Shown one piece after another: positions 1 to 64,000 of a DNA stretch of 64,000 nucleotides. The notes beneath the pieces were generated by a model. That model had not been told where the DNA came from and made no database searches. It was given only the letters and a program-made list of their open reading frames with translations. Both the position numbers and the translations under genes were made by a program. Origin of the DNA: Candidatus Poribacteria bacterium (lineage in GTDB: Bacteria > Poribacteria > WGA-4E > WGA-3G); assembly GCA_965242965.1 (NCBI GenBank), contig OZ251518.1, forward strand, positions 2,848,001-2,912,000. Direction: 5' to 3'. How positions within the stretch are numbered: position 1 is the stretch's first letter; each line of letters starts with the position of its first letter.

Positions 1-275
1 GGCGAATTGTCAATGCCGAGCACCTCGTGACCGCGTTCCTGAAGATAGAGAGCATGCCGGCCCGCACCACTGCCGATATCCAATACACGGCCGGTAGTGG
101 CGGCCAGCGCGCGCTGCTGATGTTCTGGCCAGTCGGAATAGTCAGCGAAGTAAGCACCAGGATGATGCGCATCAATTAAACCATCCTCTCGCTCAACGAT
201 TACCAGCGCGTCTGCCTTGCCATCGTAATAATCCGAAAGGATGTGCCCGTAAGCATCTTGGTTATCGGCTAGCAC
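1..275 (-). CDS. Class I SAM-dependent methyltransferase (partial, runs off window start)
   Basis: Manual translation from GTG after AGGAGG: MLADNQDAYG...RVLDIGSGAGRHALYLQERGHEVLGIDNS; motif I VLDIGxGxG. Confidence 0.85.
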   Translation of the reverse strand, partial: MLADNQDAYGHILSDYYDGKADALVIVEREDGLIDAHHPGAYFADYSDWPEHQQRALAATTGRVLDIGSGAGRHALYLQERGHEVLGIDNS

Positions 276-284
276 AACTTCCTC

Positions 285-941
285 CTAGCACGCGATTTGC
301 TTCGCGACGATAAACTTTAACAGTTGCACAATCTGCTCCGCATCCGAGATGCAACTGTAGGCAGGCGCGAATTCAACGGCGAAGGTTGGTTTGTCGCTCT
401 CCATATCAATGACACTGCCGCGGACGAATACCCACGTCTCATTGACGGTGTAACATCCGAAGATTTCCTGTTCGGCGGCGGCATCTCGTTCGGCGTTGAT
501 CCGTGCGGCGGCGAGCATCTCGCCGTAGAGTTGATAGAACGGATCTGGGGCATTCAGCCCGCGCTTCGCTTCATGCACAATCAGATAAGGCGGCCGAATT
601 CTCCATCCGATACTCGGAGCAAGGGCACCATCTACCTCTCCCTCCAACGCAAATTTCGGGTAAGCGGCTTTCAGCGAAACGCCGCTCCACGCTCTAACAT
701 GTCCTTGTTCTGCCAGCACTAACAGCGGATAGATGGCACGCGACCAGAGCGTGGCCTCGTTCATCGCGAGGAGTTGGTGGTAACGCAAGGTAGCTGTGAT
801 ATCCTCAAGCCGGCGATGTTCGTCCTCGGTGAGAGGTATCTGCATCTTTTGCCATTCTTCCAAGGCCCCTTCAGATTCGTGCAGCGTGATGAGGCTATGA
901 ATTACCTCTTCCGTAAGTTGTGAGAAGGTATACGTGCACAT
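285..941 (-). CDS. Hypothetical protein, possibly PD-(D/E)xK-like fold
   Basis: 218-aa ORF with GGAGG RBS; GEVDG...HEAKRG pattern; co-oriented with neighbours. Confidence 0.6.
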   Translation of the reverse strand: MCTYTFSQLTEEVIHSLITLHESEGALEEWQKMQIPLTEDEHRRLEDITATLRYHQLLAMNEATLWSRAIYPLLVLAEQGHVRAWSGVSLKAAYPKFALEGEVDGALAPSIGWRIRPPYLIVHEAKRGLNAPDPFYQLYGEMLAAARINAERDAAAEQEIFGCYTVNETWVFVRGSVIDMESDKPTFAVEFAPAYSCISDAEQIVQLLKFIVAKQIAC

Positions 942-956
942 CGTCCAGAACCTCCA

Positions 957-2336
957 TCACGATGATTTGACATACCCCGTTGTGCCGTTGGGATTTACCC
1001 ACTTCGTCTTCCAATGCGTCTCAATGCCTTCGCGCCACGTTTGCGCCGCTTCCGTTAACGCCGCCGTGAGCTCCGGATGCGTCGCTTTCAGATTCTCTGT
1101 CTCACCCATGTCGGTTTCCAAGTCGGCGAGATGGACATCGTCTTCGGGTGGCGCGCCTTCAACTAGCTGCCCATTCAGCACCAACTTCCATTTGCCGCTG
1201 CGAACAGCCGTCTGTTTTCCCATCTCCCAGAAGATTTCCCTGTCAGGCATTGGCGAGACGTTGTTGTCCGCGGCTTTGTTGTCCATGGAGGCAACCATCG
1301 GGAGGACATTCAAACCATCAAGTTCGTATTCCGCCGTATTTCCGCCTGCGGCGTTCAGGAACGTCGGGAATACGTCCATCGCCGCGCCGACTTCGCTGAT
1401 AACTTGTCCAGCGGGAATCTTTTCAGGCCAGTGCATGATGCCGGGCGAACGGATGCCGCCTTCGTAGAGGCTGAACTTATGTCCCTTCAGTTTACCGGCG
1501 GTGCCGCCGTAGTAAGGATCTTGCGTCCCATCAAGCCAATTGCGAGTTTCGCGTGAGGGCCCGTTATCGCTCTGGAAATAGGAGAAGGTGTTCTCAGCGA
1601 GCCCTTGCCGTTCCAGTTCTGCGAAAATCTCACCGACGCTATCGTCAACCGCGCTGAGCATCGCCGCCATGATCTGCCTATCCCAAGGTAGGTTCGGAAA
1701 CCTGTCGATGTATTTTTGCGGCGCGTGCATGGGATAATGCGGGGCGTTGTAAGGCACATAGAGAAAAAACGGTTTGCCGAGTTCTACAGACTTGCGAATG
1801 TAGCGCACGGCATATTCGGTGATGAGTTCCGTGAAGTATTCGCCGTTCCGATAAATCTCCTCGCCGTTTTCCCAGAGATCGTGCGTCTGATCGATGCCTT
1901 TCTGTCCGAGTCCCCAGTAAAAAATATGCGAGAAGAAATCGATGCACCCTGCCATGAATCCGAACCAGTCATCAAACCCGTGGTCTTCCGGACGTGAACC
2001 TTTTGCAAGCCCCAAGTGCCACTTCCCGGACATGGCGGTGTAGTAACCGCGTTGTTTGAGCGCAGACGCGAGTGTCGGCACGGAAGGTGGTAACCCTGTC
2101 GCCGTGCGATGCCCCGCCAAAATGGCACGCACACCGGCATGACACGGATACCGGCCGGTGAGCAACGCAGCGCGGGAAGGCGAGCAGACCGGGGAGTTGG
2201 AATACCAGTCGGTGAAACGCGCCCCCTCGGCGGCCATTCTGTCCAAGTAGGGCGTTTTGAAATCAGGCGCGCCCATGCAGGAAAGATCGCCGTAACCCTG
2301 GTCGTCTGTCAAAAAGATGATGAAGTTCGGTTGCAT
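957..2336 (-). CDS. Arylsulfatase-family sulfatase
   Basis: PNFIIFLTDDQGYGD, CSPSRAALLTGR (formylglycine Cys motif), GKWHLG, SDNG, LYEGGIR. Confidence 0.95.
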   Translation of the reverse strand: MQPNFIIFLTDDQGYGDLSCMGAPDFKTPYLDRMAAEGARFTDWYSNSPVCSPSRAALLTGRYPCHAGVRAILAGHRTATGLPPSVPTLASALKQRGYYTAMSGKWHLGLAKGSRPEDHGFDDWFGFMAGCIDFFSHIFYWGLGQKGIDQTHDLWENGEEIYRNGEYFTELITEYAVRYIRKSVELGKPFFLYVPYNAPHYPMHAPQKYIDRFPNLPWDRQIMAAMLSAVDDSVGEIFAELERQGLAENTFSYFQSDNGPSRETRNWLDGTQDPYYGGTAGKLKGHKFSLYEGGIRSPGIMHWPEKIPAGQVISEVGAAMDVFPTFLNAAGGNTAEYELDGLNVLPMVASMDNKAADNNVSPMPDREIFWEMGKQTAVRSGKWKLVLNGQLVEGAPPEDDVHLADLETDMGETENLKATHPELTAALTEAAQTWREGIETHWKTKWVNPNGTTGYVKSS

Positions 2337-2365
2337 TTTTTCCTCTTTTCTGTTATTCGCGAGGT

Positions 2366-2521
2366 GTGCATCGAGACCAGGAGGTCTCTCCTACCAGGAT
2401 GCATCGAGCCGGAGGGCATCGAGACCGGGAGGTCTCTCCTACCGGAAATCGAGCCGAGGGGCATCGAGACCGGGGGGCATCGAGCCGAGGGGCATCGAGA
2501 CCAGGAGGTCTCTCCTACCGG
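2366..2521. repeat. REP cluster of class GTAGGAGAGACCTCCTGGTCTCGATGC
   Basis: Three full and several partial copies of GCATCGAGACC(A/G)GGAGGTCTCTCCTACC. Confidence 0.9.
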
Positions 2522-2534
2522 TGTGCGTTCTGCC

Positions 2535-4076
2535 TCACTTCCTCCAGAAACGCCTATCCAAACTCCGATATTGGATAGCTTCGGAGACATGCACTGCCTC
2601 AATATCGGGGTTTTGCTCCAGATCGGCGATGGTGCGCGAAACTTTCAAGATTCTGTCGTAGGCGCGGGCACTGAGCCCTAACTGATTAATGGCGACGCGG
2701 AGCAAATCCTGTGCGTGCGCGTCAACCTTGCAGTAGTCTCGAATCTGCTTGGATTCCATGTCGGCGTTGGCGTGGATTTTCGGGTTGTCTGCAAACCGCT
2801 GGTGTTGCGTTTGGCGTGCCATCTCCACGCGTTCTTGGACGTTCCGCGACGGCTCCCCGGTCGTCTCATCGGCGAGTTCGGCATATTTTACCGCAGGCAC
2901 TTCAACTTGGATGTCAATCCTATCCAACAGCGGACCGGAGATGCGCGAGACATAGCTCTGGATTTGGTTTTGCGTGCATTTGCAGTCTCGGCCCGGGTCG
3001 CTGAAGAAGCCGCACGGACAGGGGTTCATGGCGGCGACGAGCATGAAATTCGCGGGATACGTGAGGGATGCAGCCGCTCGCGAGATAGTGACGTGTCCAT
3101 CTTCCAACGGTTGCCGCATGACTTCCAGCACGTTTCTGCGGAATTCAGGGAGTTCGTCTAAAAATAGCACGCCGTTATGCGCGAGGCTCACTTCACCGGG
3201 GCGAGGCACCTGTCCGCCGCCGATGAGCCCCGCATCCGAAATCGTGTGATGCGGTGAACGATAAGGACGTGTCACGACTAAAGGCGTATCACTGGGCAAA
3301 ATGCCGACGATGCTCTGAATCTTCGTCGTCTCCAAGGATTCGTCCATGGACAATTTCGGCAGCAGCGAGGGGATGCGCTTCGCAATCATGGTTTTGCCGG
3401 AACCCGGCGGACCGAGCATGATGAGGTTATGTCCCCCGGCGGCAGCGACTTCAATGGCACGCTTGACATGTTCTTGTCCCTTTACATCGGCAAGATCGAG
3501 CACGGTCTGCGGTATTCTTTCCTGTTCATCGGAACTGAGCATGTGGGGTTCCGGTGCTATCTCTTTCGTTCCGCTGAGGAAGGCTGCGGCTTCCGCCAAA
3601 TGTGAGACAGGATAGACGTTCACTTCCTCAACAATCGCCGCCTCTTTTGCGTTTTCAGCGGGGATGAGGATGTCTTCTATGCCGTTCTCTTTTGCGGCGA
3701 GCGCCATGGGGAGGCCGCCCTGTATGCTGCGAATGCTTCCATCAAGTGCGACTTCGCCGAGCACCATAGCGTTTTCAAGCCGTTCAATACCTACTTGATT
3801 CGTGGCGGCGAGGATGCCGATGGCAATCGGCAAGTCAAACGCGGAACCGGCTTTTCGGATGTCGGCAGGCGCGAGGTTGGCAGTGATGCGGCCGGGTGGA
3901 AAATAGAAACCGGCGTTTTTAATCGCTGCGGTAACCCGGTCTTTGCTCTCGCGGATGGCACTATCGGGCAAACCGACGGTGCTGAACGCGGGGAGCCCCT
4001 CGGAGACATCCACCTCGACTTTGACGATATAGGCATCAATTCCTAGCATTGCGCTGCTGAGGACTCTTGCAAGCAT
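2535..4076 (-). CDS. comM: YifB/ComM-family Mg-chelatase-like AAA+ ATPase
   Basis: VGLPDSAIRESKDRV, NLAPADIRK, GPPGSGKT, PGEVSLAHNGVLFLDE, MNPCPCG, ISGPLLDRID. Confidence 0.93.
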   Translation of the reverse strand: MLARVLSSAMLGIDAYIVKVEVDVSEGLPAFSTVGLPDSAIRESKDRVTAAIKNAGFYFPPGRITANLAPADIRKAGSAFDLPIAIGILAATNQVGIERLENAMVLGEVALDGSIRSIQGGLPMALAAKENGIEDILIPAENAKEAAIVEEVNVYPVSHLAEAAAFLSGTKEIAPEPHMLSSDEQERIPQTVLDLADVKGQEHVKRAIEVAAAGGHNLIMLGPPGSGKTMIAKRIPSLLPKLSMDESLETTKIQSIVGILPSDTPLVVTRPYRSPHHTISDAGLIGGGQVPRPGEVSLAHNGVLFLDELPEFRRNVLEVMRQPLEDGHVTISRAAASLTYPANFMLVAAMNPCPCGFFSDPGRDCKCTQNQIQSYVSRISGPLLDRIDIQVEVPAVKYAELADETTGEPSRNVQERVEMARQTQHQRFADNPKIHANADMESKQIRDYCKVDAHAQDLLRVAINQLGLSARAYDRILKVSRTIADLEQNPDIEAVHVSEAIQYRSLDRRFWRK

Positions 4077-4149
4077 ACCTGTTTTTCCTTTGGAGCAAAC
4101 TGCGATGCTCCTGAAACGGGTTAATTTTCACTAGATGAAGACGTGTATC

Positions 4150-4234
4150 TATTATACCGTCCAATCCCATTTTTGTCAAGTTTTTTTATTTTTTTGCATT
4201 TTAATTTGACAAACGAACAAAAATGTGGTACTTA
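4150..4234. promoter_or_regulatory. Divergent sigma70-type promoters
   Basis: Minus strand TTGACA-17-TATAAT towards comM; plus strand TTGACA...TGGTACTT directly before the repeat mosaic. Confidence 0.6.
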
Positions 4235-4237
4235 AGT

Positions 4238-4950
4238 GAGGGGTTTCATAAATCCGTTTCGGTAGTTATTCCCCCTTGGGGGAGGGCGAATACCGAAAGG
4301 CATCGGGCCCACCTCTGTAGTTCGGGATCGCCTGATCCCGAACAGGTCAGGATCAGGCGATCCTGACCTACAGGGGTGATGAGGTTTGATAGCAAAACGC
4401 ATGGCGAGGGCCTGTCCCTCGCCCTACGGAAGGGGCGGAGTTTTTTCCACCGTAGCGCGGGGGCCTGTCCCCCGCGTTGGCCATCGTCAAGTTATGTTCT
4501 TAGGTCCTTTAGGACCTACATGTCTATAGAAACACATGCCGGTCCCATGTCAAGGTCCTTTAGGTGCTTAATAAAAAAAACACGCGCTGCGCGTCAAAGA
4601 ATATTAAGGACCTAAAGGACCTTAGCGTTCTTCGCAGCCTCACGTGCTATAGACATTAACGTCCTAAAGGACCTAAGATACGTTTTTTATCGTAGCGCGG
4701 GGGCCTGTCCCCCGCGAGCGTTCGATCGCGCGAGGCATAGCGAGGGACAGGCCCTCGCCCTACGGTACCGCACGCCGTTTTTTTCGGACGCATCGTTTTA
4801 GGGCCTTTAGGACCGAAGAGACGTTTTTTTCATCGTAGCGCGGGGGCCTGTCCCCCGCGAGCGTTGGAGTGCGCCGACGATGGCGAGGGACAGGCCCCGG
4901 GAGGCGCGCCGACGGTATTGCATCGAGACCAGGAGGTCTCTCCTACCGGC
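4238..4950. repeat. Composite REP mosaic starting with a GAGGG(G/T)GTTTCATAAAT-type TIR
   Basis: Contains GTAGTTCGGGATCG, GTAGCGCGGGGGCCTGTCCCCCGCG, GGCGAGGG...CCCTCGCCCTAC, AGGTCCTTTAGGACCT/CTATAGACAT and GAGACC units. Confidence 0.85.
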
Positions 4951-5013
4951 AGAAATCAAGACCCGGCGTGCCTATCAACACTTCCCTTTTTTTAATTTGT
5001 CCCATGAGGCGGT

Positions 5014-8000
5014 TCAAGGCGTTATTTCCCACAGAAGCACCGTGCCATCCCAACTGCCAGATGCGAGTGTGCGCCCATCCGGGGTGAAGGTGAGGCTTGA
5101 GATAGGGTCGGTATGGCCGGTGAGGAGCTGCAGCGGTGTGCCGGAGGCAACATCCCACAACCTAATGACGTGCCAACTGCTGCTCGCGAGGGTGCCGCCA
5201 TCGGGACTGAAAACGAGATCCCCGGGCACTGGCGTGTGTAGTGTTTTTGTGGGCACCCCACTCGCTGTATCCCACAGCCTGATGGTGTTATCCCAGAATC
5301 TCGCGCTTGCGAAGGTGCTACCGTCGGGGCTGAAGGCAATAGAACTGATAGTTTGCGCGTGTTCATTGAGCACCTTTATGTTGAGCGTTTTTACGTTTTC
5401 TCGGGTAATCACATCCCAAAGTCGGATAGTGTTGTCGACACCTCCACTCGCCAAGGTGCTGCCATCGGGACTGAAAGCAACGTTCCTAACACCGTCGGTA
5501 TGTCCCGTGAGCACCTTTATATCTTTGCCGTTGCGTGCATTCCACAAGCGGATAGTGCTGTCCGAACTTGCACTCGCTAACAGGGCACCACTAGGGTTGA
5601 AGGCGACACTCGTAACCCCGTGCGTATGTCCGCTGAGCACTTTGTTGCGTTTGCCGAACAAACTTTCCCACAGCGAGTTTTTCCCTATGCTTGCATCCCA
5701 CAGTCGAACGGTTTTATCTTTACTTGCACTCGCCAGAGTGCGGCCATCAGGACTGAAAGCAACGTTCCTAACACCGTCCGTGTGTCCCGTGAGCGTCTTT
5801 GTGTTTCTCCATGCGTGTCCATTCCAGAGATAAATGTTACCACTCGACCCCGCGCTGGCGATGGTGAGGCCATCGGGACTGAAAGCAACGCTACCAACCC
5901 TGCTCGTATGTCCCTCAATCGTTTTTGTGTGTTTGCCGGTATGCGCATTCCACAGGCGGATTTCTTCGCTAGTTGCGCTGGCGATGGTGTTACCGTCGGA
6001 ACTGAAGGCAATGCTATTGACACTATTTCTGTGTCCCTTGAGCGTTTTTGGCCACCTGCCGATAATTGTTTCCCAAAAAGCGCGTTTTCCGGTGCGCTCA
6101 TCCCACAGCCGGACGATGTTGTTATCGTTATCCGAACCTGCGATTGTCAAAGTCCTTCCATCGGAACTGAAGGCAATGCTACGGATACTAGCCTTACGTC
6201 TCTTGAAGGATTTTACCTTCGTTCCGGTGGCGACATCCCACAAGTAGATTTCGTTTGAGTTCGCGCTTGCCAGAGTGTCTCCATTGGGACTGAAGGCAAC
6301 ACGACGGTGGTACGTATGCCCAGTCTGGGCAAGTGTCTTTAGGTGTTTGCCGGTGGGAACGTCCCAGAGATGGATGACAGGGTCCGCACTTGCTGCTAGG
6401 ATGCTCCCATTGTGATTGAAAGCGACGCACAAGACCTGATATATTCCATCTGCGCTGAGTGTCAGGGTGTTTTCGCCTGTGGCAACATCCCACAGTTGGA
6501 CATCATCGTGACTGGCAATCGCCAAGGTGCCACCGTCGGGGCTGAAGGTGATGTCCCTTTCCCAACCGGACATTCTAGCGAACGTCTTGATGTGGGTGCC
6601 GGTGTCCACATCCCATAAGCGGATCGTTCTATCCGAACTTGCGCTGGCGAGGGTGCTACTATCCGGACTGAAGACGACATTATGAACACCGGCCGTATGG
6701 CCAGTGAGCATCGCGACTTCTTGACATGTCTCGGCATCATATAGCCAAATGCCCACGGAACTTGCTACGGCGAGACGCGTGTTATCTGCGGAAAACTGGA
6801 TATCATGTATCGTGCCTTTGCCAAGGCGCGCTTTGGGCCCTTCGTGTATAGGGATTACCTTCGACAGCAGCACCGTGCCATCGCCACTCGCGCTAGCGAG
6901 TGTGCTCCCATCAGGCGTAAAGGCGACGCTATTGACCCCGGATGTATGGCCACGGAATACTTGTGCACGGCTACCGGTGGCTATATCCAACACAACGCTC
7001 TTATCGTGATATCCGACTGCGAGGGAACCGGCATCGGGACTGAAGACGACGCTCTCCACGCCAATATAGACTGTGAACGTCTGTATGTTTTTTCCGGTGG
7101 CAACATCCCACAGCCGGACGGTTCTGTCAGGCATTCGATTATTGGATTTGAAGTAGTCTTCCTGCCCACCACTCGCGAGGATGCCGCCATCCGGACTAAA
7201 ATCCAAACTCGTAACGACACCTGTGTGGCCCGTGAGTGTCTTTACGCTTTTTCCGGTCGTCAGATTCCAGAAACGAATAGTTTTATCTTCACTCGCACTT
7301 GCCAAGATGCCGCCATCCGGACTAAAATCCAAACTCGTAACGAAGTCTGTGTGTCCCACGAGCGTCTTTGTGTTCTTTCCTGTCTCCAGATCCCAGAGGT
7401 GGATTTCTTTATCCCCCGCGCCTGCCAGGGTGCCACCATCCGGGCTGATGGCCACGCTAGTCCTATAGAACTCGTCCGCAGGTCTGTCCGTATATCCCCT
7501 GAACGTCAAGGTGTTTTCGCCGGTGGGGACATCCCAGATACGGATAGTTCTGTCGTGTCCCGCACTCGCCAATCTACTTCCATCGGAACTGAAGACGATG
7601 TTCCCTTGGCGCGAATGTCCTCTCAGCGATTTTTTCTTCCGTCCAGTATTAGTATCCCAGAGAGAAATGGTGCCACCCCATGCCGAGCTTGCCAAGGTGT
7701 CCCCATCGGGACTGAAAGCGACGCTCTTCACCGAGACCGTGTGTCCATGAACCGTGTCTGTATTTTTTCCGCTGGCAACGTCCCAGAGGCGGATGACACC
7801 ATACCCACTCGCGATTGCCAAGGTATCCCCATCGGGACTGAAGATGACGCTCTCAACCCAACTTGTAGGTCCCTTGAGTATTTTCGTCTGTTTTCCGGTG
7901 CCTGCGTCCCAGAGGCGGATGGTTTCATCCGAACTTGCACTCGCGAGGATTTCCCCATCCGGACTGAAAGCAATGCCGTCGACAGTTTCCGTATGTCCCG

Positions 8001-8757
8001 TGAGGGTCCTTATGTTTTCGCCGGTAGTCACATCCCACAAACGGAGAGTTTTATCCCAACCGATTGCAAGGATGTCCCTATTCGGGCTGAAAGAAAAGCA
8101 CTCAACATCGCTCGTCTGTCCGTGAATCGTTCTTGTGTTTTCACCGGTGGCCACATCCCACAAACGGAGTGTATTGTCCAAACACACACTTGCTAGAAGC
8201 CTGCCATCGTGATTGAAGGCTATGCTCTCCACACTAGCCGTATGTCCCGTGAAGGTCTTTATGTTTTCGCCGGTGGCCACATCCCATAAATGGAGAGTAC
8301 TCCTACGTGAACTTGCCAAGGTAGCCCCATCCGGACTGAACACAATGTTAGTGTTATAGCCGGCATTCGTACGACTCGTGAATTTTTGCAGTGGTGTGCC
8401 GGTGGCGACATCCCACAACTGAATAGAGTGAATAGAGCTCTCACTCGCGCCTGCCAGAGTGCTACCATCAGGACTGAAGGCCACGCTGTCACAAGCTACC
8501 TGTTCACCGGAGTGATTCTCTTGAGTCAGTAGAGCGACTTCCTGATATGTCTCGGTATCATACAGCCAAATCCCCACGGCACTCGCTACCGCAAGCCGCG
8601 TGCCATCCGGTGAAAACTGAATATCATTGGCTCTGCCTTTGCCTAGCCGCGCGATGGCCCCTTCGGGTAACTGCCATTGGGATACATCCTGGGCGAAAAC
8701 ACCGGTGGCCAGGATAAGCATCAGCGTCAAAATGGACAAGAATAAACTGTGTTTCAT
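5014..8757 (-). CDS. Secreted WD40-repeat protein (1247 aa, duplicated propeller module)
   Basis: Signal peptide; more than 20 GH...V.S.AFSPDG..LAS.S.D.TIRLWD repeats; ARLGKG...DIQFS module occurs twice. Confidence 0.95.
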   Translation of the reverse strand: MKHSLFLSILTLMLILATGVFAQDVSQWQLPEGAIARLGKGRANDIQFSPDGTRLAVASAVGIWLYDTETYQEVALLTQENHSGEQVACDSVAFSPDGSTLAGASESSIHSIQLWDVATGTPLQKFTSRTNAGYNTNIVFSPDGATLASSRRSTLHLWDVATGENIKTFTGHTASVESIAFNHDGRLLASVCLDNTLRLWDVATGENTRTIHGQTSDVECFSFSPNRDILAIGWDKTLRLWDVTTGENIRTLTGHTETVDGIAFSPDGEILASASSDETIRLWDAGTGKQTKILKGPTSWVESVIFSPDGDTLAIASGYGVIRLWDVASGKNTDTVHGHTVSVKSVAFSPDGDTLASSAWGGTISLWDTNTGRKKKSLRGHSRQGNIVFSSDGSRLASAGHDRTIRIWDVPTGENTLTFRGYTDRPADEFYRTSVAISPDGGTLAGAGDKEIHLWDLETGKNTKTLVGHTDFVTSLDFSPDGGILASASEDKTIRFWNLTTGKSVKTLTGHTGVVTSLDFSPDGGILASGGQEDYFKSNNRMPDRTVRLWDVATGKNIQTFTVYIGVESVVFSPDAGSLAVGYHDKSVVLDIATGSRAQVFRGHTSGVNSVAFTPDGSTLASASGDGTVLLSKVIPIHEGPKARLGKGTIHDIQFSADNTRLAVASSVGIWLYDAETCQEVAMLTGHTAGVHNVVFSPDSSTLASASSDRTIRLWDVDTGTHIKTFARMSGWERDITFSPDGGTLAIASHDDVQLWDVATGENTLTLSADGIYQVLCVAFNHNGSILAASADPVIHLWDVPTGKHLKTLAQTGHTYHRRVAFSPNGDTLASANSNEIYLWDVATGTKVKSFKRRKASIRSIAFSSDGRTLTIAGSDNDNNIVRLWDERTGKRAFWETIIGRWPKTLKGHRNSVNSIAFSSDGNTIASATSEEIRLWNAHTGKHTKTIEGHTSRVGSVAFSPDGLTIASAGSSGNIYLWNGHAWRNTKTLTGHTDGVRNVAFSPDGRTLASASKDKTVRLWDASIGKNSLWESLFGKRNKVLSGHTHGVTSVAFNPSGALLASASSDSTIRLWNARNGKDIKVLTGHTDGVRNVAFSPDGSTLASGGVDNTIRLWDVITRENVKTLNIKVLNEHAQTISSIAFSPDGSTFASARFWDNTIRLWDTASGVPTKTLHTPVPGDLVFSPDGGTLASSSWHVIRLWDVASGTPLQLLTGHTDPISSLTFTPDGRTLASGSWDGTVLLWEITP

Positions 8758-8804
8758 GTGTCAAATTCCTCTTTTGGAACCGGGTTGCAGAATGCCCCCC
8801 TTCC

Positions 8805-9190
8805 TCGTAGGGCGAGGGCCTGTCCCTCGCCATGCTCCGGTCTACGGAACGATCGCGGGGGACAGGCCCCCGCGCTACGATAAAAAAAACGCCCCCCTCA
8901 CCGTAGGGCGAGGGACAGGCCCTCGCCAACGCTCGCGCACCAGGCACTGTAGGTCAGGATCGCCTGATCCTGACCTGTTTGTGATCAGGCGATCACAAAC
9001 TACAGAAGGGGAAACACATCTCGTGACGATGGAGATCGCGGGGGACAGGCCCCCGCGCTACGAAAAAAAACGCCACCCCGCACCGTAGGGCGAGGGACAG
9101 GCCCTCGCCATCGTCCGCGCACCAGGCACTGTAGGTCAGGATCGCCTGATCCTGACCTGTTTGTGATCAGGCGATCACAAACTACAGTGG
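8805..9190. repeat. REP mosaic with a roughly 180-bp internal tandem duplication
   Basis: GATCGCGGGGGACAGGCCCCCGCGCTACG...GTAGGTCAGGATCGCCTGATCCTGACC...ACTACAG occurs twice. Confidence 0.85.
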
Positions 9191-9206
9191 AGGAACCTTT
9201 CTGTTC

Positions 9207-10232
9207 CTACGAAAGACTCGTATCCCCAGTCAATTTATGCAACGCCTGCAACTGCTCCCTATTCGCAATGACTAACAGCGCATCGCCGACATCTAACTTC
9301 CGATTATAGGGTGGGTTATAGATGAACACCCCTTCTCGACTCCGGATAGCAATGACGACGAGGCCGCTCTGCTGCCGAATGCGGGCATTGGAGAGCGTCA
9401 ACCCGACGAGCGCGGAATGTTCCTGAACAATAGATTCGGTAAATCGCGTCCCCTGTTGGCTTTGCGTGATGTTTGTCAAGAAATCGACGAGCTGCGGATG
9501 AAGCATCCCCGAAGCAAGCCGCATGCCGCCGATCTGGTCTGGGAGAACAACCTCGTCTGCGCCAGCGGTGATGAGTTTCGCGGGCGAATTATTCTCAACC
9601 GCTTTGGACGCAATTCGGAGCTGCGGGTTCAGTTTCTTCGCCGAAATGACGACGAAGAGGTTATCCTGGTCACGGCTGAGGCAGGTGACGAGCCCGCGTG
9701 CGCGTTCTATACCGGCGCGCATCAGCAATTCGTCATCGGTTGCATCGCCGTGGATGTGGAGGAAATCACGGGTATCGGCGAGTTGCAGAAGGCGTTCTTC
9801 ATCCCTGTCAATGCTGACAAAGGGTTCTTCGGCTTTGAGCAGTTCGTCAAGGACATGCACACCGGTATCGCCGAGACCGCAAAGGATATAGTGATTTGAA
9901 AGTTTATCGACAGTGCGCACCATTTTTCTCAATCGGAAGAAGTTTTGGAGTTGTCCCTCAATAAAAAAGGCGGTGGCGATACCGACGCTGTAGGTAAACA
10001 CGCCAAACCCACCGATGAGGAGAAACAGGGTGAAGATGCGTCCTTCATCGCTCATATCTAACTGACTATACCCAACTGTTGTCAAGGTAATCACAGTCAT
10101 CCAGACTGCGTCAAGGAGCGTCCATGAACCTGCCGGATTATCTCTTTCCAGCACGGCATACCCGATTGTTCCGACAACAAGCAATCCAACTAGCAGTGTG
10201 AAAGCGATGATGATGTTGCGTTGGTAGTTCAT
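9207..10232 (-). CDS. Potassium channel protein (pore plus TrkA-N/TrkA-C domains)
   Basis: TLTTVGY filter between two TMs, ILCGLGDTG Rossmann motif, GDATDD, C-terminal TrkA-C; real start MNYQ at 10232 (longer ORF reads through REPs). Confidence 0.92.
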   Translation of the reverse strand: MNYQRNIIIAFTLLVGLLVVGTIGYAVLERDNPAGSWTLLDAVWMTVITLTTVGYSQLDMSDEGRIFTLFLLIGGFGVFTYSVGIATAFFIEGQLQNFFRLRKMVRTVDKLSNHYILCGLGDTGVHVLDELLKAEEPFVSIDRDEERLLQLADTRDFLHIHGDATDDELLMRAGIERARGLVTCLSRDQDNLFVVISAKKLNPQLRIASKAVENNSPAKLITAGADEVVLPDQIGGMRLASGMLHPQLVDFLTNITQSQQGTRFTESIVQEHSALVGLTLSNARIRQQSGLVVIAIRSREGVFIYNPPYNRKLDVGDALLVIANREQLQALHKLTGDTSLS

Positions 10233-10254
10233 CCGCGAACCAGCCCATACCGGA

Positions 10255-10550
10255 AACCGTAGCGCGAGGGCCTGTCCCTCGCGATTTTTCAATAGGCCCA
10301 GGCACGGCGGGGGACAGGCCCCCGCCCTACGGTGAAAAAACGGCCCAGGGCCCGTAGCGCGAGGGCCTGTCCCTCGCGATCTATCCCATTCCGGAAACCG
10401 TAGCGCGAGGGCCTGTCCCTCGCGAGCTTTCAATAGGCCCAGGCACGGCGGGAGACAGGCCCCCGCCCTACGGTGAAAAAGCGGCGAAAAAACGGCCCAG
10501 AAACCGTAGCGCGAGGGCCTGTCCCTCGCGATCCTTGCACAGCGGGGGAC
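10255..10550. repeat. REP cluster (GTAGCGCGAGGGCCTGTCCCTCGCG variants)
   Basis: Four forward copies and two inverted copies with duplicated spacers. Confidence 0.85.
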
Positions 10551-10552
10551 AG

Positions 10553-10864
10553 TTATTCTTCCTCTTCCGCCTCGGCTTCTTCCGCACTACTGACAAGGCG
10601 GACGTAACCCATGCGGAGTTGATAGAGAGAATTTGCTAAGAAATTCGCCTCCGGCGCGACGAGGTTACCCTTCGTCTTCTCCTCAAGGAGTTCAAGACTA
10701 TCAATGATACGTTTGACTAAAGGGAGACTGATGACAACTTCGTCTGTCTCTGGGTTGTGGACACCCTCCATGTAGAGTTGCGCCGTGGTCACCAGGTCAT
10801 TGACAAACGTGATAAAGTTCATCGGTGGAAGTGCGTTTATATCTTGATCTCGCGGTGTATCCAT
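10553..10864 (-). CDS. DUF1844-like protein
   Basis: IDSLELLEEKTKGNLVAPE...LYQLRMGYV pattern. Confidence 0.8.
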   Translation of the reverse strand: MDTPRDQDINALPPMNFITFVNDLVTTAQLYMEGVHNPETDEVVISLPLVKRIIDSLELLEEKTKGNLVAPEANFLANSLYQLRMGYVRLVSSAEEAEAEEEE

Positions 10865-10878
10865 GTCGCTGCTCCTCC

Positions 10879-11256
10879 CTAGTCGTCATCGTCATCAAAG
10901 AGAATGATTTGCGCGAGCAAACTTCCCGCTTGATTGTTGTTGTGCGGTGTCTCGTTCATGGCGAGGAAGATAACACCGTCATCGGGTGCGGGGTTGTCGT
11001 AACGCGAGCCGACAGCGAAGACGGTATCTCCGATTTTCGCGATGAGGGCCCCGATGTTTGTGCCGGGGAGCAGATAGGCGGCACTGCCGGGCGTATTCGC
11101 AACACCGTCGCCGCCACACCAGCCTATCCGATTTTGTAAATCGGGAGACCAGGCACCTTCCGCGTCAATAACGAGTCGTTGTCCCTTTTTGACGCGAACG
11201 TAACTCTCCTGCCAGATGGGGCTTGGGCGGGCTGTGCGGATAACTGTTAATGCCAT
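10879..11256 (-). CDS. Small LecA/PA-IL-like beta-sandwich protein
   Basis: WQ..V.VKKGQ.L.I.AEG.W, GALIAKIG, IFLAMNE, NNQAGSL motifs; ATG preceded by GGAG. Confidence 0.6.
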   Translation of the reverse strand: MALTVIRTARPSPIWQESYVRVKKGQRLVIDAEGAWSPDLQNRIGWCGGDGVANTPGSAAYLLPGTNIGALIAKIGDTVFAVGSRYDNPAPDDGVIFLAMNETPHNNNQAGSLLAQIILFDDDDD

Positions 11257-11308
11257 TCTGTTTCTCCATTTCGTTTTGGGAGGCGCGGTCAGAAACCGCG
11301 CCTTTCGG

Positions 11309-11911
11309 TTACTCTGTCTTATCACGAATCGTGATATTCGTAATCGCGTCGTCCATGACGATGCTGTCAACTACCTCCATCCCGCTGATGACGGTGCCGA
11401 AGACGGTATAATCGCTATCAATAAGCGTTGTATCGCGGCAGATGAAGAATTCGGAGGCATCGGCTACGCTGGCCCCCACCTCCTTCGCCATGGCGACAAC
11501 GCCGCGCGACATCTTCTGCGAGCCGTTTTCTATGGGGATGGTTTCGTTCCTCACAAAGCGCGAACCGGCTTGGATGAGCAGCGGTTCCACGCGGTGGAAT
11601 TTCTCATCCTTGTAGTTGTTGAGGTTCGCGTTTTTGATGAAATTCCGCGCGGTTTCGGGTGCCGCCGCGAGGAATTCAAACTCTATCTTGCCCTTCGCTG
11701 TCTCAATAACAGCGATGACACTGGTTGGGTCGATCGCGGGTTTCGCGGTGGTTTGCACGGTGCCGGTGCTAGCCCGTCTCGCGCGCGGCGCGGGTGCCTT
11801 CTTCTCCTCCTGCGTGCAACTCATCAAGAGCGGCAAAAACGAGCCCGCCACAATGAGCAGCGCGGCCAGGACGAGGCTATGGCATCGGTGATACTGCTGT
11901 CGCTTGAACAT
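11309..11911 (-). CDS. Cyclophilin-type PPIase lipoprotein (divergent)
   Basis: IETAKGKI, APETARNF, FHRV, RGVVAMA, YTVFGTVISGMEVVDSI; lipobox-like LMSC. Confidence 0.85.
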   Translation of the reverse strand: MFKRQQYHRCHSLVLAALLIVAGSFLPLLMSCTQEEKKAPAPRARRASTGTVQTTAKPAIDPTSVIAVIETAKGKIEFEFLAAAPETARNFIKNANLNNYKDEKFHRVEPLLIQAGSRFVRNETIPIENGSQKMSRGVVAMAKEVGASVADASEFFICRDTTLIDSDYTVFGTVISGMEVVDSIVMDDAITNITIRDKTE

Positions 11912-12461
11912 ATTTTGACTTCGCCTCCAATCGGATGGTTGTCATGACATCGCCCATCTCCAATAGATCGACGATATCCATGCCGTGGATTACACTCCCG
12001 AATGTGGTGTAATTTCCATCAAGGTGAGGTTGCGGTTTCAGACAGATGTAGAACTGACTCCCGGCAGAATTCGGCATGTTCGCCCGCGCCATCGCCACGG
12101 TGCCTCTCAGGTGGGGACGCTGGTTCGGGTTCGTATACTCGTCAACAATGTTCCAACCGGGTCCGCCTGTTCCATCGCCTTCCGGGCACCCACCTTGAAT
12201 GATATTCAGCCCAGTTTCGTCGACTTTACGGTGGAACGTCAATCCATCGTAAAATTTCTGGCTGATGAGTTTTGTGAAGTTCTCAACTGCCACGGGTGCG
12301 GCATCGGGATAAAACTCAATGACGAATTGACCTTTGTCGGTTGTGACGACTGCTACTTGCTCTTCCGGCTCTTCCGGCAGTTGAGTGCCGCCGGGGAGCA
12401 GTGCGCAGCCGACTAGCGTTTGCAAAACAAGAAACAGTAGAAAATACGCAGTTGTTTTCAT
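11877..12461 (-). CDS. Cyclophilin-type PPIase lipoprotein
   Basis: FYDGLTFHR, IQGG, GTGGPG, RGTVAMAR, SAGSQFYI, HLDGNYTTFG; lipobox LVGC. Confidence 0.93.
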   Translation of the reverse strand: MKTTAYFLLFLVLQTLVGCALLPGGTQLPEEPEEQVAVVTTDKGQFVIEFYPDAAPVAVENFTKLISQKFYDGLTFHRKVDETGLNIIQGGCPEGDGTGGPGWNIVDEYTNPNQRPHLRGTVAMARANMPNSAGSQFYICLKPQPHLDGNYTTFGSVIHGMDIVDLLEMGDVMTTIRLEAKSKYVQATAVSPMP

Positions 12462-12489
12462 GAAAGTTCCTTACAATTGAATGCTGTCT

Positions 12490-12645
12490 TGGTAGGCGAG
12501 ACCTCCTGGTCTCGATGCGTTCGGTAAAAGCAAGCCTACCAAGGCAAGTGGACTAAGGTAGGCGAAACCTCCCGGTCTCAACTCCCCCGGTAGGCGAGAC
12601 CTCCCGGTCTCGATGCGTTCGGTAAAAGCACACCTACCAAGGCAG
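12490..12645. repeat. REP cluster (GTAGGCGAGACCTCCYGGTCTCGA)
   Basis: Three copies, two followed by TGCGTTCGGTAAAAGCA..CCTACCAAGGCA. Confidence 0.8.
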
Positions 12646-12650
12646 TTGAA

Positions 12651-13400
12651 CTAACGGGATTTCAAGCGTGCCCAAGTAGTTGCCAACTTATCGCGTGCAT
12701 TAACCGCCAGCGCGAAAGGTTGCTCCATGTCCGCTAGCAACTCTTCCTTCGTCAAAGCGTAGTTATACATTTTGATTTCATCAAGCGCGCCGGTGAGAAA
12801 GCGTCCACTTCCGCCGCGTGCGCCGATGAAAAGCGCGTCATCGTTCGGGCTCAACTTGCCTTTACAGTCCATCTCTGCTTCAAGTTCACCGTCGATGTAA
12901 AGCCGAATGGTATCGCCGTCCCATGTGCCAGCGAGGAAATGCCACTCGCCATCTTGAATACTGGGTCCGATGTTTTCGTCGTTGCATGCATCTGGCAGAT
13001 CGAAGAATTGCAAGATGGTGCCGCCGTTATAGAGCGCGGCGAGGTTATACAAACCCGATACCCAAGCGTTCCCCTTTTCAACGCCGCTCTGGATTGCTTC
13101 GCCGCCTTCGATAAACACCCAGAATTCAATGGTGAGTTCTTCGACAATGTCAAGGCTCCCGTGGTCTGGGATTTGCGCAGAGGTTTTTCCATCAAACGCC
13201 ACGGCTTTCCCGAAAACGCCATCAATCAACTCGGGTTTGCCCTTGAAAGTTGCGTCGTTGCCGAATTCGGACACGTCGGCGGCAACGTCGCCGCTCAGTT
13301 CATCAAGCGGCAGGTGCAGCACGAGTTCTTGCGCGTTGCACACCGTCACTACGCCGATGAACAGCAGCCCGCATAGGCATAAAATAGCTAGTTGTTTCAT
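12651..13400 (-). CDS. Secreted LamG/concanavalin-like domain protein
   Basis: Signal peptide; G.FGKA..FDG, WHFLAGTWDG, LYIDG, GALDEIKMYNYALT; C-terminal VNARDKLATTWARLKSR. Confidence 0.9.
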   Translation of the reverse strand: MKQLAILCLCGLLFIGVVTVCNAQELVLHLPLDELSGDVAADVSEFGNDATFKGKPELIDGVFGKAVAFDGKTSAQIPDHGSLDIVEELTIEFWVFIEGGEAIQSGVEKGNAWVSGLYNLAALYNGGTILQFFDLPDACNDENIGPSIQDGEWHFLAGTWDGDTIRLYIDGELEAEMDCKGKLSPNDDALFIGARGGSGRFLTGALDEIKMYNYALTKEELLADMEQPFALAVNARDKLATTWARLKSR

Positions 13401-13529
13401 ATTGAATCCTCCGTCAAATCATCGATAAAAGTGCTGTTTGGATGTCAACAAGATTAAAATAGCAAAAATGTTAAAAAAAGTCAAGGGTTTATTTTGTGGT
13501 TTCGTGAGATTCCGAACGATGCCGTTTCC

Positions 13530-13800
13530 CCGGTAGGAGAGACCTCCTGGTCTCGATGCAATACTATAAACGTTATTAAGGTCCTACGGACCTTGATAGG
13601 GTGAAACACGTTTTTCTATAGACATTAAGGTCCTACGGACCTAAAAGAGGTTTTTGATAGATCGCAGCATGGCGAGGGACAGGCCCTCGCCCTACGGTGA
13701 GGGAGCGTTTTTCAGTCAAGAAGATGCGGGGGCCTGTCCCCCGCGAACGTTGCATGGCGAGGGACAGGCCCTCGCCCTACGCGGAGGGGAGGCGTTTTTC
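13530..13800. repeat. REP mosaic
   Basis: GAGACC, CTATAGACATTAAGGTCCTACGGACCT and GGCGAGGGACAGGCCCTCGCCCTAC units. Confidence 0.85.
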
Positions 13801-13812
13801 GACGAGGCGCGT

Positions 13813-14832
13813 CTATTCCGCATCGTAAATCGCAAGCTTCCTACGCAACGTCTTGCGGGCAATGCCCAAAACCGCCGCGGTCCGCGCCTGATTCCTACCC
13901 AGGCTCTCGTAAGTCTCTAGGATATACCGCTTTTCTACTTCCGCCAACGTGAACCCAATCGGGGCAATTGGCTGAAATTGCTTTTGAGAGAACTGAGTTT
14001 CTGACGAAGTGCCGACAGGTTGGAGCTCCGGTTTCCGAATTCTAACGGGGAGGTGCATCGGTAAGATAACGTCTCCTTGTGCGAAGACGATTGCACAAAC
14101 GACGACTTTTCTCAACTCGCGGACATTCCCCGGCCATGCGTAATTTTCGAGGCGTGCTAAAGTTTCGGGAGCGATGCCGCCGACATCTCGCCCCAAGCGT
14201 TGGCTTTCTTCTGCCAGAAAGTAGTCTACCAACAACGGGATGTCCCCTACCCGTTCCCGGAGCGGCGGCAAATCGATAGTAAACCCCTCCACCCGATAAT
14301 AGAGATCTTGGCGAAAGGTGCCAGCACTCACCTCGGCCTCAAGGTTGCGGTTGGTGGCAGCCACCAGTCGGACATCAACGTAAATCTTTTTTGTGCCGCC
14401 GAGGTGTTCAATCTCGCCGTTCTCTAACGCTCGAAGCAATTTGGGTTGAAGGAGTAGGGACAGTTCCGCGATTTCATCTAGGAATAATGTGCCCTTGTCT
14501 GCCAATTCAAACTTACCGGGCTTCTCTTCGTATGCGTCCGTATACGCGCCCCTCTCATGCCCGAACATTTCGTCCTCCATGAGCGTCGCCGGAATTGCAG
14601 CACAATTGACCGTAATCTTCTTTTTTTCGGCGCGACGGCTATTCGTGTGCAAGGCTTCTGCGACGAGCTCCTTGCCGGTGCCCGTTTCACCTTGAATCAG
14701 CACGGAGATGGGGACATCCGCGAACAGATCGATTTGCTTGAGGACTTCAAGCATCTGTGGGCTCTTGCCAATGATGCCGGCATAATTGCCCTTCAAGGTA
14801 TCTCTGGCATTTTTCCCGGTGTCGTTTTTCAC
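13813..14832 (-). CDS. Sigma54-dependent enhancer-binding activator without N-terminal sensor (AAA+ plus Fis HTH)
   Basis: GETGTGKE, GAYTDA, LFLDEI, RQDLYYR, WPGNVREL, C-terminal HTH; only about 18 residues precede the AAA+ domain. Confidence 0.93.
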   Translation of the reverse strand: MKNDTGKNARDTLKGNYAGIIGKSPQMLEVLKQIDLFADVPISVLIQGETGTGKELVAEALHTNSRRAEKKKITVNCAAIPATLMEDEMFGHERGAYTDAYEEKPGKFELADKGTLFLDEIAELSLLLQPKLLRALENGEIEHLGGTKKIYVDVRLVAATNRNLEAEVSAGTFRQDLYYRVEGFTIDLPPLRERVGDIPLLVDYFLAEESQRLGRDVGGIAPETLARLENYAWPGNVRELRKVVVCAIVFAQGDVILPMHLPVRIRKPELQPVGTSSETQFSQKQFQPIAPIGFTLAEVEKRYILETYESLGRNQARTAAVLGIARKTLRRKLAIYDAE

Positions 14833-14922
14833 CGCTTTTCCTCTCTTTTTAAGGCAGCTGCTATGCTAGTGTGGTTTGACTCAAGTGCGCTCTTTTTCGG
14901 GAGCGTTGGCCACATTTGGGGA

Positions 14923-14952
14923 ATATGATAACAGAATTTCTTAAAATGTCAA
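14923..14952 (-). promoter_or_regulatory. Sigma70-type promoter for the activator gene
   Basis: TTGACA-17-TATCAT with extended TG on the minus strand. Confidence 0.55.
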
Positions 14953-14994
14953 GGAAAATACGAAAAAAGTTTCGGCTAGTGTCAAGAGACAATA

Positions 14995-15343
14995 CCGGTA
15001 GGAGAGACCTCCTGGTCTCGATTCCTCCGCGAACGGGCGATGGCGCGCCGTAGGAGAGACCTCCTGGTCTCGATGCAACATTAAGGTCCTACGGACCTTG
15101 ATAGGGTAAGTCACGTGTTTCTATAGACATTAAGGTCCTACGGACCTAAAAGAGCGGTTTGATGGACCGCAGCATGGCGAGGGACAGGCCCTCGCCCTAC
15201 GATAAAGGGGGCCGTTCTGCTACCAAGAGACCCTCCCCATACCGGAGCGCGGGAGTGCATCGAGACCGGGAGGTCTCTCCTACCGGGGGCATCGCTCGCA
15301 GCGAGACCGGGACGGCGCACAAACAGATTTATGAAACACCCTC
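14995..15343. repeat. REP mosaic ending in TIR ATTTATGAAACACCCTC
   Basis: GAGACC x3, AGGTCC and GGCGAGGG units plus right TIR. Confidence 0.85.
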
Positions 15344-15349
15344 ACTTAG

Positions 15350-16120
15350 CTACGGTAAGTCCAGAAACGTATAAGGGTCAATCCCATCAGAAAAATCCAG
15401 AATGCGAATCCCTGGTGGGGTTTCACCATTGAGCATTTGTTCTGTCTCGGCTTCGGAAACGCCGGAGCCGACAAGTATCGCGCTATCAACAGAATGAGCG
15501 TCACCATTTTCTATCTCTTCCCACCTCTCTTCATAGCGGAGATACACGGTGTTCGGATAGAGTGGCAGCACCAAGCCGTTTTCAAAAGTGCCGCCCTCCA
15601 GCTCGGTGTGGCCCTGGTTCCAGAGTTTAATGAAAACACGGGTCATCAACTCAAACTTGATGCGGATATCTTCATTAAACCGCGCCATCACTTCTTCGGG
15701 CCGGTGCCACGACACATGGAGTGGCGGGAAATCGGATGGCACTTCGGGATATGGACCGAAACCAAAGGGTGAAACGCGCACCGCCTCGACAGGTGCCTCT
15801 TCAGGCGGTGTCTCCAGCCATGAGATGCCCTCGGTTTCACCGATGTCCCTCTCCGCCGGCACCGCCGCGGTGATTTCGGGTAACCTTTCTTCACCATCAT
15901 TAGTGACAGCAACTGTCTCGGTGTGTGCGTCAAGACGCATATCACCGTTTGTTGGATGCTGTGGTTCAGTGTCGGAGTTTTCCTTCTCCTGCACCGCAAC
16001 GGGTGGCGTGGGGAGTGAGGCGTTGAACCGCTTCAGTTCCCACTGCGCATAGAAGGAGATACTCCCGATTATCGCGAGCGCAAGGATGACCGCACTGACG
16101 ATGACGTTACGGGGTTTCAT
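15350..16120 (-). CDS. Membrane-anchored hypothetical protein (WELKRFNASLP family, distinct C-terminus)
   Basis: AGGAGG RBS; N-terminal TM followed by WELKRFNASLP; SPFGFGPYPEVPSDFP motif. Confidence 0.8.
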   Translation of the reverse strand: MKPRNVIVSAVILALAIIGSISFYAQWELKRFNASLPTPPVAVQEKENSDTEPQHPTNGDMRLDAHTETVAVTNDGEERLPEITAAVPAERDIGETEGISWLETPPEEAPVEAVRVSPFGFGPYPEVPSDFPPLHVSWHRPEEVMARFNEDIRIKFELMTRVFIKLWNQGHTELEGGTFENGLVLPLYPNTVYLRYEERWEEIENGDAHSVDSAILVGSGVSEAETEQMLNGETPPGIRILDFSDGIDPYTFLDLP

Positions 16121-16291
16121 GACTTGACTACCTCCTTTCTGTAGGGCAAACGGATATGAAAATTCAGATCGAAATCGGCGGAGAGGAACAGGCACTCGCA
16201 ATGCCGCGGCGCACGCGGGGGACAAACCTCCGGTAGGAGAGACCTCCCGGTCTCGATTCCCCCGCACTGTGTGCCAAGCAGTTATCGCATG

Positions 16292-17044
16292 TCACTCTCC
16301 AATCCGCGGTGTCCAATTGAATTGGTCGAGAGTCCCTTCTTCCAGAGCCAATTGCTTAGATTCCTTGAGATATTCAAGGTGATCTGCCACGACTTGAATC
16401 CCTTCTGGAATTACAAGCCCGGGCATGAGCCGCAAAAGGGCTTCTGTGCTGGCAATGGCATCGTCAATTGTTGCCGTTCCCGCATTGCCGCGTCGGACTG
16501 TCTCAACGAGGATATCCACATCCGGAGAATCCCCCCATTGTTCACGCCAGGCTTCGTCAAGGCGTTGGTAAGCATACGCCGGATTGGTAGCAAGATAAGC
16601 ATTGTAATCCGCAAATCCTGCTTCGACTTTCGCCATGTCGTAAGGCACTTCTGGCTGCCCTTGCGTGAATTCTTCTTCCGATTCAACCGGCACCGTTTCG
16701 GTTTCTTCCAGAAACAGGTCGAGCGCGCTTCCAGTAAACTCCGACGGCGGTTCTTCAACAACTGAAAAGGTTTCTGCGCTTCTCGCCGAATCGGTGCCCT
16801 GTCCCTCTGGTGCTGCTTTCAGCAGTGGGCTTTCGGAAACCGAGGCGGTTGGCGGTTGTGGGACTTCCTGGTGAGTGTTCTCCGACAGTGCGGCAGCATT
16901 CGGTGCCGTGTCTACTGAGGGAACTTCGGGCAGCGATGCGTCAAACCGCTTTATTTCCCACTCGACGTAGATGAAAAGGCCGGCACAGACAAGGATAACC
17001 AGGATAGAAATTCCCGCAATCCGTTTCAAGTCTGCTGAGTTCAT
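16292..17044 (-). CDS. Membrane-anchored hypothetical protein (family X, paralog of 18889-19629)
   Basis: TM followed by WEIKRFDASLPEVP; PEVPYDMAKV.AGF.DYNAYL...AYQRLDEA shared with 18889-19629. Confidence 0.85.
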   Translation of the reverse strand: MNSADLKRIAGISILVILVCAGLFIYVEWEIKRFDASLPEVPSVDTAPNAAALSENTHQEVPQPPTASVSESPLLKAAPEGQGTDSARSAETFSVVEEPPSEFTGSALDLFLEETETVPVESEEEFTQGQPEVPYDMAKVEAGFADYNAYLATNPAYAYQRLDEAWREQWGDSPDVDILVETVRRGNAGTATIDDAIASTEALLRLMPGLVIPEGIQVVADHLEYLKESKQLALEEGTLDQFNWTPRIGE

Positions 17045-17099
17045 AATGTTTCTCCTTCCCTACTGGGTTGAGGTTGCGTCTGTCCTAATCCACTTAGGT

Positions 17100-17367
17100 C
17101 AGGGTGTTTCATAAATCCGTGTCGGTAGTTATCCCCCCTTGGAGGACGGGCGAATACCGAAAGGCATCGGGTCCACCTCTGTAGTTCGGGAGCGGGCGCT
17201 CCCGAACAGGTCAGGATCAGGCGATCCTGACCTACAGGGGTGAGGCGGTCTGCTAGCCAAACGCATGGCGAGGGACAGGCCCTCGCCCTACGATAAAGGG
17301 CGGCGTTTTTTTCACCGCAGCGCGGGGGCCTGTCCCCGCGACGTTGAACGATTTATGAAACACCCTC
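17100..17367. mobile_element. MITE-like element with TIRs carrying REP units
   Basis: CAGGGTGTTTCATAAAT ... ATTTATGAAACACCCTC; interior similar to 4238-, 20955- and 31606- copies. Confidence 0.8.
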
Positions 17368-17403
17368 AATTAGATCTGGACAGTTTTGCGATGCCAAGAC
17401 AGG

Positions 17404-18336
17404 CTACTCTTTCTCTGGCAGCAAGAAAGCTTCTACGCTAAAGTGGAAGCGTATTGTCTCCGTTTCAAGAGAGCCTTGCTTCCGGAGCAAATTGCTGATG
17501 TTTTTGAGCCTTTCAAGCGAACGTTCCGCTGTTTGAATCATTTCAGCATACTTTTGGGCATCCGTCTCTTTCATTACCTGAAGTTGCAGTTCTGTCAACT
17601 CAATCACCTCGGGATAGGTGGCTTTCTTCTTCGGTGCGAGAGCGAGCACGGTGTCAACTATTTTTTCAACGAGCGGATGTTCACCATATTGCAAGGCGAG
17701 TAGCGCGACCAGTTCAGCCCGTGCCGCTTCTGCATCCGTGTCGCGAAGTTTTTCAAAAGCCGCTGCATGCTTGCGCCCTAACCGAAGCACCTCTGCATCT
17801 GTGCCGTGAAGTTTTTCAAAAGCCGCTACATGCTTGCGCGCCAACCGAAGCACCTCGCTCTTGCTCGCCGGGACAGGTTTTTCCACGTCGGTTTTCGGCG
17901 CGTGACTGTGGTGATGCAACGCTTTTTCCATAGCGGCGAACCGTTGGAATGCCTCTTGGTGACGATGTATCTGGACCGAATACTTTTTGACATTGATCTT
18001 CGTTAGCATTCGGATTTCTAATTCAGACACCCGTTTCACATCCGAAGGATGCTCCGTTCCGTTCTGGCTAATGCGGAAGTAGAGCGGCACCCATTCTTCG
18101 GCGAGGCGATGTCCGCCAAACAAGGTGTTGGCAACCTGTTGAAGTTCGGCGCGTGCCGCTTTCGCATCCGTAGCGAGGAGTTCTTGAAAGCGTGTCAGTT
18201 CCTCACCCCAAAGCGTATTGCTGACGAGGCTGAGTTGCGGGGGCACAGTTTCTGAGGTGTCTTCTAACTCACCAAAAGAAAACGTTCCGAGCGTGCAAAG
18301 GACCAGGCATAGCAGGTTCATGATTCCAAATCGCAT
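17404..18336 (-). CDS. Secreted helical hypothetical protein (family Y, paralog of 19664-20518)
   Basis: AAGGAGG RBS, signal peptide; LFGGH.LAEEWVPLYFRIS..G.EH.SDVKRVSELEIRMLT shared with 19664-20518; 21-aa tandem repeat. Confidence 0.85.
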   Translation of the reverse strand: MRFGIMNLLCLVLCTLGTFSFGELEDTSETVPPQLSLVSNTLWGEELTRFQELLATDAKAARAELQQVANTLFGGHRLAEEWVPLYFRISQNGTEHPSDVKRVSELEIRMLTKINVKKYSVQIHRHQEAFQRFAAMEKALHHHSHAPKTDVEKPVPASKSEVLRLARKHVAAFEKLHGTDAEVLRLGRKHAAAFEKLRDTDAEAARAELVALLALQYGEHPLVEKIVDTVLALAPKKKATYPEVIELTELQLQVMKETDAQKYAEMIQTAERSLERLKNISNLLRKQGSLETETIRFHFSVEAFLLPEKE

Positions 18337-18406
18337 GAGAAACCTCCTTGTGAAAAGGCAGGGCGCGCTTTTCGGCGTTAAAGGCACCCCGCTACTCCTC
18401 ACGATT

Positions 18407-18830
18407 TTTCAGATACCCCAGTCTAAAGACTGGGGATTGTATTCCTTTTAGAGGACACGTTCTCCAGCGACTGGCGGCTTTGCGTTTCGTAGAGGTTGGC
18501 AACCCAACGCTCTCCACGCGACCCCTCAGCAGGGTCAAGAGTGTTATTTGTATCTGGTAGGTGTTTTTGAACAGCGATTATCTCCCTCGCATCAGGTCCC
18601 GTTTCGTCGGTATTGGCTTGCGTATTATTTCACGTCGCACCAAGCAGCGACGGTGGACTGCGTTGTTCACTCGAACGCAGCATTCACACTCAAACCTAGC
18701 AGACTGGTATAGATTATACCACATTTTTCAACCGAATGCAAATCTTTTTTTCTCATGTTTGCACTGACAAAAGAGGGCGGACTTTCCTCCCCAGACCCGT
18801 ATGGGGTTTCCAGTCCGTAAATTTAGATGA
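18407..18830 (-). mobile_element. Non-coding IS200/IS605-like mini-element with internal promoter and omegaRNA-like 3' end
   Basis: Subterminal hairpins CCCCAGTCTAAAGACTGGGG and CGGACT..CCCCA..TGGGG..AGTCCG; minus-strand GCGTGGAGAG...CTCTACGAAACGC; no ORF; TTGCAT-17-TATAAT promoter. Confidence 0.6.
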
Positions 18831-18888
18831 AGATGGACACACGTATCCACAAGACCGCGGGTGGCCGTGAAATACGATGGCACAATCT

Positions 18889-19629
18889 TCATCTGATATC
18901 GCGTCCGTAATTGAGTTGGATAGTAGCCCCCTCTTCAAGGGCTAATTGTTTGATTTCGTGGAGATATGCCAGATGATCAGCGACTATCTGCACCCCTTCA
19001 GGGGCAACAAGCCCGTGCATGAGCCGCAAAAACGCGCTTGTGTTGTCAATAGCATCGTCAATTGTGGCGGTGCCATCATTGAAACGGCTAAAGGTTTCAA
19101 CGAGAATATCGACATCCGGCGAATCCCCATATTGCTCCCGAAATGCCTCGTCTAAGCGTTGATAGGCATAACCCGGGTCTGTTTCCAGATAGGCATTGTA
19201 ATCATCAAATCCCGCTTGGACCTTCGCCATGTCGTAGGGAACCTCCGGTTCGCTCTCCATGAAGTCTTCGGGTTCAAGTAAATCCCCATCTGTTTCTTCG
19301 ATAAACAGGTAGGGGGGCTCATCAAGCGGTGCCGATGGCGGTTCTTCGGCAACCGAGGCAATTTCTGCAAGTCCGGCGGCATCGGTTTCGGTGTTGTCCG
19401 ATTCGGCTGTCCACCGCGATGTTTCGGAAACCGATAAGGCGGCGGTCTGGGTGCGCTCCTGGCGTGTCCGTTCGGAAGGGCCGGCGGTGTCTACCGGGGG
19501 AACTTCGGGCAGCGATGCGTTAAACCGCTTTAATTCCCATCGTTCGTAAACAAAAAAGCCAGCACAGATAAGGACGGCTAGGAGGAGCGCGCCGCCGATA
19601 ATACCGAGATTCTGTCGTCGCAATTTCAT
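18889..19629 (-). CDS. Membrane-anchored hypothetical protein (family X)
   Basis: AAGGAG RBS; TM followed by WELKRFNASLPEVP; C-terminal half closely similar to 16292-17044. Confidence 0.85.
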   Translation of the reverse strand: MKLRRQNLGIIGGALLLAVLICAGFFVYERWELKRFNASLPEVPPVDTAGPSERTRQERTQTAALSVSETSRWTAESDNTETDAAGLAEIASVAEEPPSAPLDEPPYLFIEETDGDLLEPEDFMESEPEVPYDMAKVQAGFDDYNAYLETDPGYAYQRLDEAFREQYGDSPDVDILVETFSRFNDGTATIDDAIDNTSAFLRLMHGLVAPEGVQIVADHLAYLHEIKQLALEEGATIQLNYGRDIR

Positions 19630-19663
19630 GTCGTTCTCCTTTCAGATTGGGGCGGCCCCTGTA

Positions 19664-20518
19664 TTATTTCCCAGATAAAGAAATATTGAACGGCGTTTTC
19701 TGCGCCAGTTTGCCTTGGCGTTCCAGCAGTTTGCTCAGTGCCTTGAGCTGCTTCAAGCCGGACGTAAGTCCTGCAATCTGCTCTGCCTCCCTTTCAGGTG
19801 CCGTGTCTTTCAGCATCTGTATGTGCCACTCCGTCAACTGGATGAGCTCTGGAAAAGTGGCTTCCTTCTCACGAGACAGGCGGAAAAACAGTTCAATCCA
19901 CCCTTCTTTGAGCGGGTGCTCGCCAAACATGAGCGACGCGAATGCAGCCAACTCCGTGCGTGCGGATTTCATATCCGTGAAGAGGTATTCCTCAAAGGCA
20001 GCGGCATGGGCGTTCATCTGCTCAATACGCAAGGCAGTCGCTGCATCTCGCATTTTTGTCCGTTCGCCGGGGGAGTGTTTTTCAAGGAGTAACTCTCCAG
20101 TGTCACCGACTTTCGCCAGAGTGTCAAGGCGTTCAAGTGCTTCTCGGTGGCGTTGTATCTGTTTCGCATATTTCGCCGCATTGATAGCTGTCAGCATGCG
20201 GATTTCCAATTCAGATACACGTTTGACATCCGAAAGATGTTCGCTCCCCTCACGGGAGATGCGGAAATAGAGGGGCACCCATTCTTCCGCGAGCGGATGT
20301 CCACCGAACAGCGTTCCTGCAACGCTTTGGAGTTCAGCGCGCGCCGTTTCCGGTTCGGTGCGGAGCAGTTCCCAAAACGTTTGGAGCGGCTCCGTCCAAA
20401 TCGTCTTGTTTATCCGGTAAGTGGGTGCGTGCCGGTGCGACTCGGGGGCAGCGGCACTTTCCGTTAAGAAACTGACTATTAGCAGCGCGATTATCGCACT
20501 AAAAACGGTCCCTTTCAT
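19664..20518 (-). CDS. Secreted helical hypothetical protein (family Y)
   Basis: AAAGGAG RBS, signal peptide MKGTVFSA...; two ARxEL...FG.HPL...W..L.FR units. Confidence 0.85.
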   Translation of the reverse strand: MKGTVFSAIIALLIVSFLTESAAAPESHRHAPTYRINKTIWTEPLQTFWELLRTEPETARAELQSVAGTLFGGHPLAEEWVPLYFRISREGSEHLSDVKRVSELEIRMLTAINAAKYAKQIQRHREALERLDTLAKVGDTGELLLEKHSPGERTKMRDAATALRIEQMNAHAAAFEEYLFTDMKSARTELAAFASLMFGEHPLKEGWIELFFRLSREKEATFPELIQLTEWHIQMLKDTAPEREAEQIAGLTSGLKQLKALSKLLERQGKLAQKTPFNISLSGK

Positions 20519-20775
20519 TTTTTCTCTCCTTTGACACCTTAAGGGTGCCTTGATTTTCTTCTCGCACGCCGGATTCCTTTCTGTCTCGCGTGTTTTGAGG
20601 TGAGCATACTTGCATCGAGACCAGGAGGTCTCTCCTACCGGCATGCACTTGGTAACAAAGCGTGGAGGTGAGCATGCCCCCCTGCCGAGCTGTATATCCT
20701 GTGAGTGTGCTGTCTTTCCTTGAGAAGGCAGCAGTCACACGGGACAGACCGGCACGCTTTTCTATAAACTATTGT

Positions 20776-20791
20776 AGCAAGTTCCGTGCCA
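20776..20791 (-). promoter_or_regulatory. Sigma54 -24/-12 promoter for the Y-X-Y-X-X genes
   Basis: TGGCACGGAACTTGCT matches the TGGCAC-N5-TTGC consensus. Confidence 0.85.
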
Positions 20792-20834
20792 AAACCGACA
20801 TATCGCTTAGATACGGGCGCCTTGCCATTTGCGC

Positions 20835-20893
20835 ACTGGGACAAAATGACACTATTGATACCTTTTTGCCCATAACTGGGTAAAAATGACCTA
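20835..20893. promoter_or_regulatory. Putative upstream activator (EBP-binding) sites
   Basis: ACTGGGACAAAATGAC and ACTGGGTAAAAATGAC 40 bp apart, with an inverted weaker copy (TGGGCAAAAAGG) midway. Confidence 0.6.
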
Positions 20894-20954
20894 GTGCCAA
20901 CTCAGCATCGCGCACCGTTTCGCCGCGCCGCGTGGCTCAGCAGAAAACTTACTT

Positions 20955-21304
20955 GAGGGTGTTTCATAAATTTATCCCCCTTGGGAGGCGAGCGAATACC
21001 GATAGAAAAGCGAGGGCGTGCATCGGGCCCACCTCTGTAGTTCGGGAGCGCCCGCTCCCGAACGGTCAAGATCGCTTGGCAAACATGCCAGAACTTCAGA
21101 CGATCTTGCCCTACAGGGGTGATGCAGTCTGACAGCCAAACGCATGGTGAGGGAAACCCGCTCGGATGCGCGGGTGGCATCCGAGGGCCCTCGCCCTACG
21201 GGGAAGGGGACTGTTTTTTACCGTAGCGCGGGGGCCTGTCCCCCGCGATCGCAGCATGGCGAGGGGGTTTCACCGCAACGTTGAGTGATTTATGAAACAC
21301 CCTC
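20955..21304. mobile_element. MITE-like element with TIRs carrying REP units
   Basis: GAGGGTGTTTCATAAAT ... ATTTATGAAACACCCTC. Confidence 0.8.
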
Positions 21305-23315
21305 AATTAAATGCCCGGATAACCTTCACTAACAATCTTTGTCTGAATTCAATAGCGTTCGGATCTCCGAGGATGATGAAAAAGTCGGTGCCGGCATAAC
21401 CGGAACGCCGGAGTGCGAAATAGATGTTCACCCCTTCCGCTTGCCATATCAGCCGACTGCCAAGGCTTAACGCCGGGCTGAAGTCATACGTCAGTGTTAA
21501 AATCTGTTGATACCGCTGCTCAAAATGCCACTGGATTTGGGTGGTAAAGCCCGCCGTGAACCCGTAAGCGCGGAGATTGAGATTTCCGCTGATGCGATGA
21601 AGCCGTTCACCAGCCTGCTCTCCACCTGCATAATTGATACTGACATTGTTAAACCGGTCTGAAGTCCGGATGCCCAAACCGATTGTGAAAACGCTATCGG
21701 TGAATTCTTCAAATCGGCCACCGTTCCAATGGACAGAAAGGGAGTAATCGCTGTGCGTCAAAAGGCTCGCGTATGCCGAAACGCTCCGCCGGAAAACCTC
21801 CCCTTCGTCAGTGTTCGATGCTTCGGACAGGACAGAGAGAAGTGCATTGCGTAGAAATCCTTCGCGCCATTCGTTACGGAGCCATCCACCGAGACTTGCG
21901 CCGCGATACCCGGTAAACGGATGATAGCCGAGATGATTGACGAAATCCGCGGCGGTAAAAAAGGCGGAAAGGTAGGCAAACCCCACCCCGCCGTTGTAAC
22001 TGAAAGCGGCATATCCCGAACTGCCATCGGATTCGCCTGCCCAACTTTGTGCAAAGTTTCCTTGTAGAGAAAACTTCCCCTGGCGCACGTTCCCCGAGAA
22101 ATAGCCAACGTTGTTTGATGACACTTCTCGCTGGTTGTATGACAGCAACGCCGCGCTGATAGTGGATGTAGCCGAAAACGACTGGGACGCGCGGAGAATC
22201 ACGTTCTGGTTATTTCGATGATAGGTGCCTAATGTCCCCACGGATGTGTTTTTACCGATTTTCCCGAAGAGGTTCAGCCCGCCATCCATGTCTACTATCC
22301 GCCGCGAATGGAAATAACTACCGAGACGATAGACATTGCCCCCTTCCAAAAAGAAGGGCCGCCGGTCTGACACGTAGCGTTCACCGTAGGAGAAGTCTAT
22401 CCCTTCCACAGCCTGCTCAAGGTTCTCAAAATCGGGGTTGGCAGTGCCGATGAGCCGGAGCTGCGGTGTTACTTCAAAGCGAAGATTGCCGCCGGCACGC
22501 GCCGTGTATGTCCGTTCTTCTGTCTCGCTGATGCCGCCGATGAGATACGGCAAGAACTTCACCTCCCGTTTGCGCGGCGGCGGCAGCACGTCTATCCAAT
22601 GTCCATCGTTTTCACGGAACTCCTGTAGCCCTAGGTTGCACCACCACGAACGTTCGCCGGTGCGCTGTTGCAACCTGTCAACGTTAATCCCCATCCGAAT
22701 AGGCTTCGTTGTATTCGGATAATCCAACATCTGCCAGGGGATTTCCATTTCAACAACCCATCCATCTGCTACGATTTGCGCGGCGACGTTCCAAAGTCCG
22801 ATCCACTCGCTTTTCTCAGCGCGCCCGGTGGCGAGGTGTGCATATTTCGTGCCGAGGGGATTCGCCATGAAGAAGTTCCTATCGCCGAATTGGTGCGTAT
22901 GGAACGCATCAATGCTGAACGACACCCAGTCTTCGTCGCGGATGCGCGCCTGGTCCTTCGTCTGGCGTGCCACGATTTTATCAGGCATCTCGTCAGAGAG
23001 ATGGAGCCCGACGTAGATGGCTTTGTCCGTGTAAACGAGCCGGAAGACGGACTGATTTCTCGCTGGTTTTTCGGTGCGTTCATCGGTGAAACCCACGCCT
23101 CGCGGTGCATCTTGCCAACAGGTATCGTCAAGAATCCCATCTATCATCGGTGGCTGTGCGGTTTTGTGTGCAGGAAGTTGTTTTTGAACCGTTTGTTCTC
23201 TATCGGGACGCGAGAGCCCACCTACCGGTTCGGGACTAGAACCCTCTCCTACAGCTGCAATGGCGGTGAGGTGGCATAGAGAAAGCCCGATGAGCAGGGG
23301 CATCATGAATCTCAT
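21303..23315 (-). CDS. CBM9/DOMON-like plus DUF5916-like outer-membrane protein
   Basis: Signal peptide; PMIDGILDD..W, GWVVEMEIPW, ANPDF, DRRPFFLEG, FHSRRI; amphipathic beta-strand C-terminal half. Confidence 0.8.
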   Translation of the reverse strand: MRFMMPLLIGLSLCHLTAIAAVGEGSSPEPVGGLSRPDREQTVQKQLPAHKTAQPPMIDGILDDTCWQDAPRGVGFTDERTEKPARNQSVFRLVYTDKAIYVGLHLSDEMPDKIVARQTKDQARIRDEDWVSFSIDAFHTHQFGDRNFFMANPLGTKYAHLATGRAEKSEWIGLWNVAAQIVADGWVVEMEIPWQMLDYPNTTKPIRMGINVDRLQQRTGERSWWCNLGLQEFRENDGHWIDVLPPPRKREVKFLPYLIGGISETEERTYTARAGGNLRFEVTPQLRLIGTANPDFENLEQAVEGIDFSYGERYVSDRRPFFLEGGNVYRLGSYFHSRRIVDMDGGLNLFGKIGKNTSVGTLGTYHRNNQNVILRASQSFSATSTISAALLSYNQREVSSNNVGYFSGNVRQGKFSLQGNFAQSWAGESDGSSGYAAFSYNGGVGFAYLSAFFTAADFVNHLGYHPFTGYRGASLGGWLRNEWREGFLRNALLSVLSEASNTDEGEVFRRSVSAYASLLTHSDYSLSVHWNGGRFEEFTDSVFTIGLGIRTSDRFNNVSINYAGGEQAGERLHRISGNLNLRAYGFTAGFTTQIQWHFEQRYQQILTLTYDFSPALSLGSRLIWQAEGVNIYFALRRSGYAGTDFFIILGDPNAIEFRQRLLVKVIRAFN

Positions 23316-24388
23316 GCATCTTCCTCCTGAAACATTCTCAATTTGCTGCGCAAAGTCGGACGGCTCACGTCTAAAACCGCGGCGGTTTGCGCCTGATTGC
23401 CATCCAGCCGCGCGAGGGTTTCTAAAATGTATATCTTCTCTACCTGCTTCAAGGTTAACCCCACCGGGATGGCCACGGTAGGTTGGTTTTGCGATGTAAG
23501 CATTGACTGGCCCGGGTCAGGTGCATAAAGTTTTTTCGGTAAATGCTCCGGTAAGATAAGGTTCCCTTCCGAAAGGATGAGTGCGTAAGTGACGCTCTTT
23601 TTGAGTTCTCGGATATTTCCGGGCCAGGCGTAATCTTGAAGGAGCTGGAACGTTTGTGCGGCGAATCTGCCTACCGGTTCATCGGTAGTCGGATGGGGCG
23701 CGTGCGCCTTTAACCGTTCGCTTAGTGGTGGCAGCCGCATAGAAAACCGCGTGAGTTGCGGCGGCTCTTGTGAGAAGTGTTCCACGAGCTCACGGATATC
23801 CTCTTTCCGTTCGCGCAGCGGCGGCAGCGAAATAGAAAACCCCTCAAGTCGATGATAGAGGTCCTCCCGAAATTCGCCTTCGTGAACGGCTTGTTCTAAG
23901 TTGCGGTTGGTTGCGGCGAGAATTCGGACATCCACCGGAATCGGTGCTTTGCCGCCGAGGCGTTCCACCTCGCCTTCCTCCAGCGCGCGCAGCAACTTCG
24001 GTTGGAGTGACAGGGGCAAATCGCCGATTTCATCAAGGAACAGTGTCCCCTTGTCGGCGCGTTCAAACTTCCCAATCCGCTGCTGCTTCGCATCGGTAAA
24101 GGCACCCTGTTCATACCCAAACAGTTCGCTCTCAACGAGGCTCTCCTGAAGCGTCGTGCAGTTGACGACGACGAGCGGCCCCGTTGCGCGGGGGCTGTTG
24201 GTATGTAGGGCGCGTGCTACTAACTCCTTGCCTGTCCCTGTTTCACCGTAAATCATCACGGGGACATCGTGTCTTGCTAGCAACTCAATCTTTTTTAGGA
24301 CTTCAAGAATCTGTGGGCTGCTGCCGATGATGGCACTGTAATCTCCATCTAATGAATCTCTTGTCCTCTCGGCTGTTTTGCGCTGCAT
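23312..24388 (-). CDS. Sigma54-dependent enhancer-binding activator without N-terminal sensor
   Basis: GETGTGKE, ESELFG, GAFTDA, LFLDEIGD, WPGNIREL, Fis HTH; ATGA overlap with the downstream gene. Confidence 0.93.
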   Translation of the reverse strand: MQRKTAERTRDSLDGDYSAIIGSSPQILEVLKKIELLARHDVPVMIYGETGTGKELVARALHTNSPRATGPLVVVNCTTLQESLVESELFGYEQGAFTDAKQQRIGKFERADKGTLFLDEIGDLPLSLQPKLLRALEEGEVERLGGKAPIPVDVRILAATNRNLEQAVHEGEFREDLYHRLEGFSISLPPLRERKEDIRELVEHFSQEPPQLTRFSMRLPPLSERLKAHAPHPTTDEPVGRFAAQTFQLLQDYAWPGNIRELKKSVTYALILSEGNLILPEHLPKKLYAPDPGQSMLTSQNQPTVAIPVGLTLKQVEKIYILETLARLDGNQAQTAAVLDVSRPTLRSKLRMFQEEDA

Positions 24389-24434
24389 GTTATCGTCCTT
24401 TCATGCCTAACGGCACTGTTATATCAAATTACGT

Positions 24435-25004
24435 CAGGGTGTTTCATAAATCGCTCAATGTTGCGGTGAAACCCGCTCGGATGCGCGTGTGGCATCCGAG
24501 GGCCCCGCGCTACGGTAAAAAAACGCTTTCCCTTCACGTAGGGCGAGGGCCTGTCCCTCGCCATGCTTGATTGCCGCTTTCACCGTAGGGCGAGGGCCTG
24601 TCCCTCGCCATGCACCGGGCTGAGCCGCAAACATCCGGGGTCTCTGGGCTGCGGACGTTTTCCACAGCGGTTGAGAGATCGCGGGGGACAGGCCCCCGCG
24701 CTACGGTAACAAATAAGAAATCGTCACCGTTTACCGTAGGGCGAGGGCCCTCGCATGCCACACGCGCATGCGAGAGGGTTTCCCTCGCCATGCCGAAGGT
24801 CTGTAAGACCTTAATGTCTATAGCATCCTGCACCGCAGCGCACCCTAAGGTCCTTTAGGTCCTTAATGTGCCTTGACTCCCTTGGCTGCCGCTTGATTAA
24901 GGTCCTAGCGGACCTTGAAAACAGTGGCATGTCTGTTTTTCTATAGACATTTAGGTCTTAAAAGACCTAAAGAGGCATCCATAACGGATTTATGAAACAC
25001 CCTC
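24435..25004. mobile_element. MITE with TIRs and a perfect 9-bp target-site duplication
   Basis: AAATTACGT at 24426-24434 and 25005-25013 flank CAGGGTGTTTCATAAAT...ATTTATGAAACACCCTC. Confidence 0.88.
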
Positions 25005-25064
25005 AAATTACGTTGAACGAACCCGCCGGCAGACTCCTGGCATTTGCATCTGGCCTGTTTCGTC

Positions 25065-27185
25065 TCAATCCAAACCGGTTGCAACCAGAGTGATGCGCAC
25101 CAACTCTTCGGTTTGCAATTCATCGTTGTAGGAAAGCCCGAAGATAACTTGGGCATCCGATGCGGCATTCTGGATAACCTGCATCGCGCTATCCAATTCC
25201 GCCATCATGAAATCCTGTGGCGCGACAACTTCTACCAGCAGACCGGAGGCTTTGGCGAGATTCGCGCCTTCGAGAAGCGGCGAAGAAACGGCGGATTCAG
25301 CCGCGATGCGCCCGCGCTCCTCTCCCACCGCCTGTCCGATGCCCATCGCCGTCCGCCCTGGAACCCGTAAGACAGATTCAACATCGGCGAAGCCAACGCT
25401 AACCTCATGCTCGGCATTTACGATGTTCCCGGTGATGAGTTGAACGCCTCGGATGAGGAGTTCATCGCTAACGCGGAAAACCTCCTGAGTCCGTTTGACA
25501 CTTGTGCCAGAACTTTCGGCAATCGCGTCCCCTTCGTCAATCAGGTGTTGGTTGCCGACAACGATGAGGGAATCTGCAGCGGTTCGGAGTGCTTTCACGC
25601 CGTTTTCGGCTTGCGCCGCGCGCTGCTCTCCCTCAGCATGGAAAGGCAAGGTTACCATCGCAACGGTTAATACGCCGTATCTGCGAGCGAGCGATGCGAT
25701 ACGCGGTGCTGCAACGGTGCCGGTGCCGCCGCCCATGCCAGCAACGATGATAACCATGTCCGCATCCGAGACGAGGGTTTCCAATGCCACGCTATCTTCC
25801 TCCGCTGCCTCTCGTCCAACTTCCGAATTGCCTCTGGCACCAACCCCTTTGGTGGCTTTCTGCCCAATCTGGATTGGTGTGATATCGTCGTAGGCATCCA
25901 AGGCACCGCTGTCGGTGTCAACCGCATAAAATTCAAGTCCGGTTAACCCGGCTTCACGCATGCGATTGACAGCCTTTCCGCCGCCGCCTCCGACACCGAT
26001 AATCTTCACGGTGACAGGTGTCGCCTTCAATTTCATCGGCATGATGAGATAAGTCTGTCCCGATTCACCTACCGGTTCCGCAACTGCCGGATTTAATTCC
26101 CCAGAGCACTTCAGTTGGATACTTTCGGTATCCAGATGCGAGAGTGCCTCCATCAACAACCGCGCATCAAACCCAATCCGCAGGTTTTTCGTGCAAGAAT
26201 CGACAGAGACGGTTTCGTGTGCTCTGCCGAGCCCCGGGGTCTTCGCCGAAAGCCGAATGTTCTTTTCCGGCTCGTTGATTTCCAAGCAGATGGCACAGCC
26301 TTTTTTCAGTTCCGATAACAGGGAGATGCGGCGCACCGCCTGCAGCATCGTCTCGCGCTTGAATACGGTGCGGACTTGCATCGCCCCGGGTTTCGGGATA
26401 ATCTTCTCGTAGTCCGGGTATTCATCATCTATCAAGCGCGCTGTCAGCGTGGTGCGCTCATCGGCGATGCTCAGACACCGCGTCGGGTTAAACGGTTCGC
26501 TGCTCTGGAAGAACGAAACGTTCACCGAGTCCGCATCGGCGAAAATTTGGGGGATGGCTTGCACCGCCTTGAGCGGCACAATGAACCCTGTCACCCCTTC
26601 CGGCGGTGTCAGCGCATCACAGCGCACCAGCGCGAGCTGCCGGCCATCAGTTGCAACTACCTCCGTCCTATCGCCAAGGAAGTTAAAATAGAGCCCGCAC
26701 AGCATTTTCCGCTTTTCTTCCTCGGTGGATGCTGCGAATGCGGTTTTGTGGATAACCTCACGCAGCGTCTGGAGGTGGATGTCCAAAGGCTCTCCCTCAA
26801 ACACGGGGAGCTGTGGGAACTCTGTCGCCGGTAGCCCCACAATGATGAACGTTGGGATGAACGTTGAGGTATCAACGCTGTTCTCACACGTCAACTTCAC
26901 TTGGTTGTTCGCCGGTGTGGTGAGGCGGAGCTCCGAGTCTGGCAGCACCTTGACGATGTCCGTCAGTTTCTTAGCGGGGACGGCAATCGCGCCTTCTTCC
27001 AGAATAGTCCCATCCACCTTAGTGCGAATGCCTACCTCCATGTCCGTGGCGGAGCACTCAATTTTCCCTTCATCCGCCTTGATAAGGACGTTTGAAAGCA
27101 TTGATGAAGGACTGTGCCCATTTGCAACACCCTGCACTATCTGCAGCGAGTGCAAAAGGGGTTCTTTTTGAAACGTTAATTCCAT
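25065..27185 (-). CDS. DNA polymerase III beta-clamp (DnaN)-FtsZ fusion protein, 706 aa
   Basis: About aa 1-385: SATDMEVGI, VPAKKL.DIVK.LP, VATDGRQL, RLID.EYPDY, IGFDARLL, YLIMPM; remainder: KIIGVGGGGG, DTD, AGMGGGTGT, PF..EG, FADV, GIG, SPLLE, IFG, LVATG; GGAG RBS. Confidence 0.92.
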   Translation of the reverse strand: MELTFQKEPLLHSLQIVQGVANGHSPSSMLSNVLIKADEGKIECSATDMEVGIRTKVDGTILEEGAIAVPAKKLTDIVKVLPDSELRLTTPANNQVKLTCENSVDTSTFIPTFIIVGLPATEFPQLPVFEGEPLDIHLQTLREVIHKTAFAASTEEEKRKMLCGLYFNFLGDRTEVVATDGRQLALVRCDALTPPEGVTGFIVPLKAVQAIPQIFADADSVNVSFFQSSEPFNPTRCLSIADERTTLTARLIDDEYPDYEKIIPKPGAMQVRTVFKRETMLQAVRRISLLSELKKGCAICLEINEPEKNIRLSAKTPGLGRAHETVSVDSCTKNLRIGFDARLLMEALSHLDTESIQLKCSGELNPAVAEPVGESGQTYLIMPMKLKATPVTVKIIGVGGGGGKAVNRMREAGLTGLEFYAVDTDSGALDAYDDITPIQIGQKATKGVGARGNSEVGREAAEEDSVALETLVSDADMVIIVAGMGGGTGTVAAPRIASLARRYGVLTVAMVTLPFHAEGEQRAAQAENGVKALRTAADSLIVVGNQHLIDEGDAIAESSGTSVKRTQEVFRVSDELLIRGVQLITGNIVNAEHEVSVGFADVESVLRVPGRTAMGIGQAVGEERGRIAAESAVSSPLLEGANLAKASGLLVEVVAPQDFMMAELDSAMQVIQNAASDAQVIFGLSYNDELQTEELVRITLVATGLD

Positions 27186-27280
27186 TTTGCAAATCTCCTA
27201 TCTCTCTCAAGAGTTATCAACAGAACAATTCTGCTGAGTCCGGCTCAGCAGATGTGCTGTTAGGTTTTACTGAATAGTGT

Positions 27281-27296
27281 TGCAATTTCCGTGCCA
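27281..27296 (-). promoter_or_regulatory. Sigma54 -24/-12 promoter of the dnaN-ftsZ fusion
   Basis: TGGCACGGAAATTGCA about 95 bp upstream of the ATG; GGGACAAAA at 27348-27356 is shared with the other putative UAS. Confidence 0.85.
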
Positions 27297-27409
27297 ACTT
27301 CAAAACCTGCGTAGTTACGGGAGTTTCGCAATTGCGTAACGTAAAATTTTTGTCCCTAGTGGAAAGAATATTGCCATAGCGGCGTTCATTGTGCGCTGTC
27401 CCGTTCTTG

Positions 27410-27968
27410 CCGTAGGAGAGCCCTCCTGGTCTCGATGAGGTTCGTATCGGGACAAGGATGTCCTTCCTACCGGAATCCCTCGGGCCCACCTCTGTAGTTC
27501 GGGAGCGCCCGCTCCCGAACGGGTTAAGCGCGCGGCCGCCTCATCTACCGTAGCGCGGGGGCCTGTCCCCCGCGAGCGTTCGACCCGCGCGAAAAACACA
27601 CGCAAACCAACGCCGTTTCCCCAACCGACGCACGGCGAGGGACAGGCCCTCGCCCTACGGGGAAACGGAAACGGCCTTGCATACCGTAGCGCGGGGGCCT
27701 GTCCCCCGCGAGCGTTCACGTGCCCAGGACTGTAGTTCGGGAGCGCCTGCTCCCGAACGGTTCAGGAGCAGGTGCTCCTGAACTACAGGAGGGATGAGCG
27801 CGCGGCCGCCTCATCTACCGTAGCGCGGGGGCCTGTCCCCCGCGAGCGTTGGGGTGCGCGGGCATGAACGATGGCGAGGGACAGGCCCTCGCCCTACGGT
27901 GAAGTACCGTTTTTTATCGCAGCGCGGGAGCCTGTCACCGCAACGTTGAGCGAGTTATGAAACACCCT
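27410..27968. repeat. REP mosaic ending in a TIR-like TTATGAAACACCCT
   Basis: Multiple GTAG-class palindromes. Confidence 0.85.
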
Positions 27969-28029
27969 AAAATAAAATGCCTCTGGACAAATTCCGCGTT
28001 TGATGGTATCGTATCATGAAGACACGAAA

Positions 28030-30108
28030 ATGAGAAAGGAGAAATGGCAAACCGTGCAAACACTCGCAATTCAGGACAAAACCTACACCAATTCAATAGG
28101 CATGCAGTTCGTGAGAATTGAGCCCGGCAGTTTTCTCATGGGCTCCGAGAACGCGCAACTCCCCGATGAATTAACCGATGGCAAGGCGCACCTCCGCGAT
28201 GGCGATTGGGACGAACATCCCGTGCATCAGGTGACACTCAGCACGCCGTTCTACATGGGCATCTTTCAGGTGACGAACGCGCAATATGAAGCGTTTGACC
28301 CGGGGCACCGGCACCTACGCGGGCTTCCCAATATAGGTTCGCAAACTGCGCCTGACATCGGTTTTTCACGAGAAGATGACGAGGCTGTCGTGTTTGTCAA
28401 CTGGCACGATGCTGTCCGCTTCTGCGAATGGCTCTCCAAACGCGAAGGGAAACCTTACCGGCTTCCGACAGAGGCGGAATGGGAATACGCCTGTCGCGCC
28501 GGCACAACGACGCACTTTTCTACCGGCGATACGCTTCCCGATGCCTTCCATAAAAACGTCGGGGAGAGTTGGTATCCCGATGCCGATAGGAGCCGCGGTG
28601 TTGAAGAAGTGGTGCCGCTGCACGTCGGGCAAACCCCACCGAATCCCTGGGGCCTCTACGATATGCACGGCAATGTAGAGGAATGGTGCCACGATTGGTA
28701 TGGTGCTTATGAAGCGCAGCCGCAGGAAAATCCCGTCGGCAGGGAGGATGGGCTCTATCGTGTCACGCGCGGGGGCAGTCATTCCACGCTGCTTTGCTAT
28801 CTCCGTTCGGCGAATCGGATGGGCGCGGTGCCAGAAGATAAGCATTGGTATATCGGGTTTCGCGTCGTCTGTGGCGCGATGCCGGACACGCCACCGCGCC
28901 GCGTGCCGAAAGTGGCGTTATGGGGACGGAATGTCAATCAAGAGGCACGTGTGGAAGCCGCGCCGCCGGTAGAAACCCCTTTCTTCGCCGAACCGCTCAC
29001 TTATGTGAAAATCCCTGCAGGTTCAAACGGCCCGCTTTTTTCAGCGCACAATCACGTGCCTTCAATCGTGGCGTGCCCGAACGGCGATATGTTCACAGCG
29101 TGGTATTCATGCGTGACAGAACGGGGACGCGAATTGACAGTGGCGGCGAGCCGGTTGCGCCACGGACAAAACGAATGGGAACCAGCAGAACCGTTTTGGG
29201 GAGCCCTCGACAGGAACAATCACGCCACGGCACTCTGGTGCAATGAAAATGGGCGCATCTATCATTTCAACGGGCTATCCGCAGCAGCGACGTGGGGGCC
29301 ACTAGCGTTAGTCATGCGCTATTCCGACGACAACAGCGCGACGTGGACGCGCCCGCGGCTCATCTCACCGGAACATCAGTTGCGGCAGATGCCGATTACG
29401 TCCGTTTTCCGCAGACAAGACAACTCCATCCTGCTCGCATGTGATGCTGTCAGCGGGGGCAACGGCGGCACCGCCATCTGGCTCAGCGAGGACGATGGTG
29501 AAACGTGGCGTGACCCGGGCGCAGGACAGCCTATCCCCGAATTTGCCGCAGGCAAGTGCGGCGCATGGATAGCCGGCATCCACGCCGCTGTCGTTGAATT
29601 GTCAGATGGCCGATTAATGGCTTACGGACGCGGCGATACGATTGGCGGCCGGATGCCGAAGAGTGTCTCTGCCGATGGCGGCAAGACGTGGCGTTATAGC
29701 GCGAGCCCTTTCCCGCCGCTCTCTGGGGGACAACGGTGCGTGCTACTCAGATTGAAGGAAGGCCCGGTCTTCCTCGCCTCTTTTACGGGAGAGCGGGGGA
29801 ACCCGGCGGCGATGCCGATTGTCGATGCATCGGGAAATGAACGTCCGGTGAAAGGGCTATTTGGCGCGCTATCTTTTGACGATGGCGAAACCTGGCCGCA
29901 CATCCGGCTCATCAGCGACGACGGGCCAGACAGGGGACTTGAAACGATGGATGGCAGGCCCTTTACGATGGGATTTAGCAGTGCTGAACTGGGCGGCTAC
30001 CTCGCCGTGTGCCAAGGCAAGGACGGCACTATTCACCTTATCAGCAGCCGACAACATTATCGGTTTAATCTGCCGTGGTTGCAGGAGTTGCCGCCAGCAG
30101 TCGTGTGA
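28030..30108 (+). CDS. FGE-sulfatase (SUMF1-like) domain fused to BNR-repeat sialidase-like domain
   Basis: NSIGM.FV.I.PG.F.MGS, RLPTEAEWEYACRAG, NPWGLYDMHGNV.EWC, IGFRVV; Asp-boxes SDDNSATW, SEDDGETW, SADGGKTW, SFDDGETW; start uncertain. Confidence 0.88.
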   Translation: MRKEKWQTVQTLAIQDKTYTNSIGMQFVRIEPGSFLMGSENAQLPDELTDGKAHLRDGDWDEHPVHQVTLSTPFYMGIFQVTNAQYEAFDPGHRHLRGLPNIGSQTAPDIGFSREDDEAVVFVNWHDAVRFCEWLSKREGKPYRLPTEAEWEYACRAGTTTHFSTGDTLPDAFHKNVGESWYPDADRSRGVEEVVPLHVGQTPPNPWGLYDMHGNVEEWCHDWYGAYEAQPQENPVGREDGLYRVTRGGSHSTLLCYLRSANRMGAVPEDKHWYIGFRVVCGAMPDTPPRRVPKVALWGRNVNQEARVEAAPPVETPFFAEPLTYVKIPAGSNGPLFSAHNHVPSIVACPNGDMFTAWYSCVTERGRELTVAASRLRHGQNEWEPAEPFWGALDRNNHATALWCNENGRIYHFNGLSAAATWGPLALVMRYSDDNSATWTRPRLISPEHQLRQMPITSVFRRQDNSILLACDAVSGGNGGTAIWLSEDDGETWRDPGAGQPIPEFAAGKCGAWIAGIHAAVVELSDGRLMAYGRGDTIGGRMPKSVSADGGKTWRYSASPFPPLSGGQRCVLLRLKEGPVFLASFTGERGNPAAMPIVDASGNERPVKGLFGALSFDDGETWPHIRLISDDGPDRGLETMDGRPFTMGFSSAELGGYLAVCQGKDGTIHLISSRQHYRFNLPWLQELPPAVV

Positions 30109-30175
30109 TGCGCACGCGCGCTTGCACAAAAATCTGAAACGTGGTATCCTATGTGCATCAATCAAGGAGGAAAAA

Positions 30176-31270
30176 ATGAGAACGTTTGGGACGCGGGGCC
30201 CCGTGACACCTGAGCGGCACTACGTTGTCCCGCGCACAAGGGAGCTCGCCGATTTTATCTATCGCCTTAAAGACGGCCGTTACGTTGTCATCTTCGCACC
30301 GAGGCAGACAGGCAAGACAACGTTCTTCCGAACGGCACTAAAGAAGTTGACACTTGAAGAGCCCAGTTATTGTCCAATTGAGCTCAATTTTCAGGTTTAC
30401 AAAAACGTCGCGCCGGCTGCGTTCTATGCCCACCTCTGCCAAAACATGCGGGAGGAAATCGAGAAAGTTTTCCAAAAACGTCAAGAGGCTCTGCCGGACC
30501 CGTTACGCCGTTATTTAGAGGCGGTAAAACTGGCAGACCATCTGGCTATGTTAGATTTCTTTAAACGGCTTGGAGTTCTGCTCGCTCCTCGGCGGTTTGT
30601 CATTATCATTGACGAATTTGACGGCATCCCCTCTGCGATAGTGAGCGATTTTCTGTATTCGCTCCGCCAAACGTATCATATTGCCGAGGAGTCTCGCTGT
30701 CCCTTCAGCGTGGGCATCGTCGGGGTAAAGAATCTGACGCAACTCAACTACGATAGGAGTATCTCGCCGTTCAACATCCAAGATGAGTTCCACTTGCCGA
30801 ACTTCACCCTTGCCCAAGTGACAGAACTCCTTGGACAGTATACGGTGGAAGTCGGACAAACTTTTGCCGCCGAAGTCATTGAGACGCTATATCGGCAGAC
30901 AGCAGGACAGCCGTTCCTCGTCAACCGCCTCGCGCAGATACTCACCGAGGAGATGGACATTCCGAAAACGGAGCCGATTACCTTGGAGGACTTTGCCAAG
31001 GCTCACAAGGCGATTCTGGCGGAAGAGAACGTCAACTTTCACCATGTCACCACCAATATCCGCAAAGACTCGCGATTTGAGAGACTCCTGATGAAAGTTG
31101 CCACCTCTGAGCACGGTATCGACTTCAATCCCCACGATGAACTGATGCGGGAACTTCAAACCTACGGTGTCCTCACACGAGGGGCTGACGGGAAGTGTGA
31201 GATTGTCAACCCGATTTATCAGTATTGCATCATGCAGGCGTTCAAGCCTCCGATAAAGGGTGTTTCATAA
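30176..31270 (+). CDS. AAA-like (AAA_35-type) ATPase, probably 3'-truncated by a MITE
   Basis: AAGGAGG RBS; APRQTGKT, IIIDEFD, SPFNI, GQPFLVN; the last codons (KGVS-stop) come from the TIR AGGGTGTTTCATAA. Confidence 0.8.
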   Translation: MRTFGTRGPVTPERHYVVPRTRELADFIYRLKDGRYVVIFAPRQTGKTTFFRTALKKLTLEEPSYCPIELNFQVYKNVAPAAFYAHLCQNMREEIEKVFQKRQEALPDPLRRYLEAVKLADHLAMLDFFKRLGVLLAPRRFVIIIDEFDGIPSAIVSDFLYSLRQTYHIAEESRCPFSVGIVGVKNLTQLNYDRSISPFNIQDEFHLPNFTLAQVTELLGQYTVEVGQTFAAEVIETLYRQTAGQPFLVNRLAQILTEEMDIPKTEPITLEDFAKAHKAILAEENVNFHHVTTNIRKDSRFERLLMKVATSEHGIDFNPHDELMRELQTYGVLTRGADGKCEIVNPIYQYCIMQAFKPPIKGVS

Positions 31271-32069
31271 ATCGCTCAACGTCGCGGTGAAAAATGGGGA
31301 ATTGCCGTTAGGAGAGACCTCCTGGTCTCGATGTGCGTATCGGGACAAGGATGTCCCTCCTACCCGAAACGACGCACACCCGTAGGAGAGACCTCCTGGT
31401 CTCGATGCATTAGGTAGGAAAGCCCTCCCGGTCTTGATGCAATAGGGCGGCGCGCCTACCGAGGGCGCGGCGGCAGAAAGCCCCTTGAAAAAACGGTTCT
31501 TAGGTCCGTAGGCCCTTAATGTCTATAGCACGCACACCGCCAAGAACCCTAAGGTCCTTTAGGTCCTTAATAGATTTTGACACGCCGCGCGTGTTTTATT
31601 AAGGTGAGGGTGTTTCATAAATCTATCCCCCTTGGGGGCGGGCGAATGCCGAGCCCTCTGGCTCACCTCTGTAGTTCGGGATCGCCTGATCCCGAACAGG
31701 TCAAGATCAGGCGATCTTGACCTACAGGGGTGATGAACTCTGGCAGCAACACGCATGGCGAGGGACAGGCCCTCACCCTACGTGAAGGGGCGGCGTTTTT
31801 CCACCGTAGCGCGGGGACCTGTCCCCGCGACGTTGAACGATTTATGAAACATCCTCATTAAGGACCTAAAGGACCTTGAAAACGGCACGACACGTATTGC
31901 TATAGACATGTAGGTCCTAAAGGACCTAAAAACATAACTTGACGATGGATATCGCGGGGGACAGACAACCGTGCTACGGGAACATCGAGACCAGGAGGTC
32001 TCTCCTACAGGGAAGAAATCGAGACCGGGAAGTCTCTCCTACCGAACGCATTGATATATGAAACCCCTC
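31257..32069. mobile_element. Nested MITE/REP mosaic (outer element)
   Basis: Left AGGGTGTTTCATAAAT, right ATATGAAACCCCTC; contains the inner element 31606-31856. Confidence 0.7.
31606..31856. mobile_element. Inner MITE inserted into an AGGACCT-type REP
   Basis: TIRs flanked by ATTAAGG direct repeats (31598-31604 and 31857-31863). Confidence 0.8.
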
Positions 32070-32074
32070 AATAA

Positions 32075-32285
32075 TTTCGGTAGGAGGGACATCCTTGTCC
32101 CGACGCGCTCATCTCGGTAGGAAATTGCGAGGGACAGGCCCTCGCACCACGATTCGGTAGGAGGGACATCCTTGTCCCGACGCGATAATCTCGGTAGGCG
32201 ATTGCGAGGGACAGGCCCTCGCACTACGATAAGGAGACTTGTCCCGATACGGGAATGGCGGTTGGAGGGACATCCTTGTCCCGAT
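32075..32285. repeat. REP cluster (GTAGGAGGGACATCCTTGTCCCGA)
   Basis: Three copies alternating with GCGAGGGACAGGCCCTCGC. Confidence 0.8.
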
Positions 32286-32304
32286 ACTGCAAGAGGAAAT
32301 TGAT

Positions 32305-33195
32305 ATGAAACTTCCGTTTCTACACCATGAAACAGATGTCATCACCGATTTACGCGAGAGCAACGACATCCTTGACAACCCCAACGCACTGCGCGAACGG
32401 ATAACGGAAGAGGGATATCTGCTCATCCGCGGACTACATGAACGGGAAGCGGTTCTGGCCGCGCGGAGGCAGATTCTGGAGAACCTCGCCGAGAAAGGGA
32501 TGCTCGCGCCCAATACACCACTAATGGACGGCGTTTTCAACCCCGATTACCCCGAACCTACCTCCACCGGCTCCATGGGCAATAAGGCGTTGACGCAACT
32601 GCCTGCCTTCAAAGCCGTCGTAGAGGGCGCGCCGGTGATGAACTTCTTCCAGCGGTTCCTCGGCGGCGACGCGCTGACGTTCGATTTCAAATGGCTCCGC
32701 ACGGCAGGCCCCGGCTCAGCATCGCCGATTCATTACGACATCGTCTTCATGGGCAGAGGCACACAAAAACTCTATTCCTGTTGGACTCCCTTCGGCGACG
32801 TGTCGTTAGAGATGGGCCCTGTTGTCTTCTGCCTCGGCTCGAACCGATTTGACAACGTTCGGGAAACGTATGGCAAAGCGGACGTTGACAAAGATCTTAT
32901 TGAAGGGCATTTCAGCGATAATCCGGTCGAAATCGCTGAGAAATTTGGAGGCAACTGGGCGACGACAACTTTCGAGGCAGGCGATGCCATTATTTTCAGC
33001 ATGTTCCTGATGCACGCGTCGCTGCGCAATACATCCAACAAAATCCGCATCACCGCGGACACCCGCTATCAACTCGCGGAAGAACCAGCCGATGAACGCT
33101 GGATAGGTGAAGACCCGAGGGGACACTACGCGTGGAAACAGCAAAACGCGCAAATCGAACCGTTGGCGATTTCCCGACAAAAGTGGGGTGTGTAA
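32305..33195 (+). CDS. Phytanoyl-CoA dioxygenase (PhyH) family protein
   Basis: EEGYLLIRG, HYD, CWTP.GDV...GP, GDAIIF..FLMH.S..N.S.KIR. Confidence 0.88.
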   Translation: MKLPFLHHETDVITDLRESNDILDNPNALRERITEEGYLLIRGLHEREAVLAARRQILENLAEKGMLAPNTPLMDGVFNPDYPEPTSTGSMGNKALTQLPAFKAVVEGAPVMNFFQRFLGGDALTFDFKWLRTAGPGSASPIHYDIVFMGRGTQKLYSCWTPFGDVSLEMGPVVFCLGSNRFDNVRETYGKADVDKDLIEGHFSDNPVEIAEKFGGNWATTTFEAGDAIIFSMFLMHASLRNTSNKIRITADTRYQLAEEPADERWIGEDPRGHYAWKQQNAQIEPLAISRQKWGV

Positions 33196-33214
33196 AGCGG
33201 AAAAAGGAAACGTT

Positions 33215-34291
33215 ATGCAATCAACAACCCGAAACGAACGCCGCACGAATAAGAAAAAATTCATATCGTTCCTGCTGCTCATCGCCGTGGCGGCTGGACT
33301 CGGCTACCTCTTTCGGTATTACAACACAAGACAGCAGGTGGCAACCGGGGGAGCCTGGGCAGTCTACTTTAGCGAAATCCGTCCCGGTGCCCCCGATAAA
33401 AACAACCCTTACTCCCTTGACAAGCGGCTTGTTGCCAAGTTAGAGACTGCTGCTGAAGGGATTGACGCGGCACTTCATCAACTTAATTCTGAGCCGATAG
33501 CGGATGCCTTTATTGACGCGCACCGCCGCGGCGTGCAGGTGCGGGTTGTCACCGAAACTAAGTATCGCGTCGAAAACCAGATCAGACGCTTGCAAGAAGT
33601 CGGCATCCCCGTCGCTGATGATGATGAGCACGATGGGCTGATGCACCACAAATTCATCGTCGTCGATGGACGCTATGTCTGGACAGGTTCCTATAATACC
33701 ACTTTCAACGGCGCATATCGGAACAACAATAATGTCATTTGGCTGGACTCGTCGCAACTCGCCTATAACTTCACGGAGGAGTTTCGCGAAATGTTTCACT
33801 ACCGACAGTTCGGGCGAACTTCAGACCCGAGTGTGCAGTATCCACAGGTGACGTTGGGCGATGGCACGCAGATTTTCACCTATTTCGCACCCGAAAACGA
33901 GACGATTCCGCCGATTTTAAGTGAAATTCAGTCTGCCAAAACGTCTATCCATTTCATGGCGTTTGCGTTTACGCACGATACCCTCGGCGATGCAATGCGG
34001 CGACAGTTTAAAGCAGGTATCGCGGTGCGCGGTGTCTTTGAGGAAAGACAGATTAGTCAGTATTCCGAATACGAACCGATGCGGGAGGCAGGACTGCCGG
34101 TGATTCAAGATAGAACGCGCGGCATGATGCACCACAAGGTAATTGTTATTGACGAAGAGACGGTGATAACCGGTTCCTACAACTTCTCGAAGAATGCTGA
34201 AAAGAACAATAGCGAGAACCTGCTGATTATCAAGGGCAATCGCGACATCGCTCGCGCCTATCTGGACGAATTTGAACGGATAACCCGATGA
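33215..34291 (+). CDS. Phospholipase D-superfamily protein with two HKD motifs, membrane anchored
   Basis: MHHKFIVVD...TGSYN and MHHKVIVID...TGSYNFS; N-terminal TM. Confidence 0.9.
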   Translation: MQSTTRNERRTNKKKFISFLLLIAVAAGLGYLFRYYNTRQQVATGGAWAVYFSEIRPGAPDKNNPYSLDKRLVAKLETAAEGIDAALHQLNSEPIADAFIDAHRRGVQVRVVTETKYRVENQIRRLQEVGIPVADDDEHDGLMHHKFIVVDGRYVWTGSYNTTFNGAYRNNNNVIWLDSSQLAYNFTEEFREMFHYRQFGRTSDPSVQYPQVTLGDGTQIFTYFAPENETIPPILSEIQSAKTSIHFMAFAFTHDTLGDAMRRQFKAGIAVRGVFEERQISQYSEYEPMREAGLPVIQDRTRGMMHHKVIVIDEETVITGSYNFSKNAEKNNSENLLIIKGNRDIARAYLDEFERITR

Positions 34292-34337
34292 AGACAACGT
34301 CTATCAGGGGCTGTCAGGGCAAATTTCTATAGCCACC

Positions 34338-35099
34338 CTATACTCGCTTTACCCGCGCACTGTAGTCGTCGTATGCACGCTCAATCTGCTTCGCCGATTC
34401 CTCAGGACCGAGGAAATAGGAACCTGTCAGCACTACGGGCGGTTGTCCACGTTCCGTTAACAATTCAGCGACGCGGCACTTTATCGCGTTCGCAATCGCC
34501 AACGTGCCGATGCTAGAGGTAGGGCCAACCGGATGCGCCAAATTCGGGATATCCACCACCGCATCGCCCGGCGGGTTGCAGTTGTCAATCGTCAAGTCGG
34601 CGACATCGCAAAGCCGTTTGCCGGCGGCGTGCTTTGAAGTAGAAGCGCGACTGTGCGCGAGGGAACTCACCGCGATGACAGGAAGCTCCCGCGCTTTCGC
34701 ACCCATCGCCATTTCAATCGGCAGAACATTCGTGCCGGAGTTGGAGAAGACAATCATGCAATCGGCGGGCACGAAGGTGAAGTTGCGCAAAATTACCTCG
34801 GCGTAGCCCGGTATGTTTTCCAAAAAGAGTGCCTGTCGCTGTCCGTTGCAACCGACGACTTGGTTATGGTAAGTAACGGCGAGTTCCACGATAGGATAGA
34901 AACCGGCATAACTGCCGTAGCGTGGGAAGATTTCTTCGACTGCCATGCGGGAGTGCCCGGAGCCGAAGAGGTAGACGAGGCCGCCGTTTCCAATGGTTTC
35001 GGCGCACATGTCTGAGGCTTGCGCGATGGCATCCAGCTGCGTCGCCTCAATCTGTCTTAAAACGTCTTGTGCAATTTGTAAATAGCGTAAATGGGACAT
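34338..35099 (-). CDS. SIS-domain (sugar isomerase) protein
   Basis: LFGSGHS, FSNSG.N..PIEMA, TIDN..P.GDA, GPTS. Confidence 0.88.
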   Translation of the reverse strand: MSHLRYLQIAQDVLRQIEATQLDAIAQASDMCAETIGNGGLVYLFGSGHSRMAVEEIFPRYGSYAGFYPIVELAVTYHNQVVGCNGQRQALFLENIPGYAEVILRNFTFVPADCMIVFSNSGTNVLPIEMAMGAKARELPVIAVSSLAHSRASTSKHAAGKRLCDVADLTIDNCNPPGDAVVDIPNLAHPVGPTSSIGTLAIANAIKCRVAELLTERGQPPVVLTGSYFLGPEESAKQIERAYDDYSARVKRV

Positions 35100-35267
35100 T
35101 TTTGTTGTTCCTAGCGGTTGTTCAGTGATGACGCTGACGCGTCAGCATACCTGGGGATTTGATATAGAATTCCTCCATTATTCTATCATATTTCGGTGAA
35201 AATTGCAATTTTTTGTGTTTTCATTCGCGTTTTGTGGTATAATATACGGTGAAGGGGATCGTTTTTA

Positions 35268-35463
35268 ACCGTAGCGCGGGGGCCCTCGGATGCCATACGC
35301 GCATCCGAGAGGGTTTCCCCCGCGATCGCAGCATGGCGAGGGACAGGCCCTCGCCCTACGATGAAAGGGACATTTTTTTCATCGCAGCGCGGGGGCCCTC
35401 GGATGCCACACGCGCATCCGAGCGGGTTTCACCGAAACGTTGAGCGATTTAGGAAACACCCTC
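35268..35463. repeat. REP mosaic with right TIR
   Basis: GTAGCGCGGGGGCCCTCGGATGCC... units; ATTTAGGAAACACCCTC. Confidence 0.8.
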
Positions 35464-35507
35464 AGTTATTGACAACGTCAACAACAAATATACGTAGGAG
35501 AAACGCA

Positions 35508-36452
35508 TTGCGAACGACAAAAATTCCCGGCGTTAGCAAAGACATATCCCAACTGATTTTAGGAACGATGATGCTATCACCGGTGGCATACGCTCATAGC
35601 ACCGAACTGCTGGACGCATTCTTTGAGGCGGGCGGCAACGCGCTTGACACCGCACACGGCTACGGCGGCGGCACCAGCGAAATGTTAATCGGGCTCTGGA
35701 TGCGGCAACGTGGGAACCGCGAGAACGTCTTTCTCATTGATAAAGGCGGACATCCAAATGGACGCGTGCCACGCCCGCGCCTTTCACCGGAGGAGCTCAA
35801 AAGCGATTTGGATGAAAGTCTCATCCGCCTCCGCACCGATTACATCGATGTCTACATGCTCCATCGCGATGACCCGAGCATCCCTGTTAGCACGGTTATC
35901 GATTACCTGAATCACGAAATCGGTGCCGGGCGCATTCGCGCAATTTCGGCATCGAACTGGGAACCGGAACGCATCCTCGCCGCGAACGATTACGCAGCGG
36001 AAAACGGGTTAAGCGGGTTTGTCTCGTGTAGCAACAACATCAGCCTCGCCGTGCCGATGGAGCCGATGTGGGGCGGCTGCGTCTGCGTTGACGAAAAGGC
36101 GCGCGCATGGCACGAAGAAAGCCAATTCCCGCTGATGCCCTGGTCTTCGCAGGCGAGAGGATTCTTCAGCGGCGCGTTTACGCCTGAAAAACGCGACAAT
36201 CGCGACATGGTGCGAGTCTATTACAACGATGACAACTTTGAGCGGCTCGCCCGCGCAACAAAATTGGGAGAGGAACGAGGCTACTCTGCCATCCAGGTCT
36301 CGTTGGCTTATGCCGTTCAACTGCCATTCCCTATTTTTCCAATCGTCGGCCCGGCGAACTTGGAGGAGATGGCATCCTCGTTAGGGGCATTGTCGCTTGA
36401 ACTCTCGGCAGCGGATATGGCCTGGCTGAACCTTGAAACGGAGAAAAAATGA
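35508..36452 (+). CDS. Aldo/keto reductase
   Basis: TTG start after AGGAG; LILGT, DTAHGYG..SE, KGGHP, SL.RL.TDYID.Y.LHRDD, WSSQARG. Confidence 0.9.
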   Translation: MRTTKIPGVSKDISQLILGTMMLSPVAYAHSTELLDAFFEAGGNALDTAHGYGGGTSEMLIGLWMRQRGNRENVFLIDKGGHPNGRVPRPRLSPEELKSDLDESLIRLRTDYIDVYMLHRDDPSIPVSTVIDYLNHEIGAGRIRAISASNWEPERILAANDYAAENGLSGFVSCSNNISLAVPMEPMWGGCVCVDEKARAWHEESQFPLMPWSSQARGFFSGAFTPEKRDNRDMVRVYYNDDNFERLARATKLGEERGYSAIQVSLAYAVQLPFPIFPIVGPANLEEMASSLGALSLELSAADMAWLNLETEKK

Positions 36453-37507
36453 TGAACACACGTATCCTATTATTAGCACTCCTTTTTATGGCTATACAAC
36501 TGATTGTGCTTCCTTTAGGCTTATCGCAAGATAGCTGAGGCGCGTGAAGCAATCCCGCCATCCCGCAAGGCGGGAGGGATGAAGTCAGGTTGACTTCAGA
36601 GGAGACACAGAAATTTCACGCCGCCTTCAGCATAATGCGATGGTTCGACGCGCAAGGCGGACACCTTGAAACAGAGGGGATTTCCCCAGAGGGTAAGGTT
36701 ATCATCGTGCCTTTGCATCGGCACCATGTCACCTTAAACATTTTCCGCGTTGATGTTGGATTGAAATGCTACTTTAACTCCAACTGGATGCTGGAAGCGA
36801 ACGTCCCTTACGAAGTGAAAGCGCAGGAGGCGACAATCGAGGAACTCGCCGATTCTACGCCTGCCGAAATGGCGGCAATCGTGCGGAATGGTAATAATCA
36901 TCATCGAACCGAAACCTATACCGGGCTCAGGGACACGGATGTGCTGCTCGGGTATAACGCGCAAGGATTGCTGAAAGAGAATGATTTTCTCACGGCGCGC
37001 ATCGGCACAACGGTGCCACTCGGCAAAACTGAGGAAGACCCGTGGCAACTCGGAAAACAGGGGCTTGAGCATCTGCACATTCAATTCGGCACCGGCACCT
37101 TTAATCCCATCGCTGCTCTCTATTATCGCGTGCCGCTCTACGGAAATCTCGCCGCGAATGTGAGCTTGCGCGGGAAGTTGCCGTTCTATGAAAACAGCAA
37201 AACCTATCGCGGTTCAAGGGAACTCACCTATACGGCGGGGTTACACTACCGATTCACCGATTGGCTGTCGGTTCATGGCAGTTATCTGGGGCTTTATCAA
37301 ACCTACGCGTATTGGGCAGGTGAACGGGATATTAACACGGGACTCCATTTCAGCATGGCATCGTTCGGCACCTCTGTTGCAATGCCTTATGATGCCACGC
37401 TGTCCCTGACGATGATGTTGCCGCTCCAACAGGAGACGCTCTACGACGACAGCGATGCATTTGAATTCGGTCCGCTGGTTTCGTTAACGGTGCTTCATGC
37501 GTTCTAA
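36449..37507 (+). CDS. Candidate selenoprotein outer-membrane barrel with a U-G-A-U (UxxU) motif, 352 aa
   Basis: ATG overlaps the upstream stop (ATGA); signal peptide MMNTRILLLALLFMAIQLIVLPLGLSQDS; in-frame TGA at 36536 and 36545; frame continues into ORF 36590-37507; beta-strand pattern and terminal Phe. Confidence 0.75.
36552..36580 (+). promoter_or_regulatory. SECIS-like stem-loop
   Basis: ATCCC-GCCA-TCCCGC-AAG-GCGGGA-GGGAT; apical loop about 19 and 28 nt after the two UGAs; second hairpin TGAAGTCA-GGT-TGACTTCA follows. Confidence 0.6.
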
Positions 37508-37519
37508 ATTAGTGAGAGA

Positions 37520-38450
37520 GGAGCAGGATTTGGAGCAGGATAGGAGCAGGATTTTCAAGATTTTCAAGATTTCACAGGATTAGGGCTCTGGTGCGTCGGC
37601 GCGGTTGTGGCCTGCCACGGGGTATTCGATGCATCAGCATCTATAATCGTGGTAAATCGTGATAAGAGGGACGATCAGGAAAACCTGCAGAGGGACAATC
37701 AGGAAAACCTGATCGTCTTGACAGGCGTGACCGTCTTGACAGGCGTGACCGTGTAAATCCTGCTTCAGACGATTGGCATGGCGAGGGAAACCCTCTCGCA
37801 TGCGCGTGTGGCATGCGAGGGCCCTCGCCCTACGGTAAACGGCATGCTTTTTTTAACCGTAGCGCGGGGGCCTGTCCCCCGCGATCACACCCGCGAAAAA
37901 AACCTCTTCAGGTCCTTTAGGTCCTGCATGTCTATAGTATCCCCGACCTCAAAAAACGCTAAGGTCCTTTAGGTCCTTAATCTGCAGCACACGCAATGCA
38001 GCAGAAAAACATTAAGGTCCTAAAGGACCTTGAGGACTTGGAGGTCTGCGTATTCTACAGACATTAAGGTCCTACGGACCTTGAGGAGACTGTAGTTCGG
38101 GAGCGCCTGCTCCCGAAACGGGTCAAGAGCAGGCGCTCTTGACCTACAGAAGGGATGCGCGCACGCGTACCCTATGGCATGGCGAGGGACAGGCCCTCGC
38201 CCTACGGGCAGCGGGGCGTTTTTTTTCACCGCAGCGCGGGGGCCTGTCCCCCGCGATCGTTCGACCTACGCGAAAAACGCACGCCGACAAAGGCCGTTTC
38301 TCGTGCAGATCGCGGCATGGCGAGGGACAGGCCCTCGCCCTACGGGAACGAGGGAACGACCGAGGCATGGCGAGGGACAGGCCCTCGCCCTACGGTGAAA
38401 CGGGAGACGGCCTTGACAACCGCAGCGCGGAGGGCCCTCGCCCTACGGTA
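37520..38450. repeat. Long repeat mosaic (GCAGGATT/CAAGATTTT short repeats plus several REP classes)
   Basis: Short tandem units followed by AGGTCC, GTAGTTCGGGAGC and GGCGAGGG palindromes. Confidence 0.85.
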
Positions 38451-38464
38451 CCCGAGTATTCTCC

Positions 38465-38977
38465 CTACAGCGCAGAGACTAATCGGATATCAGCTAACCG
38501 CAAGACATAAGCATCTTGACGAAAACCGTAGTAATTCTTCCGGATACGACAGATGCGGAATCCGAATCGCCGATAGAGCGCATGCGCCGCCACATTCGCA
38601 ACATCTACTTCCAAGAAGACCTGGCGGCCACCGCTCGCCGCTATCATTTCCAACGTCGCAGTAAGGATATATTTGGCAATTCCGCGCCGCCGATAGGCAG
38701 CGGCGACAGCGAGATTGTCAAGATGGCCCTCATCGCAGATTATCCGAAACACAACGTATCCCACGATTTGCTCGCTGAGGCGCGCGACGTAAAGATGTTC
38801 GTTCGGCTTCGGTTTGCGGAGTGCTATTCGGAAAAAGGAGGCATTCCACGGAGTGGTGAATGCCTCCTTTTCAATCGCCATGACCTGGGGCAGATCTGCC
38901 AATTGCATTCTCTCAAAAACCAGGTCTGGGAGGGTAGATGCGCTACGCGGAGGGTTATTACCAAACGTTTTTTCCAT
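38465..38977 (-). CDS. rimI: RimI-like N-acetyltransferase
   Basis: M..ADL..V..IE..AF..PW, EGHLDNLAV...RRRGIA, FLEV...N..A..LYRRFGF, RKNYY, DAYV. Confidence 0.85.
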   Translation of the reverse strand: MEKTFGNNPPRSASTLPDLVFERMQLADLPQVMAIEKEAFTTPWNASFFRIALRKPKPNEHLYVARLSEQIVGYVVFRIICDEGHLDNLAVAAAYRRRGIAKYILTATLEMIAASGGRQVFLEVDVANVAAHALYRRFGFRICRIRKNYYGFRQDAYVLRLADIRLVSAL

Positions 38978-38985
38978 GAGGTGCC

Positions 38986-40335
38986 CTATTTCGCCAAGTC
39001 GCGCGCTTCTCTAAATTTCCGCTTTGCGAATTGCCCCCACTCTTTCAGTTTCTGGTTGCGGAAGCCCGGGTCTTTCCATTCGGTGCTAGCGAACTGCATC
39101 GCCTCTTCTTCGGATAGCGGTATCTGCGTGAGTGCCGCGATGGCTGCCTCGCGCTTCGCAACGTCTCGGCATTCCCCAATTGCCTTCCACGCGTCCACCA
39201 ACTCTTTGTGCGAGTCGATAATCAGCACGCCAAAGAGGTCATTGACGATATCCCACCGAGTCCCGCCTTTGTCCGCGTCGTATTGAAACGGCGTGAAGCC
39301 GAGGGTGAACGGATTTGTGACGATGCACCGGTCACCGAGTTTATCGTAGAGTGCAGGGAGGACGCTGGCACGGTTCAAACCGCCTTCCCACTCCGGTCCT
39401 TCCGGGTCACTGTCAGGCAGCATCCAGAGTTTTTGTCCGCGTTCGGAGAGGACGAATTCCATGAACCTTCGCGCGACTTCCAGATTCGGCGCGCCTTTGA
39501 GGATAGCGATGGAGTCGGGATTGACAACCGTTCCATCACTCGGCATGACGTATTTGATCTTATCCGCGCCGACAACGACAATCTGTCCGTAGGCGTAAAA
39601 ATCGATCGCCATGCCATAAATGACATCACCGGCGACTACGTCTTTCGGAATGGCGTTCGCCCCGGCAGAGAATCTTCGGACGTTTCCGCCGATTTTTGTG
39701 AGGAGCGCGAAGCCGTCTTCCCAACCGTGCGTCTGGAGGATAATTTCATACATCATGTGCGCGGAGCCGCTCTCTCTCGGGTCGGCGGCACCGATGTTCC
39801 TGAGGAGTGCGGTGTCGCCTAAATCCTGCCACGTTTTCGCCGCAGGGAGCCCGAGCAAGGCGCGGAGCTCTTCGTTGAACATGATGCCGAAACTTGATAA
39901 CGCCGCGCCATACCAACGGTATTCGGCATCGTAAACGGGAATACCGTGGAAGGATTGCGGAATCTGTTCTAGCTGCGCTTCCGGGAGTTTATAGGGGCTC
40001 AAGAGGTTTTGCGCGGCGAGGCGCAGGTAACTATCGGTGCCGCCGCCGAAGAACATGTCGATGTCAATGCCTTCGGGGACGCGTTTAAACTCCGAGTCAA
40101 TGAACCGGTAGTTAGAGGAGGTGCCGCCGAGATCTCGCCAATCTAGTTTGACCTCCCTGCCGGTCTGCTCTTGATACCAAGCCGTGAAATTTCTGTCAAA
40201 TTCTGTCTGAATGCCCTCCGAGTGCGGTGAGATGATGACGAGTGCATCTTGCGCAAATAGGGCAGTGGGCAGTGTCATCAGACAGAACACTATTCCGATT
40301 AAGCACTCTAGCGGAGTGCGATGTCTATAGAACAC
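38986..40335 (-). CDS. ABC transporter substrate-binding protein (Fe3+/thiamine-like cluster)
   Basis: GTG after AAAGGAG; IISPH, DMFFGGG, ADPRESGS, NPDSIAILKGAPN...A.RF.EFVLS..GQ. Confidence 0.85.
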   Translation of the reverse strand: MFYRHRTPLECLIGIVFCLMTLPTALFAQDALVIISPHSEGIQTEFDRNFTAWYQEQTGREVKLDWRDLGGTSSNYRFIDSEFKRVPEGIDIDMFFGGGTDSYLRLAAQNLLSPYKLPEAQLEQIPQSFHGIPVYDAEYRWYGAALSSFGIMFNEELRALLGLPAAKTWQDLGDTALLRNIGAADPRESGSAHMMYEIILQTHGWEDGFALLTKIGGNVRRFSAGANAIPKDVVAGDVIYGMAIDFYAYGQIVVVGADKIKYVMPSDGTVVNPDSIAILKGAPNLEVARRFMEFVLSERGQKLWMLPDSDPEGPEWEGGLNRASVLPALYDKLGDRCIVTNPFTLGFTPFQYDADKGGTRWDIVNDLFGVLIIDSHKELVDAWKAIGECRDVAKREAAIAALTQIPLSEEEAMQFASTEWKDPGFRNQKLKEWGQFAKRKFREARDLAK

Positions 40336-40384
40336 AGGTTTGATTCTCCTTTTTTTATTATGCGGGTTCCGCTCGCTATGTAGC

Positions 40385-40800
40385 GATCGCGGGGGACAGG
40401 CCCCCGCGCTACGATGGAAAAAAACGTGCTGCTTACCGTAGGGCGAGGGCCTGTCCCTCGCCATGCAACGATCGCGGGGGAAACCCGCTCGGATGCGCGT
40501 GTGGCATCCGAGGGCCCCCGCGCTACGGTATCTCTGACCTTCCCCTTCACCGTAGGGCGAGGGCCTGTCCCTCGCCATGCAACGATCGCGGAGGAAACGG
40601 CGTGGGCTGGCGTGCGATTTTCGCGCAGATCGGGCGATCGCGGGGGACAGGCCCCCGCGCTACGGTATGCAAGGCCGTCTCCGTTTTACCGTAGGGCGAG
40701 GGCCTGTCCCTCGCCATGCGTCATTCCCCCTGTAGGTCAGGATCGCCTGATCCTGACCCGTTCGAGATCAGGCGATCTCGAACTACAGAGAGTGGCCCAA
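40385..40800. repeat. REP mosaic
   Basis: Alternating inverted GTAG palindromes. Confidence 0.85.
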
Positions 40801-40819
40801 TGCCTTTTTCTAGCGGTAT

Positions 40820-40954
40820 TTACAATCGTGACACAATCACCGGCATTTTCCACACGAGGATGATAATGCCGACGAGCAAGATGAGATACCACACGATGAG
40901 GTTGCGGATGCGCGTCCGCTTAAAGATAGGACGGCGCGGGCGTTGTAATTTCAT
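40820..40954 (-). CDS. Putative 44-aa single-pass membrane protein
   Basis: Manual translation MKLQRPRRPIFKRTRIRNLIVWYLILLVGIIILVWKMPVIVSRL; basic N-terminus plus one TM; co-oriented between genes. Confidence 0.55.
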   Translation of the reverse strand: MKLQRPRRPIFKRTRIRNLIVWYLILLVGIIILVWKMPVIVSRL

Positions 40955-41008
40955 TTTTCTGTTGTTCGCGAGGCGTTCGATGGACGTTATCCGTGCAACG
41001 TAGCCCAG

Positions 41009-41953
41009 TCATTGACGTTTCTTCCACGGGGTTGAGATGCCGTGTTTGACGGCTTTGATGCTGGAAATCCCGTAATCAAAGACATCTTCGATATTGAATT
41101 CAAAGCCTTCATAGCTGACTTTTTCGCCAGAGCGAGGCAATCTGCCGAGCAGCATGAGGATAAATCCGCCGATAGTATCGCACTGGTTTGTTGCGATGCG
41201 GATGCCTAATTCAAGGTTGACATCGGCGATGGCGGCACGTGCATCGAGCCGCCACGCGCCCTTGCCGAGATTCTCAACGCGCGGCGCATCGCGCTTCCGA
41301 TTCCCGGCTATATCACCAACGATTTTCTCTAAAATATCGATTAATTCGACGAACCCGACGCAACTGCCGTGCTCGTTTATTACGATTGCAACCGGCATCT
41401 CTGCCTGCCGGAGCTCCTCTAACAACTCCATCGCAGGCTTTACTTCAGGGACATAATACGCCTCCCTGACGAAAGATGAGAGTTCCTCAAAATGCTGTCC
41501 GGTTGCAAGCACCTCCACGGTGTTGACGATGCCGAGGAGCCAGTCAATCCGTTCGTTATAGATAGGGATGTAGCGGTAGTTGAATTCGTGATAGAGTTCT
41601 CGGACTTCGGCGGAGGTGGAAGCCACGGTCAGCGCGACTATCTCCGATAGCGGCACCATTACCTCGCGTGTTGTCCGCGTCGTCAAAGAGAAGACAGCGC
41701 GCAGGAGCTGCGCCTCCTTTTCGGGAAACGCCGCAATGTTCTCCAACAGGAGTCTTCCAAGTTGCTCGCGGGAGGGTGCCGCTTTCCGTTTTAAGCCGCC
41801 GAAGAACCCTTTCTTCTGTTGGTTTACCTCATGTTCGTCATAGACGACGAGTGCTTCAGTATCAACGAATTCAACGTTCGCGTTTTCGGGATTGCCCGTT
41901 TGTGCGAGGTTATTTTTTGGGTCTGGATTTCGGGTTTTTGTATCCTTTTTCAT
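41009..41953 (-). CDS. CBS-domain/CorC-HlyC transporter-associated protein
   Basis: REVMVPL, YYVPE.K, AIVINEHG..VG.V.L.DILEKIVGDI, DTIGGFI...LGRLP; no N-terminal DUF21 TM segment. Confidence 0.88.
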   Translation of the reverse strand: MKKDTKTRNPDPKNNLAQTGNPENANVEFVDTEALVVYDEHEVNQQKKGFFGGLKRKAAPSREQLGRLLLENIAAFPEKEAQLLRAVFSLTTRTTREVMVPLSEIVALTVASTSAEVRELYHEFNYRYIPIYNERIDWLLGIVNTVEVLATGQHFEELSSFVREAYYVPEVKPAMELLEELRQAEMPVAIVINEHGSCVGFVELIDILEKIVGDIAGNRKRDAPRVENLGKGAWRLDARAAIADVNLELGIRIATNQCDTIGGFILMLLGRLPRSGEKVSYEGFEFNIEDVFDYGISSIKAVKHGISTPWKKRQ

Positions 41954-41984
41954 AACGCAACTCCTTGTGACGATATTTTGAAAA

Positions 41985-42495
41985 ATCGAGACCAGGAGGT
42001 CTCTCCTACGGCATAAAACTGAGGGCGTTTCATAAATCGCTCAACGTCGCGGGGCTGCCCCCGCGCTACGATGAAAAAACGCTTCCCCTTCACGTAGGGC
42101 GAGGGCCCTCGCATGCCACACGCGCATGCGAGAGGGTTCCCCTCGCCAGGCAGCGATCGCGGGGGACAGGCCCCCGCGCTACGGTAAAAAAAACCGTCCC
42201 CTTCACCGTAGGGCGAGGGCCCTCGCATGCCACACGCACATCCGAGAGGGTTCCCCTCGCCATCCGTTTTGCTGTCAAACCTCATCACCCCGGTAGCTCA
42301 GGATCGTCTGAAGTTCTGGCATCCCTGCCAAACGATCCTGAACCGTTCGGGAGCGGGTGCTCCCGAACTACAGAGGTGGGCCCGATGCCTTCCGGTAGGA
42401 GGGACATCCTTGTCCCGATACCACATTCTCCCGGTAGGAGGGACATCCCTGTCCCGATACGTTGAAAAATCGAGACCAGAGGTCTCTCCTACCGC
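41985..42495. repeat. REP mosaic with left TIR at about 42020
   Basis: TGAGGGCGTTTCATAAATCGCTCAACG followed by several REP classes. Confidence 0.85.
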
Positions 42496-42530
42496 ATAAT
42501 AACGCAAAACGTCGCGTGGCGGTTTCAGAA

Positions 42531-43340
42531 TCACACGGAAGCGGTGAGCGTCAACGCCGTTTTTCCACCGAGCCCAGCGACGACAGGAAACGTGCGTGCG
42601 GCCGGTTTGCCACCTTTCGGCACATACCGGACCTGGGGCGAAAAATAGGCGTAAAGCGCGGTGTTCCGCGAGTTCGGTGAAGTATTCGGGCCGGAACCGT
42701 GCACCATGAGGCTATGGAAAAATAGCGCGCTCCCTGCGGAGAGCGGGACATCTATTTGCTGTTCGGCGACATCCCCCCGGTCCGTCAATGCCTCATCCTG
42801 TTCGCGCGCGATGTGTCCCCACGTCTGCATGCCCCACAGATGGCTTTTTGGAATCACCTTAAAACAGCCGTTTTCGGGGGTTGCATCGTTGAGGGCGATG
42901 CTTACCGTGACGAGGTTCGGCGGCTCCATCGGCCAATAGGCAGAATCCTGATGTAACCCGTGCGAAGAGCCGTGGAACGCCGGTTTAAACATCAAGGTGC
43001 TTCTAAACAGCAGCAAATCCTCGCCGATTAAGTCCTGGACGACACTGATGAGTTTCGGATGCTGTGCCAGATGCCGGAACACTTCGGAATACTCGCGCGT
43101 GTTTTCCGCCTTCCGCAGCACCGGCAACTTATCGCCTTGCGTTTCGTCTTTGGCAAAAGGTTCGTGTTGGACGTGCCGGCGTGCGACATCCGCTACCGCT
43201 TTCTCGGCGGCAGCTTCTTGTCCAGCGGCGAATTGGTGCAGACGAAGAATCTCGTTTTGACAGTCCGCAATCTCCGTTGGTGACAACAGGTTTTCGACGA
43301 TGAGATAGCCCTCTTTTTGAAAAGACGTTTTGAAATCCAT
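42531..43340 (-). CDS. Phytanoyl-CoA dioxygenase (PhyH) family protein
   Basis: FQKEGYL, FKP, HQD..YW, IALNDAT.ENGC..VIP.SH, HGSGPNTS..SR. Confidence 0.92.
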   Translation of the reverse strand: MDFKTSFQKEGYLIVENLLSPTEIADCQNEILRLHQFAAGQEAAAEKAVADVARRHVQHEPFAKDETQGDKLPVLRKAENTREYSEVFRHLAQHPKLISVVQDLIGEDLLLFRSTLMFKPAFHGSSHGLHQDSAYWPMEPPNLVTVSIALNDATPENGCFKVIPKSHLWGMQTWGHIAREQDEALTDRGDVAEQQIDVPLSAGSALFFHSLMVHGSGPNTSPNSRNTALYAYFSPQVRYVPKGGKPAARTFPVVAGLGGKTALTLTASV

Positions 43341-43341
43341 T

Positions 43342-44808
43342 TTATCCTCCGATGAGTTGTTTCACTTCCCAGACAATGCTTGAAATAGCGAAGCCGATGT
43401 AGACGCATGAAGCGATGAGCATCATGATAGTGGAAAACCGCTTTGGTTTCGCGAAGTCAGGCAGAAAACGGCGGTTCATGTAGAGCGTGAGCGGCACATA
43501 GAGTGCCATCGCAAAACCGCCCATGTAGGCTGCGTTAAAGAGAAATCCTAATTCGCTGACATGCAGCTGCTCCATCACGAACGTAATTGCGCACCCGCCG
43601 ACAATCCAGATGCCAGCGATGATGAGATACCACCAACTCAGGTTGCGTTTCTGCGCGCCACGAAAGTTGGTGTAGATTATATCCGAAATAGAACGTGCCA
43701 CGCCATCAACGAGCGCGAGTTGCGTGCCGAAAAGCGTCGCCACGCCGACGAGGAGGAAGATGCGCTTCCCGGGCTCCCCCCAGATTTTGCCTAAGATGTT
43801 CGCCTCGTCATAAATGAGCTGCCCTGCTTCCGGCACAATTCCTTCTGGCCGCAAAACGGCAAGCGCGCCGAAAATGAAAAGCAGAATTGTGAAGGTGTTC
43901 AGTGCCCAGAAGAAAAGCATCTGGTCGCGTTTGACATAAGTCCACCACGCTGTGAACCGCTGGCGGTTCTCTGCCGTATCCTCAAACAGAAACCCGCTAG
44001 TCGGAACCGTTTCGGTTCTGCCGCGCAGTGGGTTTTGAAGCACCGGCAACTGCGCGCCCATCCCGATGTTTTTATCTCGCAAATAGAACGTATAGAAGAG
44101 ATTGGCGGTGCCGCCCGCGCCCGCGAATACCAGCGCGATAAAGAGTTGCTTCACCGACATATCGGGATGCTTGTAACCGACATTGACTAAGCCCGCGCCC
44201 AACTCGCGCCACGTCTCCAGCGAACCGACAGCAATCGCAACGACAACGAGGCCAATCGTGACGATGGCAACAAGTGCTTCTACGGTGTGTTCGACAGACT
44301 GATACACCATCTTCGGCCCGAAGAGGATGAGCGCGACAGCCGTGAAGGTGACGATTGTCCAGAACGTATCGGAACCCCAACCCCCGGGTCCGAGAATCAG
44401 TGCCTTGAGCGCGAGTCCCGATGCACGTGCCCAGCCCGGTGCAATCCAGCCGACGATAGTCAACAGGATGAACAGCGGTGCGAAGCCGCGCCAGATGCGG
44501 CTGTATCCTGTATAGACAGTCTCCCCGGTGGCGATTGTCCAGCGTCCCACCTCAAAGTTAATCCAGAGTTGGAGGAATACACCGAGCACCGCCGCCCATA
44601 TCATGCTGCCGCCATACTGCGCGGCGATGCGGGGCCATATCACGATTTCACCCGCACCAATGGATAACCCGACTAAGATGGCACCGGGGCCTGCAATCTT
44701 CCAGAAGGGCAACTTCTTTTCGGGCAGTTCAACGATTTTGAACGCCTCCAGCGGTTGATAAAGTTTTTTGTTCGCAATGCGTGCGATGAGGGTTTTCAGT
44801 GCAATCAT
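43342..44808 (-). CDS. Nramp/APC-superfamily-like membrane transporter
   Basis: GPGAILVGLSIGAGE, E.GRWT.ATGE, about 11 TMs. Confidence 0.8.
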   Translation of the reverse strand: MIALKTLIARIANKKLYQPLEAFKIVELPEKKLPFWKIAGPGAILVGLSIGAGEIVIWPRIAAQYGGSMIWAAVLGVFLQLWINFEVGRWTIATGETVYTGYSRIWRGFAPLFILLTIVGWIAPGWARASGLALKALILGPGGWGSDTFWTIVTFTAVALILFGPKMVYQSVEHTVEALVAIVTIGLVVVAIAVGSLETWRELGAGLVNVGYKHPDMSVKQLFIALVFAGAGGTANLFYTFYLRDKNIGMGAQLPVLQNPLRGRTETVPTSGFLFEDTAENRQRFTAWWTYVKRDQMLFFWALNTFTILLFIFGALAVLRPEGIVPEAGQLIYDEANILGKIWGEPGKRIFLLVGVATLFGTQLALVDGVARSISDIIYTNFRGAQKRNLSWWYLIIAGIWIVGGCAITFVMEQLHVSELGFLFNAAYMGGFAMALYVPLTLYMNRRFLPDFAKPKRFSTIMMLIASCVYIGFAISSIVWEVKQLIGG

Positions 44809-44874
44809 ATCTCCAACGCTCCATCAACGCCGACGATGACTACGTTCTCGGTGCTCATGTGATTGTGACAGATG

Positions 44875-47826
44875 TCACTGTGACAAATGTATCGCCTCGC
44901 GTAACACTTCAATGGGGTGCTTCGGCAGCACACCGGTACCGTGTTCTAACTGATGCCGACAGGAGAAACCGGGTGCAGTGAGCGTGACACCGTCCGCCAA
45001 TTTTTCACGGACGGTTGGGAAAAGCCGCAGTTCCCCAATTTTCATAGAGAGTTCATAATGACTCTTTTCATAACCGAATCCGCCTGCCATGCCACAGCAG
45101 CTGGAATCAATCACCGTGACATCGTGTCCGGGCGGTAAACTGAGCATCTGCACCGTCGGTTGGATACCGACAAGGGCGCGTTGGTGGCAGTGTCCGTGTA
45201 GCAAAACGTCGCGCGCTTCCTCGGCAAACGTGAGGGACACTTGTCCGTCTTCATGCAGTTGCGCGATGAATTCTTCAAACGAACAGGTGGCCTGCGCAAC
45301 CTGTTTTGCAGCCGGTGTGTTGATGAGTTCCACGTAATCATCGGTGATTGCGGAGGTGCAACTCGGTTCACACGCGATAATCGGCACACCTTCGTTGGCA
45401 TATTGGCTGAGCGAGGCGATGTTGTAACGCGCGTTTTCAATGGCCCTATCCAGCATGCCTTCTGAAATGAGCGGGCGGCCGCAACACCGCTTCTCCGGTA
45501 AGATGACGGTGAACCCTAACGCTTCCAACACCTCAACGGCTGCCTTGCCGATGGCAGGTTCGCTGTAGTTCATGAACGTATCGGCAAATAACACCACAGT
45601 GCGGTGGTTAGTAGGCGCGCTTTGTAAGCGCGCTTTTGATGTTTTGCGGAACCACTGCGTGAAAGTGGGCCGGACAAACGTCGGCATATCGCGTCGTCTG
45701 TCTACACCGAGGAATTTCTCGGCGAGCCATTTTGCGAGCGTGTTGTTCACTGCCCAACTAGAAAAAGGCGCGAACGCCGAACCGAATGGGGCCAGCGAGG
45801 CAATCTCCCCGAACATCCGCCGATGCAACGGCAGCCCATTCGCCTTGTGGTAATGCGCCAGCACCTCATACTTAATCTTCGCCATATCCACGTTAGAGGG
45901 ACACTCCGCCTTGCACGCCTTGCATCCGAGGCATAAATCTAGCACTTCATTGAGCCGCTCGCTGGTAAATTCAGTGTGCGGCAAGGCACCCGAAATAACG
46001 GAACGGAGCGCGTTCGCGCGGCCACGCGTGGAATGCTCTTCTTCGCGAGTACCGATGAAGGAGGGACACATCGTGCCGGTAAGCGTCTTTCTGCACGCGC
46101 CGACTCCGTTGCACATCTCAATCGCTCTACCGAAGCCATCTTGGCTGGAGAAATCGTAGTAGGTATCAATTTCAATGGTGTTGTATTTCGCCCCGAATCG
46201 GAGGTTTTCTGTCATCGGCGGCGCATCGATGATTTTGCCGGGGTTCATGATACCCCTCGGGTCGAAGGCGTTTTTCACCTCGCGGAGTGCTTGGTAAATC
46301 TGCGCGCCGAACATACTCTCCAGCCACTCGCTTCGGACGAGCCCATCGCCGTGTTCGCCACTCATCGCGCCATCAAGTTCCATGAGCAGGTCGCGCACTT
46401 CGCGCGCGATGCTGTGCATCTTCAGAATGTCCGCCTCGGACTTCAGGTTCACAATCGGCCGGTTGTGCAGCAGCCCGACGCTGGCGTGCGCGTAATAGGC
46501 TGCCGTCGTCCCGTGCGCGGTGACAATCTCGTCAAAGCGGCGGACATATTCGGGGAGGTTTTCAATCGGCACGGCGGCATCCTCCACGAAGCCCACCGGC
46601 TTTGCATCCCCCTTCATGCCCATCAGCAAACCGAGTCCAGCCTTCCGAGTCTCCCAGACGCGCGCTTTCTCTTCTGCCGTGAAACACCGCACGAATGCGT
46701 AACCGAATCCCGCGCTTTTCAACGTCTTCTCAAGGCTATCTAACTGCGCGTGCAGTTCCGCCGCCGAGTCACCATAGAATTCCACGGCGAGGAGTGCCGC
46801 CGGTTCTCCCTGTATAAAGGTGGTAACGCGTGAAAATTCCAGCGAACTGCGCGTCATATCAAGTATCGTTTTGTCGATGAGCTCCACCGCTGTCGGTTTG
46901 CACGCCAAGATGGGTTGCATCGCCTCCATAGCGGCGACGAGCGTCTCAAAATGCACGACGCAGAGAACCGTCATTTTTGGCACGGGGACGAGATTCACCG
47001 TCGCCTCAACGGTAGTAGCAAGCGTGCCTTCCGAACCGACGAGAATCTTCGTCAGACTAAAGGGATGTTCGGCATCGCAACCATCACGGCGATAAGGGGT
47101 TACCTCTTTGGAGCCGGCATCGGGGACAAACTCGTCAAGGTTATAGCCGGCGACGCGGCGCAGGATGCGCGGGTATCTCTTCCGAATCTCATCGGCGTTT
47201 TCGTTACAAATGCGGCAGAGTTCGCGATAAATGTTCGCCTCTAACGCATTGCCCTGCTGTTTTGCCGCCAATTCCGCCAGCGAAATCGGGGATGCCGTTA
47301 TCTCATCAGCGTTGGAAAGCACTAGGTTAAGCGACATCACATGATCGAGCGTTTTACCGTAGATGAGTGAATGCGAGCCAGCAGAGTTATTCCCGATGGT
47401 GCCGCCGACGTTCGCGCGACTGCTAGTGGCGACATCGGGGGCATACATCAGCCCATGCGGTTTGAGACGGTGGTTCAACTCGTCCAGCACGATGCCGGGT
47501 TGCACACGCGCCCACTGCTCCTCAACGTTCACTTCCAGGAGCGCGTTCATGTATTTGGACATATCTAGCACAATCGCCTCGCCGACGCTCTGTCCAGCGA
47601 GACTGGTGCCGCCGCCGCGCGGCAAAATCGGCACATCGCGCTCAGCGGCGATTTGCACCGTTGTGATAACGTCCTGTTGATGCTTTGGAATGACGACACC
47701 TATCGGCTGCATCTGGTAGAGACTGGCATCCGTGCTGTAGAGTGCTTTGGAATACCGGTCAAATCGGACTTCCCCGTCCAGTGCATCAGTGAGGCATCGT
47801 TCAAGTTCCGGGGTGGAGGTGTTCAT
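44875..47826 (-). CDS. FAD-binding Fe-S oxidoreductase (GlcD/YdiJ-like)
   Basis: YSTDAS, RGGGTSL.GQ, GSEGTL, GEHGDG, NPGKI, CNGVGAC, CLGCKACKAECP, CCG, HGHCHQ. Confidence 0.93.
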   Translation of the reverse strand: MNTSTPELERCLTDALDGEVRFDRYSKALYSTDASLYQMQPIGVVIPKHQQDVITTVQIAAERDVPILPRGGGTSLAGQSVGEAIVLDMSKYMNALLEVNVEEQWARVQPGIVLDELNHRLKPHGLMYAPDVATSSRANVGGTIGNNSAGSHSLIYGKTLDHVMSLNLVLSNADEITASPISLAELAAKQQGNALEANIYRELCRICNENADEIRKRYPRILRRVAGYNLDEFVPDAGSKEVTPYRRDGCDAEHPFSLTKILVGSEGTLATTVEATVNLVPVPKMTVLCVVHFETLVAAMEAMQPILACKPTAVELIDKTILDMTRSSLEFSRVTTFIQGEPAALLAVEFYGDSAAELHAQLDSLEKTLKSAGFGYAFVRCFTAEEKARVWETRKAGLGLLMGMKGDAKPVGFVEDAAVPIENLPEYVRRFDEIVTAHGTTAAYYAHASVGLLHNRPIVNLKSEADILKMHSIAREVRDLLMELDGAMSGEHGDGLVRSEWLESMFGAQIYQALREVKNAFDPRGIMNPGKIIDAPPMTENLRFGAKYNTIEIDTYYDFSSQDGFGRAIEMCNGVGACRKTLTGTMCPSFIGTREEEHSTRGRANALRSVISGALPHTEFTSERLNEVLDLCLGCKACKAECPSNVDMAKIKYEVLAHYHKANGLPLHRRMFGEIASLAPFGSAFAPFSSWAVNNTLAKWLAEKFLGVDRRRDMPTFVRPTFTQWFRKTSKARLQSAPTNHRTVVLFADTFMNYSEPAIGKAAVEVLEALGFTVILPEKRCCGRPLISEGMLDRAIENARYNIASLSQYANEGVPIIACEPSCTSAITDDYVELINTPAAKQVAQATCSFEEFIAQLHEDGQVSLTFAEEARDVLLHGHCHQRALVGIQPTVQMLSLPPGHDVTVIDSSCCGMAGGFGYEKSHYELSMKIGELRLFPTVREKLADGVTLTAPGFSCRHQLEHGTGVLPKHPIEVLREAIHLSQ

Positions 47827-47951
47827 ATTTGTCTAAAAATGGATAATCGTTTATTTTCCCTTACAATTTCGCGAAATGTGGTAAAAAAAGTGAAAAAGTG
47901 ACAAAAAAATTTGACATTGCCGCGAAAATGTGGTATAATTAATATCATAAC

Positions 47952-48035
47952 GCCCCTGTGGTGGAATTTGGTATACACAGCAGGTTGAGGGCCTGTGCCT
48001 TAATTGGCATGCTGGTTCGAGTCCAGTCGGGGGCA
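47952..48035 (+). tRNA. tRNA-Leu(GAG)
   Basis: GCCCCTG/CGGGGGC acceptor stem, GCAGG-TTGAGGG-CCTGT anticodon arm, long variable arm, GGTTCGAGTCC; TTGACA-17-TATAAT upstream. Confidence 0.92.
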
Positions 48036-48052
48036 TTTTTTGTTGTTCGCGA

Positions 48053-48315
48053 TTTTTTGTTGTTCGCGAGGCGTTCGATGGAGATTTCGCGGACAATCAC
48101 GTTTGTCTGCGTAACCCGTCATTGACGTTGTCAATGACTTTTTTGTTGTTCGCGAGGCGTTCGATAGAAATTTCGCGGACAATTACGTTTGTCTGCGTAA
48201 CCCGTCATCGGCGTTGCCGATGACTTTTTTTATTGTTCGCGAGGCGTTCGATAGAGATTTCGGGGACAATCAAGTTTGTCTGCGTAACCCGTCATCGGCG
48301 TTGCCGATGACTACA
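48053..48315. repeat. Three tandem copies of an 86-87 bp unit downstream of tRNA-Leu
   Basis: TTGTTCGCGAGGCGTTCGAT...GTCATCGGCGTTGCCGATGAC; CGCGAGGCG at about 48065, 48151 and 48238. Confidence 0.9.
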
Positions 48316-48325
48316 GTTATGATTT

Positions 48326-49459
48326 TTATCCATCAAGCAACCGTTGGTATTCCTGATACGTCCGTTCGGCAATTGTCTCCCACGTAAAATTTTGCACCCG
48401 TGTTAACCCGCGCTGGATAAGTTTCGTTCGGTGCGCAGTATCGTGCGCGAGCTGATGGATGCACTCGGCTAAAGCGATTGCGTCTGTCTCCGGAAAGACG
48501 AGTCCTGCATCGGCAATGACGTGCGGAATTTCTCCCGAATCAGAACCGATGACAGGCACTTCACACGCCATCGCTTCAATCAACACTCTGCCAAAAAATT
48601 CTACCCATGTCGGCGTGGTTCGAGATGGTAACACGAGCGCGTCCATACAGTTTATATAGGCCGGCACCTCTTCCGGTGGCACGGCATCAATCCAGATAAT
48701 TCTGTCGGCGATGCCGAGTGTATCGGCTGTTCGGCGGAGCATCTGTTCATCTTCACCTTGCCCGACAATTAAAAGTTTGTAGGGCTCGCGTTGCAAGCGC
48801 GCCACCGCGTCTATCAGTGTATCTACCCCCTTCATGTGCAGGAGCCTGCCGACGTACCCCACCACAAAACAGTCAGCAAGTCCGAGGGATTCTCGGAGTT
48901 CCCGCACATCAATTTGATGAAAGAGGCGCGTGTCAACGCCGTTCGGAAACGGCACCTGTCTGCCCGTGTAACCGCGCTGGATTAAAATCTCCCCGGCGTT
49001 TTCACTGAGCGGCAAGGCGAGTTCGGTTTCCCGAAACACGCGCCGTTCTATCCAGACAGGCAAAACCCCGAAGCGTTGCTTCGTCGGGATGCTCAGCGAC
49101 GTGCGGAAGATAAAGCGGCTGTTTGGACAGAGCTGCCGCTTCAACCGAACCGCCTGCAAGGCATTGAGACTCCACGCCTCTTCCTCCAGATGGACAATAT
49201 CCGGTTGGAAGTCGCGGAAGTGTCGCTTCAGTCCGCGCCGGTAGTAAAAGCGGCTGCCATAACCAGAGAATCGGATAGGGCACGGAAATTCCTCACAGCG
49301 CGTGTCAGCCGCCGGTTCAAAGACAATCTCCTGGAAACTTTCATACCAACGCTCCGGTGTAATTACGCGCAGCGTGACATCAGGTTTCTCCGCGATGAGC
49401 GCGAATTTCCGCCGATACGGCTTCATGATATAGGAATGGGAGAGGACTAAGACGCGCAC
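48326..49459 (-). CDS. Glycosyltransferase family 4
   Basis: PNGVD, GYVGRL..KG, LVLPSRT..W.E.FGRVLIEAMACEVPVIGSDSG; GTG start. Confidence 0.92.
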   Translation of the reverse strand: MRVLVLSHSYIMKPYRRKFALIAEKPDVTLRVITPERWYESFQEIVFEPAADTRCEEFPCPIRFSGYGSRFYYRRGLKRHFRDFQPDIVHLEEEAWSLNALQAVRLKRQLCPNSRFIFRTSLSIPTKQRFGVLPVWIERRVFRETELALPLSENAGEILIQRGYTGRQVPFPNGVDTRLFHQIDVRELRESLGLADCFVVGYVGRLLHMKGVDTLIDAVARLQREPYKLLIVGQGEDEQMLRRTADTLGIADRIIWIDAVPPEEVPAYINCMDALVLPSRTTPTWVEFFGRVLIEAMACEVPVIGSDSGEIPHVIADAGLVFPETDAIALAECIHQLAHDTAHRTKLIQRGLTRVQNFTWETIAERTYQEYQRLLDG

Positions 49460-49463
49460 GAGT

Positions 49464-49889
49464 TTATGCCTCGGTATCGTCCGTTTTAACCGATTCAGCG
49501 GTATCTTCCACCGATGCAACGGGTGCAGCGGGCCCCGGCGTGAAGACGATGCTCTCTTCCGTTTCCTCATCAGTGGAAGCCGCTGCATCATCCTCACCGG
49601 CTTCACTTGTGTCGGCGAGGACTGTCATCAACTCCTCAAGCCGCTGGCGAATGCCGGCGCGTTCCTCTTGTGCGGTTAACTTCTCCAATTCGTAAGCCTC
49701 GTTCAGGTTGCTGTTGCGGGTTTCCAATTCTTGAATCTGCGCGTCGCGCTGCAGCACATCGCTGGTGAGCCGCGCGATTTCAGCCTCAAGTTCCAATTTC
49801 TCCGCCCGCAATTTCTGAACCGTCGCAATGGCGAGTTCAACGTGTTCTTCCAAAAGGGCAACAACGTTTTTTTCGGGTGATTCAGTCAT
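49464..49889 (-). CDS. Coiled-coil protein, ZapB-like
   Basis: GGAGG RBS; LEE.V..AI..V..LR.E heptads, IRQRLEELM, acidic tail. Confidence 0.6.
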   Translation of the reverse strand: MTESPEKNVVALLEEHVELAIATVQKLRAEKLELEAEIARLTSDVLQRDAQIQELETRNSNLNEAYELEKLTAQEERAGIRQRLEELMTVLADTSEAGEDDAAASTDEETEESIVFTPGPAAPVASVEDTAESVKTDDTEA

Positions 49890-49967
49890 AATACCTCCAT
49901 TCTCCCTTGCTAATTAGCAGGTTGTAATGCCCGCCGCTATCGTCGCAAGCGACGGGCATCATGGTTG

Positions 49968-50474
49968 TTAATCACAAGAACATGCGCTAGCGTATGAAGC
50001 ACCACAAGCATCGCATGCACCCATAATTTTGCGAAATCGCTTGTGGGTTTCTCTATTCGCTTCTATATGTGCAAATCCGTGCCACTCAGAAGCCGCTTTT
50101 CGCTCAAGATAGTCAGTAGAATTTGGAAATTCTCGTATAAACTCTCTTCGCCGATTAGACTTAATCTGCTCGTAATCTAAACGAAGCACGCGGTCCAAGT
50201 CTGTGCTGTATTCTTCGCAATCGTCTAGCCAAGCGTCATAATTACGCTCACGCACTTCGCGCGCCGCACGTCGCTCGGATTCGTGCTTTCGCCACTCCTC
50301 GTTGGAACGCCTTATTCGATCATCCTCAATCGCCTTCCATATCAAGTGTAGGACAAAGCATGCACCAGAAGAGATGACAATAAAGTTCACGTAGTCAACG
50401 AATGGCGCATCGTTATTGGCAAGTACAACAATGCCTATGATTAGGATTAACCAAAACATTAATGTCTCCTTCAA
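49968..50474 (-). CDS. Hypothetical membrane protein with C-terminal Cys cluster
   Basis: Two N-terminal TMs; CDACG...CSC end; more AT-rich than neighbours; start may be the ATG at about 50459. Confidence 0.55.
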   Translation of the reverse strand: MKETLMFWLILIIGIVVLANNDAPFVDYVNFIVISSGACFVLHLIWKAIEDDRIRRSNEEWRKHESERRAAREVRERNYDAWLDDCEEYSTDLDRVLRLDYEQIKSNRRREFIREFPNSTDYLERKAASEWHGFAHIEANRETHKRFRKIMGACDACGASYASACSCD

Positions 50475-50703
50475 TTCTCCGTTGCTTGCTAATTAGCAAG
50501 CATAGGGTGGGGAGCAGGCCCCCGCCCTACACTTACCCTAACGCAGCGCATTACCACGCCGTATAGTCCGCCAAGAATAGCGCACGGACTACAGACTGGG
50601 TCAAGGTGGGTGCCTCTTCGCTTATCTCTAGCTCGCCCAACTCGTAGAGCCCCTCGATGATGTTCGGAAGGGACACTAACGGCGAACAGCCAATTATTAA
50701 TCT

Positions 50704-50915
50704 GAGGGTGTTTCATAATTCGATGCAATACCGTGGGAGAAACCTCCCTGTCTCGATGTTCCCGTAGCGCGGGGGCCTGTCCCCCGCGAGCGTTGGATGA
50801 CGCGAGCGATGGCGAGGGAAACCCGCTCGCATGCGCGTGTGGCATGCGAGGGCCCTCGCCCTACGGTGAGGGAGTAGCGTTTTTTTCGTAGCGCGGGGGC
50901 CTGTCCCCCGCGAGC
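50704..50915. repeat. REP mosaic with left TIR
   Basis: GAGGGTGTTTCATAAT followed by GTAG palindromes. Confidence 0.8.
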
Positions 50916-50923
50916 CTCTCCTA

Positions 50924-51853
50924 TCAAAACGGCTGAGAAATGAGCGACAGATGTTCATCATCTGCCCAATTCGGACATTCATGCACGTAGTGGAAAAGAT
51001 ACTGCTGCGCGTATCCGACACCCTCGCCGAAATAGGTTTGCGCAAATTCACGGATTTCGCGCGGTTTCGCCTCCCCGCGGAGATACAGCGTCTCAAAAAT
51101 CCGCTTTATCCAGACATCAATCGGCAGTGCTTCCAAGTGCCCGAGCGAAAAGAGACAGATACAATCCGCGACTTTCTCGCCGATGCCTTTACGTTGCATT
51201 AAGACGCGCTTCGCTTCCGGATAGGGCAACCGTTTTACTTCGGGGAGCGAGAGTTCGCCGCTCACGACAGCTTGCGCGGCACCTTTTAAGTAACCTGCAC
51301 GGTAGCCGGTCCCGCAAGCGAGGAGCTCGTCAATCTCTGCCGCAGCGAGCGCGGACGCGGTAGGGAAACTGTAATCAACGTATCTCTCCAGCGTCAGTTT
51401 CTCTCCGAAGCGTTCGGAAAGCCTGTGGATAATGCCGCGTATCCGCGGCACGTTGTTGTTCTGCGATAAGATGAACGACGCGAGTGTCTCCCAGAGTTCT
51501 TGGTTCAGGATGCGCATCCCCCACAACCGCTGAATGGCGCGATGGATGTAGGCATCGGTATCAACGGCGGCAAGAATACTAGGCACATCGCGTTCAATGT
51601 CAAGATAGTGGCGCAGGAATGCCGTTAACTGCGCCGCATCTTCCGGGGCAGAACTTGCAACCGACAAGGTGATGCTGTCTTGTCTCTCGTCTGTTGCGCT
51701 CAACTTGAGTATCCGTCCCTCCACGACACCGTAGTAGGCATCTTCGACGCGGTTCCATCGAAACGACTGCCCTGATTCAAGGGTATATTTCAGATTGAAA
51801 TCGGTTACGCCCTGCATTTGCATTGCGAAAATTCCTTGCGTGCTTTTTTTCAA
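50924..51853 (-). CDS. ogg: 8-oxoguanine DNA glycosylase (OGG1-like, HhH-GPD)
   Basis: TLESGQSFRW, GMRILNQ, SFILSQNNN, GYRA.Y, GIGEKVADC, PIDVW, GYAQQYLF. Confidence 0.92.
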   Translation of the reverse strand: MKKSTQGIFAMQMQGVTDFNLKYTLESGQSFRWNRVEDAYYGVVEGRILKLSATDERQDSITLSVASSAPEDAAQLTAFLRHYLDIERDVPSILAAVDTDAYIHRAIQRLWGMRILNQELWETLASFILSQNNNVPRIRGIIHRLSERFGEKLTLERYVDYSFPTASALAAAEIDELLACGTGYRAGYLKGAAQAVVSGELSLPEVKRLPYPEAKRVLMQRKGIGEKVADCICLFSLGHLEALPIDVWIKRIFETLYLRGEAKPREIREFAQTYFGEGVGYAQQYLFHYVHECPNWADDEHLSLISQPF

Positions 51854-51934
51854 TTAGTATACACCGATTTTAGAAAATAGTCAAGTTTTTATGAAATAAT
51901 TTCGCAGCACAAGAAAATTCAATGCACCAATGAT

Positions 51935-52250
51935 TCGCGTTGAAGCAGGATTTACAAGAGTATCACGATTTGAAGCAGGATTACCACGATTATCACGATT
52001 TGAAGCAGGATTTACACGATTATCACGATTTATCAGGATTAGGGCTCTGACGACACCAGCACCATTTTGGCAGACCACGGCGGTGGCGGTGCATCAGAAT
52101 CTATCTTGCTCATCTTGTCAAATCTTGAAAATCCTGCTCATCTCTTGCGAAATCTCGAAAATCCTGCTACCGTTTTGGCAGACCACGGCGGTATCGGTGC
52201 ATCACAAACTAGAATCTTGAAAAATCTTGCAAAATCTCGAAAATCCTGCT
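51935..52250. repeat. Short tandem repeats (GAAGCAGGATT..ACGATTATCACGATTT and inverse AAATCCTGCT)
   Basis: Three direct units of about 30 bp, inverted related units, and duplicated TTTTGGCAGACCACGGCGGT. Confidence 0.8.
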
Positions 52251-52351
52251 CCATTTTGCCCAAAATAAAAAAATTTGACATTTGCCCAAGTTTCGTGTAT
52301 ACTATTAATATGGAAGTTCTATAGCACTCGATCAGGAGATACCTTTCAGCA

Positions 52352-54307
52352 ATGATTATCTTTTTACGTGAAAAATTTATCGCGCAACTCTTTATGTGGG
52401 TAATCGCCATCGTCTTCTTGGTAGGCACCGTGCTGCTTTACAACAATTCACAAGGCGGCAGCGGCGGCCCCGAGACAGAAGTCGTCCTTCGCCTAGGCGA
52501 TGCCGAAGTCACGCGCGGGGATTTTGAGCGCGCCGTCGCAGACGCAATGCGCTCCGCACGAAACCAACGATTCGGCGGTGAACCAGACCGCGAGGAAACG
52601 CAAAAATCAGTCATCGAACAGTGGATTCAGCAGACTATCCTCAGCAGCGCAACGGTGAGTGATGCCGAGGTAGAACGCTACATCCGTAGTGACACAAACA
52701 GGGTGAGTCTTTACAACCGTTACCTGCAAAACGGATGGGAGGAACTTTACACGCAAAACGTTCGCTTACAACTCAGCGCGACGACACTGCGCGATACTAT
52801 CCAAAACCTAGAATTGGTAACGGATACCGAAGTCGAACAAGATTTTCGGCTTGAGGCGGACAAGGCAAAACTGAAGTTCATTGAATTCCGGCACGCCGAT
52901 TACACCGCTGTCATTGAGGTGGACGACGCTGAAGCGGAAAAGCACTTTGAGGCAAACCGTGACACCTATAAGGCAGAAGAACAGGTGAACGTCAAGTTTA
53001 TCAAAGTGACACCGGCGGATTACGTCACCGAATCGGACGTTCAAGCCTATTACGATGAAAACCCAGGGGAATTCACAACGGTGGAAGCTGTCAGAGCACG
53101 GCACATCTTGAAAAAATTCCCCGACAATGTCACCGACGAACAGAAAGCCGAGGTGAAGACAGCAGCAGAGGAACTGCTCAAGACTGTGAACGAGGAATTG
53201 GCGAAGGGTGCCACATTTGCCGAACTCGCCGAGAAGCATTCGGAAGGCCCCTCGGCTAGCCAAGGCGGCGCGTTAACAGGCTCCAATGCAAACCTGCCGC
53301 CGGGTGCCTATTTCGCGCGCGGCGACATGGTGAAACCCTTTGAAGAAGCCTGTTTTGACACGCTGAACCCCGGCGAAGTCAGCGAACTTGTCGAAACGCA
53401 ATTCGGGTATCATATTATCACCTTAGAGGAGAAGAAACCGCCGGAGACAAAACCGTTTGACCAGGTGCAGTATGACATCCAGCAAAAACTGGTGAAAATT
53501 CGGGGCACCGAAGAAGCACGGAGAGTCGCGACGGACCTGCTCTACGAGGTAGAGATTACCGATTATGATACCGCGCTCACACTAGACGCATATCAGGAGA
53601 AAGCACTCTCGGTGAACGAAACCGGACTCTTCCGCAGTGATGACGCGGCGATTCCTGAAATCGGTCCGACATGGAGTCACCGCGGGCTCATCGAAGCACT
53701 CTTTGACATGGAAGTCGGCGTGATTAAAGTGGTTGAAGGCAAAAAAACAAACGGTGAGGTTGAAGCGTTTTTTATCGCTACCGTGCTTGAGAAAAAACCG
53801 GCGGCGATCCCGCCATTCGCCGAGATAAAGGCGACGGTCATCGAAGACGTGCGGCTAGAAAAGGCGAAAGAACGTGCCTTCGCAGACGCGCAAAACCTTG
53901 TGAATCAACACACAGCCGACGCATCGATTGATGCCCTACTGAAGAAGTATCAGGCACCCGAAGGCCTCACGGCAGAACGGCTCTCCGTTCAAGAGAGCAG
54001 TCTGTTCGCGCGCGCTGCTAACAGCGACTACATTGGTGGTATGGGGAATTCGGAGGAGGCGATGTTCGCCGCGTTCCTGATGAAGGTAGATGAAATCCGC
54101 GGTCCGCTCAAAGGCGATAGTGCAGTCTACATCGTCCAACTCGTCGAACGGCAGGCACCCGATTTGGAAACCTTCAAAACGGATACCGATGAGCAGACGC
54201 GGCATCGTCAGGCACTCATTCAGGTGAAAAAGCGGGAGGCGTATCTGAACTGGTTCGCCGCGCGGAAGAAGCAGAGCGACCCGTGGATACATGCCGATTA
54301 TCGTTAA
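52352..54307 (+). CDS. ppiD: PpiD/SurA-like parvulin chaperone
   Basis: N-terminal TM; VRARHIL, FAELAEKHSE, MVKPFEEA.F, VETQFGYHII. Confidence 0.85.
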   Translation: MIIFLREKFIAQLFMWVIAIVFLVGTVLLYNNSQGGSGGPETEVVLRLGDAEVTRGDFERAVADAMRSARNQRFGGEPDREETQKSVIEQWIQQTILSSATVSDAEVERYIRSDTNRVSLYNRYLQNGWEELYTQNVRLQLSATTLRDTIQNLELVTDTEVEQDFRLEADKAKLKFIEFRHADYTAVIEVDDAEAEKHFEANRDTYKAEEQVNVKFIKVTPADYVTESDVQAYYDENPGEFTTVEAVRARHILKKFPDNVTDEQKAEVKTAAEELLKTVNEELAKGATFAELAEKHSEGPSASQGGALTGSNANLPPGAYFARGDMVKPFEEACFDTLNPGEVSELVETQFGYHIITLEEKKPPETKPFDQVQYDIQQKLVKIRGTEEARRVATDLLYEVEITDYDTALTLDAYQEKALSVNETGLFRSDDAAIPEIGPTWSHRGLIEALFDMEVGVIKVVEGKKTNGEVEAFFIATVLEKKPAAIPPFAEIKATVIEDVRLEKAKERAFADAQNLVNQHTADASIDALLKKYQAPEGLTAERLSVQESSLFARAANSDYIGGMGNSEEAMFAAFLMKVDEIRGPLKGDSAVYIVQLVERQAPDLETFKTDTDEQTRHRQALIQVKKREAYLNWFAARKKQSDPWIHADYR

Positions 54308-54334
54308 AACGCCGAGGCCTCGCAAGCGATGTCC

Positions 54335-54654
54335 CCGTAGGAGAGACCTCCTGGTCTCGATGCAATAGGGCGGCAGAAAGCCCCCTTTCATCGTAGGGCG
54401 AGGGCCCTCGCATGCCACACGCGCATGCGAGCGGGTTCCCCTCGCCATCGTTCGCGCAATCCAACGATCGCGGGGGACAGGCCCCCGCGCTACGGTGAAA
54501 ATCAGACGCTCCTCACCTCTGTAGGGCAAGATCGCCTGATCTTGACCTGTTCGGGATCAGGCGCTCCCGAACTACAGAGGTGGGCCCGATGCCTTCCGAA
54601 TCGCTCGGGGTGGCACGAAACCATTTTGACAACAACGACTTATGAAACACCCTC
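54335..54654. repeat. REP mosaic with right TIR
   Basis: Four REP classes followed by TTATGAAACACCCTC. Confidence 0.8.
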
Positions 54655-54658
54655 AGCT

Positions 54659-55726
54659 TTAATTAAGGTGTTCGTAAAAGAAATTGCGGCGTTTCGCAGT
54701 ATACCCTAACTCGGCGATAGTCCGTTCGATCTCCTCAATCGGCATGCAGTAAACAGTGCCGGCCTTGCTGACAACGTTCTCCTCTATCATCGTGCCGCCC
54801 ATGTCGTTGGCACCGAATTTGAGGGAGAGTTGCCCAATTTTAGGGCCCTGCGTTACCCAGGAAGATTGGAAATTGTCAAAGTTATCAAGGAACAGGCGTG
54901 AAATCGCCAAGGTTTTGAGGTATTCAAAACTGCCGGCAGGTGGGATGTGCGCCAGCTCGGTGTTGTTCGGCTGGAGGGACCAGCAGATAAACGCCGTGAA
55001 CCCGCCTGTCTCGTCTTGTAAATCGCGCAGGCGGACGAGGTGCTCCACGCGCTCGGCATAAGTCTCCACATGTCCATACATCATCGTGGCACTGGATTTG
55101 AGCCCGACGAGATGGCCCTGTCGCATGACTTCTAGCCATTCGTCGGCGGTGCATTTTTTCGGGCTGATTTCGTGGCGCGCGTGCTCGGTTAAAATTTCGG
55201 CACCGCCGCCCGGGATAGAATCAAGGCCTGCATCGCGCAGGCGGATGAGCACATCACGGAGCGGCATGCGGTTAATTTTGGCGAACCAGTCAAGTTCAGG
55301 CGGCGAGAAGCCGTGGATGTGGATGCGATAGTTCGCTTTAATCCAGCGGAGGAGCTCTTCATACCAGTCCAATTTGAGTTTTGGATGCAAGCCACCTTGC
55401 ATGAGAATGAGCTCACCGCCCAAGTCCAGCGTTTCTTGAATCTTCTGTCCCAGTTCCTCGCGTTCCATGACATAGGCATCCGGGTCGCGGCGGTGACGGT
55501 AAAAAGCGCAAAAATCGCAATCGACGTAACACCAATTCGTGTAGTTGATGTTCCTGTCAACGATGTAAGTGACGTAGCCTTCCGGATGTTTGCGTTGGCG
55601 CGCCATATCGGCGGCGTGCCCCAAAGCGAGGAGTTCGTGGCTTTTGAAAAGCGTCACGCCATCGTCAAAATCCAAACGCTCACCGGCTAGCGATTTTTCT
55701 AAAATAGGTTGAATGGTTTTGTCCAT
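54659..55726 (-). CDS. mqnC: Cyclic dehypoxanthinyl futalosine synthase (radical SAM)
   Basis: YIVDRNINYTNWCYVDCDFCAFY, LMQGGLHP, SIPGGGAEIL, QSSWVTQG, GANDMGGTMIEENVV. Confidence 0.92.
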   Translation of the reverse strand: MDKTIQPILEKSLAGERLDFDDGVTLFKSHELLALGHAADMARQRKHPEGYVTYIVDRNINYTNWCYVDCDFCAFYRHRRDPDAYVMEREELGQKIQETLDLGGELILMQGGLHPKLKLDWYEELLRWIKANYRIHIHGFSPPELDWFAKINRMPLRDVLIRLRDAGLDSIPGGGAEILTEHARHEISPKKCTADEWLEVMRQGHLVGLKSSATMMYGHVETYAERVEHLVRLRDLQDETGGFTAFICWSLQPNNTELAHIPPAGSFEYLKTLAISRLFLDNFDNFQSSWVTQGPKIGQLSLKFGANDMGGTMIEENVVSKAGTVYCMPIEEIERTIAELGYTAKRRNFFYEHLN

Positions 55727-55941
55727 ACGGTTGTCCTTAGGAAAAACGGGCGAAATTGCGCGACGCGCGCAGTTTTTCCCCGCACAAAAAGGTCAATTTA
55801 TCAATTTTATTGTAAATTTTACCACTTTTTCGCGCATTTGTCAACTTTTTTGACATTTTAATTTGACATTCGGAGAAAAATTGGGTATAATTATAATTGC
55901 GTTTGGATATTCGTGCATTTATTTCTGCAGGAGGAATCACA

Positions 55942-56292
55942 ATGGCAGTTGTTTACCACGAAGACTTGGCGAAGGATAACGAAGACTATAATAAATATCA
56001 GGCGGTGAACGTCATCGCACAGCGCGCGCGCGAGTTAAATGCGCGCGGATTACCGGGCGGCTCTGTCGGTGTCCGGCAGAAACTCGTTATCGTCGCTACC
56101 CAGGAATTGGTTGATGGAACAATCAAATATGAGAAAGGCACCGCGAAAGCACCGGCTACGGGGCTCATGTCCATGTTTGAAGAACCGATAGAATCTCCAG
56201 ACGACGATGGCTGGAACGAAGGAATCTTTGAAGAGAATCTCCTCGCCCAGGAAGACGAACCGGAAGAAGTTGAACCCGAAGAGGGGCTTTAG
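55942..56292 (+). CDS. rpoZ: RNA polymerase omega subunit with acidic C-terminal extension
   Basis: AGGAGG RBS; NKYQAVNVIAQRAREL, K.V.VA.QEL..G; TTGACA-17-TATAAT upstream. Confidence 0.8.
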   Translation: MAVVYHEDLAKDNEDYNKYQAVNVIAQRARELNARGLPGGSVGVRQKLVIVATQELVDGTIKYEKGTAKAPATGLMSMFEEPIESPDDDGWNEGIFEENLLAQEDEPEEVEPEEGL

Positions 56293-56412
56293 CGGCACGG
56301 ACGCATGCCGGAAATCGTGCCGCCGCGCTAGCATCCAATTTTTTCTTGACAAACGGGAAAAAAGTGGGTATAATTACGTAGCATCGGTTTTACGATGCGA
56401 ATTCTCGTCATC

Positions 56413-56484
56413 GCTGACGTGGCTCAATGGTAGAGCAAGTGATTTGTAATCACTAGGTTGGAGGTTCGATTCCTCTCGTCAGCT
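56413..56484 (+). tRNA. tRNA-Thr(TGT)
   Basis: Cloverleaf; AGTGA-TTTGTAA-TCACT. Confidence 0.95.
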
Positions 56485-56521
56485 TCTTCTAACGTAAGCG
56501 TCAAGGTTGATAACTAAATAC

Positions 56522-56603
56522 GGGGGCGTGCTTGAGTGGTCAAAAAGGGCAGACTGTAAATCTGTTGGCAATGCCTACGGTGGTTCAAATCCATCCGCCC
56601 CCA
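56522..56603 (+). tRNA. tRNA-Tyr(GTA)
   Basis: GCAGA-CTGTAAA-TCTGT; long variable arm. Confidence 0.95.
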
Positions 56604-56627
56604 TCGTTTTCTAGCAAGTGCATTTGC

Positions 56628-56700
56628 GCGGGAGTAGCTCAGCTGGTAGAGCATTGGCCTTCCAAGCCATGTGTCGCGGGTTCAAATCCCGTCTCCCGCT
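56628..56700 (+). tRNA. tRNA-Gly(TCC)
   Basis: TGGC-CTTCCAA-GCCA. Confidence 0.95.
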
Positions 56701-56720
56701 CATAGCCATTTTTCTTGTTT

Positions 56721-56796
<76 letters not shown>

Positions 56797-56851
56797 TTTA
56801 TCGGCACGTCGCATGCGTCGGCGTGCAACTTGTCCGAATAGGGTATCAATA

Positions 56852-57004
<153 letters not shown>

Positions 57005-57033
57005 CGCGTCCAAACCGAGACGAAACAGCGTGT

Positions 57034-57107
57034 AGGCCAGTAGCTCCAACGGCTAGAGCGTCGGTCTCCAAAACCGAATGTTGGGGGTTCGAATCCCTCC
57101 TGGCCTG
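57034..57107 (+). tRNA. tRNA-Trp(CCA)
   Basis: TCGGT-CTCCAAA-ACCGA; canonical position before secE. Confidence 0.95.
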
Positions 57108-57119
57108 CCTTTTTGTATT

Positions 57120-57500
57120 ATGATTGCTCGCATCAAAAGTTATCTTCACGGAATTAATTTGGAATGGCAGAAGGTGTCTAAACCTGACTCAAGAGAGGTT
57201 CAGGGCAGCACCATCACCGTCATCGTGGGCTGTGCCCTGTTGGGCCTCTTCATCTTTTTAGTCGATGGCAACGCCGGGGCCCCCGCATGGAACAATCCAA
57301 TTTTTCTCCTCTTGCTCGTTGGGCTCCCGATAGGCATCTTTTCCCTTGCGCGAAACTGGGAGAGCCACGCGACGCTTGCAACCGCCGTCGCTTGTGTGCC
57401 GTTAGTTTTTGTGCTCGTGAGCCAATTCGCCCTCAGCCTAGAGGCACCGTTCGGAAACGGGTTCGGGTTGGCATTCCTCCGGGCACTCTTCATCCGTTGA
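57120..57500 (+). CDS. secE: Preprotein translocase SecE with C-terminal extra TMs
   Basis: YL.GI..EWQKVSKP..REV..ST..V..TM..D; located between tRNA-Trp and nusG. Confidence 0.85.
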   Translation: MIARIKSYLHGINLEWQKVSKPDSREVQGSTITVIVGCALLGLFIFLVDGNAGAPAWNNPIFLLLLVGLPIGIFSLARNWESHATLATAVACVPLVFVLVSQFALSLEAPFGNGFGLAFLRALFIR

Positions 57501-57513
57501 GAGGGATATCGGA

Positions 57514-58098
57514 ATGAATGATAACGGAATGAATATGGACGGATACTGGTATGTTGTCCAAGTCTACACCGGACACGAAAACAAGGTGAAACTCAGCTTG
57601 GAGAACATGGTAGCGCGGGAAGGCATCCAGAACGAAATCCTCCAAGTCAAAGTGCCGCTCACTGAAGTCGTTGAGGTGAAAGACAGCAAGCGCAAGGTGA
57701 GCTCGCGGCCCTCTTATCCGGGATACGTTCTCATCAACACACTGCACGAACTGGGGCCCTATGTTGAACCCCAGATCGGACAGCAAAGCTGGTCCCTCAT
57801 TCAAGAGACTACCGGGGTGATGAATTTCCTGGGTCCCAACGCAAGTCCAACCGCGTTGGATGAGGACGACGTTCAAGCGATGCTGAGCATGGCAACGTTA
57901 GAAGAGGAGCAGCCCCCGACACCGGTTATCGAATTTGAGGTAGGCGACGAAGTGAAGGTGATTGACGGACCTTTCAGTGGATTCCCCGCCGAGGTTCAAG
58001 GCATTGACACGGAACGCCAGCGGTTAAGCCTCAGCATTACCATCTTCGGACGCTCAACGCCTGTTGAATTGGGTTTCCTAGAAGTGGAGAGGTTGTAA
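57514..58098 (+). CDS. nusG: Transcription factor NusG
   Basis: WYVVQVYTGHENKV, YPGYVL, KOW V.VIDGPF.GF, IFGRSTPVEL. Confidence 0.97.
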   Translation: MNDNGMNMDGYWYVVQVYTGHENKVKLSLENMVAREGIQNEILQVKVPLTEVVEVKDSKRKVSSRPSYPGYVLINTLHELGPYVEPQIGQQSWSLIQETTGVMNFLGPNASPTALDEDDVQAMLSMATLEEEQPPTPVIEFEVGDEVKVIDGPFSGFPAEVQGIDTERQRLSLSITIFGRSTPVELGFLEVERL

Positions 58099-58173
58099 GC
58101 CCAAATTCCCCTCTATAGTTTGCACTGCGGGAAACCCGGGTCAAAACCGTTTTCGTGAAGGAGTAAGGAACGC

Positions 58174-58596
58174 ATGGCAAAAAAAGTATCAGGAGAAGTG
58201 AAGCTCCAATTAGTCTCTGGGCAGGCAACACCGCAGCCCCCTGTCGGTCCCAGCCTTGCGCCCTATATGATTAATCTGCAGGAGTTCATCAAATCCTTTA
58301 ACGCGCAAACGCAGCACCAAACGGGGATGGTGGTAACCACCCTCATCACCTGTTACAACGACCGGTCATTTACGTTCGTCGTGAAATCGCCGCCAGCGGC
58401 GGTTTTGCTGAAATCAGCGGCGAAAATCGCGAAAGGTTCAAGTGAACCGAATCGGACGAAGGTTGCGTCTGTTACGCCGGACCAGATTCGCGAGATTGCG
58501 CAGACGAAATTGCCCGATTTAAACACAACGGATCTAGAAGCCGCGATGCGGATGGTAGAAGGCACCGCCCGCAGCATGGGGTTGAACATCGGCTAG
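58174..58596 (+). CDS. rplK: 50S ribosomal protein L11
   Basis: [28 protein letters not shown]. Confidence 0.97.
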
Positions 58597-58627
58597 AGAC
58601 GCGGCACACCGCAAGGGAAATAGAGAC

Positions 58628-59329
58628 ATGGCGAAAAAAGGGAAACGCTACCGTGGGCTGAAAGAGCAGGTAGATAGGCTTCAACTTTACACGGTTGATG
58701 AAGCTGTCTCGCTTGTGAAAAAAACGAGTGCAGCGAAGTTCGATGAAACCGTGGATTTGGCATCGCGCCTCGGCGTAGACGCGCGGAAGGCAGAAGAGAA
58801 TATCCGCGGCACCGTCGCGCTGCCGCACGGCACCGGAAAATCGGTGCGCGTCGTCGTCTTCGCGCAAGGCGATAAGGCACGCGAGGCAGAGGAAGCAGGC
58901 GCGGATTTCGTCGGCACAGACGAATTAGTGGATAAAATTGTGGATGGCTGGCTTGATTTCGATGCGACTATCGCCACGCCGGATTTGATGCGCGGCGTGA
59001 TGCCGAAACTCGGTAGAATTCTCGGGCCGCGCGGGCTAATGCCCAACGCAAAAGCTGGCACCGTCACTATGGATGTCGCCGAGACACTCCAGAGCATCAA
59101 AGCCGGGCAGATTGAATATCGGGTGGAACGTTCCTCCGGTATCGTTCATGTCCCCATCGGCAAAGTCTCGTTTGAAGAAGAGCGGTTGAAGGATAACCTC
59201 AACACCGTGATGGGTGCGCTCGTCAGCGCAAGGCCGTCCTCTGTCAAAGGCCGGTATATTCGGAGCGTTGCAATCTCCGCGACGATGGGTGTCGGTGTCC
59301 GCATCGATCCGCAGCAATTTGCATCATAA
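58628..59329 (+). CDS. rplA: 50S ribosomal protein L1
   Basis: [37 protein letters not shown]. Confidence 0.97.
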
Positions 59330-59409
59330 TCGTTCGCGTCGGGACGCGGGGTTTGAAACTGCGCATCCCGATGGCATAAATGTTTGATTTGACACGAAAA
59401 TAGAGAATA

Positions 59410-59540
59410 AAGTCGTAGAAAGTAGGTGCCGCTGGCTTAATTTCCTACCGAGGCTTGACAGGAATGGAAACCGAAGCGTGCTGCGCAGGCTGCACGCCCG
59501 GTCCGATTTCATTCCACGTGCGCTGAGCCTCCACCCGTCT
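59410..59540 (+). promoter_or_regulatory. L10 leader (r-protein autoregulatory RNA)
   Basis: GTCGTAGAAAGTAGG...TTAAT..CCTACCGAGGC in the rplA-rplJ spacer. Confidence 0.7.
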
Positions 59541-59637
59541 GGAGGCTTTTTGTTTGCAAGAATAGAGGGAGGGGTGCAAATCCCCCCTTGTCGCCGCGGT
59601 CTTCGGGCCGCGATACGGAATACGAAGGAGCTGACAC

Positions 59638-60204
59638 ATGCCGAATCAGGCGAACGTTCAGCAAGCAGAACAAATCCGCGAACTCTTTGAAAGCGCGGAT
59701 GTGATTCTGCTCACCGACTTTCAAGGACTAAGCGTCGCAGAAACGAACGAACTTCGTAACAGTTTACGCGCCGCCGATGTCCAATATAAAGTCTGTAAAA
59801 ACACGTTAATCAACGTTGTCGCGCAAGAGAGAGGCATTGACGGGTTAGCACCTTATCTCAAAGGCAACACGGCACTTGCGGCAAGCAGTGACCCGGCCGC
59901 ATCGGCGAAGGCACTTCTCGCTTTCTGTGAAGAACACGAAAATCTCACGATTAAGGGTGGTATCCTTGGCACGCGAGTCATCGACGCAGTCGGCGTTGAG
60001 GCTCTCAAGGATATGCCGTCCCGCGACGTGATGATTGCACGAGCCATCGGATGCATAGGTGCCCCGCTCACCGGACTCGCCCAGGTCTTGAACCAAGGTT
60101 CGCCTGTGAAGGGGATGGTGAATGTTCTCAGTGGAACGATACGCCAAGTGACCTCGGTGTTAACCCAGGTTGCCGAGCAAAAGAGAGAGGCTGAAAACGC
60201 CTAA
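59638..60204 (+). CDS. rplJ: 50S ribosomal protein L10
   Basis: DFQGLSV.E..ELR..LR, V.KNTL, IKGG, position in operon. Confidence 0.95.
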
Positions 60205-60226
60205 TTTTTCAAGAAGGAGTTACACA

Positions 60227-60622
60227 ATGGCTGCAAATATAGAACAGCTAATTGAAGACATCAGCAATATGACAGTATTAGAACTGTCAGAGCTGGTCAA
60301 AGCGTTAGAAGAGAAGTTCGGTGTCAGCGCGTCCGCCGCGCCGATGATGGCGATGCCGGGGATGATGCCGGCCGCTGCCGCCGAGGAAGAAGCCGCCACC
60401 GAGGAAGAGCAAACGGAATTTGATGTCCAGCTTAAAGACTTCGGTGCGCAGAAGATTCCGGTTATCAAAGAGGTCCGCGCGATTACCGGCCTGGGGCTGA
60501 AGGAAGCGAAGGAGAAGGTCGAATCCGCGCCTGTCGTCATCCAAGAGGGTGTCGGCAAAGAAGAGGCAGAGAAGACGAAGGCACAGCTCGAAGACCTGGG
60601 TGCCGCCGTGGAGATTCTCTAA
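60227..60622 (+). CDS. rplL: 50S ribosomal protein L7/L12
   Basis: [45 protein letters not shown]. Confidence 0.97.
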
Positions 60623-60722
60623 CCGCGTCCGCGAGGCATGCGCGCGATGCCGCGCGCATGTCACCCTCCTCTCCCCCATGCGATACCATACCATCCGAAC
60701 CATCCGATGAGGCAGTCACTCC

Positions 60723-61592
60723 ATGTTCAGTATCGTTGAGGTTTTCTACCTCGTCTTCAGTCAACTTGCTGTCGGTGGTGTCGCGCTTCTCCTCCTTGTT
60801 CCGCAAGGGTTGGTAGGTGCGAACTTTTATCGTTTGATGGGCGGCATCTATCTGCTAGTTATCGGCTTCGCCCGATGCGCGATGCTGTCCATTCACCATC
60901 AAGCCGTGAACTTCCGCCATTTTTTCACGGCATCGCCGGACATCGAGTCGCTCTTCATCCTCCTCTTTTTCCTGAGCGTCCTCCTCTGGACGTTGAGTTG
61001 GTGGTTCAAAGCACCCATCTTCACTCGTATCCTCTTTTTCTTTTCGCTACTCTGCGGTGGCATCGTTCTCTTTCTGAGTCCGATGCGCTACCTCAAACTG
61101 ATTCCGAACGAAGCGTTTCTCATTGGGCAAAATGGCGTTGCCGGTTACCTGCTCTTCAGTGCGCAATTCCTGTGTGCCGCCGCGCTACTCGGTGCAGTCA
61201 ACAGCGGCATGTGGTTCGGACACTGGTATCTTGTCACTCCAGATTTGCCGATTCACTACCTCAAGCGGTTCAATAGCGTTTTGCTCGCCGCCCTTATTGG
61301 GACAGCCAGTCTCTTTGGCATCGCTCTCTTTTTGCGGTGGAAATCCCCCGACGTTGTCCCGTTCAATCTCTATTATCACCTCATTTTTAGCATGCGGCTT
61401 CTCATCGGGCTCGGCGGGACGCTGTTCCTCTATTTCATCACTTGGGATTGCCTGCGCGATAAGTCGGTAGCGATAGATGCCGTAGGCGCGACGCGCGCCG
61501 CCACAGGCTTCCTTTTCATCGCCATCCTTACCGTATTCATCGGCGAATTCTGTAGCCGACTGTTGCTGTTGGAAATGCGGTTTGTTTTATGA
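60723..61592 (+). CDS. Polytopic membrane protein (DmsC-anchor-like architecture)
   Basis: About 8 TMs; SQLAVG, GMWFGHWYL, ATGFLF, GE..SR. Confidence 0.65.
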   Translation: MFSIVEVFYLVFSQLAVGGVALLLLVPQGLVGANFYRLMGGIYLLVIGFARCAMLSIHHQAVNFRHFFTASPDIESLFILLFFLSVLLWTLSWWFKAPIFTRILFFFSLLCGGIVLFLSPMRYLKLIPNEAFLIGQNGVAGYLLFSAQFLCAAALLGAVNSGMWFGHWYLVTPDLPIHYLKRFNSVLLAALIGTASLFGIALFLRWKSPDVVPFNLYYHLIFSMRLLIGLGGTLFLYFITWDCLRDKSVAIDAVGATRAATGFLFIAILTVFIGEFCSRLLLLEMRFVL

Positions 61593-61625
61593 ACAAGGCA
61601 GTAGCAGCCAAAAAGTGTTTAATGT

Positions 61626-62025
61626 GAGGGGGTTTCGTAATAAATCCGTGTCGGCGCGCCCTCCCGGTCTCGATACGAGCGATGTGCCCGTAGGAGAGAC
61701 CTCCCGGTCTCAATGCGAGCGATGTGCCCGTAGGAGAGACCTCCCGGTCTCGATGCAATTGGGCGGCAGAAAGCCCCCCCTTCATCGTAGGGCGAGGGCC
61801 CTCGCAGGTTTCCACACGCGCTGGAGAGAGGGTGTCCCTCGCCATCAGCGATCGCGGGGGACAGGCCCCCGCGCTACGGTGAAAAAAAACACCCTGTCTT
61901 ACCGTAGGGCGAGGGCCTGTCCCTCGCCAGCGTTCTCGCACGCGCAATCCAGCGATCGCGGGGGACAGGCCCCCGCGCTACGGTGAAAAAAATGCACCGA
62001 ACGCATCGAAATATGAAACACCCTC
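61626..62025. mobile_element. MITE-like element with REP cargo
   Basis: GAGGGGGTTTCGTAA ... ATATGAAACACCCTC; imperfect flanking repeats GTTTAATGT / GTTTAAATT. Confidence 0.72.
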
Positions 62026-62099
62026 GTTTAAATTTCTTGCAAATTAAAATCAAATATGCTAAAATAGATTTCAGCACAACTTTAAACTTGGAGGCACGA

Positions 62100-63170
62100 A
62101 TGAAATCGCAAATTTTCTATGAACCTGAAAAAATGAGTCTGGAAGAGCGGCCTGTGCCGCAAGCGAACGACACCGAACTGCTAGTCGAAGTGCGTTCCGT
62201 CGGTATCTGTGGTTCGGATGTCGCCTACTACTTCGGTAACAGCTCCCTTGAAACCTCGGATGGGAAGGGACCGCTTATTCTCGGACACGAGTTCACCGGC
62301 GAAGTCGTTAAAGTCGGCAGCGAAGCCGCAAACGATGGCGGGTTTAAAGTCGGCGACAGAGTCGTCGTCAACCCTGTCCAATCTAACCCGAATTCGTTCT
62401 GGAGCAAAAAAGGGTTATCGAACCTATGTCCAGAAAAGCGCGTGCTTGGAGTCGGCGTTGATGGCGGGTTCGCGGAATACGCTGTCTCTGATTATCGCTG
62501 GACTGTGAGGCTCCCCGACAACGTTAGCTATGAGCAGGGTGCACTCACCGAGCCCCTCGCGTGCGGGTTATATGCCGTGAACAATCTCAACGCTGAAGAA
62601 GGACAGACGGCTGTTGTTTTCGGACCCGGGCCCATCGGGTTGATGATGGTGCAGGTGTTAAAGAGCCGTGGCTTGAAAAACGTCTTGCTCGTGGGGACGC
62701 GCGACTACCGGCTGGATGTCGGTAAGGAACTCGGTGCGGACGTGGTTGTCAACGTCAAAGATACCGCTTCGCCGCACTACGTCGCCGACTTAGGTGCCAC
62801 AATTCAGGAACTCAACGACGGTGAATTGGCGGACCGCGCTATTACCGCAACGAGTTCGCTAGATGCTATTCATACCGCCTTGGAAGTTACCGGACGGCAC
62901 GCGACTGTCGTCATTTTCGGGCTCCCCGGCGATACCGATGTGATGCAGGTGCCTATTCTGGATACCATCCTCATGGACAAGACTCTCCGCTTCTCGTGGC
63001 TCGCGCCCGATACGTGGGAAGAGGCTGTCCAACTGATTTCCAGTGGGGATGTCAACATGGACAAAATCATCAGCCATGAGTTTCCATTGGAATCGCTCGT
63101 GGAGGGAATAACGAAGGTGCGCAATCGCGAAGATGGCTGCACGAAAGGGTTGGTAAAAGTCTCTGCCTAA
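62100..63170 (+). CDS. Zinc-dependent medium-chain dehydrogenase (sorbitol/threonine DH-like)
   Basis: GICGSD, GHEFTG.V..VG, GDRV, EPLAC, GPGPIGL; GGAGG RBS. Confidence 0.92.
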   Translation: MKSQIFYEPEKMSLEERPVPQANDTELLVEVRSVGICGSDVAYYFGNSSLETSDGKGPLILGHEFTGEVVKVGSEAANDGGFKVGDRVVVNPVQSNPNSFWSKKGLSNLCPEKRVLGVGVDGGFAEYAVSDYRWTVRLPDNVSYEQGALTEPLACGLYAVNNLNAEEGQTAVVFGPGPIGLMMVQVLKSRGLKNVLLVGTRDYRLDVGKELGADVVVNVKDTASPHYVADLGATIQELNDGELADRAITATSSLDAIHTALEVTGRHATVVIFGLPGDTDVMQVPILDTILMDKTLRFSWLAPDTWEEAVQLISSGDVNMDKIISHEFPLESLVEGITKVRNREDGCTKGLVKVSA

Positions 63171-63239
63171 TCCGCCTAGATTCGGGCTCGCACGCTGAGC
63201 CCGAACATCCCCGGCGAAACAAAGAAGGATATTGGATGC

Positions 63240-64000
63240 ATGTCTCACATTAAAGACAATTTACCGGCAGACCAGATTCTCTGCGGCGATAATCTGGAAC
63301 TCATCCAGCAATTGCCAGATAACTGCGTCCAATTAGTCATCACCTCACCGCCCTATTTCCAGCAGCGCGATTATGGCGGCGGCGGGATGGGGAATGAGCA
63401 GAGCGTTGATGCATATCTTGATACGCTGCTGCGCCTCTTCCGCGAATGCGTGCGCGTGCTGAAAAACGATGGCAGTCTTGTGTTTAACGTCGGCGATAAG
63501 TATCAGGACAGCAACCTGCTCCTTGTCCCTTATCGGTTCGCGCTCGCCGCGACAGAGACAGGATTGGTGAAACTGGTAAACGAAATCACATGGGTGAAAA
63601 GCAATCCGACCCCGAGGCAGTTTCGCCGTCGTCTCGTCAGTAGTACGGAGCCGTTCTTCCACTTCGTCACGTCGGATGACTATTTCTACAAACTCAACGG
63701 ATTTTTACCGGAAGAATTGTCTCCGAAACCATCGCGCAAAAAGGTAGGAACGAACGTCGGACAACGCTATTTTGAGCTCATCGCGCAATCCGATTTGTCG
63801 GACGCGGAGAAGACTGATGCCCGACGTGCCCTCACCGAAGTCATCCAAGAGGTGCAGTGCGGCAAAACGCATAGTTTCCGGATGAAGATTCGCGGGATTC
63901 ACGCGGAACCGTTCGGTGGACAAATCGGTGGACGCACGCTGCAGATGAAGAACAAAGGATTTACGATTATTCGGATGCACGGCAATAAAATCAAGCGCGA
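63240..64000 (+). CDS. Site-specific DNA methyltransferase, beta class (partial, runs off window end)
   Basis: Manual translation MSHIKDNLPADQILCGDNLELIQQLPDNCVQLVITSPPYFQQRDY...RVLKNDGSLVFNVGD; SPPY suggests N4-methylcytosine. Confidence 0.9.
   Translation, partial: MSHIKDNLPADQILCGDNLELIQQLPDNCVQLVITSPPYFQQRDYGGGGMGNEQSVDAYLDTLLRLFRECVRVLKNDGSLVFNVGDKYQDSNLLLVPYRFALAATETGLVKLVNEITWVKSNPTPRQFRRRLVSSTEPFFHFVTSDDYFYKLNGFLPEELSPKPSRKKVGTNVGQRYFELIAQSDLSDAEKTDARRALTEVIQEVQCGKTHSFRMKIRGIHAEPFGGQIGGRTLQMKNKGFTIIRMHGNKIKR

What the first reader, a model, noticed from the sequence alone, without database searches (positions are those of the whole stretch)
25065..26020. The FtsZ half has an altered GTPase machinery and no membrane-tether tail
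Seen: the tubulin signature reads GGGTGTV (usually GGGTGTG); GGGGKAV replaces GGGGNAV; DTD replaces NTD; the T7 loop reads VSVGFADV instead of (I/M)N(L/V)DFADV; the protein stops at the end of the core. Known: the T7 NxDxxD residues activate hydrolysis in the neighbouring subunit, and the C-terminal peptide binds FtsA/SepF/ZipA. Inference: a hydrolysis-impaired, untethered FtsZ that could cap or poison normal filaments wherever clamps accumulate on DNA.
Basis: partly seen in the sequence, partly recalled or inferred. Interest (0 to 1): 0.75.

Follow-up and report, generated by a model that had tools for sequence, protein, structure and literature searches.

The report
Clamp-fused FtsZ with disabled synergy loop
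A sponge-symbiont bacterium carries, beside its normal genes, an extra gene that welds a DNA sliding clamp to a tail-less copy of the division protein FtsZ whose neighbour-activating loop has been rewritten, which suggests a switchable link or brake between DNA replication and cell division.

Summary
Window 25065..27185 (-) is one 706-aa ORF: a complete beta clamp (res 1-386), a six-residue linker, and an FtsZ core (res 393-706) that ends with the core. The same genome (Candidatus Poribacteria) also has a canonical ftsZ, with every standard motif, a long tail and the DIPAFLR peptide next to ftsA, and a canonical dnaN.

The lineage-wide changes in the FtsZ half are:
- T7 N596S/T in 23 of 23 rows.
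- T7 D598G in 21 of 23 rows.
- NTD to DTD in 23 of 23 rows.
- No tail in any ortholog.

GGGTGTV is private to this assembly. The T1 Asn is not invariant among FtsZs. The third T7 Asp (D601) is kept.

The T7 segment is only 21% identical to canonical FtsZ but 94% conserved among fusions. dN/dS is 0.23-0.25, against 0.04-0.05 for canonical FtsZ, so this is a selected, re-specified paralog and not decay.

New context:
- The fusion occurs in only one genus (3 of 176 phylum genomes) and forms a single cluster among 1.84 billion representative proteins.
- Its FtsZ half descends from a family-wide paralog clade that other genera fuse to sigma-70 domains and DnaE.
- A conserved sigma-54 promoter precedes the gene, and a sensor-less sigma-54 activator follows it.

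The capping or poisoning role is plausible but untested.

The parts
27282..27296 (-). Sigma-54 type -24/-12 promoter element TGGCACGGAAATTGC, 97-111 nt upstream of the start codon
   Evidence: Exact consensus match. One of 3 exact matches in the window and 30 in the 5.7-Mb genome, against about 12 expected from composition. Equivalent elements lie upstream of the orthologs in G002 (-140) and G009 (-94 and -255). rpoN is present in the genome.
27195..27199 (-). Shine-Dalgarno AGGAG, 9 nt before the ATG at 27185
   Evidence: Read directly. The same AGGAGATTTG...ATG arrangement is present in G002.
26028..27185 (-). Beta sliding clamp (DnaN) half, residues 1-386, all three domains, ending in ...LIMPMKL
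   Evidence: PF00712, PF02767 and PF02768. TIGR00663 scores 235 bits against a cut-off of 137.65. The match covers E. coli beta 1-366 end to end. The model matches solved clamps at TMt 0.90. The half is 66% identical to the genome's own DnaN.
26850..26876 (-). Length-variable insertion in clamp domain I (about residues 104-112), built of TF(I/S)P units
   Evidence: Orthologs carry 0, 4, 8 or 12 extra residues here. A 12-nt deletion at 26858 is seen in runs X1 and X3. pLDDT is below 50 at residues 103-107.
26010..26027 (-). Six-residue linker KATPVT (residues 387-392) between the last clamp residue and FtsZ strand S1
   Evidence: A contig of run X5 (25904-26099) bridges the junction. The junction is present in all 25 aligned fusion proteins.
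25068..26009 (-). FtsZ core (residues 393-706: GTPase domain plus FtsZ_C domain), with no linker and no C-terminal peptide; stop codon at 25065-25067
   Evidence: PF00091 at 393-550 and PF12327 at 610-706. TIGR00065 scores 275.1 bits, below the cut-off of 295.2. The model matches B. subtilis FtsZ 2vxy at TMt 0.94, rmsd 1.8. Zero residues follow the core, against 93-121 in the family's canonical FtsZs.
25374..25409 (-). Re-specified T7 synergy loop HEVSVGFADVES: G593H, N596S (25398-25400), D598G (25392-25394), with D601 kept (25383-25385)
   Evidence: The segment 585-598 is 21% identical to canonical FtsZ, against 52.5% overall, yet 0.94 conserved within the fusion clade.
25713..25715 (-). V491 codon GTT in the tubulin signature (GGGTGTV), private to this assembly
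   Evidence: 1 of 23 fusion rows. Four of four related runs read Gly here. Orthologs have GGG.
25824..25847 (-). T3 loop GVGARGNS, with R451 at a Gly that is invariant in canonical FtsZ
   Evidence: G is invariant in 48 canonical rows. Among 23 fusion rows the position is R/K/D in 20 and G in 3.
25911..25919 (-). DTD (D423-T424-D425) in place of the invariant NTD
   Evidence: D in 23 of 23 fusion rows. D is also present in the G009 stand-alone paralog and in one sigma-FtsZ paralog.
25482..25538 (-). Acidic, Ser-rich, length-variable insertion in the H6-H7 loop (residues 550-568) on the nucleotide ('top') face
   Evidence: Absent from P0013, G009 and canonical FtsZ, and variable among close orthologs. 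Conservation is 0.72. pLDDT is about 56.
23312..24388 (-). Downstream sigma-54 enhancer-binding protein (358 aa) made only of AAA+ and HTH_8 domains, with no sensor domain
   Evidence: PF00158 starts at residue 20. Orthologous neighbours are 85% identical in G002 and 59% in G009.

Best explanation
This is an accessory, conditionally expressed paralog, not the cell's FtsZ. An old Poribacteria duplicate of ftsZ had already lost its C-terminal linker and FtsA-binding peptide. In one genus it acquired a fresh duplicate of the housekeeping dnaN, fused in frame to its N-terminus through six residues.

Shown:
- Both halves fold as a full clamp and a full FtsZ core.
- Most GTP-pocket motifs are kept (T1 glycines, T4 in the orthologs, the T5 PF..EG..R, the T6 Asn, the H7 Phe and Asp).
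- The T7 loop, which an FtsZ subunit inserts into the nucleotide pocket of the subunit below it to trigger hydrolysis, has been rewritten to a new, conserved sequence. It lacks the first Asn and first Asp of NxDxxD.
- The gene is under purifying selection.
- It sits behind a conserved sigma-54 promoter and is followed by a sensor-less sigma-54 activator.

Inferred:
- When induced, the FtsZ half still docks on housekeeping FtsZ but forms an interface that hydrolyses GTP poorly or not at all. It therefore acts as a turnover-blocking or end-capping subunit.
- It cannot reach the membrane through FtsA.
- It is held rigidly on the C-face of a dimeric sliding clamp, alone or as a heterodimer with normal DnaN. 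This ties the effect to the clamp pool behind replication forks.
- The result would be a switchable brake or coupler between replication and division.
For: - Architecture and fold: (pLDDT 86.2).
- Canonical ftsZ and dnaN coexist in the same genome, with ftsA beside the canonical ftsZ.
- T7 and tail changes are clade-wide.
- T7 is the most diverged segment, 21% identity to canonical, yet 0.94 conserved among fusions.
- 14 of 78 columns that are at least 95% conserved in 111 canonical rows are changed. Six of them cluster around T7 and H8.
- dN/dS is 0.252 (CI 0.178-0.352) and 0.232 (0.151-0.335), against 0.040 and 0.047 for the canonical core.
- The FtsZ half groups with a syntenic stand-alone tail-less FtsZ of G009 (97/93.8 support). 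That protein also lacks the first T7 Asp (NVNFAD).
- The DnaN half is sister to the genus's own DnaN (99 SH-aLRT).
- The sigma-54 promoter is conserved in three genomes of two genera and rpoN is present.
- Literature, passages seen: T7 reaches into the neighbour's active site, and D209 or D212 mutation severely impairs GTPase (10.1101/677963). D212 mutants abolish Z-ring dynamics (10.1101/077610). Subunits add at the bottom end, and bottom cappers shorten filaments at sub-stoichiometric doses (10.1101/2020.02.25.965095). A natural tail-less FtsZ paralog co-polymerises with the canonical FtsZ and depends on it for mid-cell localisation (A. tumefaciens FtsZ1, 10.1101/412759).
Against: - There is no biochemical, localisation or expression evidence of any kind.
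- D601, the equivalent of E. coli D212, is retained in all rows, so residual activation is possible.
- The nucleotide (top) face is altered too: T3 Gly to Arg/Lys/Asp in 20 of 23 rows, NTD to DTD, and a variable acidic insertion in the H6-H7 loop. This could weaken docking on canonical FtsZ.
- The A. tumefaciens tail-less paralog co-polymerises without changing GTPase, so being tail-less does not by itself mean being an inhibitor.
- The six-residue linker puts a 35-kDa domain next to the clamp's C-terminal partner-binding residues. That may prevent loading on DNA, the step on which 'wherever clamps accumulate' depends.
- 25 of 103 columns invariant in canonical Poribacteria DnaN are changed in the clamp half.
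- Sister paralogs are fused to sigma-70 domains and this one is paired with a sigma-54 activator, which fits a signalling role as well as a cytoskeletal one.
Confidence: 0.4

Rival explanations
1. DNA-side scaffold. The FtsZ half assembles with itself rather than with housekeeping FtsZ, into slow or non-hydrolysing oligomers or filaments. These cluster clamps or organise replicating DNA, as part of a wider Poribacteria set of FtsZ paralogs tethered to DNA machinery.
For: - The whole paralog clade has lost the membrane tether and is fused to DNA-associated modules: sigma-70 r2/r4, DnaE and DnaN.
- The rewritten T7 face is strongly conserved within the clade, as expected for a self-interface.
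- A clamp dimer would present two FtsZ domains.
Against: - The top-face H6-H7 loop is length-variable and poorly conserved (0.72), which is odd for a homopolymer interface.
- A. tumefaciens FtsZ1, the studied tail-less paralog, cannot polymerise alone.
- Nothing shows self-assembly.
Confidence: 0.2
2. Signalling module. The fusion is the partner protein of the adjacent sensor-less sigma-54 activator, as PspA is to PspF (recalled analogy). Its clamp and FtsZ halves let it be titrated by the replication and division machines, so that sigma-54 output reports cell-cycle state. A sub-version: it is a decoy that senses phage inhibitors of DnaN and FtsZ.
For: - The gene order sigma-54 promoter, FtsZ paralog, activator without sensor domain is conserved in two genera.
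- In another genus the syntenic FtsZ paralog, next to the orthologous DUF5916 gene (73% identity), is itself fused to an ECF-type sigma domain. A sigma-DnaN fusion lies 1-4 kb away.
- The same sigma module is found on DnaN, on FtsZ and on FtsZ-DnaE.
Against: - An activator next to its target operon is common and needs no feedback partner.
- There is no evidence of contact between the fusion and the activator.
- The model does not explain why T7 in particular is rewritten and conserved.
Confidence: 0.15
3. Clamp-centred function. The protein is an alternative or dominant-negative sliding clamp. The FtsZ core is a GTP-binding plug on the C-face that blocks or re-specifies partner binding, for example throttling replication through heterodimers with DnaN. 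Housekeeping FtsZ plays no part.
For: - The linker is only six residues long and starts right after the conserved C-terminal ...MPMKL.
- The clamp half is a recent duplicate, 66% identical to the housekeeping DnaN, so heterodimers are conceivable.
- Both halves evolve at the same relaxed rate.
Against: - The FtsZ paralog existed and was kept without any clamp in G009, so it has a clamp-independent role.
- The selective rewriting of the inter-subunit T7 loop is unexplained if no FtsZ-type interface is used.
Confidence: 0.15
4. A recently formed fusion with no function, drifting towards loss.
For: - The distribution is narrow, one genus.
- dN/dS is about five times that of canonical FtsZ.
- Sporadic hits to the tubulin signature occur: G491V here, and GCGTGTG in 2 of the 13 cluster sequences seen (the window's protein plus the 12 members fetched).
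- Both halves carry variable low-complexity insertions.
Against: - dN/dS is 0.23-0.25, and the largest of 1000 bootstrap values is 0.49.
- Open, full-length ORFs are found in 25 aligned sequences spanning 60-96% identity.
- The promoter and gene order are conserved.
- The T7 variant is conserved.
Confidence: 0.05

Closest known systems
Housekeeping FtsZ (TIGR00065), e.g. the copy in the same genome (G000 C1:3163417-3164364)
   Same: The same two-domain fold. 55% identity over the core. T4 (in the orthologs), the T5 and T6 nucleotide contacts and the last T7 Asp are kept.
   Different: - Scores below the equivalog cut-off.
- T7 N and D replaced.
- NTD changed to DTD, and the T3 Gly replaced.
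- No linker and no FtsA-binding peptide.
- Not in the ftsA-ftsZ cluster.
- N-terminally fused to a clamp.
- Has a sigma-54 promoter.
Tail-less FtsZ paralogs: A. tumefaciens FtsZ1 (Atu_4673) and Magnetospirillum FtsZm
   Same: A complete GTPase core without the linker or the C-terminal peptide, coexisting with a canonical FtsZ. FtsZ1 co-polymerises with the canonical FtsZ and depends on it (10.1101/412759, passages). [quoted passage not shown]
   Different: FtsZ1 co-polymers hydrolyse GTP normally. No T7 rewriting is reported in the passages read, and those proteins are not fused to anything. Whether their T7 loops are canonical was not checked here.
Engineered E. coli FtsZ T7 mutants (D209, D212)
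   Same: Loss of T7 acidic residues. Mutation of D209 or D212 severely impairs GTPase and function (10.1101/677963). D212A/G abolish Z-ring dynamics (10.1101/077610).
   Different: Those are laboratory alleles of the only FtsZ. Here a natural paralog has lost the N207 and D209 equivalents and keeps the D212 equivalent.
Protein inhibitors that cap or sequester FtsZ (MciZ, SulA) and the FtsZ-derived inhibitor ARC3 of chloroplasts
   Same: Conditional factors that act on FtsZ ends or monomers. [quoted passage not shown] MciZ-bound subunits cap the bottom end (10.1101/2020.02.25.965095).
   Different: There is no sequence relation to MciZ or SulA. ARC3 is eukaryotic, joined to MORN repeats, and positioned by Min proteins. 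None of these is tied to a DNA clamp.
Nucleoid-occlusion factors (SlmA, Noc); recalled, not searched here
   Same: In the proposed working, an FtsZ antagonist is placed on DNA so that division avoids the chromosome.
   Different: Those are sequence-specific DNA-binding proteins unrelated to FtsZ or DnaN. Here the DNA tether would be a topologically loaded clamp and the FtsZ-binding part would be FtsZ itself. Membership does not apply.
alpha/beta-tubulin heterodimer; recalled
   Same: One partner has a non-catalytic T7 residue, so the GTP at that interface is not hydrolysed.
   Different: A eukaryotic obligate heterodimer. This is an analogy only.

Membership tests
FtsZ, cell-division equivalog (TIGR00065) | Whole-protein score at or above the curated equivalog cut-off (295.2 bits) | tested here: not met
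   275.1 bits and 281.6 bits in the genome scan, against 394.8 for the canonical copy.
FtsZ, cell-division equivalog (TIGR00065) | Tubulin/FtsZ GTPase domain followed by the FtsZ C-terminal domain | tested here: met
   PF00091 at 393-550 and PF12327 at 610-706. The model matches 2vxy at TMt 0.94.
FtsZ, cell-division equivalog (TIGR00065) | Tubulin signature GGGTG(S/T)G | tested here: not met
   The window reads GGGTGTV. 22 of 23 fusion rows and 4 of 4 related runs have Gly at that position, and two cluster members read GCGTGTG in this signature. The failure therefore belongs to this assembly alone.
FtsZ, cell-division equivalog (TIGR00065) | T7 synergy loop NxDxxD | tested here: not met
   The window has SxGxxD. 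N is invariant in 48 canonical rows and D is invariant. Among fusion rows N is kept in 0 of 23 and the first D in 2 of 23.
FtsZ, cell-division equivalog (TIGR00065) | C-terminal linker plus the conserved membrane-tether peptide (DIPxFLR type) | tested here: not met
   Zero residues follow the core in all fusion rows. The canonical copy has 121 residues ending DWDIPAFLRVQK....
FtsZ, cell-division equivalog (TIGR00065) | GTP-dependent polymerisation with self-activated GTPase | not testable with these tools
   Needs purified protein.
Beta sliding clamp DnaN (TIGR00663) | Three clamp domains, with a score above the cut-off | tested here: met
   235 bits against 137.65. PF00712, PF02767 and PF02768. 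Solved clamps match at TMt 0.90.
Beta sliding clamp DnaN (TIGR00663) | Free C-terminus at ...MP(M)RL that forms part of the partner-binding cleft (the role of this C-terminus is recalled) | tested here: not met
   The sequence ...IMPMKL runs on into KATPVT and the FtsZ core.
Beta sliding clamp DnaN (TIGR00663) | Ring dimer loaded on DNA by the clamp loader | not testable with these tools
   25 of 103 columns invariant in canonical Poribacteria DnaN are changed. Loading was not assessed.
Tail-less accessory FtsZ paralogs (FtsZ1 / FtsZm type) | Complete FtsZ core, no linker or C-terminal peptide, coexisting with a canonical FtsZ | tested here: met
Tail-less accessory FtsZ paralogs (FtsZ1 / FtsZm type) | Co-assembly with the canonical FtsZ | not tested
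   The complex-prediction job was never accepted because the queue was full. It also needs biochemistry.
Sigma-54-dependent gene | A -24 GG / -12 GC element at the proper spacing upstream, rpoN in the genome, and an enhancer-binding protein available | tested here: met
   An exact TGGCACN5TTGC at -111, conserved in G002 and G009. rpoN is present. The activator is the next gene downstream. The transcription start was not mapped.

The most novel reading that the evidence does not exclude
Poribacteria have turned a duplicated FtsZ into a family of membrane-free, poorly hydrolysing tubulin-like modules. These are welded to DNA machinery: the sliding clamp, DnaE and sigma domains. The clamp-fused form would be a sigma-54-induced 'poison subunit' that rides on clamps left behind replication forks. 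It would thereby mark replicating DNA as a no-division zone. That is nucleoid occlusion, or cell-cycle arrest, built from FtsZ itself and not from a DNA-binding inhibitor.
Probability: 0.2. Interest if true: 0.85.

Novelty: new variant of a known kind. Interest (0 to 1): 0.65.

Why it matters
How bacteria couple chromosome replication to division is known only for a few model systems, and there it relies on dedicated DNA-binding inhibitors. A natural protein that covalently joins the replication clamp to an FtsZ whose neighbour-activating loop has been selectively rewritten would be a direct physical link between the two machines. It would also be a ready-made natural 'capper' for studying FtsZ filament polarity and turnover.

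The case also shows that FtsZ paralogs can be recruited as modules onto DNA and transcription proteins, in a phylum of uncultured sponge symbionts whose cell biology is almost unknown. The claims can be tested with recombinant proteins, without culturing the organism.

Tried and rejected
No result exists.
- **Expression:** no RNA holder is listed among the 22 runs. Only contigs were laid, so nothing can be said about transcription.
- **ESM Atlas:** no usable hit.
- **Other clamp-FtsZ fusions.**
  - The word-index search found 13 clusters, all from this lineage.
  - In the exhaustive search of 1.84 billion representatives, the only other two-stretch hits among the best 150 were P0139, P0147, P0157 and P0282. 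All four proved to be tandem FtsZ-FtsZ proteins.
- **Remnant of dnaN upstream of the stand-alone paralog in G009:** tblastn found only chance hits, E at least 3.7.
- **Mobile-element origin:** rejected.
  - The flanking inverted repeats are genome-wide REP-like palindromes, with 80 strand-wise matches in the window.
  - The neighbouring genes are syntenic across genera.
- **Assembly artefact or split gene:** rejected.
  - The junction is present in 25 aligned proteins from independent assemblies and is bridged by a contig of run X5.
  - No ribosome-binding site is evident before the internal Met codons.
- **Literature.** Searches for Poribacteria plus FtsZ, for FtsZ plus DnaN plus fusion, and for sliding clamp plus FtsZ plus domain fusion found no description of such a protein. 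Subscription journals and supplements were not visible.
Full report
**What is there**

Window 25065..27185 on the minus strand is a single 706-aa ORF. It has an AGGAG ribosome-binding site 9 nt before its ATG.

- Pfam finds the three beta-clamp domains at residues 1-384. It finds the tubulin/FtsZ GTPase domain at 393-550 and the FtsZ C-terminal domain at 610-706.
- NCBIfam scores the clamp half above the DnaN equivalog cut-off (235 against 137.65 bits). It scores the FtsZ half below the FtsZ equivalog cut-off (275.1 against 295.2 bits).
- The two parts are joined by only six residues, KATPVT. These lie between the clamp's conserved C-terminal ...IMPMKL and the first strand of FtsZ.
- An AlphaFold2 model built on a 78-row alignment has mean pLDDT 86.2 and pTM 0.62.
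  - Confidence is low only at two insertions (residues 103-107 and 561-563).
  - It is somewhat lowered across residues 581-600, which include the T7 loop.
- Foldseek matches the clamp half to solved clamps (TMt about 0.90). It matches the FtsZ half to B. subtilis and M. tuberculosis FtsZ (TMt 0.93-0.94, rmsd 1.8-1.9). No solved chain covers both halves.

**The organism and its normal genes**

A near-identical partial copy lies on a contig titled 'Candidatus Poribacteria bacterium'. The related runs that carry an organism label are sponge metagenomes.

- The same 5.7-Mb genome has a canonical ftsZ scoring 394.8 bits. Its product is 462 aa, carries every standard motif, and has a 121-residue tail ending DWDIPAFLRVQK....
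- That ftsZ lies about 1.6 kb from ftsA.
- The genome also has a canonical dnaN, one canonical dnaE, minC and rpoN. SepF was not found, in a genome estimated at 94.7% complete.
- The fusion is therefore an extra copy, not the cell's FtsZ or clamp.

**Check of the observation**

I compared the fusion rows with two canonical sets: 14 canonical FtsZs from Poribacteria, and 96 further database proteins (95 FtsZs and one stray sigma-DnaN fragment, P0042). I used 23 fusion rows. Two of them, G002 and P0012, are probably the same protein.

Of 78 columns conserved at 95% or more in canonical FtsZ, 14 are changed in the window's protein.

| Change | Fusion rows with it |
|---|---|
| N423D (NTD to DTD) | 23/23 |
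| N596S/T (T7) | 23/23 |
| G593H | 22/23 |
| D598G (T7) | 21/23 |
| M606L | 23/23 |
| A612T | 23/23 |
| A625G | 23/23 |
| G451 to R/K/D (T3) | 20/23 |
| G491V (GGGTGTV) | 1/23 |

- At G491V, all four related sequencing runs that were laid read Gly at window 25714, at full depth.
- The T1 Lys or Glu is limited to the sub-clade at 84% identity or more. It sits at an Asn that is not highly conserved among FtsZs.
- The last T7 aspartate, D601, is kept everywhere.
- None of the fusions has any residue after the core. Canonical FtsZs of the family have 93-121.

**Decay or function**

- Pairwise Nei-Gojobori dN/dS for the FtsZ half is 0.252 (bootstrap 95% interval 0.178-0.352) between G000 and G002. 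Between G000 and G001 it is 0.232 (0.151-0.335).
- The canonical FtsZ core of the same genome pairs gives 0.040 and 0.047.
- The clamp half gives 0.235, against 0.071 for canonical dnaN.
- The paralog is therefore about five-fold relaxed but clearly under purifying selection.
- Segment by segment, the T7 loop (residues 585-598) is the part least like canonical FtsZ, at 21% identity against 52.5% overall. It is nevertheless one of the best conserved parts within the fusion clade (0.94).
- The H6-H7 loop on the opposite, nucleotide face is both divergent and variable (0.72). It carries a length-variable acidic insertion.
- The T7 loop has thus been re-specified rather than left to drift. The S and G codons are each one transition away from the canonical N and D codons.

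**Origin**

- *FtsZ tree.* In a careful ML tree all non-canonical FtsZs of the family form one clade (92/97.9 support). The fusion halves group with a 308-aa stand-alone, tail-less FtsZ of genome G009 (97/93.8).
- *Synteny.* That G009 gene sits in the same place as the fusion.
  - On one side is the orthologous FGE-sulfatase/BNR gene (81% identity).
  - On the other is the orthologous sigma-54 activator (59% identity).
  - Its T7 reads NVNFAD, so it too lacks the first Asp.
- *Clamp half.* It is sister to the genus's own housekeeping DnaN (99 SH-aLRT, quick tree). No dnaN remnant lies upstream of the G009 gene.
- *Simplest history.* A family-level ftsZ duplicate lost its tail. Later, in one genus, a fresh dnaN duplicate was fused in frame to it. 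Gene conversion with dnaN could mimic the recent date.
- *Distribution.*
  - A junction-spanning query finds the fusion in 3 of 176 genomes of the phylum. That is all 3 genomes of its genus and none of the 173 genomes of the 30 other genera.
  - A protein database holds 13 clusters at 90% identity, spanning 96-60% identity to the window's protein.
  - An exhaustive HMMER scan of 1.84 billion representatives lists no other clamp-plus-FtsZ protein among its best 150. The four other two-stretch hits are tandem FtsZ-FtsZ proteins.

**Regulatory context (new)**

- An exact sigma-54 promoter consensus, TGGCACGGAAATTGC, lies at 27296..27282 on the gene's strand, 97-111 nt before the ATG.
- The genome has 30 exact matches against about 12 expected. 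That makes a chance match within a given 300-nt upstream region improbable.
- Equivalent elements precede the orthologs in G002 (TGGCACGAAAATTGC, -140). They also precede the stand-alone paralog in G009 (-94 and -255).
- The next gene downstream (23312..24388) is a sigma-54 enhancer-binding protein made only of the AAA+ and HTH domains, with no sensor domain. The pairing is conserved in G002 and G009.
- The paralog is thus most likely expressed on a signal, not constitutively. No transcript data could be obtained.

**Sister paralogs**

In other genera of the family, the FtsZ paralogs are N-terminally fused to an ECF-type sigma-70 module (regions 2 and 4). Three forms were seen:
- sigma plus a whole FtsZ core;
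- sigma plus a GTPase domain only;
- sigma-FtsZ-DnaE proteins of 1370-1434 aa, present beside a canonical dnaE.

The same sigma module is also fused to DnaN paralogs.

In genus g5, the sigma-FtsZ(N-domain) gene lies next to the ortholog of the window's DUF5916 gene (73% identity). A sigma-DnaN gene lies 1-4 kb away. Several of these paralogs also have altered T7 loops: SVN, NVN and TVG. A link between an FtsZ paralog, a clamp paralog and a transcription-initiation module therefore recurs in different physical forms.

**How it most likely works**

Shown:
- an intact clamp fold and an intact FtsZ fold;
- a mostly intact nucleotide pocket;
- a rewritten, conserved T7 loop;
- no membrane tether;
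- purifying selection;
- a sigma-54 promoter.

From the literature (passages read):
- T7 reaches into the adjacent subunit's active site, and mutating D209 or D212 of E. coli FtsZ severely impairs GTPase and function (10.1101/677963).
- D212A retains 7% activity (PMC8142252).
- D212 mutants abolish Z-ring dynamics (10.1101/077610).
- Filaments grow at the bottom (T7) end, and bottom cappers act at sub-stoichiometric doses (10.1101/2020.02.25.965095).
- A natural tail-less paralog, A. tumefaciens FtsZ1, cannot polymerise alone but co-polymerises with the canonical FtsZ (10.1101/412759).

Inferred: once induced, the FtsZ half joins housekeeping FtsZ. Wherever its T7 face contacts a GTP-bound subunit, it creates an interface that turns over slowly or blocks further growth. 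Through the six-residue linker this happens on the C-face of a dimeric clamp, possibly a heterodimer with DnaN, and so near replicating DNA. I put this at 0.4.

**Rival readings**

| Reading | Odds |
|---|---|
| Self-assembling DNA-side scaffold | 0.2 |
| Signalling partner of the adjacent activator, or a sensor or decoy | 0.15 |
| Clamp-centred regulator with FtsZ as a plug | 0.15 |
| Drift towards loss | 0.05 |

**Points against the favoured reading**
- D601 is retained.
- The top face is altered as well.
- FtsZ1 co-polymers hydrolyse GTP normally.
- The short linker may prevent clamp loading.
- The transcription-factor context fits a signalling role.

**Comparison with what is known, and novelty**

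- The protein is not a member of the housekeeping FtsZ equivalog. It fails the score cut-off, the T7 motif, the tail and the gene context.
- It does fit the loose class of tail-less accessory FtsZ paralogs.
- In working, it would resemble engineered T7 mutants, protein cappers such as MciZ, the FtsZ-derived chloroplast inhibitor ARC3 (abstract and legend seen) and, by recall, nucleoid-occlusion factors and the non-catalytic T7 of one tubulin partner.
- Three full-text searches found no description of a clamp-FtsZ fusion. Subscription papers and supplements were not visible.
- I rate it a new variant of a known kind, with interest 0.65. The architecture is unique and the hypothesis is directly testable with recombinant proteins. 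Everything beyond sequence, however, is inference.

Noticed in passing
L022 8997-10724 (G012); also L023 5845-7578, L024 11725-13446, L025 5903-7615, L047 1004-2746; proteins P0016-P0021: Proteins of 570-580 aa in which an ECF-type sigma-70 module (regions 2 and 4) is fused to the N-terminus of a complete DnaN paralog. They form their own clade in the DnaN tree.
   Followed up: partly
L026 3058-7170 (G012, 1370 aa); L031 5323-9588 (G022, 1421 aa); P0022: Triple fusions of sigma-70 module, FtsZ core and DnaE (PHP, polymerase and finger domains), present beside a canonical 1183-aa DnaE. The DnaE part is shorter than the canonical protein.
   Followed up: partly
L022 6786-8009, L023 10906-12129, L024 7101-8330, L025 10896-12119: Proteins of about 407 aa made of a sigma-70 module plus only the N-terminal GTPase domain of FtsZ. 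They lie next to the ortholog of the window's DUF5916 gene and 1-4 kb from the sigma-DnaN gene. Two ABC-2-like membrane proteins lie between them in three of the four loci.
   Followed up: partly
window 24430-24800 and 27480-27975, and about 50 other intergenic sites, e.g. 4404-4901, 8812-9108, 10264-10529, 38182-38388, 40389-40714: REP-like GC-rich palindromes (core GCGAGGGCCTGTCCCTCGC and its GCGGGGGCCTGTCCCCCGC variant). There are 80 strand-wise matches in the window against 0.03 expected. They form arrays on both sides of the fusion gene and lengthen the gap to the downstream activator to 677 bp, against 164 bp in G002.
   Followed up: partly
window 15329, 17101, 17353, 20956, 21290, 24436, 24990, 27955, 31257, 31607, 50705, 54640 and others: A 14-mer, TTATGAAACACCCT, occurs 16 times in the window (0.01 expected), mostly at gene starts or next to REP arrays. 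At 27946-27973 it overlaps a sigma-70-like promoter match for the FGE-sulfatase gene. At 24436 it precedes the activator gene.
   Followed up: no
window 13813-20791 (-): A second sigma-54 unit. An exact promoter match at 20791..20777 is followed by five ORFs of 246-332 aa with no Pfam family. After them comes a second sensor-less sigma-54 activator (13813..14832, 52% identical to the first).
   Followed up: partly
window 26850-26876 (clamp residues about 104-112): An in-frame, length-variable insertion built of TF(I/S)P units in clamp domain I. Orthologs carry 0, 4, 8 or 12 extra residues, and two runs show a 12-nt deletion.
   Followed up: partly
proteins P0139, P0147, P0157, P0282 (representative library): Tandem FtsZ-FtsZ proteins of 731-840 aa from unnamed sources. 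P0147 has degenerate T7 loops in both copies.
   Followed up: no
L029 2347-3594 (G013, 415 aa): A second, otherwise canonical FtsZ in genome G013. Its tail ends in an acidic stretch and not in the DIPAFLR-type peptide.
   Followed up: no
window 8591-8605 (-): The third exact sigma-54 consensus match lies inside the 5' end of a 1247-aa ORF (5014..8757). The true start of that gene may therefore lie downstream of the promoter.
   Followed up: no

What the first reader, a model, noticed from the sequence alone, without database searches (positions are those of the whole stretch)
25065..27296. In-frame fusion of a complete beta sliding clamp (DnaN) to an FtsZ core, under a sigma54 promoter
Seen: one uninterrupted 706-aa ORF. 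About aa 1-385 carry DnaN hallmarks through the terminal YLIMPM motif; a short linker (KLKATPVT) leads into a whole FtsZ core ending LVATGLD-stop. It sits in neither the dnaA-dnaN-recF nor the dcw context, so both halves look like repurposed paralogs, and a consensus TGGCACGGAAATTGCA lies upstream. Known: the clamp is a ring-shaped dimer on DNA and FtsZ is a polymerising GTPase; they are normally separate proteins, and I know of no characterised fusion. Inference: a conditionally expressed protein that tethers two FtsZ domains to each DNA-loaded ring and could couple replication to division (checkpoint, nucleoid occlusion or segregation).
Basis: partly seen in the sequence, partly recalled or inferred. 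Interest (0 to 1): 0.93.

Follow-up and report, generated by a model that had tools for sequence, protein, structure and literature searches.

The report
Natural sliding-clamp–FtsZ fusion protein
A sponge-associated Poribacteria genus encodes one protein that joins a DNA sliding clamp to a tail-less copy of the division protein FtsZ, a combination not described before that may link DNA replication to cell division.

Summary
Window 25065..27185 (-) is one 706-aa ORF holding three beta-clamp domains, a 6-residue linker and an FtsZ core with no C-terminal tail.

- **Not an artefact:** 13 protein clusters from separate assemblies share the architecture. Contigs from two further studies bridge the junction. 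Both halves are under purifying selection (dN/dS about 0.24).
- **Distribution:** the genome keeps a separate dnaN and a separate ftsZ in the dcw cluster. The fusion occurs in 3 of 3 genomes of one Candidatus Poribacteria genus and in none of the 173 other genomes of the phylum.
- **Origin:** the clamp half is a recent, fast-evolving duplicate of the housekeeping dnaN and carries its leader. The FtsZ half belongs to an older paralog lineage. In a syntenic sister-genus locus that paralog stands alone, with the same sigma54 promoter core and the same sensor-less activator.
- **Relatives:** sister genera fuse these paralogs to ECF sigma factors and to a truncated Pol III alpha.
- **Mechanism (inferred):** a conditionally expressed FtsZ modulator that is dimerised, and possibly DNA-tethered, by the clamp.

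It is a new variant of the known truncated accessory FtsZ paralogs.

The parts
27281..27296 (-). Sigma54-type promoter core TGGCAC-GGAAA-TTGCA (-24/-12 elements)
   Evidence: Sequence. Genome-wide there are 18 strict matches against 5.6 expected. The core is invariant in the upstream regions of G000, G066 and G069. rpoN is present in the genome.
27186..27280 (-). 5' leader with the ribosome-binding site. It resembles the leader of the housekeeping dnaN, so it was carried along with the duplicated dnaN.
   Evidence: Side-by-side sequences share TTGATAA...ATAGGAGAnTTTGnAAAATGGAATTAAC.
26028..27185 (-). Beta sliding-clamp (DnaN) module, aa 1-386, three domains
   Evidence: Pfam and NCBIfam hits. 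It is 63% identical to the genome's own DnaN. In the tree it is sister to the genus's stand-alone DnaN with 100/100 support. The model matches solved clamps at TM 0.88-0.92.
26010..26027 (-). Six-residue linker (aa 387-392, KATPVT) between the clamp's C-terminal IMPMKL and the first FtsZ strand
   Evidence: Alignment of 9 fused orthologs: the junction is conserved. pLDDT for residues 381-390 is 73.
25068..26009 (-). FtsZ core (aa 393-706): GTPase domain plus FtsZ_C. It has no linker and no C-terminal peptide, an altered T7 loop, and an 8-residue insertion between H6 and H7.
   Evidence: Sister to the stand-alone core-only FtsZ of G069 with 97/93 support. The model matches solved FtsZ at TM 0.86-0.94.
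25713..25715 (-). Codon 491 is GTT (Val) inside the tubulin signature, giving GGGTGTV. The 8 other aligned orthologs have Gly here.
   Evidence: At 25714 the contigs of all 4 laid runs read C instead of A, which gives GGT, Gly.
24389..25064 (.). Intergenic region filled with GC-rich palindromic REP-like repeats. G066 has only 163 bp here.
   Evidence: The repeat motifs occur 1663-2126 times genome-wide. Depth spikes at 24950-25030.
23312..24388 (-). Sigma54 activator (bEBP), 358 aa: an AAA+ domain and an HTH only, with no receiver or sensor domain and a GAFTDA loop
   Evidence: Pfam. Orthologs lie downstream of the fusion in G066 (85% identity) and G065 (94%), and downstream of the core-only FtsZ in G069 (59%).
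28000..30108 (+). Divergently transcribed FGE-sulfatase/BNR gene, a conserved neighbour that anchors the synteny
   Evidence: Pfam. Orthologs: 87% identity in G066 and 81% in G069.
21303..23315 (-). Exported DUF5916/CBM9 protein, overlapping the bEBP stop by 4 nt. Its orthologs flank sigma-FtsZ(N) genes in two sister genera.
   Evidence: 70-73% identity to the G166 and G077 copies, while other G000 paralogs are at most 30% identical. No ortholog was found in G066, G069 or G068.
20776..20791 (-). Second sigma54-type site (TGGCACGGAACTTGCT), ahead of a run of exported proteins of no known family

Best explanation
**What is shown.** The gene encodes an accessory, tail-less FtsZ paralog (called FtsZ2 here) that has captured a duplicated beta sliding clamp at its N-terminus.
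- The ancestral state still exists in a sister genus: a stand-alone core-only FtsZ2 driven by a sigma54 promoter, next to a sensor-less sigma54 activator.
- In the window's genus, a copy of the housekeeping dnaN, with its own leader, was inserted in frame between that promoter and ftsZ2.
- Both halves have since been kept under purifying selection. They evolve 3-5 times faster than the housekeeping copies.

**What is inferred.**
- The protein is made only when the sigma54 activator is switched on.
- The clamp half makes it a head-to-tail dimer and may let it encircle DNA.
- The FtsZ2 half still binds GTP and co-assembles with the housekeeping FtsZ.
- FtsZ2 has no C-terminal peptide for membrane anchors, and its T7 loop, which activates GTP hydrolysis in the neighbouring subunit, is altered. 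Incorporation would therefore cap, slow or sequester FtsZ filaments away from the membrane, possibly onto replicating DNA.
- The net effect would be a conditional, replication- or nucleoid-linked brake or tuner of division.
For: **Architecture and reality of the fusion**

**Paralogy**
- The genome holds a separate dnaN and a separate ftsZ, and that ftsZ lies in the dcw cluster.

**Origin**
- The fused clamp halves form a clade (100/100) that is sister to the genus's stand-alone DnaN (100/100). The path since the split is about 0.47 for the fused copy against about 0.03 for the stand-alone copy.
- The leader resembles the dnaN leader.
- The FtsZ halves are sister (97/93) to the 308-aa core-only FtsZ of G069.
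- The G069 locus is syntenic: the FGE/BNR gene is 81% identical, the bEBP 59%, further flanking genes match, and two sigma54-like sites lie upstream.

**Selection**
- dN/dS between G000 and G066 is 0.238 for the clamp half and 0.242 for the FtsZ half. It is 0.071 for the stand-alone dnaN and 0.044 for the stand-alone ftsZ core.

**Regulation**
- The promoter core is invariant in 3 of 3 upstream regions.
- rpoN is present.
- The bEBP lies directly downstream in 3 of 3 genomes of the genus.

**FtsZ2 features**
- The GTP-binding loops are kept.
- There is no linker or C-terminal peptide, whereas the housekeeping FtsZ ends with ...DIPAFLRVQK.
- The T7 loop reads SVGFAD instead of NVDFAD in 8 of 9 orthologs.

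**Clamp features**
- The ATDG..L and IMPM cleft motifs are kept.

**Fold**
- Both halves fold confidently. Mean pLDDT is 86. pTM is 0.60, consistent with two bodies whose relative position the model does not fix.

**Functional analogues**
- Truncated FtsZ1 of Agrobacterium tumefaciens inhibits division when continuously expressed (PMC13732431, abstract).
- The A. tumefaciens FtsZ homologs form co-polymers (bioRxiv 10.1101/412759, abstract in the listing).

**Independent link between FtsZ2 and the replisome**
- In sister genera the same paralog lineage is fused to a truncated Pol III alpha.
Against: - No biochemical or expression data exist.
- The clamp half has lost residues that are invariant in 22 stand-alone family clamps. 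The VRYFLNG loop changes at Y and N in all four fused representatives, there is an 8-residue insertion in domain II, and the Arg in the GR(N/T)TLPIL segment is His in two of four. Ring function or DNA loading may therefore be impaired.
- The linker is only 6 residues and leaves from the clamp's C-terminus. From recalled knowledge, that is the face used by the clamp loader and the polymerases, so the FtsZ domains may hinder loading.
- The window's own copy has Val in place of the last Gly of the tubulin signature, which may weaken GTP binding in this strain.
- The FtsZ2 lineage is repeatedly tied to transcription activators: fused to ECF sigma in sister genera and next to a sensor-less bEBP here. 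That fits a regulatory role at least as well as a cytoskeletal one.
- The G066 ortholog keeps the T7 Asp (TVDFAD), so the T7 change is not universal.
Confidence: 0.45

Rival explanations
1. Regulatory partner of the transcription activator. The FtsZ2 domain, and here also the clamp domain, would be a signal-sensing module that controls a transcription factor. In sister genera it acts in cis as a C-terminal extension of ECF sigma factors. Here it acts in trans on the sensor-less bEBP, in the manner of PspA-PspF (recalled), reporting the replication or division state to an envelope-related sigma54 regulon.
For: - The bEBP has no N-terminal sensory domain in all 5 aligned orthologs and paralogs.
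- FtsZ2 and the bEBP are adjacent in 3 of 3 genomes of the genus and in G069.
- FtsZ2-lineage domains are fused to ECF sigma in genera g2, g5 and g6, and clamp paralogs likewise.
- Sigma-DnaN and sigma-FtsZ(N) genes lie within about 5 kb of each other in G166 and G154.
- The DUF5916 ortholog follows the bEBP here and follows sigma-FtsZ(N) in G166 and G077.
- The window holds a second sigma54 site and a second bEBP paralog around genes for exported proteins.
Against: - The GTP-binding motifs and the whole FtsZ core are conserved under purifying selection. A mere docking domain would not need that.
- The DUF5916 link is absent in G066, G069 and G070.
- No direct evidence of binding exists.
- This reading is not exclusive of the best explanation.
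Confidence: 0.2
2. DNA positioning or segregation device. The clamp ring encircles DNA, for example clamps left behind the fork, and FtsZ2 polymerisation or treadmilling moves or organises that DNA. This would be analogous to a TubZ filament linked to DNA through TubR (recalled).
For: - A topological DNA binder is fused to a polymerising GTPase core through a short, conserved linker.
- The same FtsZ2 lineage is independently fused to a truncated Pol III alpha in at least 28 listed genomes of a sister genus.
- Sigma domains, which bind DNA, are fused to FtsZ2 elsewhere.
Against: - The ancestral and sister form works without any DNA-binding module.
- Expression appears conditional on sigma54 rather than constitutive.
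- The T7 loop is altered in 8 of 9 orthologs, which argues against a robustly cycling filament.
- Clamp residues invariant in stand-alone clamps are changed.
Confidence: 0.12
3. Decoy or target mimic. Extra, divergent copies of frequently targeted proteins (clamp, FtsZ, Pol III alpha) would titrate or sense phage-encoded or natural-product inhibitors in the sponge holobiont.
For: - Extra DnaN copies as self-resistance to DnaN-targeting antibiotics are a known theme. The literature search for griselimycin, dnaN and self-resistance found 14 papers, among them PMC10817943 on mycoplanecins (listing; only the first lines of that abstract were seen, and they do not mention self-resistance).
- The family carries many clamp paralogs.
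- Sigma-DnaN and sigma-FtsZ(N) genes sit among ABC-2, ABC-exporter and MacB/FtsX transporter genes.
- The cleft-lining loop of the fused clamp is altered.
Against: - There is no biosynthetic or defence gene context in the window.
- A decoy does not explain a conserved in-frame fusion with a fixed 6-residue linker.
- It is unclear why the two targets would need to be joined.
Confidence: 0.08
4. A neutral or decaying fusion, or an assembly artefact, with no function of its own.
For: - The distribution is narrow: one genus plus one related unbinned lineage.
- Evolution is faster than in the housekeeping copies.
- This genome's copy carries Val in the tubulin signature.
Against: - 13 clusters from different assemblies keep an intact frame down to 60% identity.
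- The P0013 cluster alone has 21 members, on contigs up to 311 kb.
- The junction is bridged in runs from two further studies.
- dN/dS is about 0.24 in both halves.
- The promoter and the neighbouring gene are conserved.
Confidence: 0.05

Closest known systems
Truncated accessory FtsZ paralogs (Agrobacterium tumefaciens FtsZ1 and other Hyphomicrobiales; recalled: Magnetospirillum FtsZm, plastid FtsZ1)
   Same: - An FtsZ GTPase core without the C-terminal linker and peptide.
- It coexists with an essential full-length FtsZ in the dcw cluster.
- It is non-canonical in context.
- In A. tumefaciens, FtsZ1 inhibits division when continuously expressed (PMC13732431, abstract).
- The A. tumefaciens homologs form co-polymers (bioRxiv 10.1101/412759, abstract in the listing).
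   Different: - It carries a complete beta clamp at its N-terminus.
- It has a sigma54 promoter and a dedicated sensor-less activator.
- Its T7 loop is altered.
- It belongs to a separate, Poribacteria-specific paralog lineage.
- PMC13732431 has no occurrence of 'fusion', 'fused', 'DnaN' or 'sigma'.
Housekeeping beta sliding clamp DnaN (TIGR00663)
   Same: - Three clamp domains.
- A score above the NCBIfam cut-off.
- 63% identity to the genome's own DnaN.
- The ATDG..L and IMPM cleft motifs are kept.
- The model superposes on solved clamps at TM 0.88-0.92.
   Different: - It is an extra copy fused to FtsZ.
- It evolves about 10 times faster since the duplication.
- The invariant VRYFLNG loop is changed and domain II carries an 8-residue insertion.
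- Ring formation and loading are untested.
DNA-bound FtsZ antagonists of nucleoid occlusion (SlmA, Noc; recalled)
   Same: Under the best explanation, this is a factor located on DNA that interferes with FtsZ assembly, so that division does not proceed over DNA.
   Different: - SlmA and Noc are sequence-specific DNA binders unrelated to FtsZ or clamps.
- Here the DNA binder would be a topological ring and the antagonist an FtsZ homolog.
- None of this was tested here.
Sliding clamp as transcription activator: phage T4 gp45 with gp55 and gp33; phage Mu with the host beta clamp
   Same: It gives a precedent for a physical clamp-to-sigma link, relevant to the sigma-DnaN fusions of sister genera and to the regulatory rival. 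Sources: PMC2988020 and PMC7892883 (abstracts in the listing) and PMC12867686 (listing).
   Different: - Those systems use separate proteins joined by short clamp-binding motifs.
- The window's protein has no sigma domain.
- The fusion here is to FtsZ.
PspF-type sigma54 activators (recalled)
   Same: The neighbouring bEBP has only the AAA+ and HTH domains, like PspF. That implies control in trans by a partner protein.
   Different: - Its best NCBIfam scores are far below every equivalog cut-off (pspF 270.6 against 443.55).
- The loop reads GAFTDA, not GAFTGA.
- No PspA-like gene was seen.
Tandem FtsZ-FtsZ proteins (Altiarchaeales, Closterium and others)
   Same: These are multi-module proteins containing FtsZ cores. 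They were the only other two-stretch hits in the top 150 of 1.84 billion representatives.
   Different: They contain two FtsZ cores and no clamp.

Membership tests
Beta sliding clamp DnaN (TIGR00663 / Pfam DNA_pol3_beta 1-3) | Three consecutive clamp domains, with a score above the curated cut-off | tested here: met
   PF00712 scores 67 bits, PF02767 72.8 bits and PF02768 69.7 bits. TIGR00663 scores 235 bits against a cut-off of 137.65.
Beta sliding clamp DnaN (TIGR00663 / Pfam DNA_pol3_beta 1-3) | Conservation of residues invariant in the family's stand-alone clamps, including the VRY(F/Y)LNG loop and the C-terminal cleft motifs | tested here: inconclusive
   Of 136 columns invariant in 22 stand-alone clamps, 82 are kept in all 4 fused representatives. 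ATDG..L and IMPM are kept. Y and N of VRYFLNG are changed in all 4.
Beta sliding clamp DnaN (TIGR00663 / Pfam DNA_pol3_beta 1-3) | Forms a head-to-tail ring dimer that the clamp loader places on DNA | not testable with these tools
   Only a monomer model was made. The full dimer, 1412 residues, exceeds the size limit of the complex tool.
Cell-division FtsZ (TIGR00065) | Tubulin/FtsZ GTPase domain plus FtsZ_C domain | tested here: met
   PF00091 scores 135.3 bits and PF12327 71.8 bits. The best solved relative is FtsZ chain 6ym1_A at 1.8e-67.
Cell-division FtsZ (TIGR00065) | Score at or above the NCBIfam equivalog cut-off | tested here: not met
   275.1 bits against a cut-off of 295.2.
Cell-division FtsZ (TIGR00065) | Variable linker plus the conserved C-terminal peptide that binds membrane anchors | tested here: not met
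   The protein ends at ...ATGLD directly after the last strand. The housekeeping copies of the family carry a linker of about 100 residues and ...D(I/M)PAFLRVQK.
Cell-division FtsZ (TIGR00065) | Canonical T7 loop (N-x-D-F-A-D) and tubulin signature GGGTG(S/T)G | tested here: not met
   The T7 loop is S-V-G-F-A-D in 8 of 9 fused orthologs and T-V-D-F-A-D in one. The signature is GGGTGTV in the window and GGGTGTG in the other 8.
Cell-division FtsZ (TIGR00065) | Location in the dcw cluster next to ftsA | tested here: not met
   Its neighbours are a bEBP and an FGE-sulfatase/BNR gene. The other ftsZ of the genome lies after murG-murC-ftsQ-ftsA.
Truncated accessory FtsZ paralogs (core-only FtsZ) | An FtsZ core without the tail, coexisting with a full-length FtsZ | tested here: met
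   The sister protein in G069 is a 308-aa core-only FtsZ at the syntenic locus.
Truncated accessory FtsZ paralogs (core-only FtsZ) | Co-assembly with, and modulation of, the housekeeping FtsZ | not testable with these tools
   This needs biochemistry or cell biology. Only 53.5% identity to the housekeeping core is shown.
Sigma54-dependent promoter | The -24 GG and -12 GC elements with correct spacing, conserved in orthologous loci, with rpoN and an activator present | tested here: met
   The activator is adjacent. The transcription start and the dependence on sigma54 were not tested.

The most novel reading that the evidence does not exclude
Poribacteria may have built a set of chimeras that wire the replisome, the FtsZ cytoskeleton and transcription together. 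One FtsZ paralog lineage is fused to a beta clamp in this genus, and to Pol III alpha and ECF sigma factors in sister genera. Clamp paralogs are also fused to ECF sigma factors.

On this reading the clamp-FtsZ protein rides on newly replicated DNA as a ring bearing two FtsZ cores. It nucleates or captures FtsZ filaments there. That would be a direct physical coupling of replication forks to the division or segregation cytoskeleton, which has no counterpart in model bacteria.
Probability: 0.2. Interest if true: 0.9.

Novelty: new variant of a known kind. Interest (0 to 1): 0.72.

Why it matters
How bacteria couple chromosome replication to division is a long-standing question. The known links are indirect: nucleoid-occlusion proteins, SOS inhibitors and Ter-linkage proteins. 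Here evolution has covalently joined the replisome's processivity ring to an FtsZ core and kept the product under selection.

- **Testable protein.** The fusion can be expressed and assayed for ring formation, DNA loading, GTPase activity and effect on FtsZ filaments.
- **A reconstructed history.** The stand-alone FtsZ2 under a sigma54 promoter came first and the clamp was added later. Sister-genus fusions to Pol III alpha and to ECF sigma factors suggest the link is not a one-off accident.
- **A neglected class.** The finding draws attention to accessory FtsZ and clamp paralogs as regulatory parts in an uncultured symbiont phylum.

Tried and rejected
- **Complex prediction.** The sensor-less bEBP was folded with the FtsZ half. 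The result was no verdict (score 0.19, mark 0.32). It is evidence neither for nor against binding.
- **RNA evidence.** The look-up of sequencing runs listed no RNA holder, so expression could not be examined.
- **A wrong guess.** I took the 371-aa ORF upstream of the sigma-FtsZ genes for a dnaN paralog. Pfam shows it is a permease.
- **Search for the architecture elsewhere.**
  - The genome-contig scan returned only a truncated Poribacteria contig and an unrelated clamp.
  - The four two-stretch hits of the representative search are tandem FtsZ-FtsZ proteins, not clamp fusions.
- **The DUF5916 neighbour as a conserved partner.** It holds in G000, G166 and G077. No ortholog was found in G066, G069 or G068, and the G070 copy has no such neighbours. 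I keep it only as a hint.
- **bEBP1 orthologs outside the genus and G069.** None was found at E<=1e-90 in G067, G068, G070 or G077. G166 has only a 48-52% identical relative.
- **Known RNA families.** Rfam gave no match at E<=0.1 over 20000-30500.
- **Consensus scans.** The sigma70 promoter and terminator scan gave nothing above the shuffles, so it cannot say whether the bEBP is co-transcribed.
- **Composition.** There is no compositional break across the gene that would suggest a chimeric join.
- **Literature.** Five searches found no natural clamp-FtsZ or sigma-FtsZ fusion. Supplements were not consulted.
- **The metagenome-contig scan was not used.** None of the fused clusters lists JGI as a source.


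Full report
**1.
- Window 25065..27185 on the minus strand is one open frame of 706 codons starting at ATG.
- Pfam places the three beta-clamp domains at residues 1-127, 137-258 and 269-384. The Tubulin/FtsZ GTPase domain is at 393-550 and FtsZ_C at 610-706.
- NCBIfam's dnan model scores 235 bits, above its cut-off of 137.65. Its ftsZ model scores 275.1 bits, just under its cut-off of 295.2.
- The clamp ends with ...YLIMPMKL. Six residues (KATPVT) follow, then the first FtsZ strand VKIIGVG. The protein stops right after ...LVATGLD.
- TGGCACGGAAATTGCA lies at 27296..27281, about 95 nt upstream of the start codon.
- There is no compositional break across the gene.

**2. It is not an artefact.**
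- A search of 5.8 billion protein clusters returned 13 clusters (P0001-P0013) with the same five domains over 100% of the query. They are 687-710 residues long, 100% down to 60% identical, and come from different assemblies.
- The 60% cluster alone has 21 members, on contigs up to 311 kb.
- Of four runs from four studies laid on the gene, two have contigs that bridge the junction at about 26010-26030: X10 at 25738-26701 and X5 at 25904-26099. The X1 and X4 contigs end at 26033 and do not count.
- dN/dS between the G000 and G066 orthologs is 0.238 for the clamp half and 0.242 for the FtsZ half. Both are under purifying selection, but more relaxed than the stand-alone dnaN (0.071) and the ftsZ core (0.044) of the same genome pair.
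- An AlphaFold2 model built from a 103-row alignment has mean pLDDT 86. Its pTM of 0.60 is consistent with two well-folded bodies whose relative position the model does not fix. Low confidence is confined to the lineage-specific insertions and the T7 region.
- The halves superpose on solved clamps (TM 0.88-0.92 on the target) and on solved FtsZ (0.86-0.94). No solved chain covers both.

**3. Who has it.**
- The nearest named record is a Candidatus Poribacteria MAG.
- The window's genome has 5.7 Mb in 2 contigs. It has exactly two Tubulin-domain loci and two clamp loci: the fusion, and one stand-alone copy of each.
- The stand-alone FtsZ lies after murG, murC, ftsQ and ftsA. It has a long linker and ends ...DIPAFLRVQK.
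- The stand-alone dnaN is flanked by DUF6785 and TPR genes, not by dnaA or recF.
- Across 176 genomes of the phylum, matches spanning both halves occur only in the three genomes of the window's genus (G000, G066, G065). This rests on the 150 best of 714 matches; the unlisted ones score lower than any two-half match would.
- An index-free phmmer search of 1.84 billion representatives found only the query's own cluster with clamp plus FtsZ among the best 150.
- The four other two-stretch hits there are tandem FtsZ-FtsZ proteins.

**4. How it arose.** The two halves have different histories.
- *Clamp half.*
  - In a 27-row DnaN tree the fused clamp halves form one clade (100/100).
  - That clade is sister (100/100) to the stand-alone DnaN of the same genus.
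  - Since the split the fused copy has accumulated about 0.47 changes per site, against about 0.03 for the stand-alone copy.
  - The fusion's leader resembles the leader of the housekeeping dnaN, and the first 15 residues (MELTFQKEPLLHSLQ) are identical.
- *FtsZ half.*
  - In a 27-row FtsZ tree all FtsZ of the family form one clade (100/100).
  - The fused FtsZ halves do not group with the genus's housekeeping FtsZ.
  - They are sister (97/93) to a 308-residue, stand-alone, core-only FtsZ of genome G069 in another genus.
  - Both sit inside a weakly supported (82/77) group of paralogs that includes sigma-fused forms.
- *Synteny with G069.*
  - The divergent FGE-sulfatase/BNR gene is 81% identical, and the downstream sigma54 activator 59%.
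  - Three further neighbours map to window 32305-35099.
  - The upstream spacer holds two sigma54-like sites.
- *Conclusion.* The ancestral unit was a sigma54-driven, tail-less FtsZ paralog with its activator. In the window's genus a duplicate dnaN was set in frame in front of it.

**5. Regulation.**
- The TGGCAC-N5-TTGC core is invariant in the three available upstream regions (G000, G066, G069). G000 and G066 also share about 70 nt of flanking sequence.
- The strict pattern occurs 18 times in the genome, against 5.6 expected from base composition.
- rpoN is present.
- The gene downstream (23312..24388) is a sigma54 activator of 358 residues with only the AAA+ and HTH domains.
  - Its orthologs follow the fusion in G066 (85% identity) and G065 (94%). 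That makes 3 of 3 genomes of the genus.
  - All five aligned orthologs and paralogs lack a sensory domain. They carry GAFTDA or GAYTDA in place of GAFTGA.
- In G000 both flanking spacers are swollen by a GC-rich palindromic repeat family present 1,663-2,126 times in the genome. G066 lacks these insertions.
- Whether the activator is co-transcribed with the fusion could not be decided.

**6. What the sequence says about activity.**
- *FtsZ half.*
  - It keeps the glycine-rich T1 loop and the tubulin signature, and is 53.5% identical to the housekeeping core.
  - It lacks the linker and the C-terminal peptide.
  - It has an 8-residue insertion between H6 and H7 relative to the closest solved FtsZ (chain 6ym1_A).
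  - Its T7 loop reads S-V-G-F-A-D in 8 of 9 aligned orthologs, where canonical FtsZ has N-V-D-F-A-D. The G066 ortholog has T-V-D-F-A-D.
  - From recalled knowledge, the first Asp and the Asn of this loop help activate GTP hydrolysis in the neighbouring subunit, and mutants there poison filaments.
  - The window's own copy also has Val instead of the last Gly of the signature (codon 491, GTT). The eight other orthologs and the contigs of all four laid runs have Gly.
- *Clamp half.*
  - It keeps the ATDG..L and IMPM motifs that, by recall, line the peptide-binding cleft.
  - Of 136 columns invariant in 22 stand-alone clamps of the family, 54 are changed in at least one of four fused representatives.
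  - These include Y and N of the VRYFLNG loop in all four, and an 8-residue insertion in domain II.

**7. Relatives that bear on function.** Sister genera carry further chimeras built from the same paralog lineages.
- *ECF sigma + FtsZ + truncated Pol III alpha (PHP, NTPase and finger domains).*
  - Open frames of 994-1,439 residues occur in at least 28 listed genomes. The example L068:7020-11096 was dissected by Pfam.
  - These are extra copies beside a normal dnaE.
- *ECF sigma + FtsZ, about 551-561 residues.* They end with the first residues of a PHP domain, so they are remnants of the longer form.
- *ECF sigma + FtsZ N-domain, and ECF sigma + DnaN.*
  - They lie within about 5 kb of each other among ABC-2, ABC-exporter and MacB/FtsX genes in G166 and G154.
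  - The sigma-DnaN clamps form two separate clades, neither of which is sister to the window's clamp half.
- *DUF5916/CBM9.*
  - The window's gene, which overlaps the activator's stop codon, is 70-73% identical to the genes next to sigma-FtsZ(N) in G166 and G077. Other paralogs in G000 are at most 30% identical.
  - No ortholog was found in G066, G069 or G068, and the G070 copy has no such neighbours.
- *Summary.* The FtsZ2 lineage has been joined to a replisome part twice, independently: to the clamp here and to Pol III alpha elsewhere. It is also repeatedly associated with transcription activators.

**8. Most likely mechanism, with rivals.**
- *Best explanation (0.45).*
  - A conditionally expressed modulator of FtsZ assembly. 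The tail-less FtsZ2 core, with its altered T7 loop, co-assembles with housekeeping FtsZ. It cannot be anchored to the membrane and is poor at stimulating hydrolysis.
  - The clamp half makes it bivalent and may tether it to DNA. The result would be a replication- or nucleoid-linked brake on division.
  - The closest experimental precedent is A. tumefaciens FtsZ1, a truncated paralog that inhibits division when continuously expressed (PMC13732431, abstract and term search). The A. tumefaciens homologs also form co-polymers (bioRxiv 10.1101/412759, abstract in the listing).
- *Rivals.*
  - A trans-acting regulator of the sensor-less activator (0.2).
  - A DNA-positioning device (0.12).
  - A decoy for inhibitors of the clamp and FtsZ (0.08).
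  - A functionless fusion (0.05).
- *Shown:* anatomy, paralogy, origin, selection, and conservation of the promoter and the neighbouring gene.
- *Inferred:* ring formation, DNA loading, GTP binding, co-polymerisation, the inhibitory direction and the inducing signal.

**9. Novelty.**
- Five literature searches returned no natural clamp-FtsZ fusion and no sigma-FtsZ or sigma-DnaN fusion:
  - Poribacteria + FtsZ;
  - ECF + sigma factor + C-terminal extension + DnaN;
  - sliding clamp + FtsZ + fusion protein + DnaN;
  - FtsZ paralog terms;
  - ECF + sigma + fused + FtsZ + extension.
- Judged from the titles and abstract openings listed, none of the hits concerns a natural clamp-FtsZ fusion; several track DnaN or FtsZ by fluorescence microscopy.
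- Supplements and subscription journals were not searched.
- I file the finding as a new variant of a known kind: an accessory truncated FtsZ paralog that has acquired a sliding clamp.
- It is not a member of the cell-division FtsZ equivalog, because four defining features were tested and not met.
- It is a divergent member of the clamp family whose clamp function is untested.

Noticed in passing
L068:7020-11096 (G166); L069:6621-10901 (G172); frames listed: Single ORFs of about 1,350-1,440 aa combine an ECF sigma factor, an FtsZ core and a C-terminally truncated Pol III alpha (PHP, NTPase and finger domains). At least 28 listed genomes of a sister genus carry one, beside a normal dnaE.
   Followed up: partly
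L094:12265-14037 and 7740-8963 (G166); L071:7728-9461 and 2194-3411 (G154); L095:7377-8597 (G077): ECF sigma-DnaN and ECF sigma-FtsZ(N-domain only) genes lie within about 5 kb of each other among ABC-2, ABC-exporter and MacB/FtsX transporter genes. A DUF5916 gene orthologous to the window's lies nearby.
   Followed up: partly
Rows; for example L016 (G068), L077 (G069), L078 (G077), L036 (G156): The family has an expansion of stand-alone dnaN paralogs, often as tandem pairs. Up to six or more clamp-like matches per genome were scored.
   Followed up: partly
window 24468-24793 and 27481-27903 (also 21020-21300): GC-rich palindromic REP-like repeats fill the spacers of this genome. Their motifs occur 1,663-2,126 times genome-wide. 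They are absent from the G066 spacers.
   Followed up: partly
window 20776-20791 (-) and ORFs 15350-20644 (-): A second strict sigma54 site precedes five genes for exported or membrane-anchored proteins with no Pfam or NCBIfam family. They include two paralog pairs: 326/332 aa at 45% identity and 246/250 aa at 59%.
   Followed up: partly
window 13813-14832 (-): A second sensor-less sigma54 activator is 52% identical to the first, and G066 has its ortholog (75% identity). Its loop reads GAYTDA.
   Followed up: no
window 25713-25715: This genome alone has Val (GTT) at the last Gly of the tubulin signature of the fusion. The 8 other orthologs and the contigs of 4 runs have Gly. It is either a strain-specific change or a consensus error.
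   Followed up: partly
G000:C1:2741618-2742736 (L098): The housekeeping dnaN of this genome is not adjacent to dnaA, recF or gyrB. Its neighbours are DUF6785/DUF6784 and TPR genes.
   Followed up: no
P0121, P0129, P0139, P0264: Tandem FtsZ-FtsZ proteins of 731-840 aa occur in Closterium (an alga), in Altiarchaeales archaea and in an unnamed lineage.
   Followed up: partly
G066:C2:87316-88086 and 107037-108074: Contig C2 of G066 carries a second dnaE and a clamp only 30% identical to the query. It may be contamination or a separate replicon.
   Followed up: no

Follow-up and report, generated by a model that had tools for sequence, protein, structure and literature searches.

A candidate outer-membrane beta-barrel protein with two closely spaced selenocysteines in Poribacteria and their relatives

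Is the open reading frame that begins with a TTG codon at position 36590 a complete gene, or the remainder of a longer gene that starts upstream of two in-frame TGA codons? The window in which this question arises is a stretch of 64,000 nucleotides from a Candidatus Poribacteria bacterium (GenBank assembly GCA_965242965.1, contig OZ251518.1, positions 2,848,001 to 2,912,000 of the forward strand). An initial annotation proposed that the longer frame encodes an exported metal or redox channel in which both TGAs, spaced like the cysteines of a CxxC motif, are read as selenocysteine (Sec). Comparison of sequences indicates that positions 36449-37507 of the window probably encode a genuine outer-membrane protein with two Sec residues (probability roughly 0.8). 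The gene start comprises the following features.

35361..36452, + strand: aldo/keto reductase gene (Pfam PF00248, E 6e-51), whose TGA stop shares bases with the ATG of the barrel gene (ATGA)
36440..36443, + strand: GGAG, Shine-Dalgarno-like, 5 nt before the ATG, read from the sequence
36449..37507, + strand: predicted coding sequence of the barrel precursor, a selenoprotein of 352 aa followed by TAA if both TGAs specify Sec, from the translation and from full-length matches with two TGAs in relatives
36449..36526, + strand: candidate signal peptide, residues 1-26, cleaved probably after G-L-S, judged by eye

The upstream ATG at 36449 is present as described, overlapping the end of the reductase frame at 36452, and is in frame with the listed TTG frame (36590-37507). 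The product of the latter begins LTSEETQKF and has no signal peptide. The ATG supplies one, as had been noticed: residues 1-26, MMNTRILLLALLFMAIQLIVLPLGLS, resemble a signal peptide by eye, and the translated precursor then continues through Q-D-S-U-G-A-U-S-N-P into a 12-stranded barrel. A TTG start is disfavored, because the barrel would then lack the signal peptide that it needs for export to the outer membrane. The arrangement recurs in relatives. Of 30 same-family loci (L020-L049), 29 have a reductase homologue upstream in the same orientation, and a hydrophobic N-terminus precedes the motif in frame in 51/51 relatives.

The two TGAs are conserved in position and spacing. They lie within AGC-TGA-GGC-GCG-TGA-AGC at 36533-36550, with the exact CxxC spacing that had been pointed out.

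36536..36538, + strand: UGA1, predicted Sec30, first position of the [U/C]xxU motif; TGA in 65 and TGT/TGC in 55 of 120 distinct genes
36545..36547, + strand: UGA2, predicted Sec33, second motif position; TGA in 100 and TGC/TGT in 20 (all in the CxxC group) of 120 distinct genes

After deduplication, the 120 distinct genes comprise 65 UxxU, 35 CxxU, 20 CxxC and no UxxC forms. The 100 Sec forms have an in-frame UGA at the same codon, preceded by a signal peptide and followed by the barrel in one continuous frame. Most variation in the codons between the UGAs is at the third base. Of the 100 Sec forms, 58 have Gly (GGC/GGT/GGG/GGA) and 39 have Pro (CCN) at the first of these codons, and 99 have Ala (GCN) at the second. 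All UxxU relatives examined have TGA at these two codons, which upholds the suspicion that the pair is not due to chance. On the family tree, changes between Cys and Sec occurred at least five times at the first position and once at the second.

The gene is widespread within the phylum. A phylum-wide search gave a match in 141/176 genomes, with one to three TGAs inside each full-length match among the matches listed. By family, matches were found in 111/111 sampled genomes of the family to which the window's genome belongs (f1), 11/11 of f2, 11/29 of f3, 7/7 of f4 and 0/17 of seven others. Twenty-one more distant genomes yielded 21 full-length matches, of which 17 contain two TGAs and four contain one, at identities down to 35%. 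In 51/51 loci, the signal peptide is followed by Q-[ED]-S-[U/C]-x-A-U-S-N-P; fourteen further loci divide into eight CPAU and six UxxU forms. Independently assembled contigs from three sequencing runs, belonging to three studies, span 36520-36563; none of the differences listed for them falls on either TGA, and one is a synonymous variant (36541 C>G) between the two. Both places in which the initial annotation had suggested looking for the TGAs, namely relatives and reads (here the reads-derived contigs of the three studies), thus contain them.

Cysteine takes the place of Sec in part of the family. Homologues with Cys or TGA at both positions had been sought, and they exist: besides the 20 CxxC and 35 CxxU genes, 15 of the 17 retrieved database homologues that reach the N-terminus have CxxCxNP, and 14 of these 15 entered the alignment. 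Among Bacteroidota loci, 21/22 read CPAC (C-P-A-C-S-N-P) and one has ambiguous bases, while loci from Acidobacteriota, Thermoanaerobaculia and unclassified bacteria are UxAU in 9/9 cases. The CxxC loci of the related-loci set are all from Bacteroidota. The two remaining database homologues (P0164 and P0166) have W at the TGA sites. We read this as probably TGA translated as Trp by a gene caller or under another code table.

These patterns bear on whether the gene is intact. That it is a pseudogene, or that the TTG at 36590 is the true start and the TGAs are nonsense mutations or real stops, is extremely unlikely. Public gene calls for the best 120 of 508 homologues do begin after the TGAs and cover 82-88% of the query, so that the signal peptide and the active motif are missing from them. 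Nevertheless, the TGAs, the frame, the signal peptide and the motif are kept in 100 distinct Sec-form genes from at least two phyla, change between the TGAs is mostly synonymous, and the corresponding columns contain Cys in other homologues. To the extent that comparison can decide, a pseudogene or a TTG start is refuted.

The genome encodes the machinery for Sec insertion. Matches to selA (577 bits), selB (331 bits), selD (358 bits) and tRNA-Sec (selC, 78 bits) all exceed curated cut-offs; tRNA-Sec adjoins selB, and selD itself contains one in-frame TGA. The reductase gene ends in TGA, and TGA is therefore an ordinary stop in this genome. ARAGORN predicts 49 tRNAs, with the anticodon UCA in tRNA-Sec alone. 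It is thus very improbable that the UGAs are decoded as another amino acid, whether as Cys by a tRNA-ReC-type tRNA with SelB or as Trp or Gly by an altered code: a single tRNA-Sec scores above the cut-off and has the only UCA anticodon, the overlapping reductase gene terminates with TGA, and the set of selA, selB and selD is complete. Such decoding would fit the W in two database entries, and tRNA-ReC is described as commoner in genomes with UXXU hydrogenases (excerpt of PMC13582414). We infer that both TGAs specify Sec, a reading on which the machinery, the Cys and TGA homologues, the relatives and the independent assemblies all agree.

Two hairpins follow the UGAs, as had been noticed.

36552..36580, + strand: hairpin 1, SECIS candidate; outer stem ATCCC/GGGAT, inner stem TCCCGC/GCGGGA, loop AAG at 36567-69
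36581..36597, + strand: hairpin 2, GAAGTCA-GGT-TGACTTC; 95.3% of cells paired across 28 relatives, three pairs changed on both sides

The predicted folding energy of the 81-nt stretch is -29.7 kcal/mol, compared with -21.4 +/- 2.9 kcal/mol for shuffled sequences (z = -2.86; 1 of 200 shuffles was as good). Cys forms, too, show some folding here, with a mean energy of -10.5 kcal/mol compared with -15.2 in UxxU and -12.3 in CxxU forms. Hairpin 1 has two competing registers, 77.7% and 85.2% paired; the latter is the inner register, with three pairs changed on both sides across the 28 relatives. RNAalifold on these relatives did not recover hairpin 1 as a consensus, returning only hairpin 2 and some weak base pairs near the UGAs. 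No SECIS model of Rfam matched at gathering level anywhere in the window, and a relaxed threshold of E <= 10 gave only two chance-level matches in 36480-36680. As a separate observation, hairpin 2 covaries as a second element beside the SECIS candidate.

The position of hairpin 1 is consistent with that in Sec genes of the same genome. Its loop is 20-22 nt downstream of UGA2 and 29-31 nt downstream of UGA1; the distance from UGA to loop is 18-20 nt in selD and 24-26 nt in the HMA genes. The comparison suggested at the outset therefore places the UGA2 distance in the range of selD and the HMA genes, although the UGA1 distance exceeds that in the three other Sec genes examined. The expected loop G is lacking: bacterial SECIS elements typically have G at loop position 1 or 2 (PMC13582414, in the portion available), and the loop here is AAG, with most relatives having GAG, GUA or GUG. 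That one SECIS serves both UGAs is plausible, as they are only 6 nt apart and a CxxU gene (L053) has the same sequence as a UxxU gene (L054) over the 63 nt compared downstream. A single downstream SECIS has already been suggested for the paired UGAs of UxxU proteins (PMC13582414, same portion).

The remainder of the protein is predicted to form a barrel with conserved histidines. The initial annotation had recognized a beta-barrel with terminal Phe and His clusters; HRHH, NNHHR, HLH and a terminal HAF are all present, and the fold has been modeled.

36614..37504, + strand: predicted 12-stranded beta-barrel domain, residues 56-352, with terminal Phe, from AlphaFold2 models and structural matches
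36713..36724, + strand: HRHH, residues 89-92; H92 is the only invariant column of a 68-sequence alignment
36893..36907, + strand: NNHHR, residues 149-153; H151, H152 and R153 occur in at least 90% of the wide family
37070..37102, + strand: HLHIQFGTGTF, with HLH at residues 208-210; H208 and H210 occur in at least 90% of sequences, and the stretch supplied the pattern for the collection scan of relatives

Six His (H72, H92, H151, H152, H208 and H210) are conserved across the wide family. AlphaFold2 models of the barrel have pLDDT values of 76.7 and 91.5, while the N-terminal segment (mature residues 1-29) has a pLDDT of about 53-57 and is unplaced in both runs. The closest structures are the COG4313 channel 4rl8 (Z 24.4, rmsd 2.6 A, 252 residues aligned) and FapF (5o65, Z 23.4), and the next match has a Z of 18.9. 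Profile searches were less informative. The sole Pfam match of the barrel protein was PF13505 (17.5 bits versus a cut-off of 28.7), with the PF13557 threshold not reached; relative P0247 scored 18.3 bits against PF13557 (cut-off 22), and a few relatives or related clusters have a precomputed PF13557 match. No NCBIfam model matched the barrel protein at E <= 1, including NF041115, NF041027 and NF049945.

This fold raises the possibility of an uptake channel for hydrophobic molecules, like COG4313, in which the CxxC or UxxU pair only staples or gates an N-terminal plug. The COG4313 channel Pput2725 (4rl8) and FapF (5o65) share with the barrel protein its 12 strands and similar size. The COG4313 channel is the closest fold (Z 24.4), related clusters carry PF13557, and a translationally coupled aldo/keto reductase gene lies upstream in 29/30 loci of the family. 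We nevertheless regard such a channel as unlikely. If the pair were purely structural, neither the recruitment of Sec at two positions nor the retention of an HMA-thioredoxin partner across phyla would be expected. Furthermore, in the part of the COG4313 paper available (PMC4493636), the six conserved His are not among the conserved residues noted, and the N-terminal CxxC/UxxU-x-N-P motif and the conserved His cluster of the barrel family go unmentioned. COG4313 and FapF proteins are linked to hydrophobic substrates or amyloid export rather than to metal genes.

Gene neighborhoods in other phyla point to metal handling. In 20/22 Bacteroidota and 8/9 Acidobacteriota-group loci (28/31), the gene immediately upstream on the same strand encodes a thioredoxin domain. 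By BLAST, an HMA part occurs in the same open reading frame as that thioredoxin in 22/28 cases; by Pfam, HMA and thioredoxin were found together in 6/6 adjacent genes submitted, one of which (L120) is outside the BLAST 22. MerA (TIGR02053, 501 bits, cut-off 454) is encoded within 2.5 kb in 4/22 Bacteroidota loci. An ArsR/SmtB metalloregulator represents a neighbor cluster seen in five loci, a heavy-metal P-type ATPase (TIGR01525, 582 bits) represents one seen in three, and a cation-diffusion-facilitator gene lies beside the barrel gene in four family f3 loci. Fusions also occur. The barrel is joined to HMA in P0140, and to a His-rich linker and thioredoxin in P0219 and P0223, as well as in P0245 and P0263 by sequence. 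The database sequences of the thioredoxin-fused homologues begin inside strand 1, and a metagenome scan for their DNA returned only generic thioredoxins, aligned to query residues of about 326-488.

The genome under study has a different neighborhood. The neighbors of the barrel gene are the reductase and a solute-binding protein, with no metal genes. A genome-wide search found no MerA above the cut-off (best 372 bits versus 454) and no HMA-thioredoxin homologue, with sub-threshold or generic thioredoxin matches only. The proposal of a metal or redox channel gains support from context and fusions in relatives; that this genome has no MerA above the cut-off and no HMA-thioredoxin homologue speaks against a metal function here, and the role is still one that we infer. 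For the barrel protein itself, the chances that it handles metal appear about evenly balanced.

The same partners could indicate a redox relay rather than a metal site. In that case, thioredoxin-type partners in the periplasm would donate reducing equivalents to a diselenide/selenol couple on the N-terminal segment, which would transfer them through or at the barrel to a surface or periplasmic substrate (peroxide, disulfide or chalcogen oxyanion). Thioredoxin is the most constant partner domain, adjacent in 28/31 loci and fused in P0219 and P0223, and most known UxxC/CxxU selenoproteins are redox proteins (PMC13188914, partial text). On the other hand, HMA shares a reading frame with the partner thioredoxin (22/28 by BLAST, 6/6 by Pfam), P0140 is fused to HMA alone, the His-rich linkers and the conserved His cluster point to metal, and the MerA, ArsR and P1B-ATPase neighbors are metal genes. 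A relay to the exclusion of metal thus seems rather unlikely. Nevertheless, the metal and redox readings are compatible, as thioredoxin could simply keep a metal site reduced.

The most likely function would be that of a soft-metal-binding or redox-active diselenol on the N-terminal segment of the barrel. Translation would start at the ATG that overlaps the reductase stop, produce the signal peptide, and read UGA 36536 and UGA 36545 as Sec. Decoding by SelB and tRNA-Sec would be directed by the hairpin or hairpins that start 5 nt after the second UGA, and translation would then run into the 12-stranded COG4313/FapF-type barrel. As the mature protein is predicted to begin Q-D-S-U-G-A-U-S-N-P, the selenols would lie on a segment of about 29 residues before the first strand. 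In the COG4313 structure, the segment before strand 1 occludes the lumen (PMC4493636, partial text). It enters this closest solved barrel from the periplasmic side and folds inside; by analogy, the pair may be placed likewise. The [U/C]xxU pair could bind soft metals such as Hg(II) or Cu(I), be redox-active, or both, in cooperation with the conserved His cluster of the barrel. In other phyla, metal or electrons would be exchanged with the periplasmic HMA and thioredoxin domains.

We tentatively suggest, at somewhat less than even odds, that the family is an overlooked outer-membrane part of soft-metal (mercury-type) handling. A tethered dithiol or diselenol would take Hg(II)- or Cu(I)-like ions in a His-lined lumen and exchange them with HMA-thioredoxin proteins of the periplasm. 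In Poribacteria and Acidobacteriota, Sec would have replaced both ligands as an upgrade, a single element downstream directing the reading of two UGAs 6 nt apart. It is the mercury- and metal-resistance genes around the Cys forms that point to such an outer-membrane step. MerP/MerT, a paired-Cys Hg(II) relay, likewise has a Cys pair that could hand over a soft metal, although no sequence relation to it was found. The PcoB copper channel is also an outer-membrane barrel, but is a far weaker fold match (Z 13.0), again with no sequence relation found. The consulted part of a survey of mer genes (PMC8261052) mentions no outer-membrane barrel among them.

UxxU motifs are indeed rare, as had been stated, though several UxxU families have already been predicted in print (PMC13188914 and PMC13582414, partial texts). 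These include the NF041115 metal-binding (seleno)protein, a Prx-like oxidoreductase, an FmdB-family protein and the UXXU group 4 [NiFeSe] hydrogenases. As in the barrel family, two Sec replace the Cys pair of a CxxC motif, the UGAs are 6 nt apart, and the proteins are predictions from sequence alone. Their folds are unrelated and, except for the hydrogenases, they are small and soluble, whereas the barrel family belongs to the outer membrane and has its motif at the N-terminus of the mature protein. Sec has also been predicted in other beta-barrels of the outer membrane, namely a GSU2204/MtrB-PioB-family barrel (NF041027) and an FCYXU-type TonB-dependent receptor (NF049945) (PMC13188914, partial text); these are different barrel families with a single Sec each, while the present family has two. 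A 2026 inventory lists 119 selenoprotein families, the barrel family not among them. No description of it was found in the literature on Poribacteria or on UxxU, outer-membrane or sponge-symbiont selenoproteins, although supplementary tables of selenoproteomes may list it. It would thus add a widespread two-Sec family to the short list of predicted UxxU proteins. Its probably misannotated start matters, given its presence in all sampled genomes of the window's family and in Acidobacteriota. The CxxC, CxxU and UxxU forms provide a natural variant series for asking how two adjacent UGAs are decoded.

Other exported proteins of this genome appear to use Sec in a metal-binding context. GMTUGGC and GMTUGAC occur in a secreted protein with five HMA domains, and GMTUGAC occurs in another protein; from their sequences, the exported HMA domains are predicted to use Sec in GMTUxxC metal-binding motifs. 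Together with the barrel family, these HMA proteins suggest that these sponge-associated bacteria use selenium for extracytoplasmic metal ligation.

The barrel protein (P0001) constitutes a new family of predicted bacterial selenoproteins, for which the comparative signal is unusually clear. Its gene is longer than listed and carries two in-frame TGA codons, read as selenocysteine (Sec):

36449 (+): ATG of the full barrel gene, 141 nt 5' of the listed TTG start
36536-38 (+): TGA1, in-frame, read as Sec
36545-47 (+): TGA2, in-frame, read as Sec
36552-36580 (+): hairpin 1, ATCCC/GGGAT around TCCCGC-AAG-GCGGGA
36581-36597 (+): hairpin 2, next after hairpin 1
36590-37507 (+): listed ORF, TTG start, 305 aa, begins LTSEETQKF

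The listed ORF lacks a signal peptide. The upstream ATG, preceded at 5 nt by GGAG, overlaps the TGA stop of the aldo/keto-reductase gene (ATGA); as TGA ends that gene, the standard code applies. With TGA translated as Sec, the frame stays open for 352 codons and reads MMNTRILLLALLFMAIQLIVLPLGLS / QDS-U-GA-U-SNPAIPQGGRDEVRLTSEE..., ending ...VLHAF. The initial annotation had described the missing signal peptide, the ATG, the ATGA overlap, both TGAs and two hairpins; all are present in the sequence, and the observation is confirmed in every detail.

Both TGAs are conserved among relatives. In the public protein database, 508 homologues were found; the best 120 cover just 82-88% of the query, indicating that gene callers began 3' of the TGAs; a source name is given for two of these 120, both Candidatus Poribacteria. 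Genomes were searched directly with read-through of stops, and 141 of 176 genomes from the phylum gave a match: 111/111 in the window's own family, 11/11, 11/29 and 7/7 in three others (f2, f3 and f4), and 0/17 in the remaining seven. Every full-length match among the rows listed contains 1-3 TGAs. Twenty-one more distant genomes yielded 21 full-length rows at 35-51% identity, with two TGAs (17) or one (4), and seven further rows that are fragments or weak matches.

In all 51 loci with extracted N-termini, a hydrophobic signal peptide is followed in frame by Q-[ED]-S-[U/C]-x-A-U-S-N-P-x-[IF]-P. In one genus, most genomes have an additional gene copy with C-P-A-U (8/14 further loci; the other six are UxxU). 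After removal of duplicates, the 120 distinct genes comprise 65 UxxU, 35 CxxU, 20 CxxC and no UxxC forms. The two codons between the motif positions vary mostly at the third base across the 100 Sec forms, the hallmark of sequence that is translated: Gly GGN in 58 and Pro CCN in 39 at the first codon, Ala GCN in 99 at the second. The TGAs are also kept in independent assemblies, since contigs of three runs from three studies span the motif and none of the differences listed falls at either TGA; a synonymous variant (36541 C>G) lies between them.

Two loci in relatives depart from this pattern. L091 (G119:C5:4100-5764) carries one further in-frame TGA, at a codon that is Trp in all other orthologues (MRWFD -> MRUFD), probably a nonsense change or sequencing error rather than a third Sec. 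In genome G039 the gene lies in three pieces in different frames (L069, L073 and L077; G039:C56:9087-10115), with both TGAs in the first, and is a frameshifted copy or assembly error.

Other homologues carry Cys at the TGA positions. A profile run against 1.8 billion representatives produced 494 matches. Among 17 fetched homologues reaching the N-terminus, 15 have C-x-x-C-x-N-P right behind the signal peptide (14 of these 15 were included in the alignment), as the Sec reading had anticipated. The other two, P0164 and P0166, have Trp at TGA sites in the public database (DSWGAWSNP, ACSLWSNP), which looks like the product of a TGA=Trp translation table. A scan of species-representative genomes found 80 loci: C-P-A-C-S-N-P in 21 of 22 from Bacteroidota (one ambiguous), U-[PA]-A-U in 9/9 from Acidobacteriota, Thermoanaerobaculia or unclassified bacteria, and 18 UxxU and 31 CxxU among 49 from Poribacteria. 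On a quick FastTree run of barrel domains, motif excluded, the second position changes between Cys and Sec once and the first at least five times, long branches making these counts approximate. The database sequences of P0235 and thioredoxin-fused P0219, P0223, P0245 and P0263 begin right behind the motif (MNPNLP...) or within strand 1, and some use non-ATG starts; these calls, too, may have been cut short by in-frame UGAs further upstream.

The genome encodes a complete Sec machinery, with selB (331 bits), selA (577), selD (358) and tRNA-Sec (78 bits) all over curated cut-offs. Of its 49 tRNAs (ARAGORN), only tRNA-Sec has anticodon UCA. Relevant loci of the genome (G000:C1) are:

58854-59813: selD, also a selenoprotein gene, with one in-frame TGA (KCAGU motif)
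179173-181207: selB and the directly adjoining tRNA-Sec gene
1192461-1193600 (-): secreted protein, five HMA domains in tandem, outside the window
4287774-4287950: another protein with GMTUGAC

The five-HMA protein has GMTUGGC first, GMTUGAC second and GMTCEAC in the last three. These further predicted Sec codons sit in classical soft-metal motifs of HMA genes.

The 81-nt stretch with both hairpins folds at -29.7 kcal/mol (z = -2.86; 1/200 shuffles as good). The loop of hairpin 1, the SECIS candidate, lies 20-22 nt after UGA2 and 29-31 nt after UGA1. Elsewhere in this genome, the loop of the selD hairpin (GGG) follows its UGA by 18-20 nt, and hairpins common to both HMA loci (GUGCA-GGA/GGG-UGCAC) have loops 24-26 nt after UGA. 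A leading G is reported for bacterial SECIS loops (PMC13582414, in part); that of hairpin 1 is AAG here, without it, and GAG, GUA or GUG in most relatives. Across 28 relatives, hairpin 1 is 85.2% paired in its inner register and 77.7% in an alternative outer one, each with three pairs in which both partners change. Support is stronger for hairpin 2 (95.3% paired, three such pairs), the only one that RNAalifold recovered from the relatives' alignment. Sec forms fold more strongly than CxxC in the 42 nt 3' of the second codon, by a modest gap (mean -15.2 kcal/mol for UxxU, n=26; -12.3 for CxxU, n=26; -10.5 for CxxC, n=20). The proposal that one SECIS serves both UGAs fits their 6-nt spacing and the identity of a CxxU and a UxxU locus (L053, L054) over the 63 nt printed 3' of the motif; a shared downstream element would be consistent with both, which are not proof.

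The mature protein is modelled as a 12-stranded barrel (pLDDT 91.5, pTM 0.87; 68-sequence alignment) with helices within two long loops and pLDDT ~55 over the first 29 residues. Structure comparison ranks Pput2725, a COG4313 channel, first (Z 24.4, rmsd 2.6 A over 252 aligned residues) and FapF second (Z 23.4), in agreement with Foldseek; autotransporter barrels (Z <=18.9) and PcoB (Z 13.0) rank lower. Six His are conserved in the wide family (H72, H92, H151, H152, H208, H210), H92 being the sole invariant column. In Pput2725, residues before strand 1 fold into the lumen, entering at the periplasmic end (PMC4493636, in part).

Gene context in relatives points to metal or redox chemistry. A thioredoxin-domain gene lies directly upstream on the same strand in 28/31 Bacteroidota and Acidobacteriota-group loci, and in 22/28 that ORF also has an HMA part (BLAST); Pfam confirmed both domains in 6/6 genes submitted. 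MerA (TIGR02053, 501 bits vs cut-off 454) occurs within 2.5 kb in 4/22 Bacteroidota loci, an ArsR/SmtB metalloregulator represents a neighbour cluster found in five loci, and a heavy-metal P-type ATPase is one member of a cluster found in three. C-terminal fusions add an HMA domain (P0140) or a His-rich linker and thioredoxin (P0219, P0223). Both ends of an even-stranded barrel are periplasmic, which would bring these partner domains next to the N-terminal pair. The most likely function of the [U/C]xxU pair is soft-metal binding and/or selenol-diselenide cycling, and HMA and thioredoxin domains, where existing, would service it. The suggested metal or redox channel draws on relatives, since nothing within the window points to metals: in the window's own family, the reductase gene is upstream in 29/30 loci and a family-5 solute-binding protein gene downstream in 26/30, beside unrelated genes. 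Neither MerA above cut-off nor an HMA-thioredoxin partner was found in the genome, so the Poribacteria role may differ from classical mercury resistance. The proposed connection between the family and outer-membrane metal handling is testable.

UxxU selenoproteins were predicted earlier in the Prx-like, NF041115 and FmdB families and in group 4 [NiFeSe] hydrogenases, one from Poribacteria, as were two outer-membrane selenoprotein families (PMC13188914, PMC13582414, both in part). None, as described in those parts, matches P0001, nor does any NCBIfam model, and the literature searched, supplementary tables lying outside that search, yielded no description of the barrel family; it was therefore filed as new.

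Just 3' of the gene, GGAGCAGGAT-type short repeats occupy 37532-37600. Summed contig depth there in sequencing run X1 is 23949, vs ~275-350 across most of the barrel gene, and many loose ends occur, indicating a high-copy repeat in the samples. The window also holds:

56413-57107: cluster of five tRNA genes
59395-59561: ribosomal protein L10 leader
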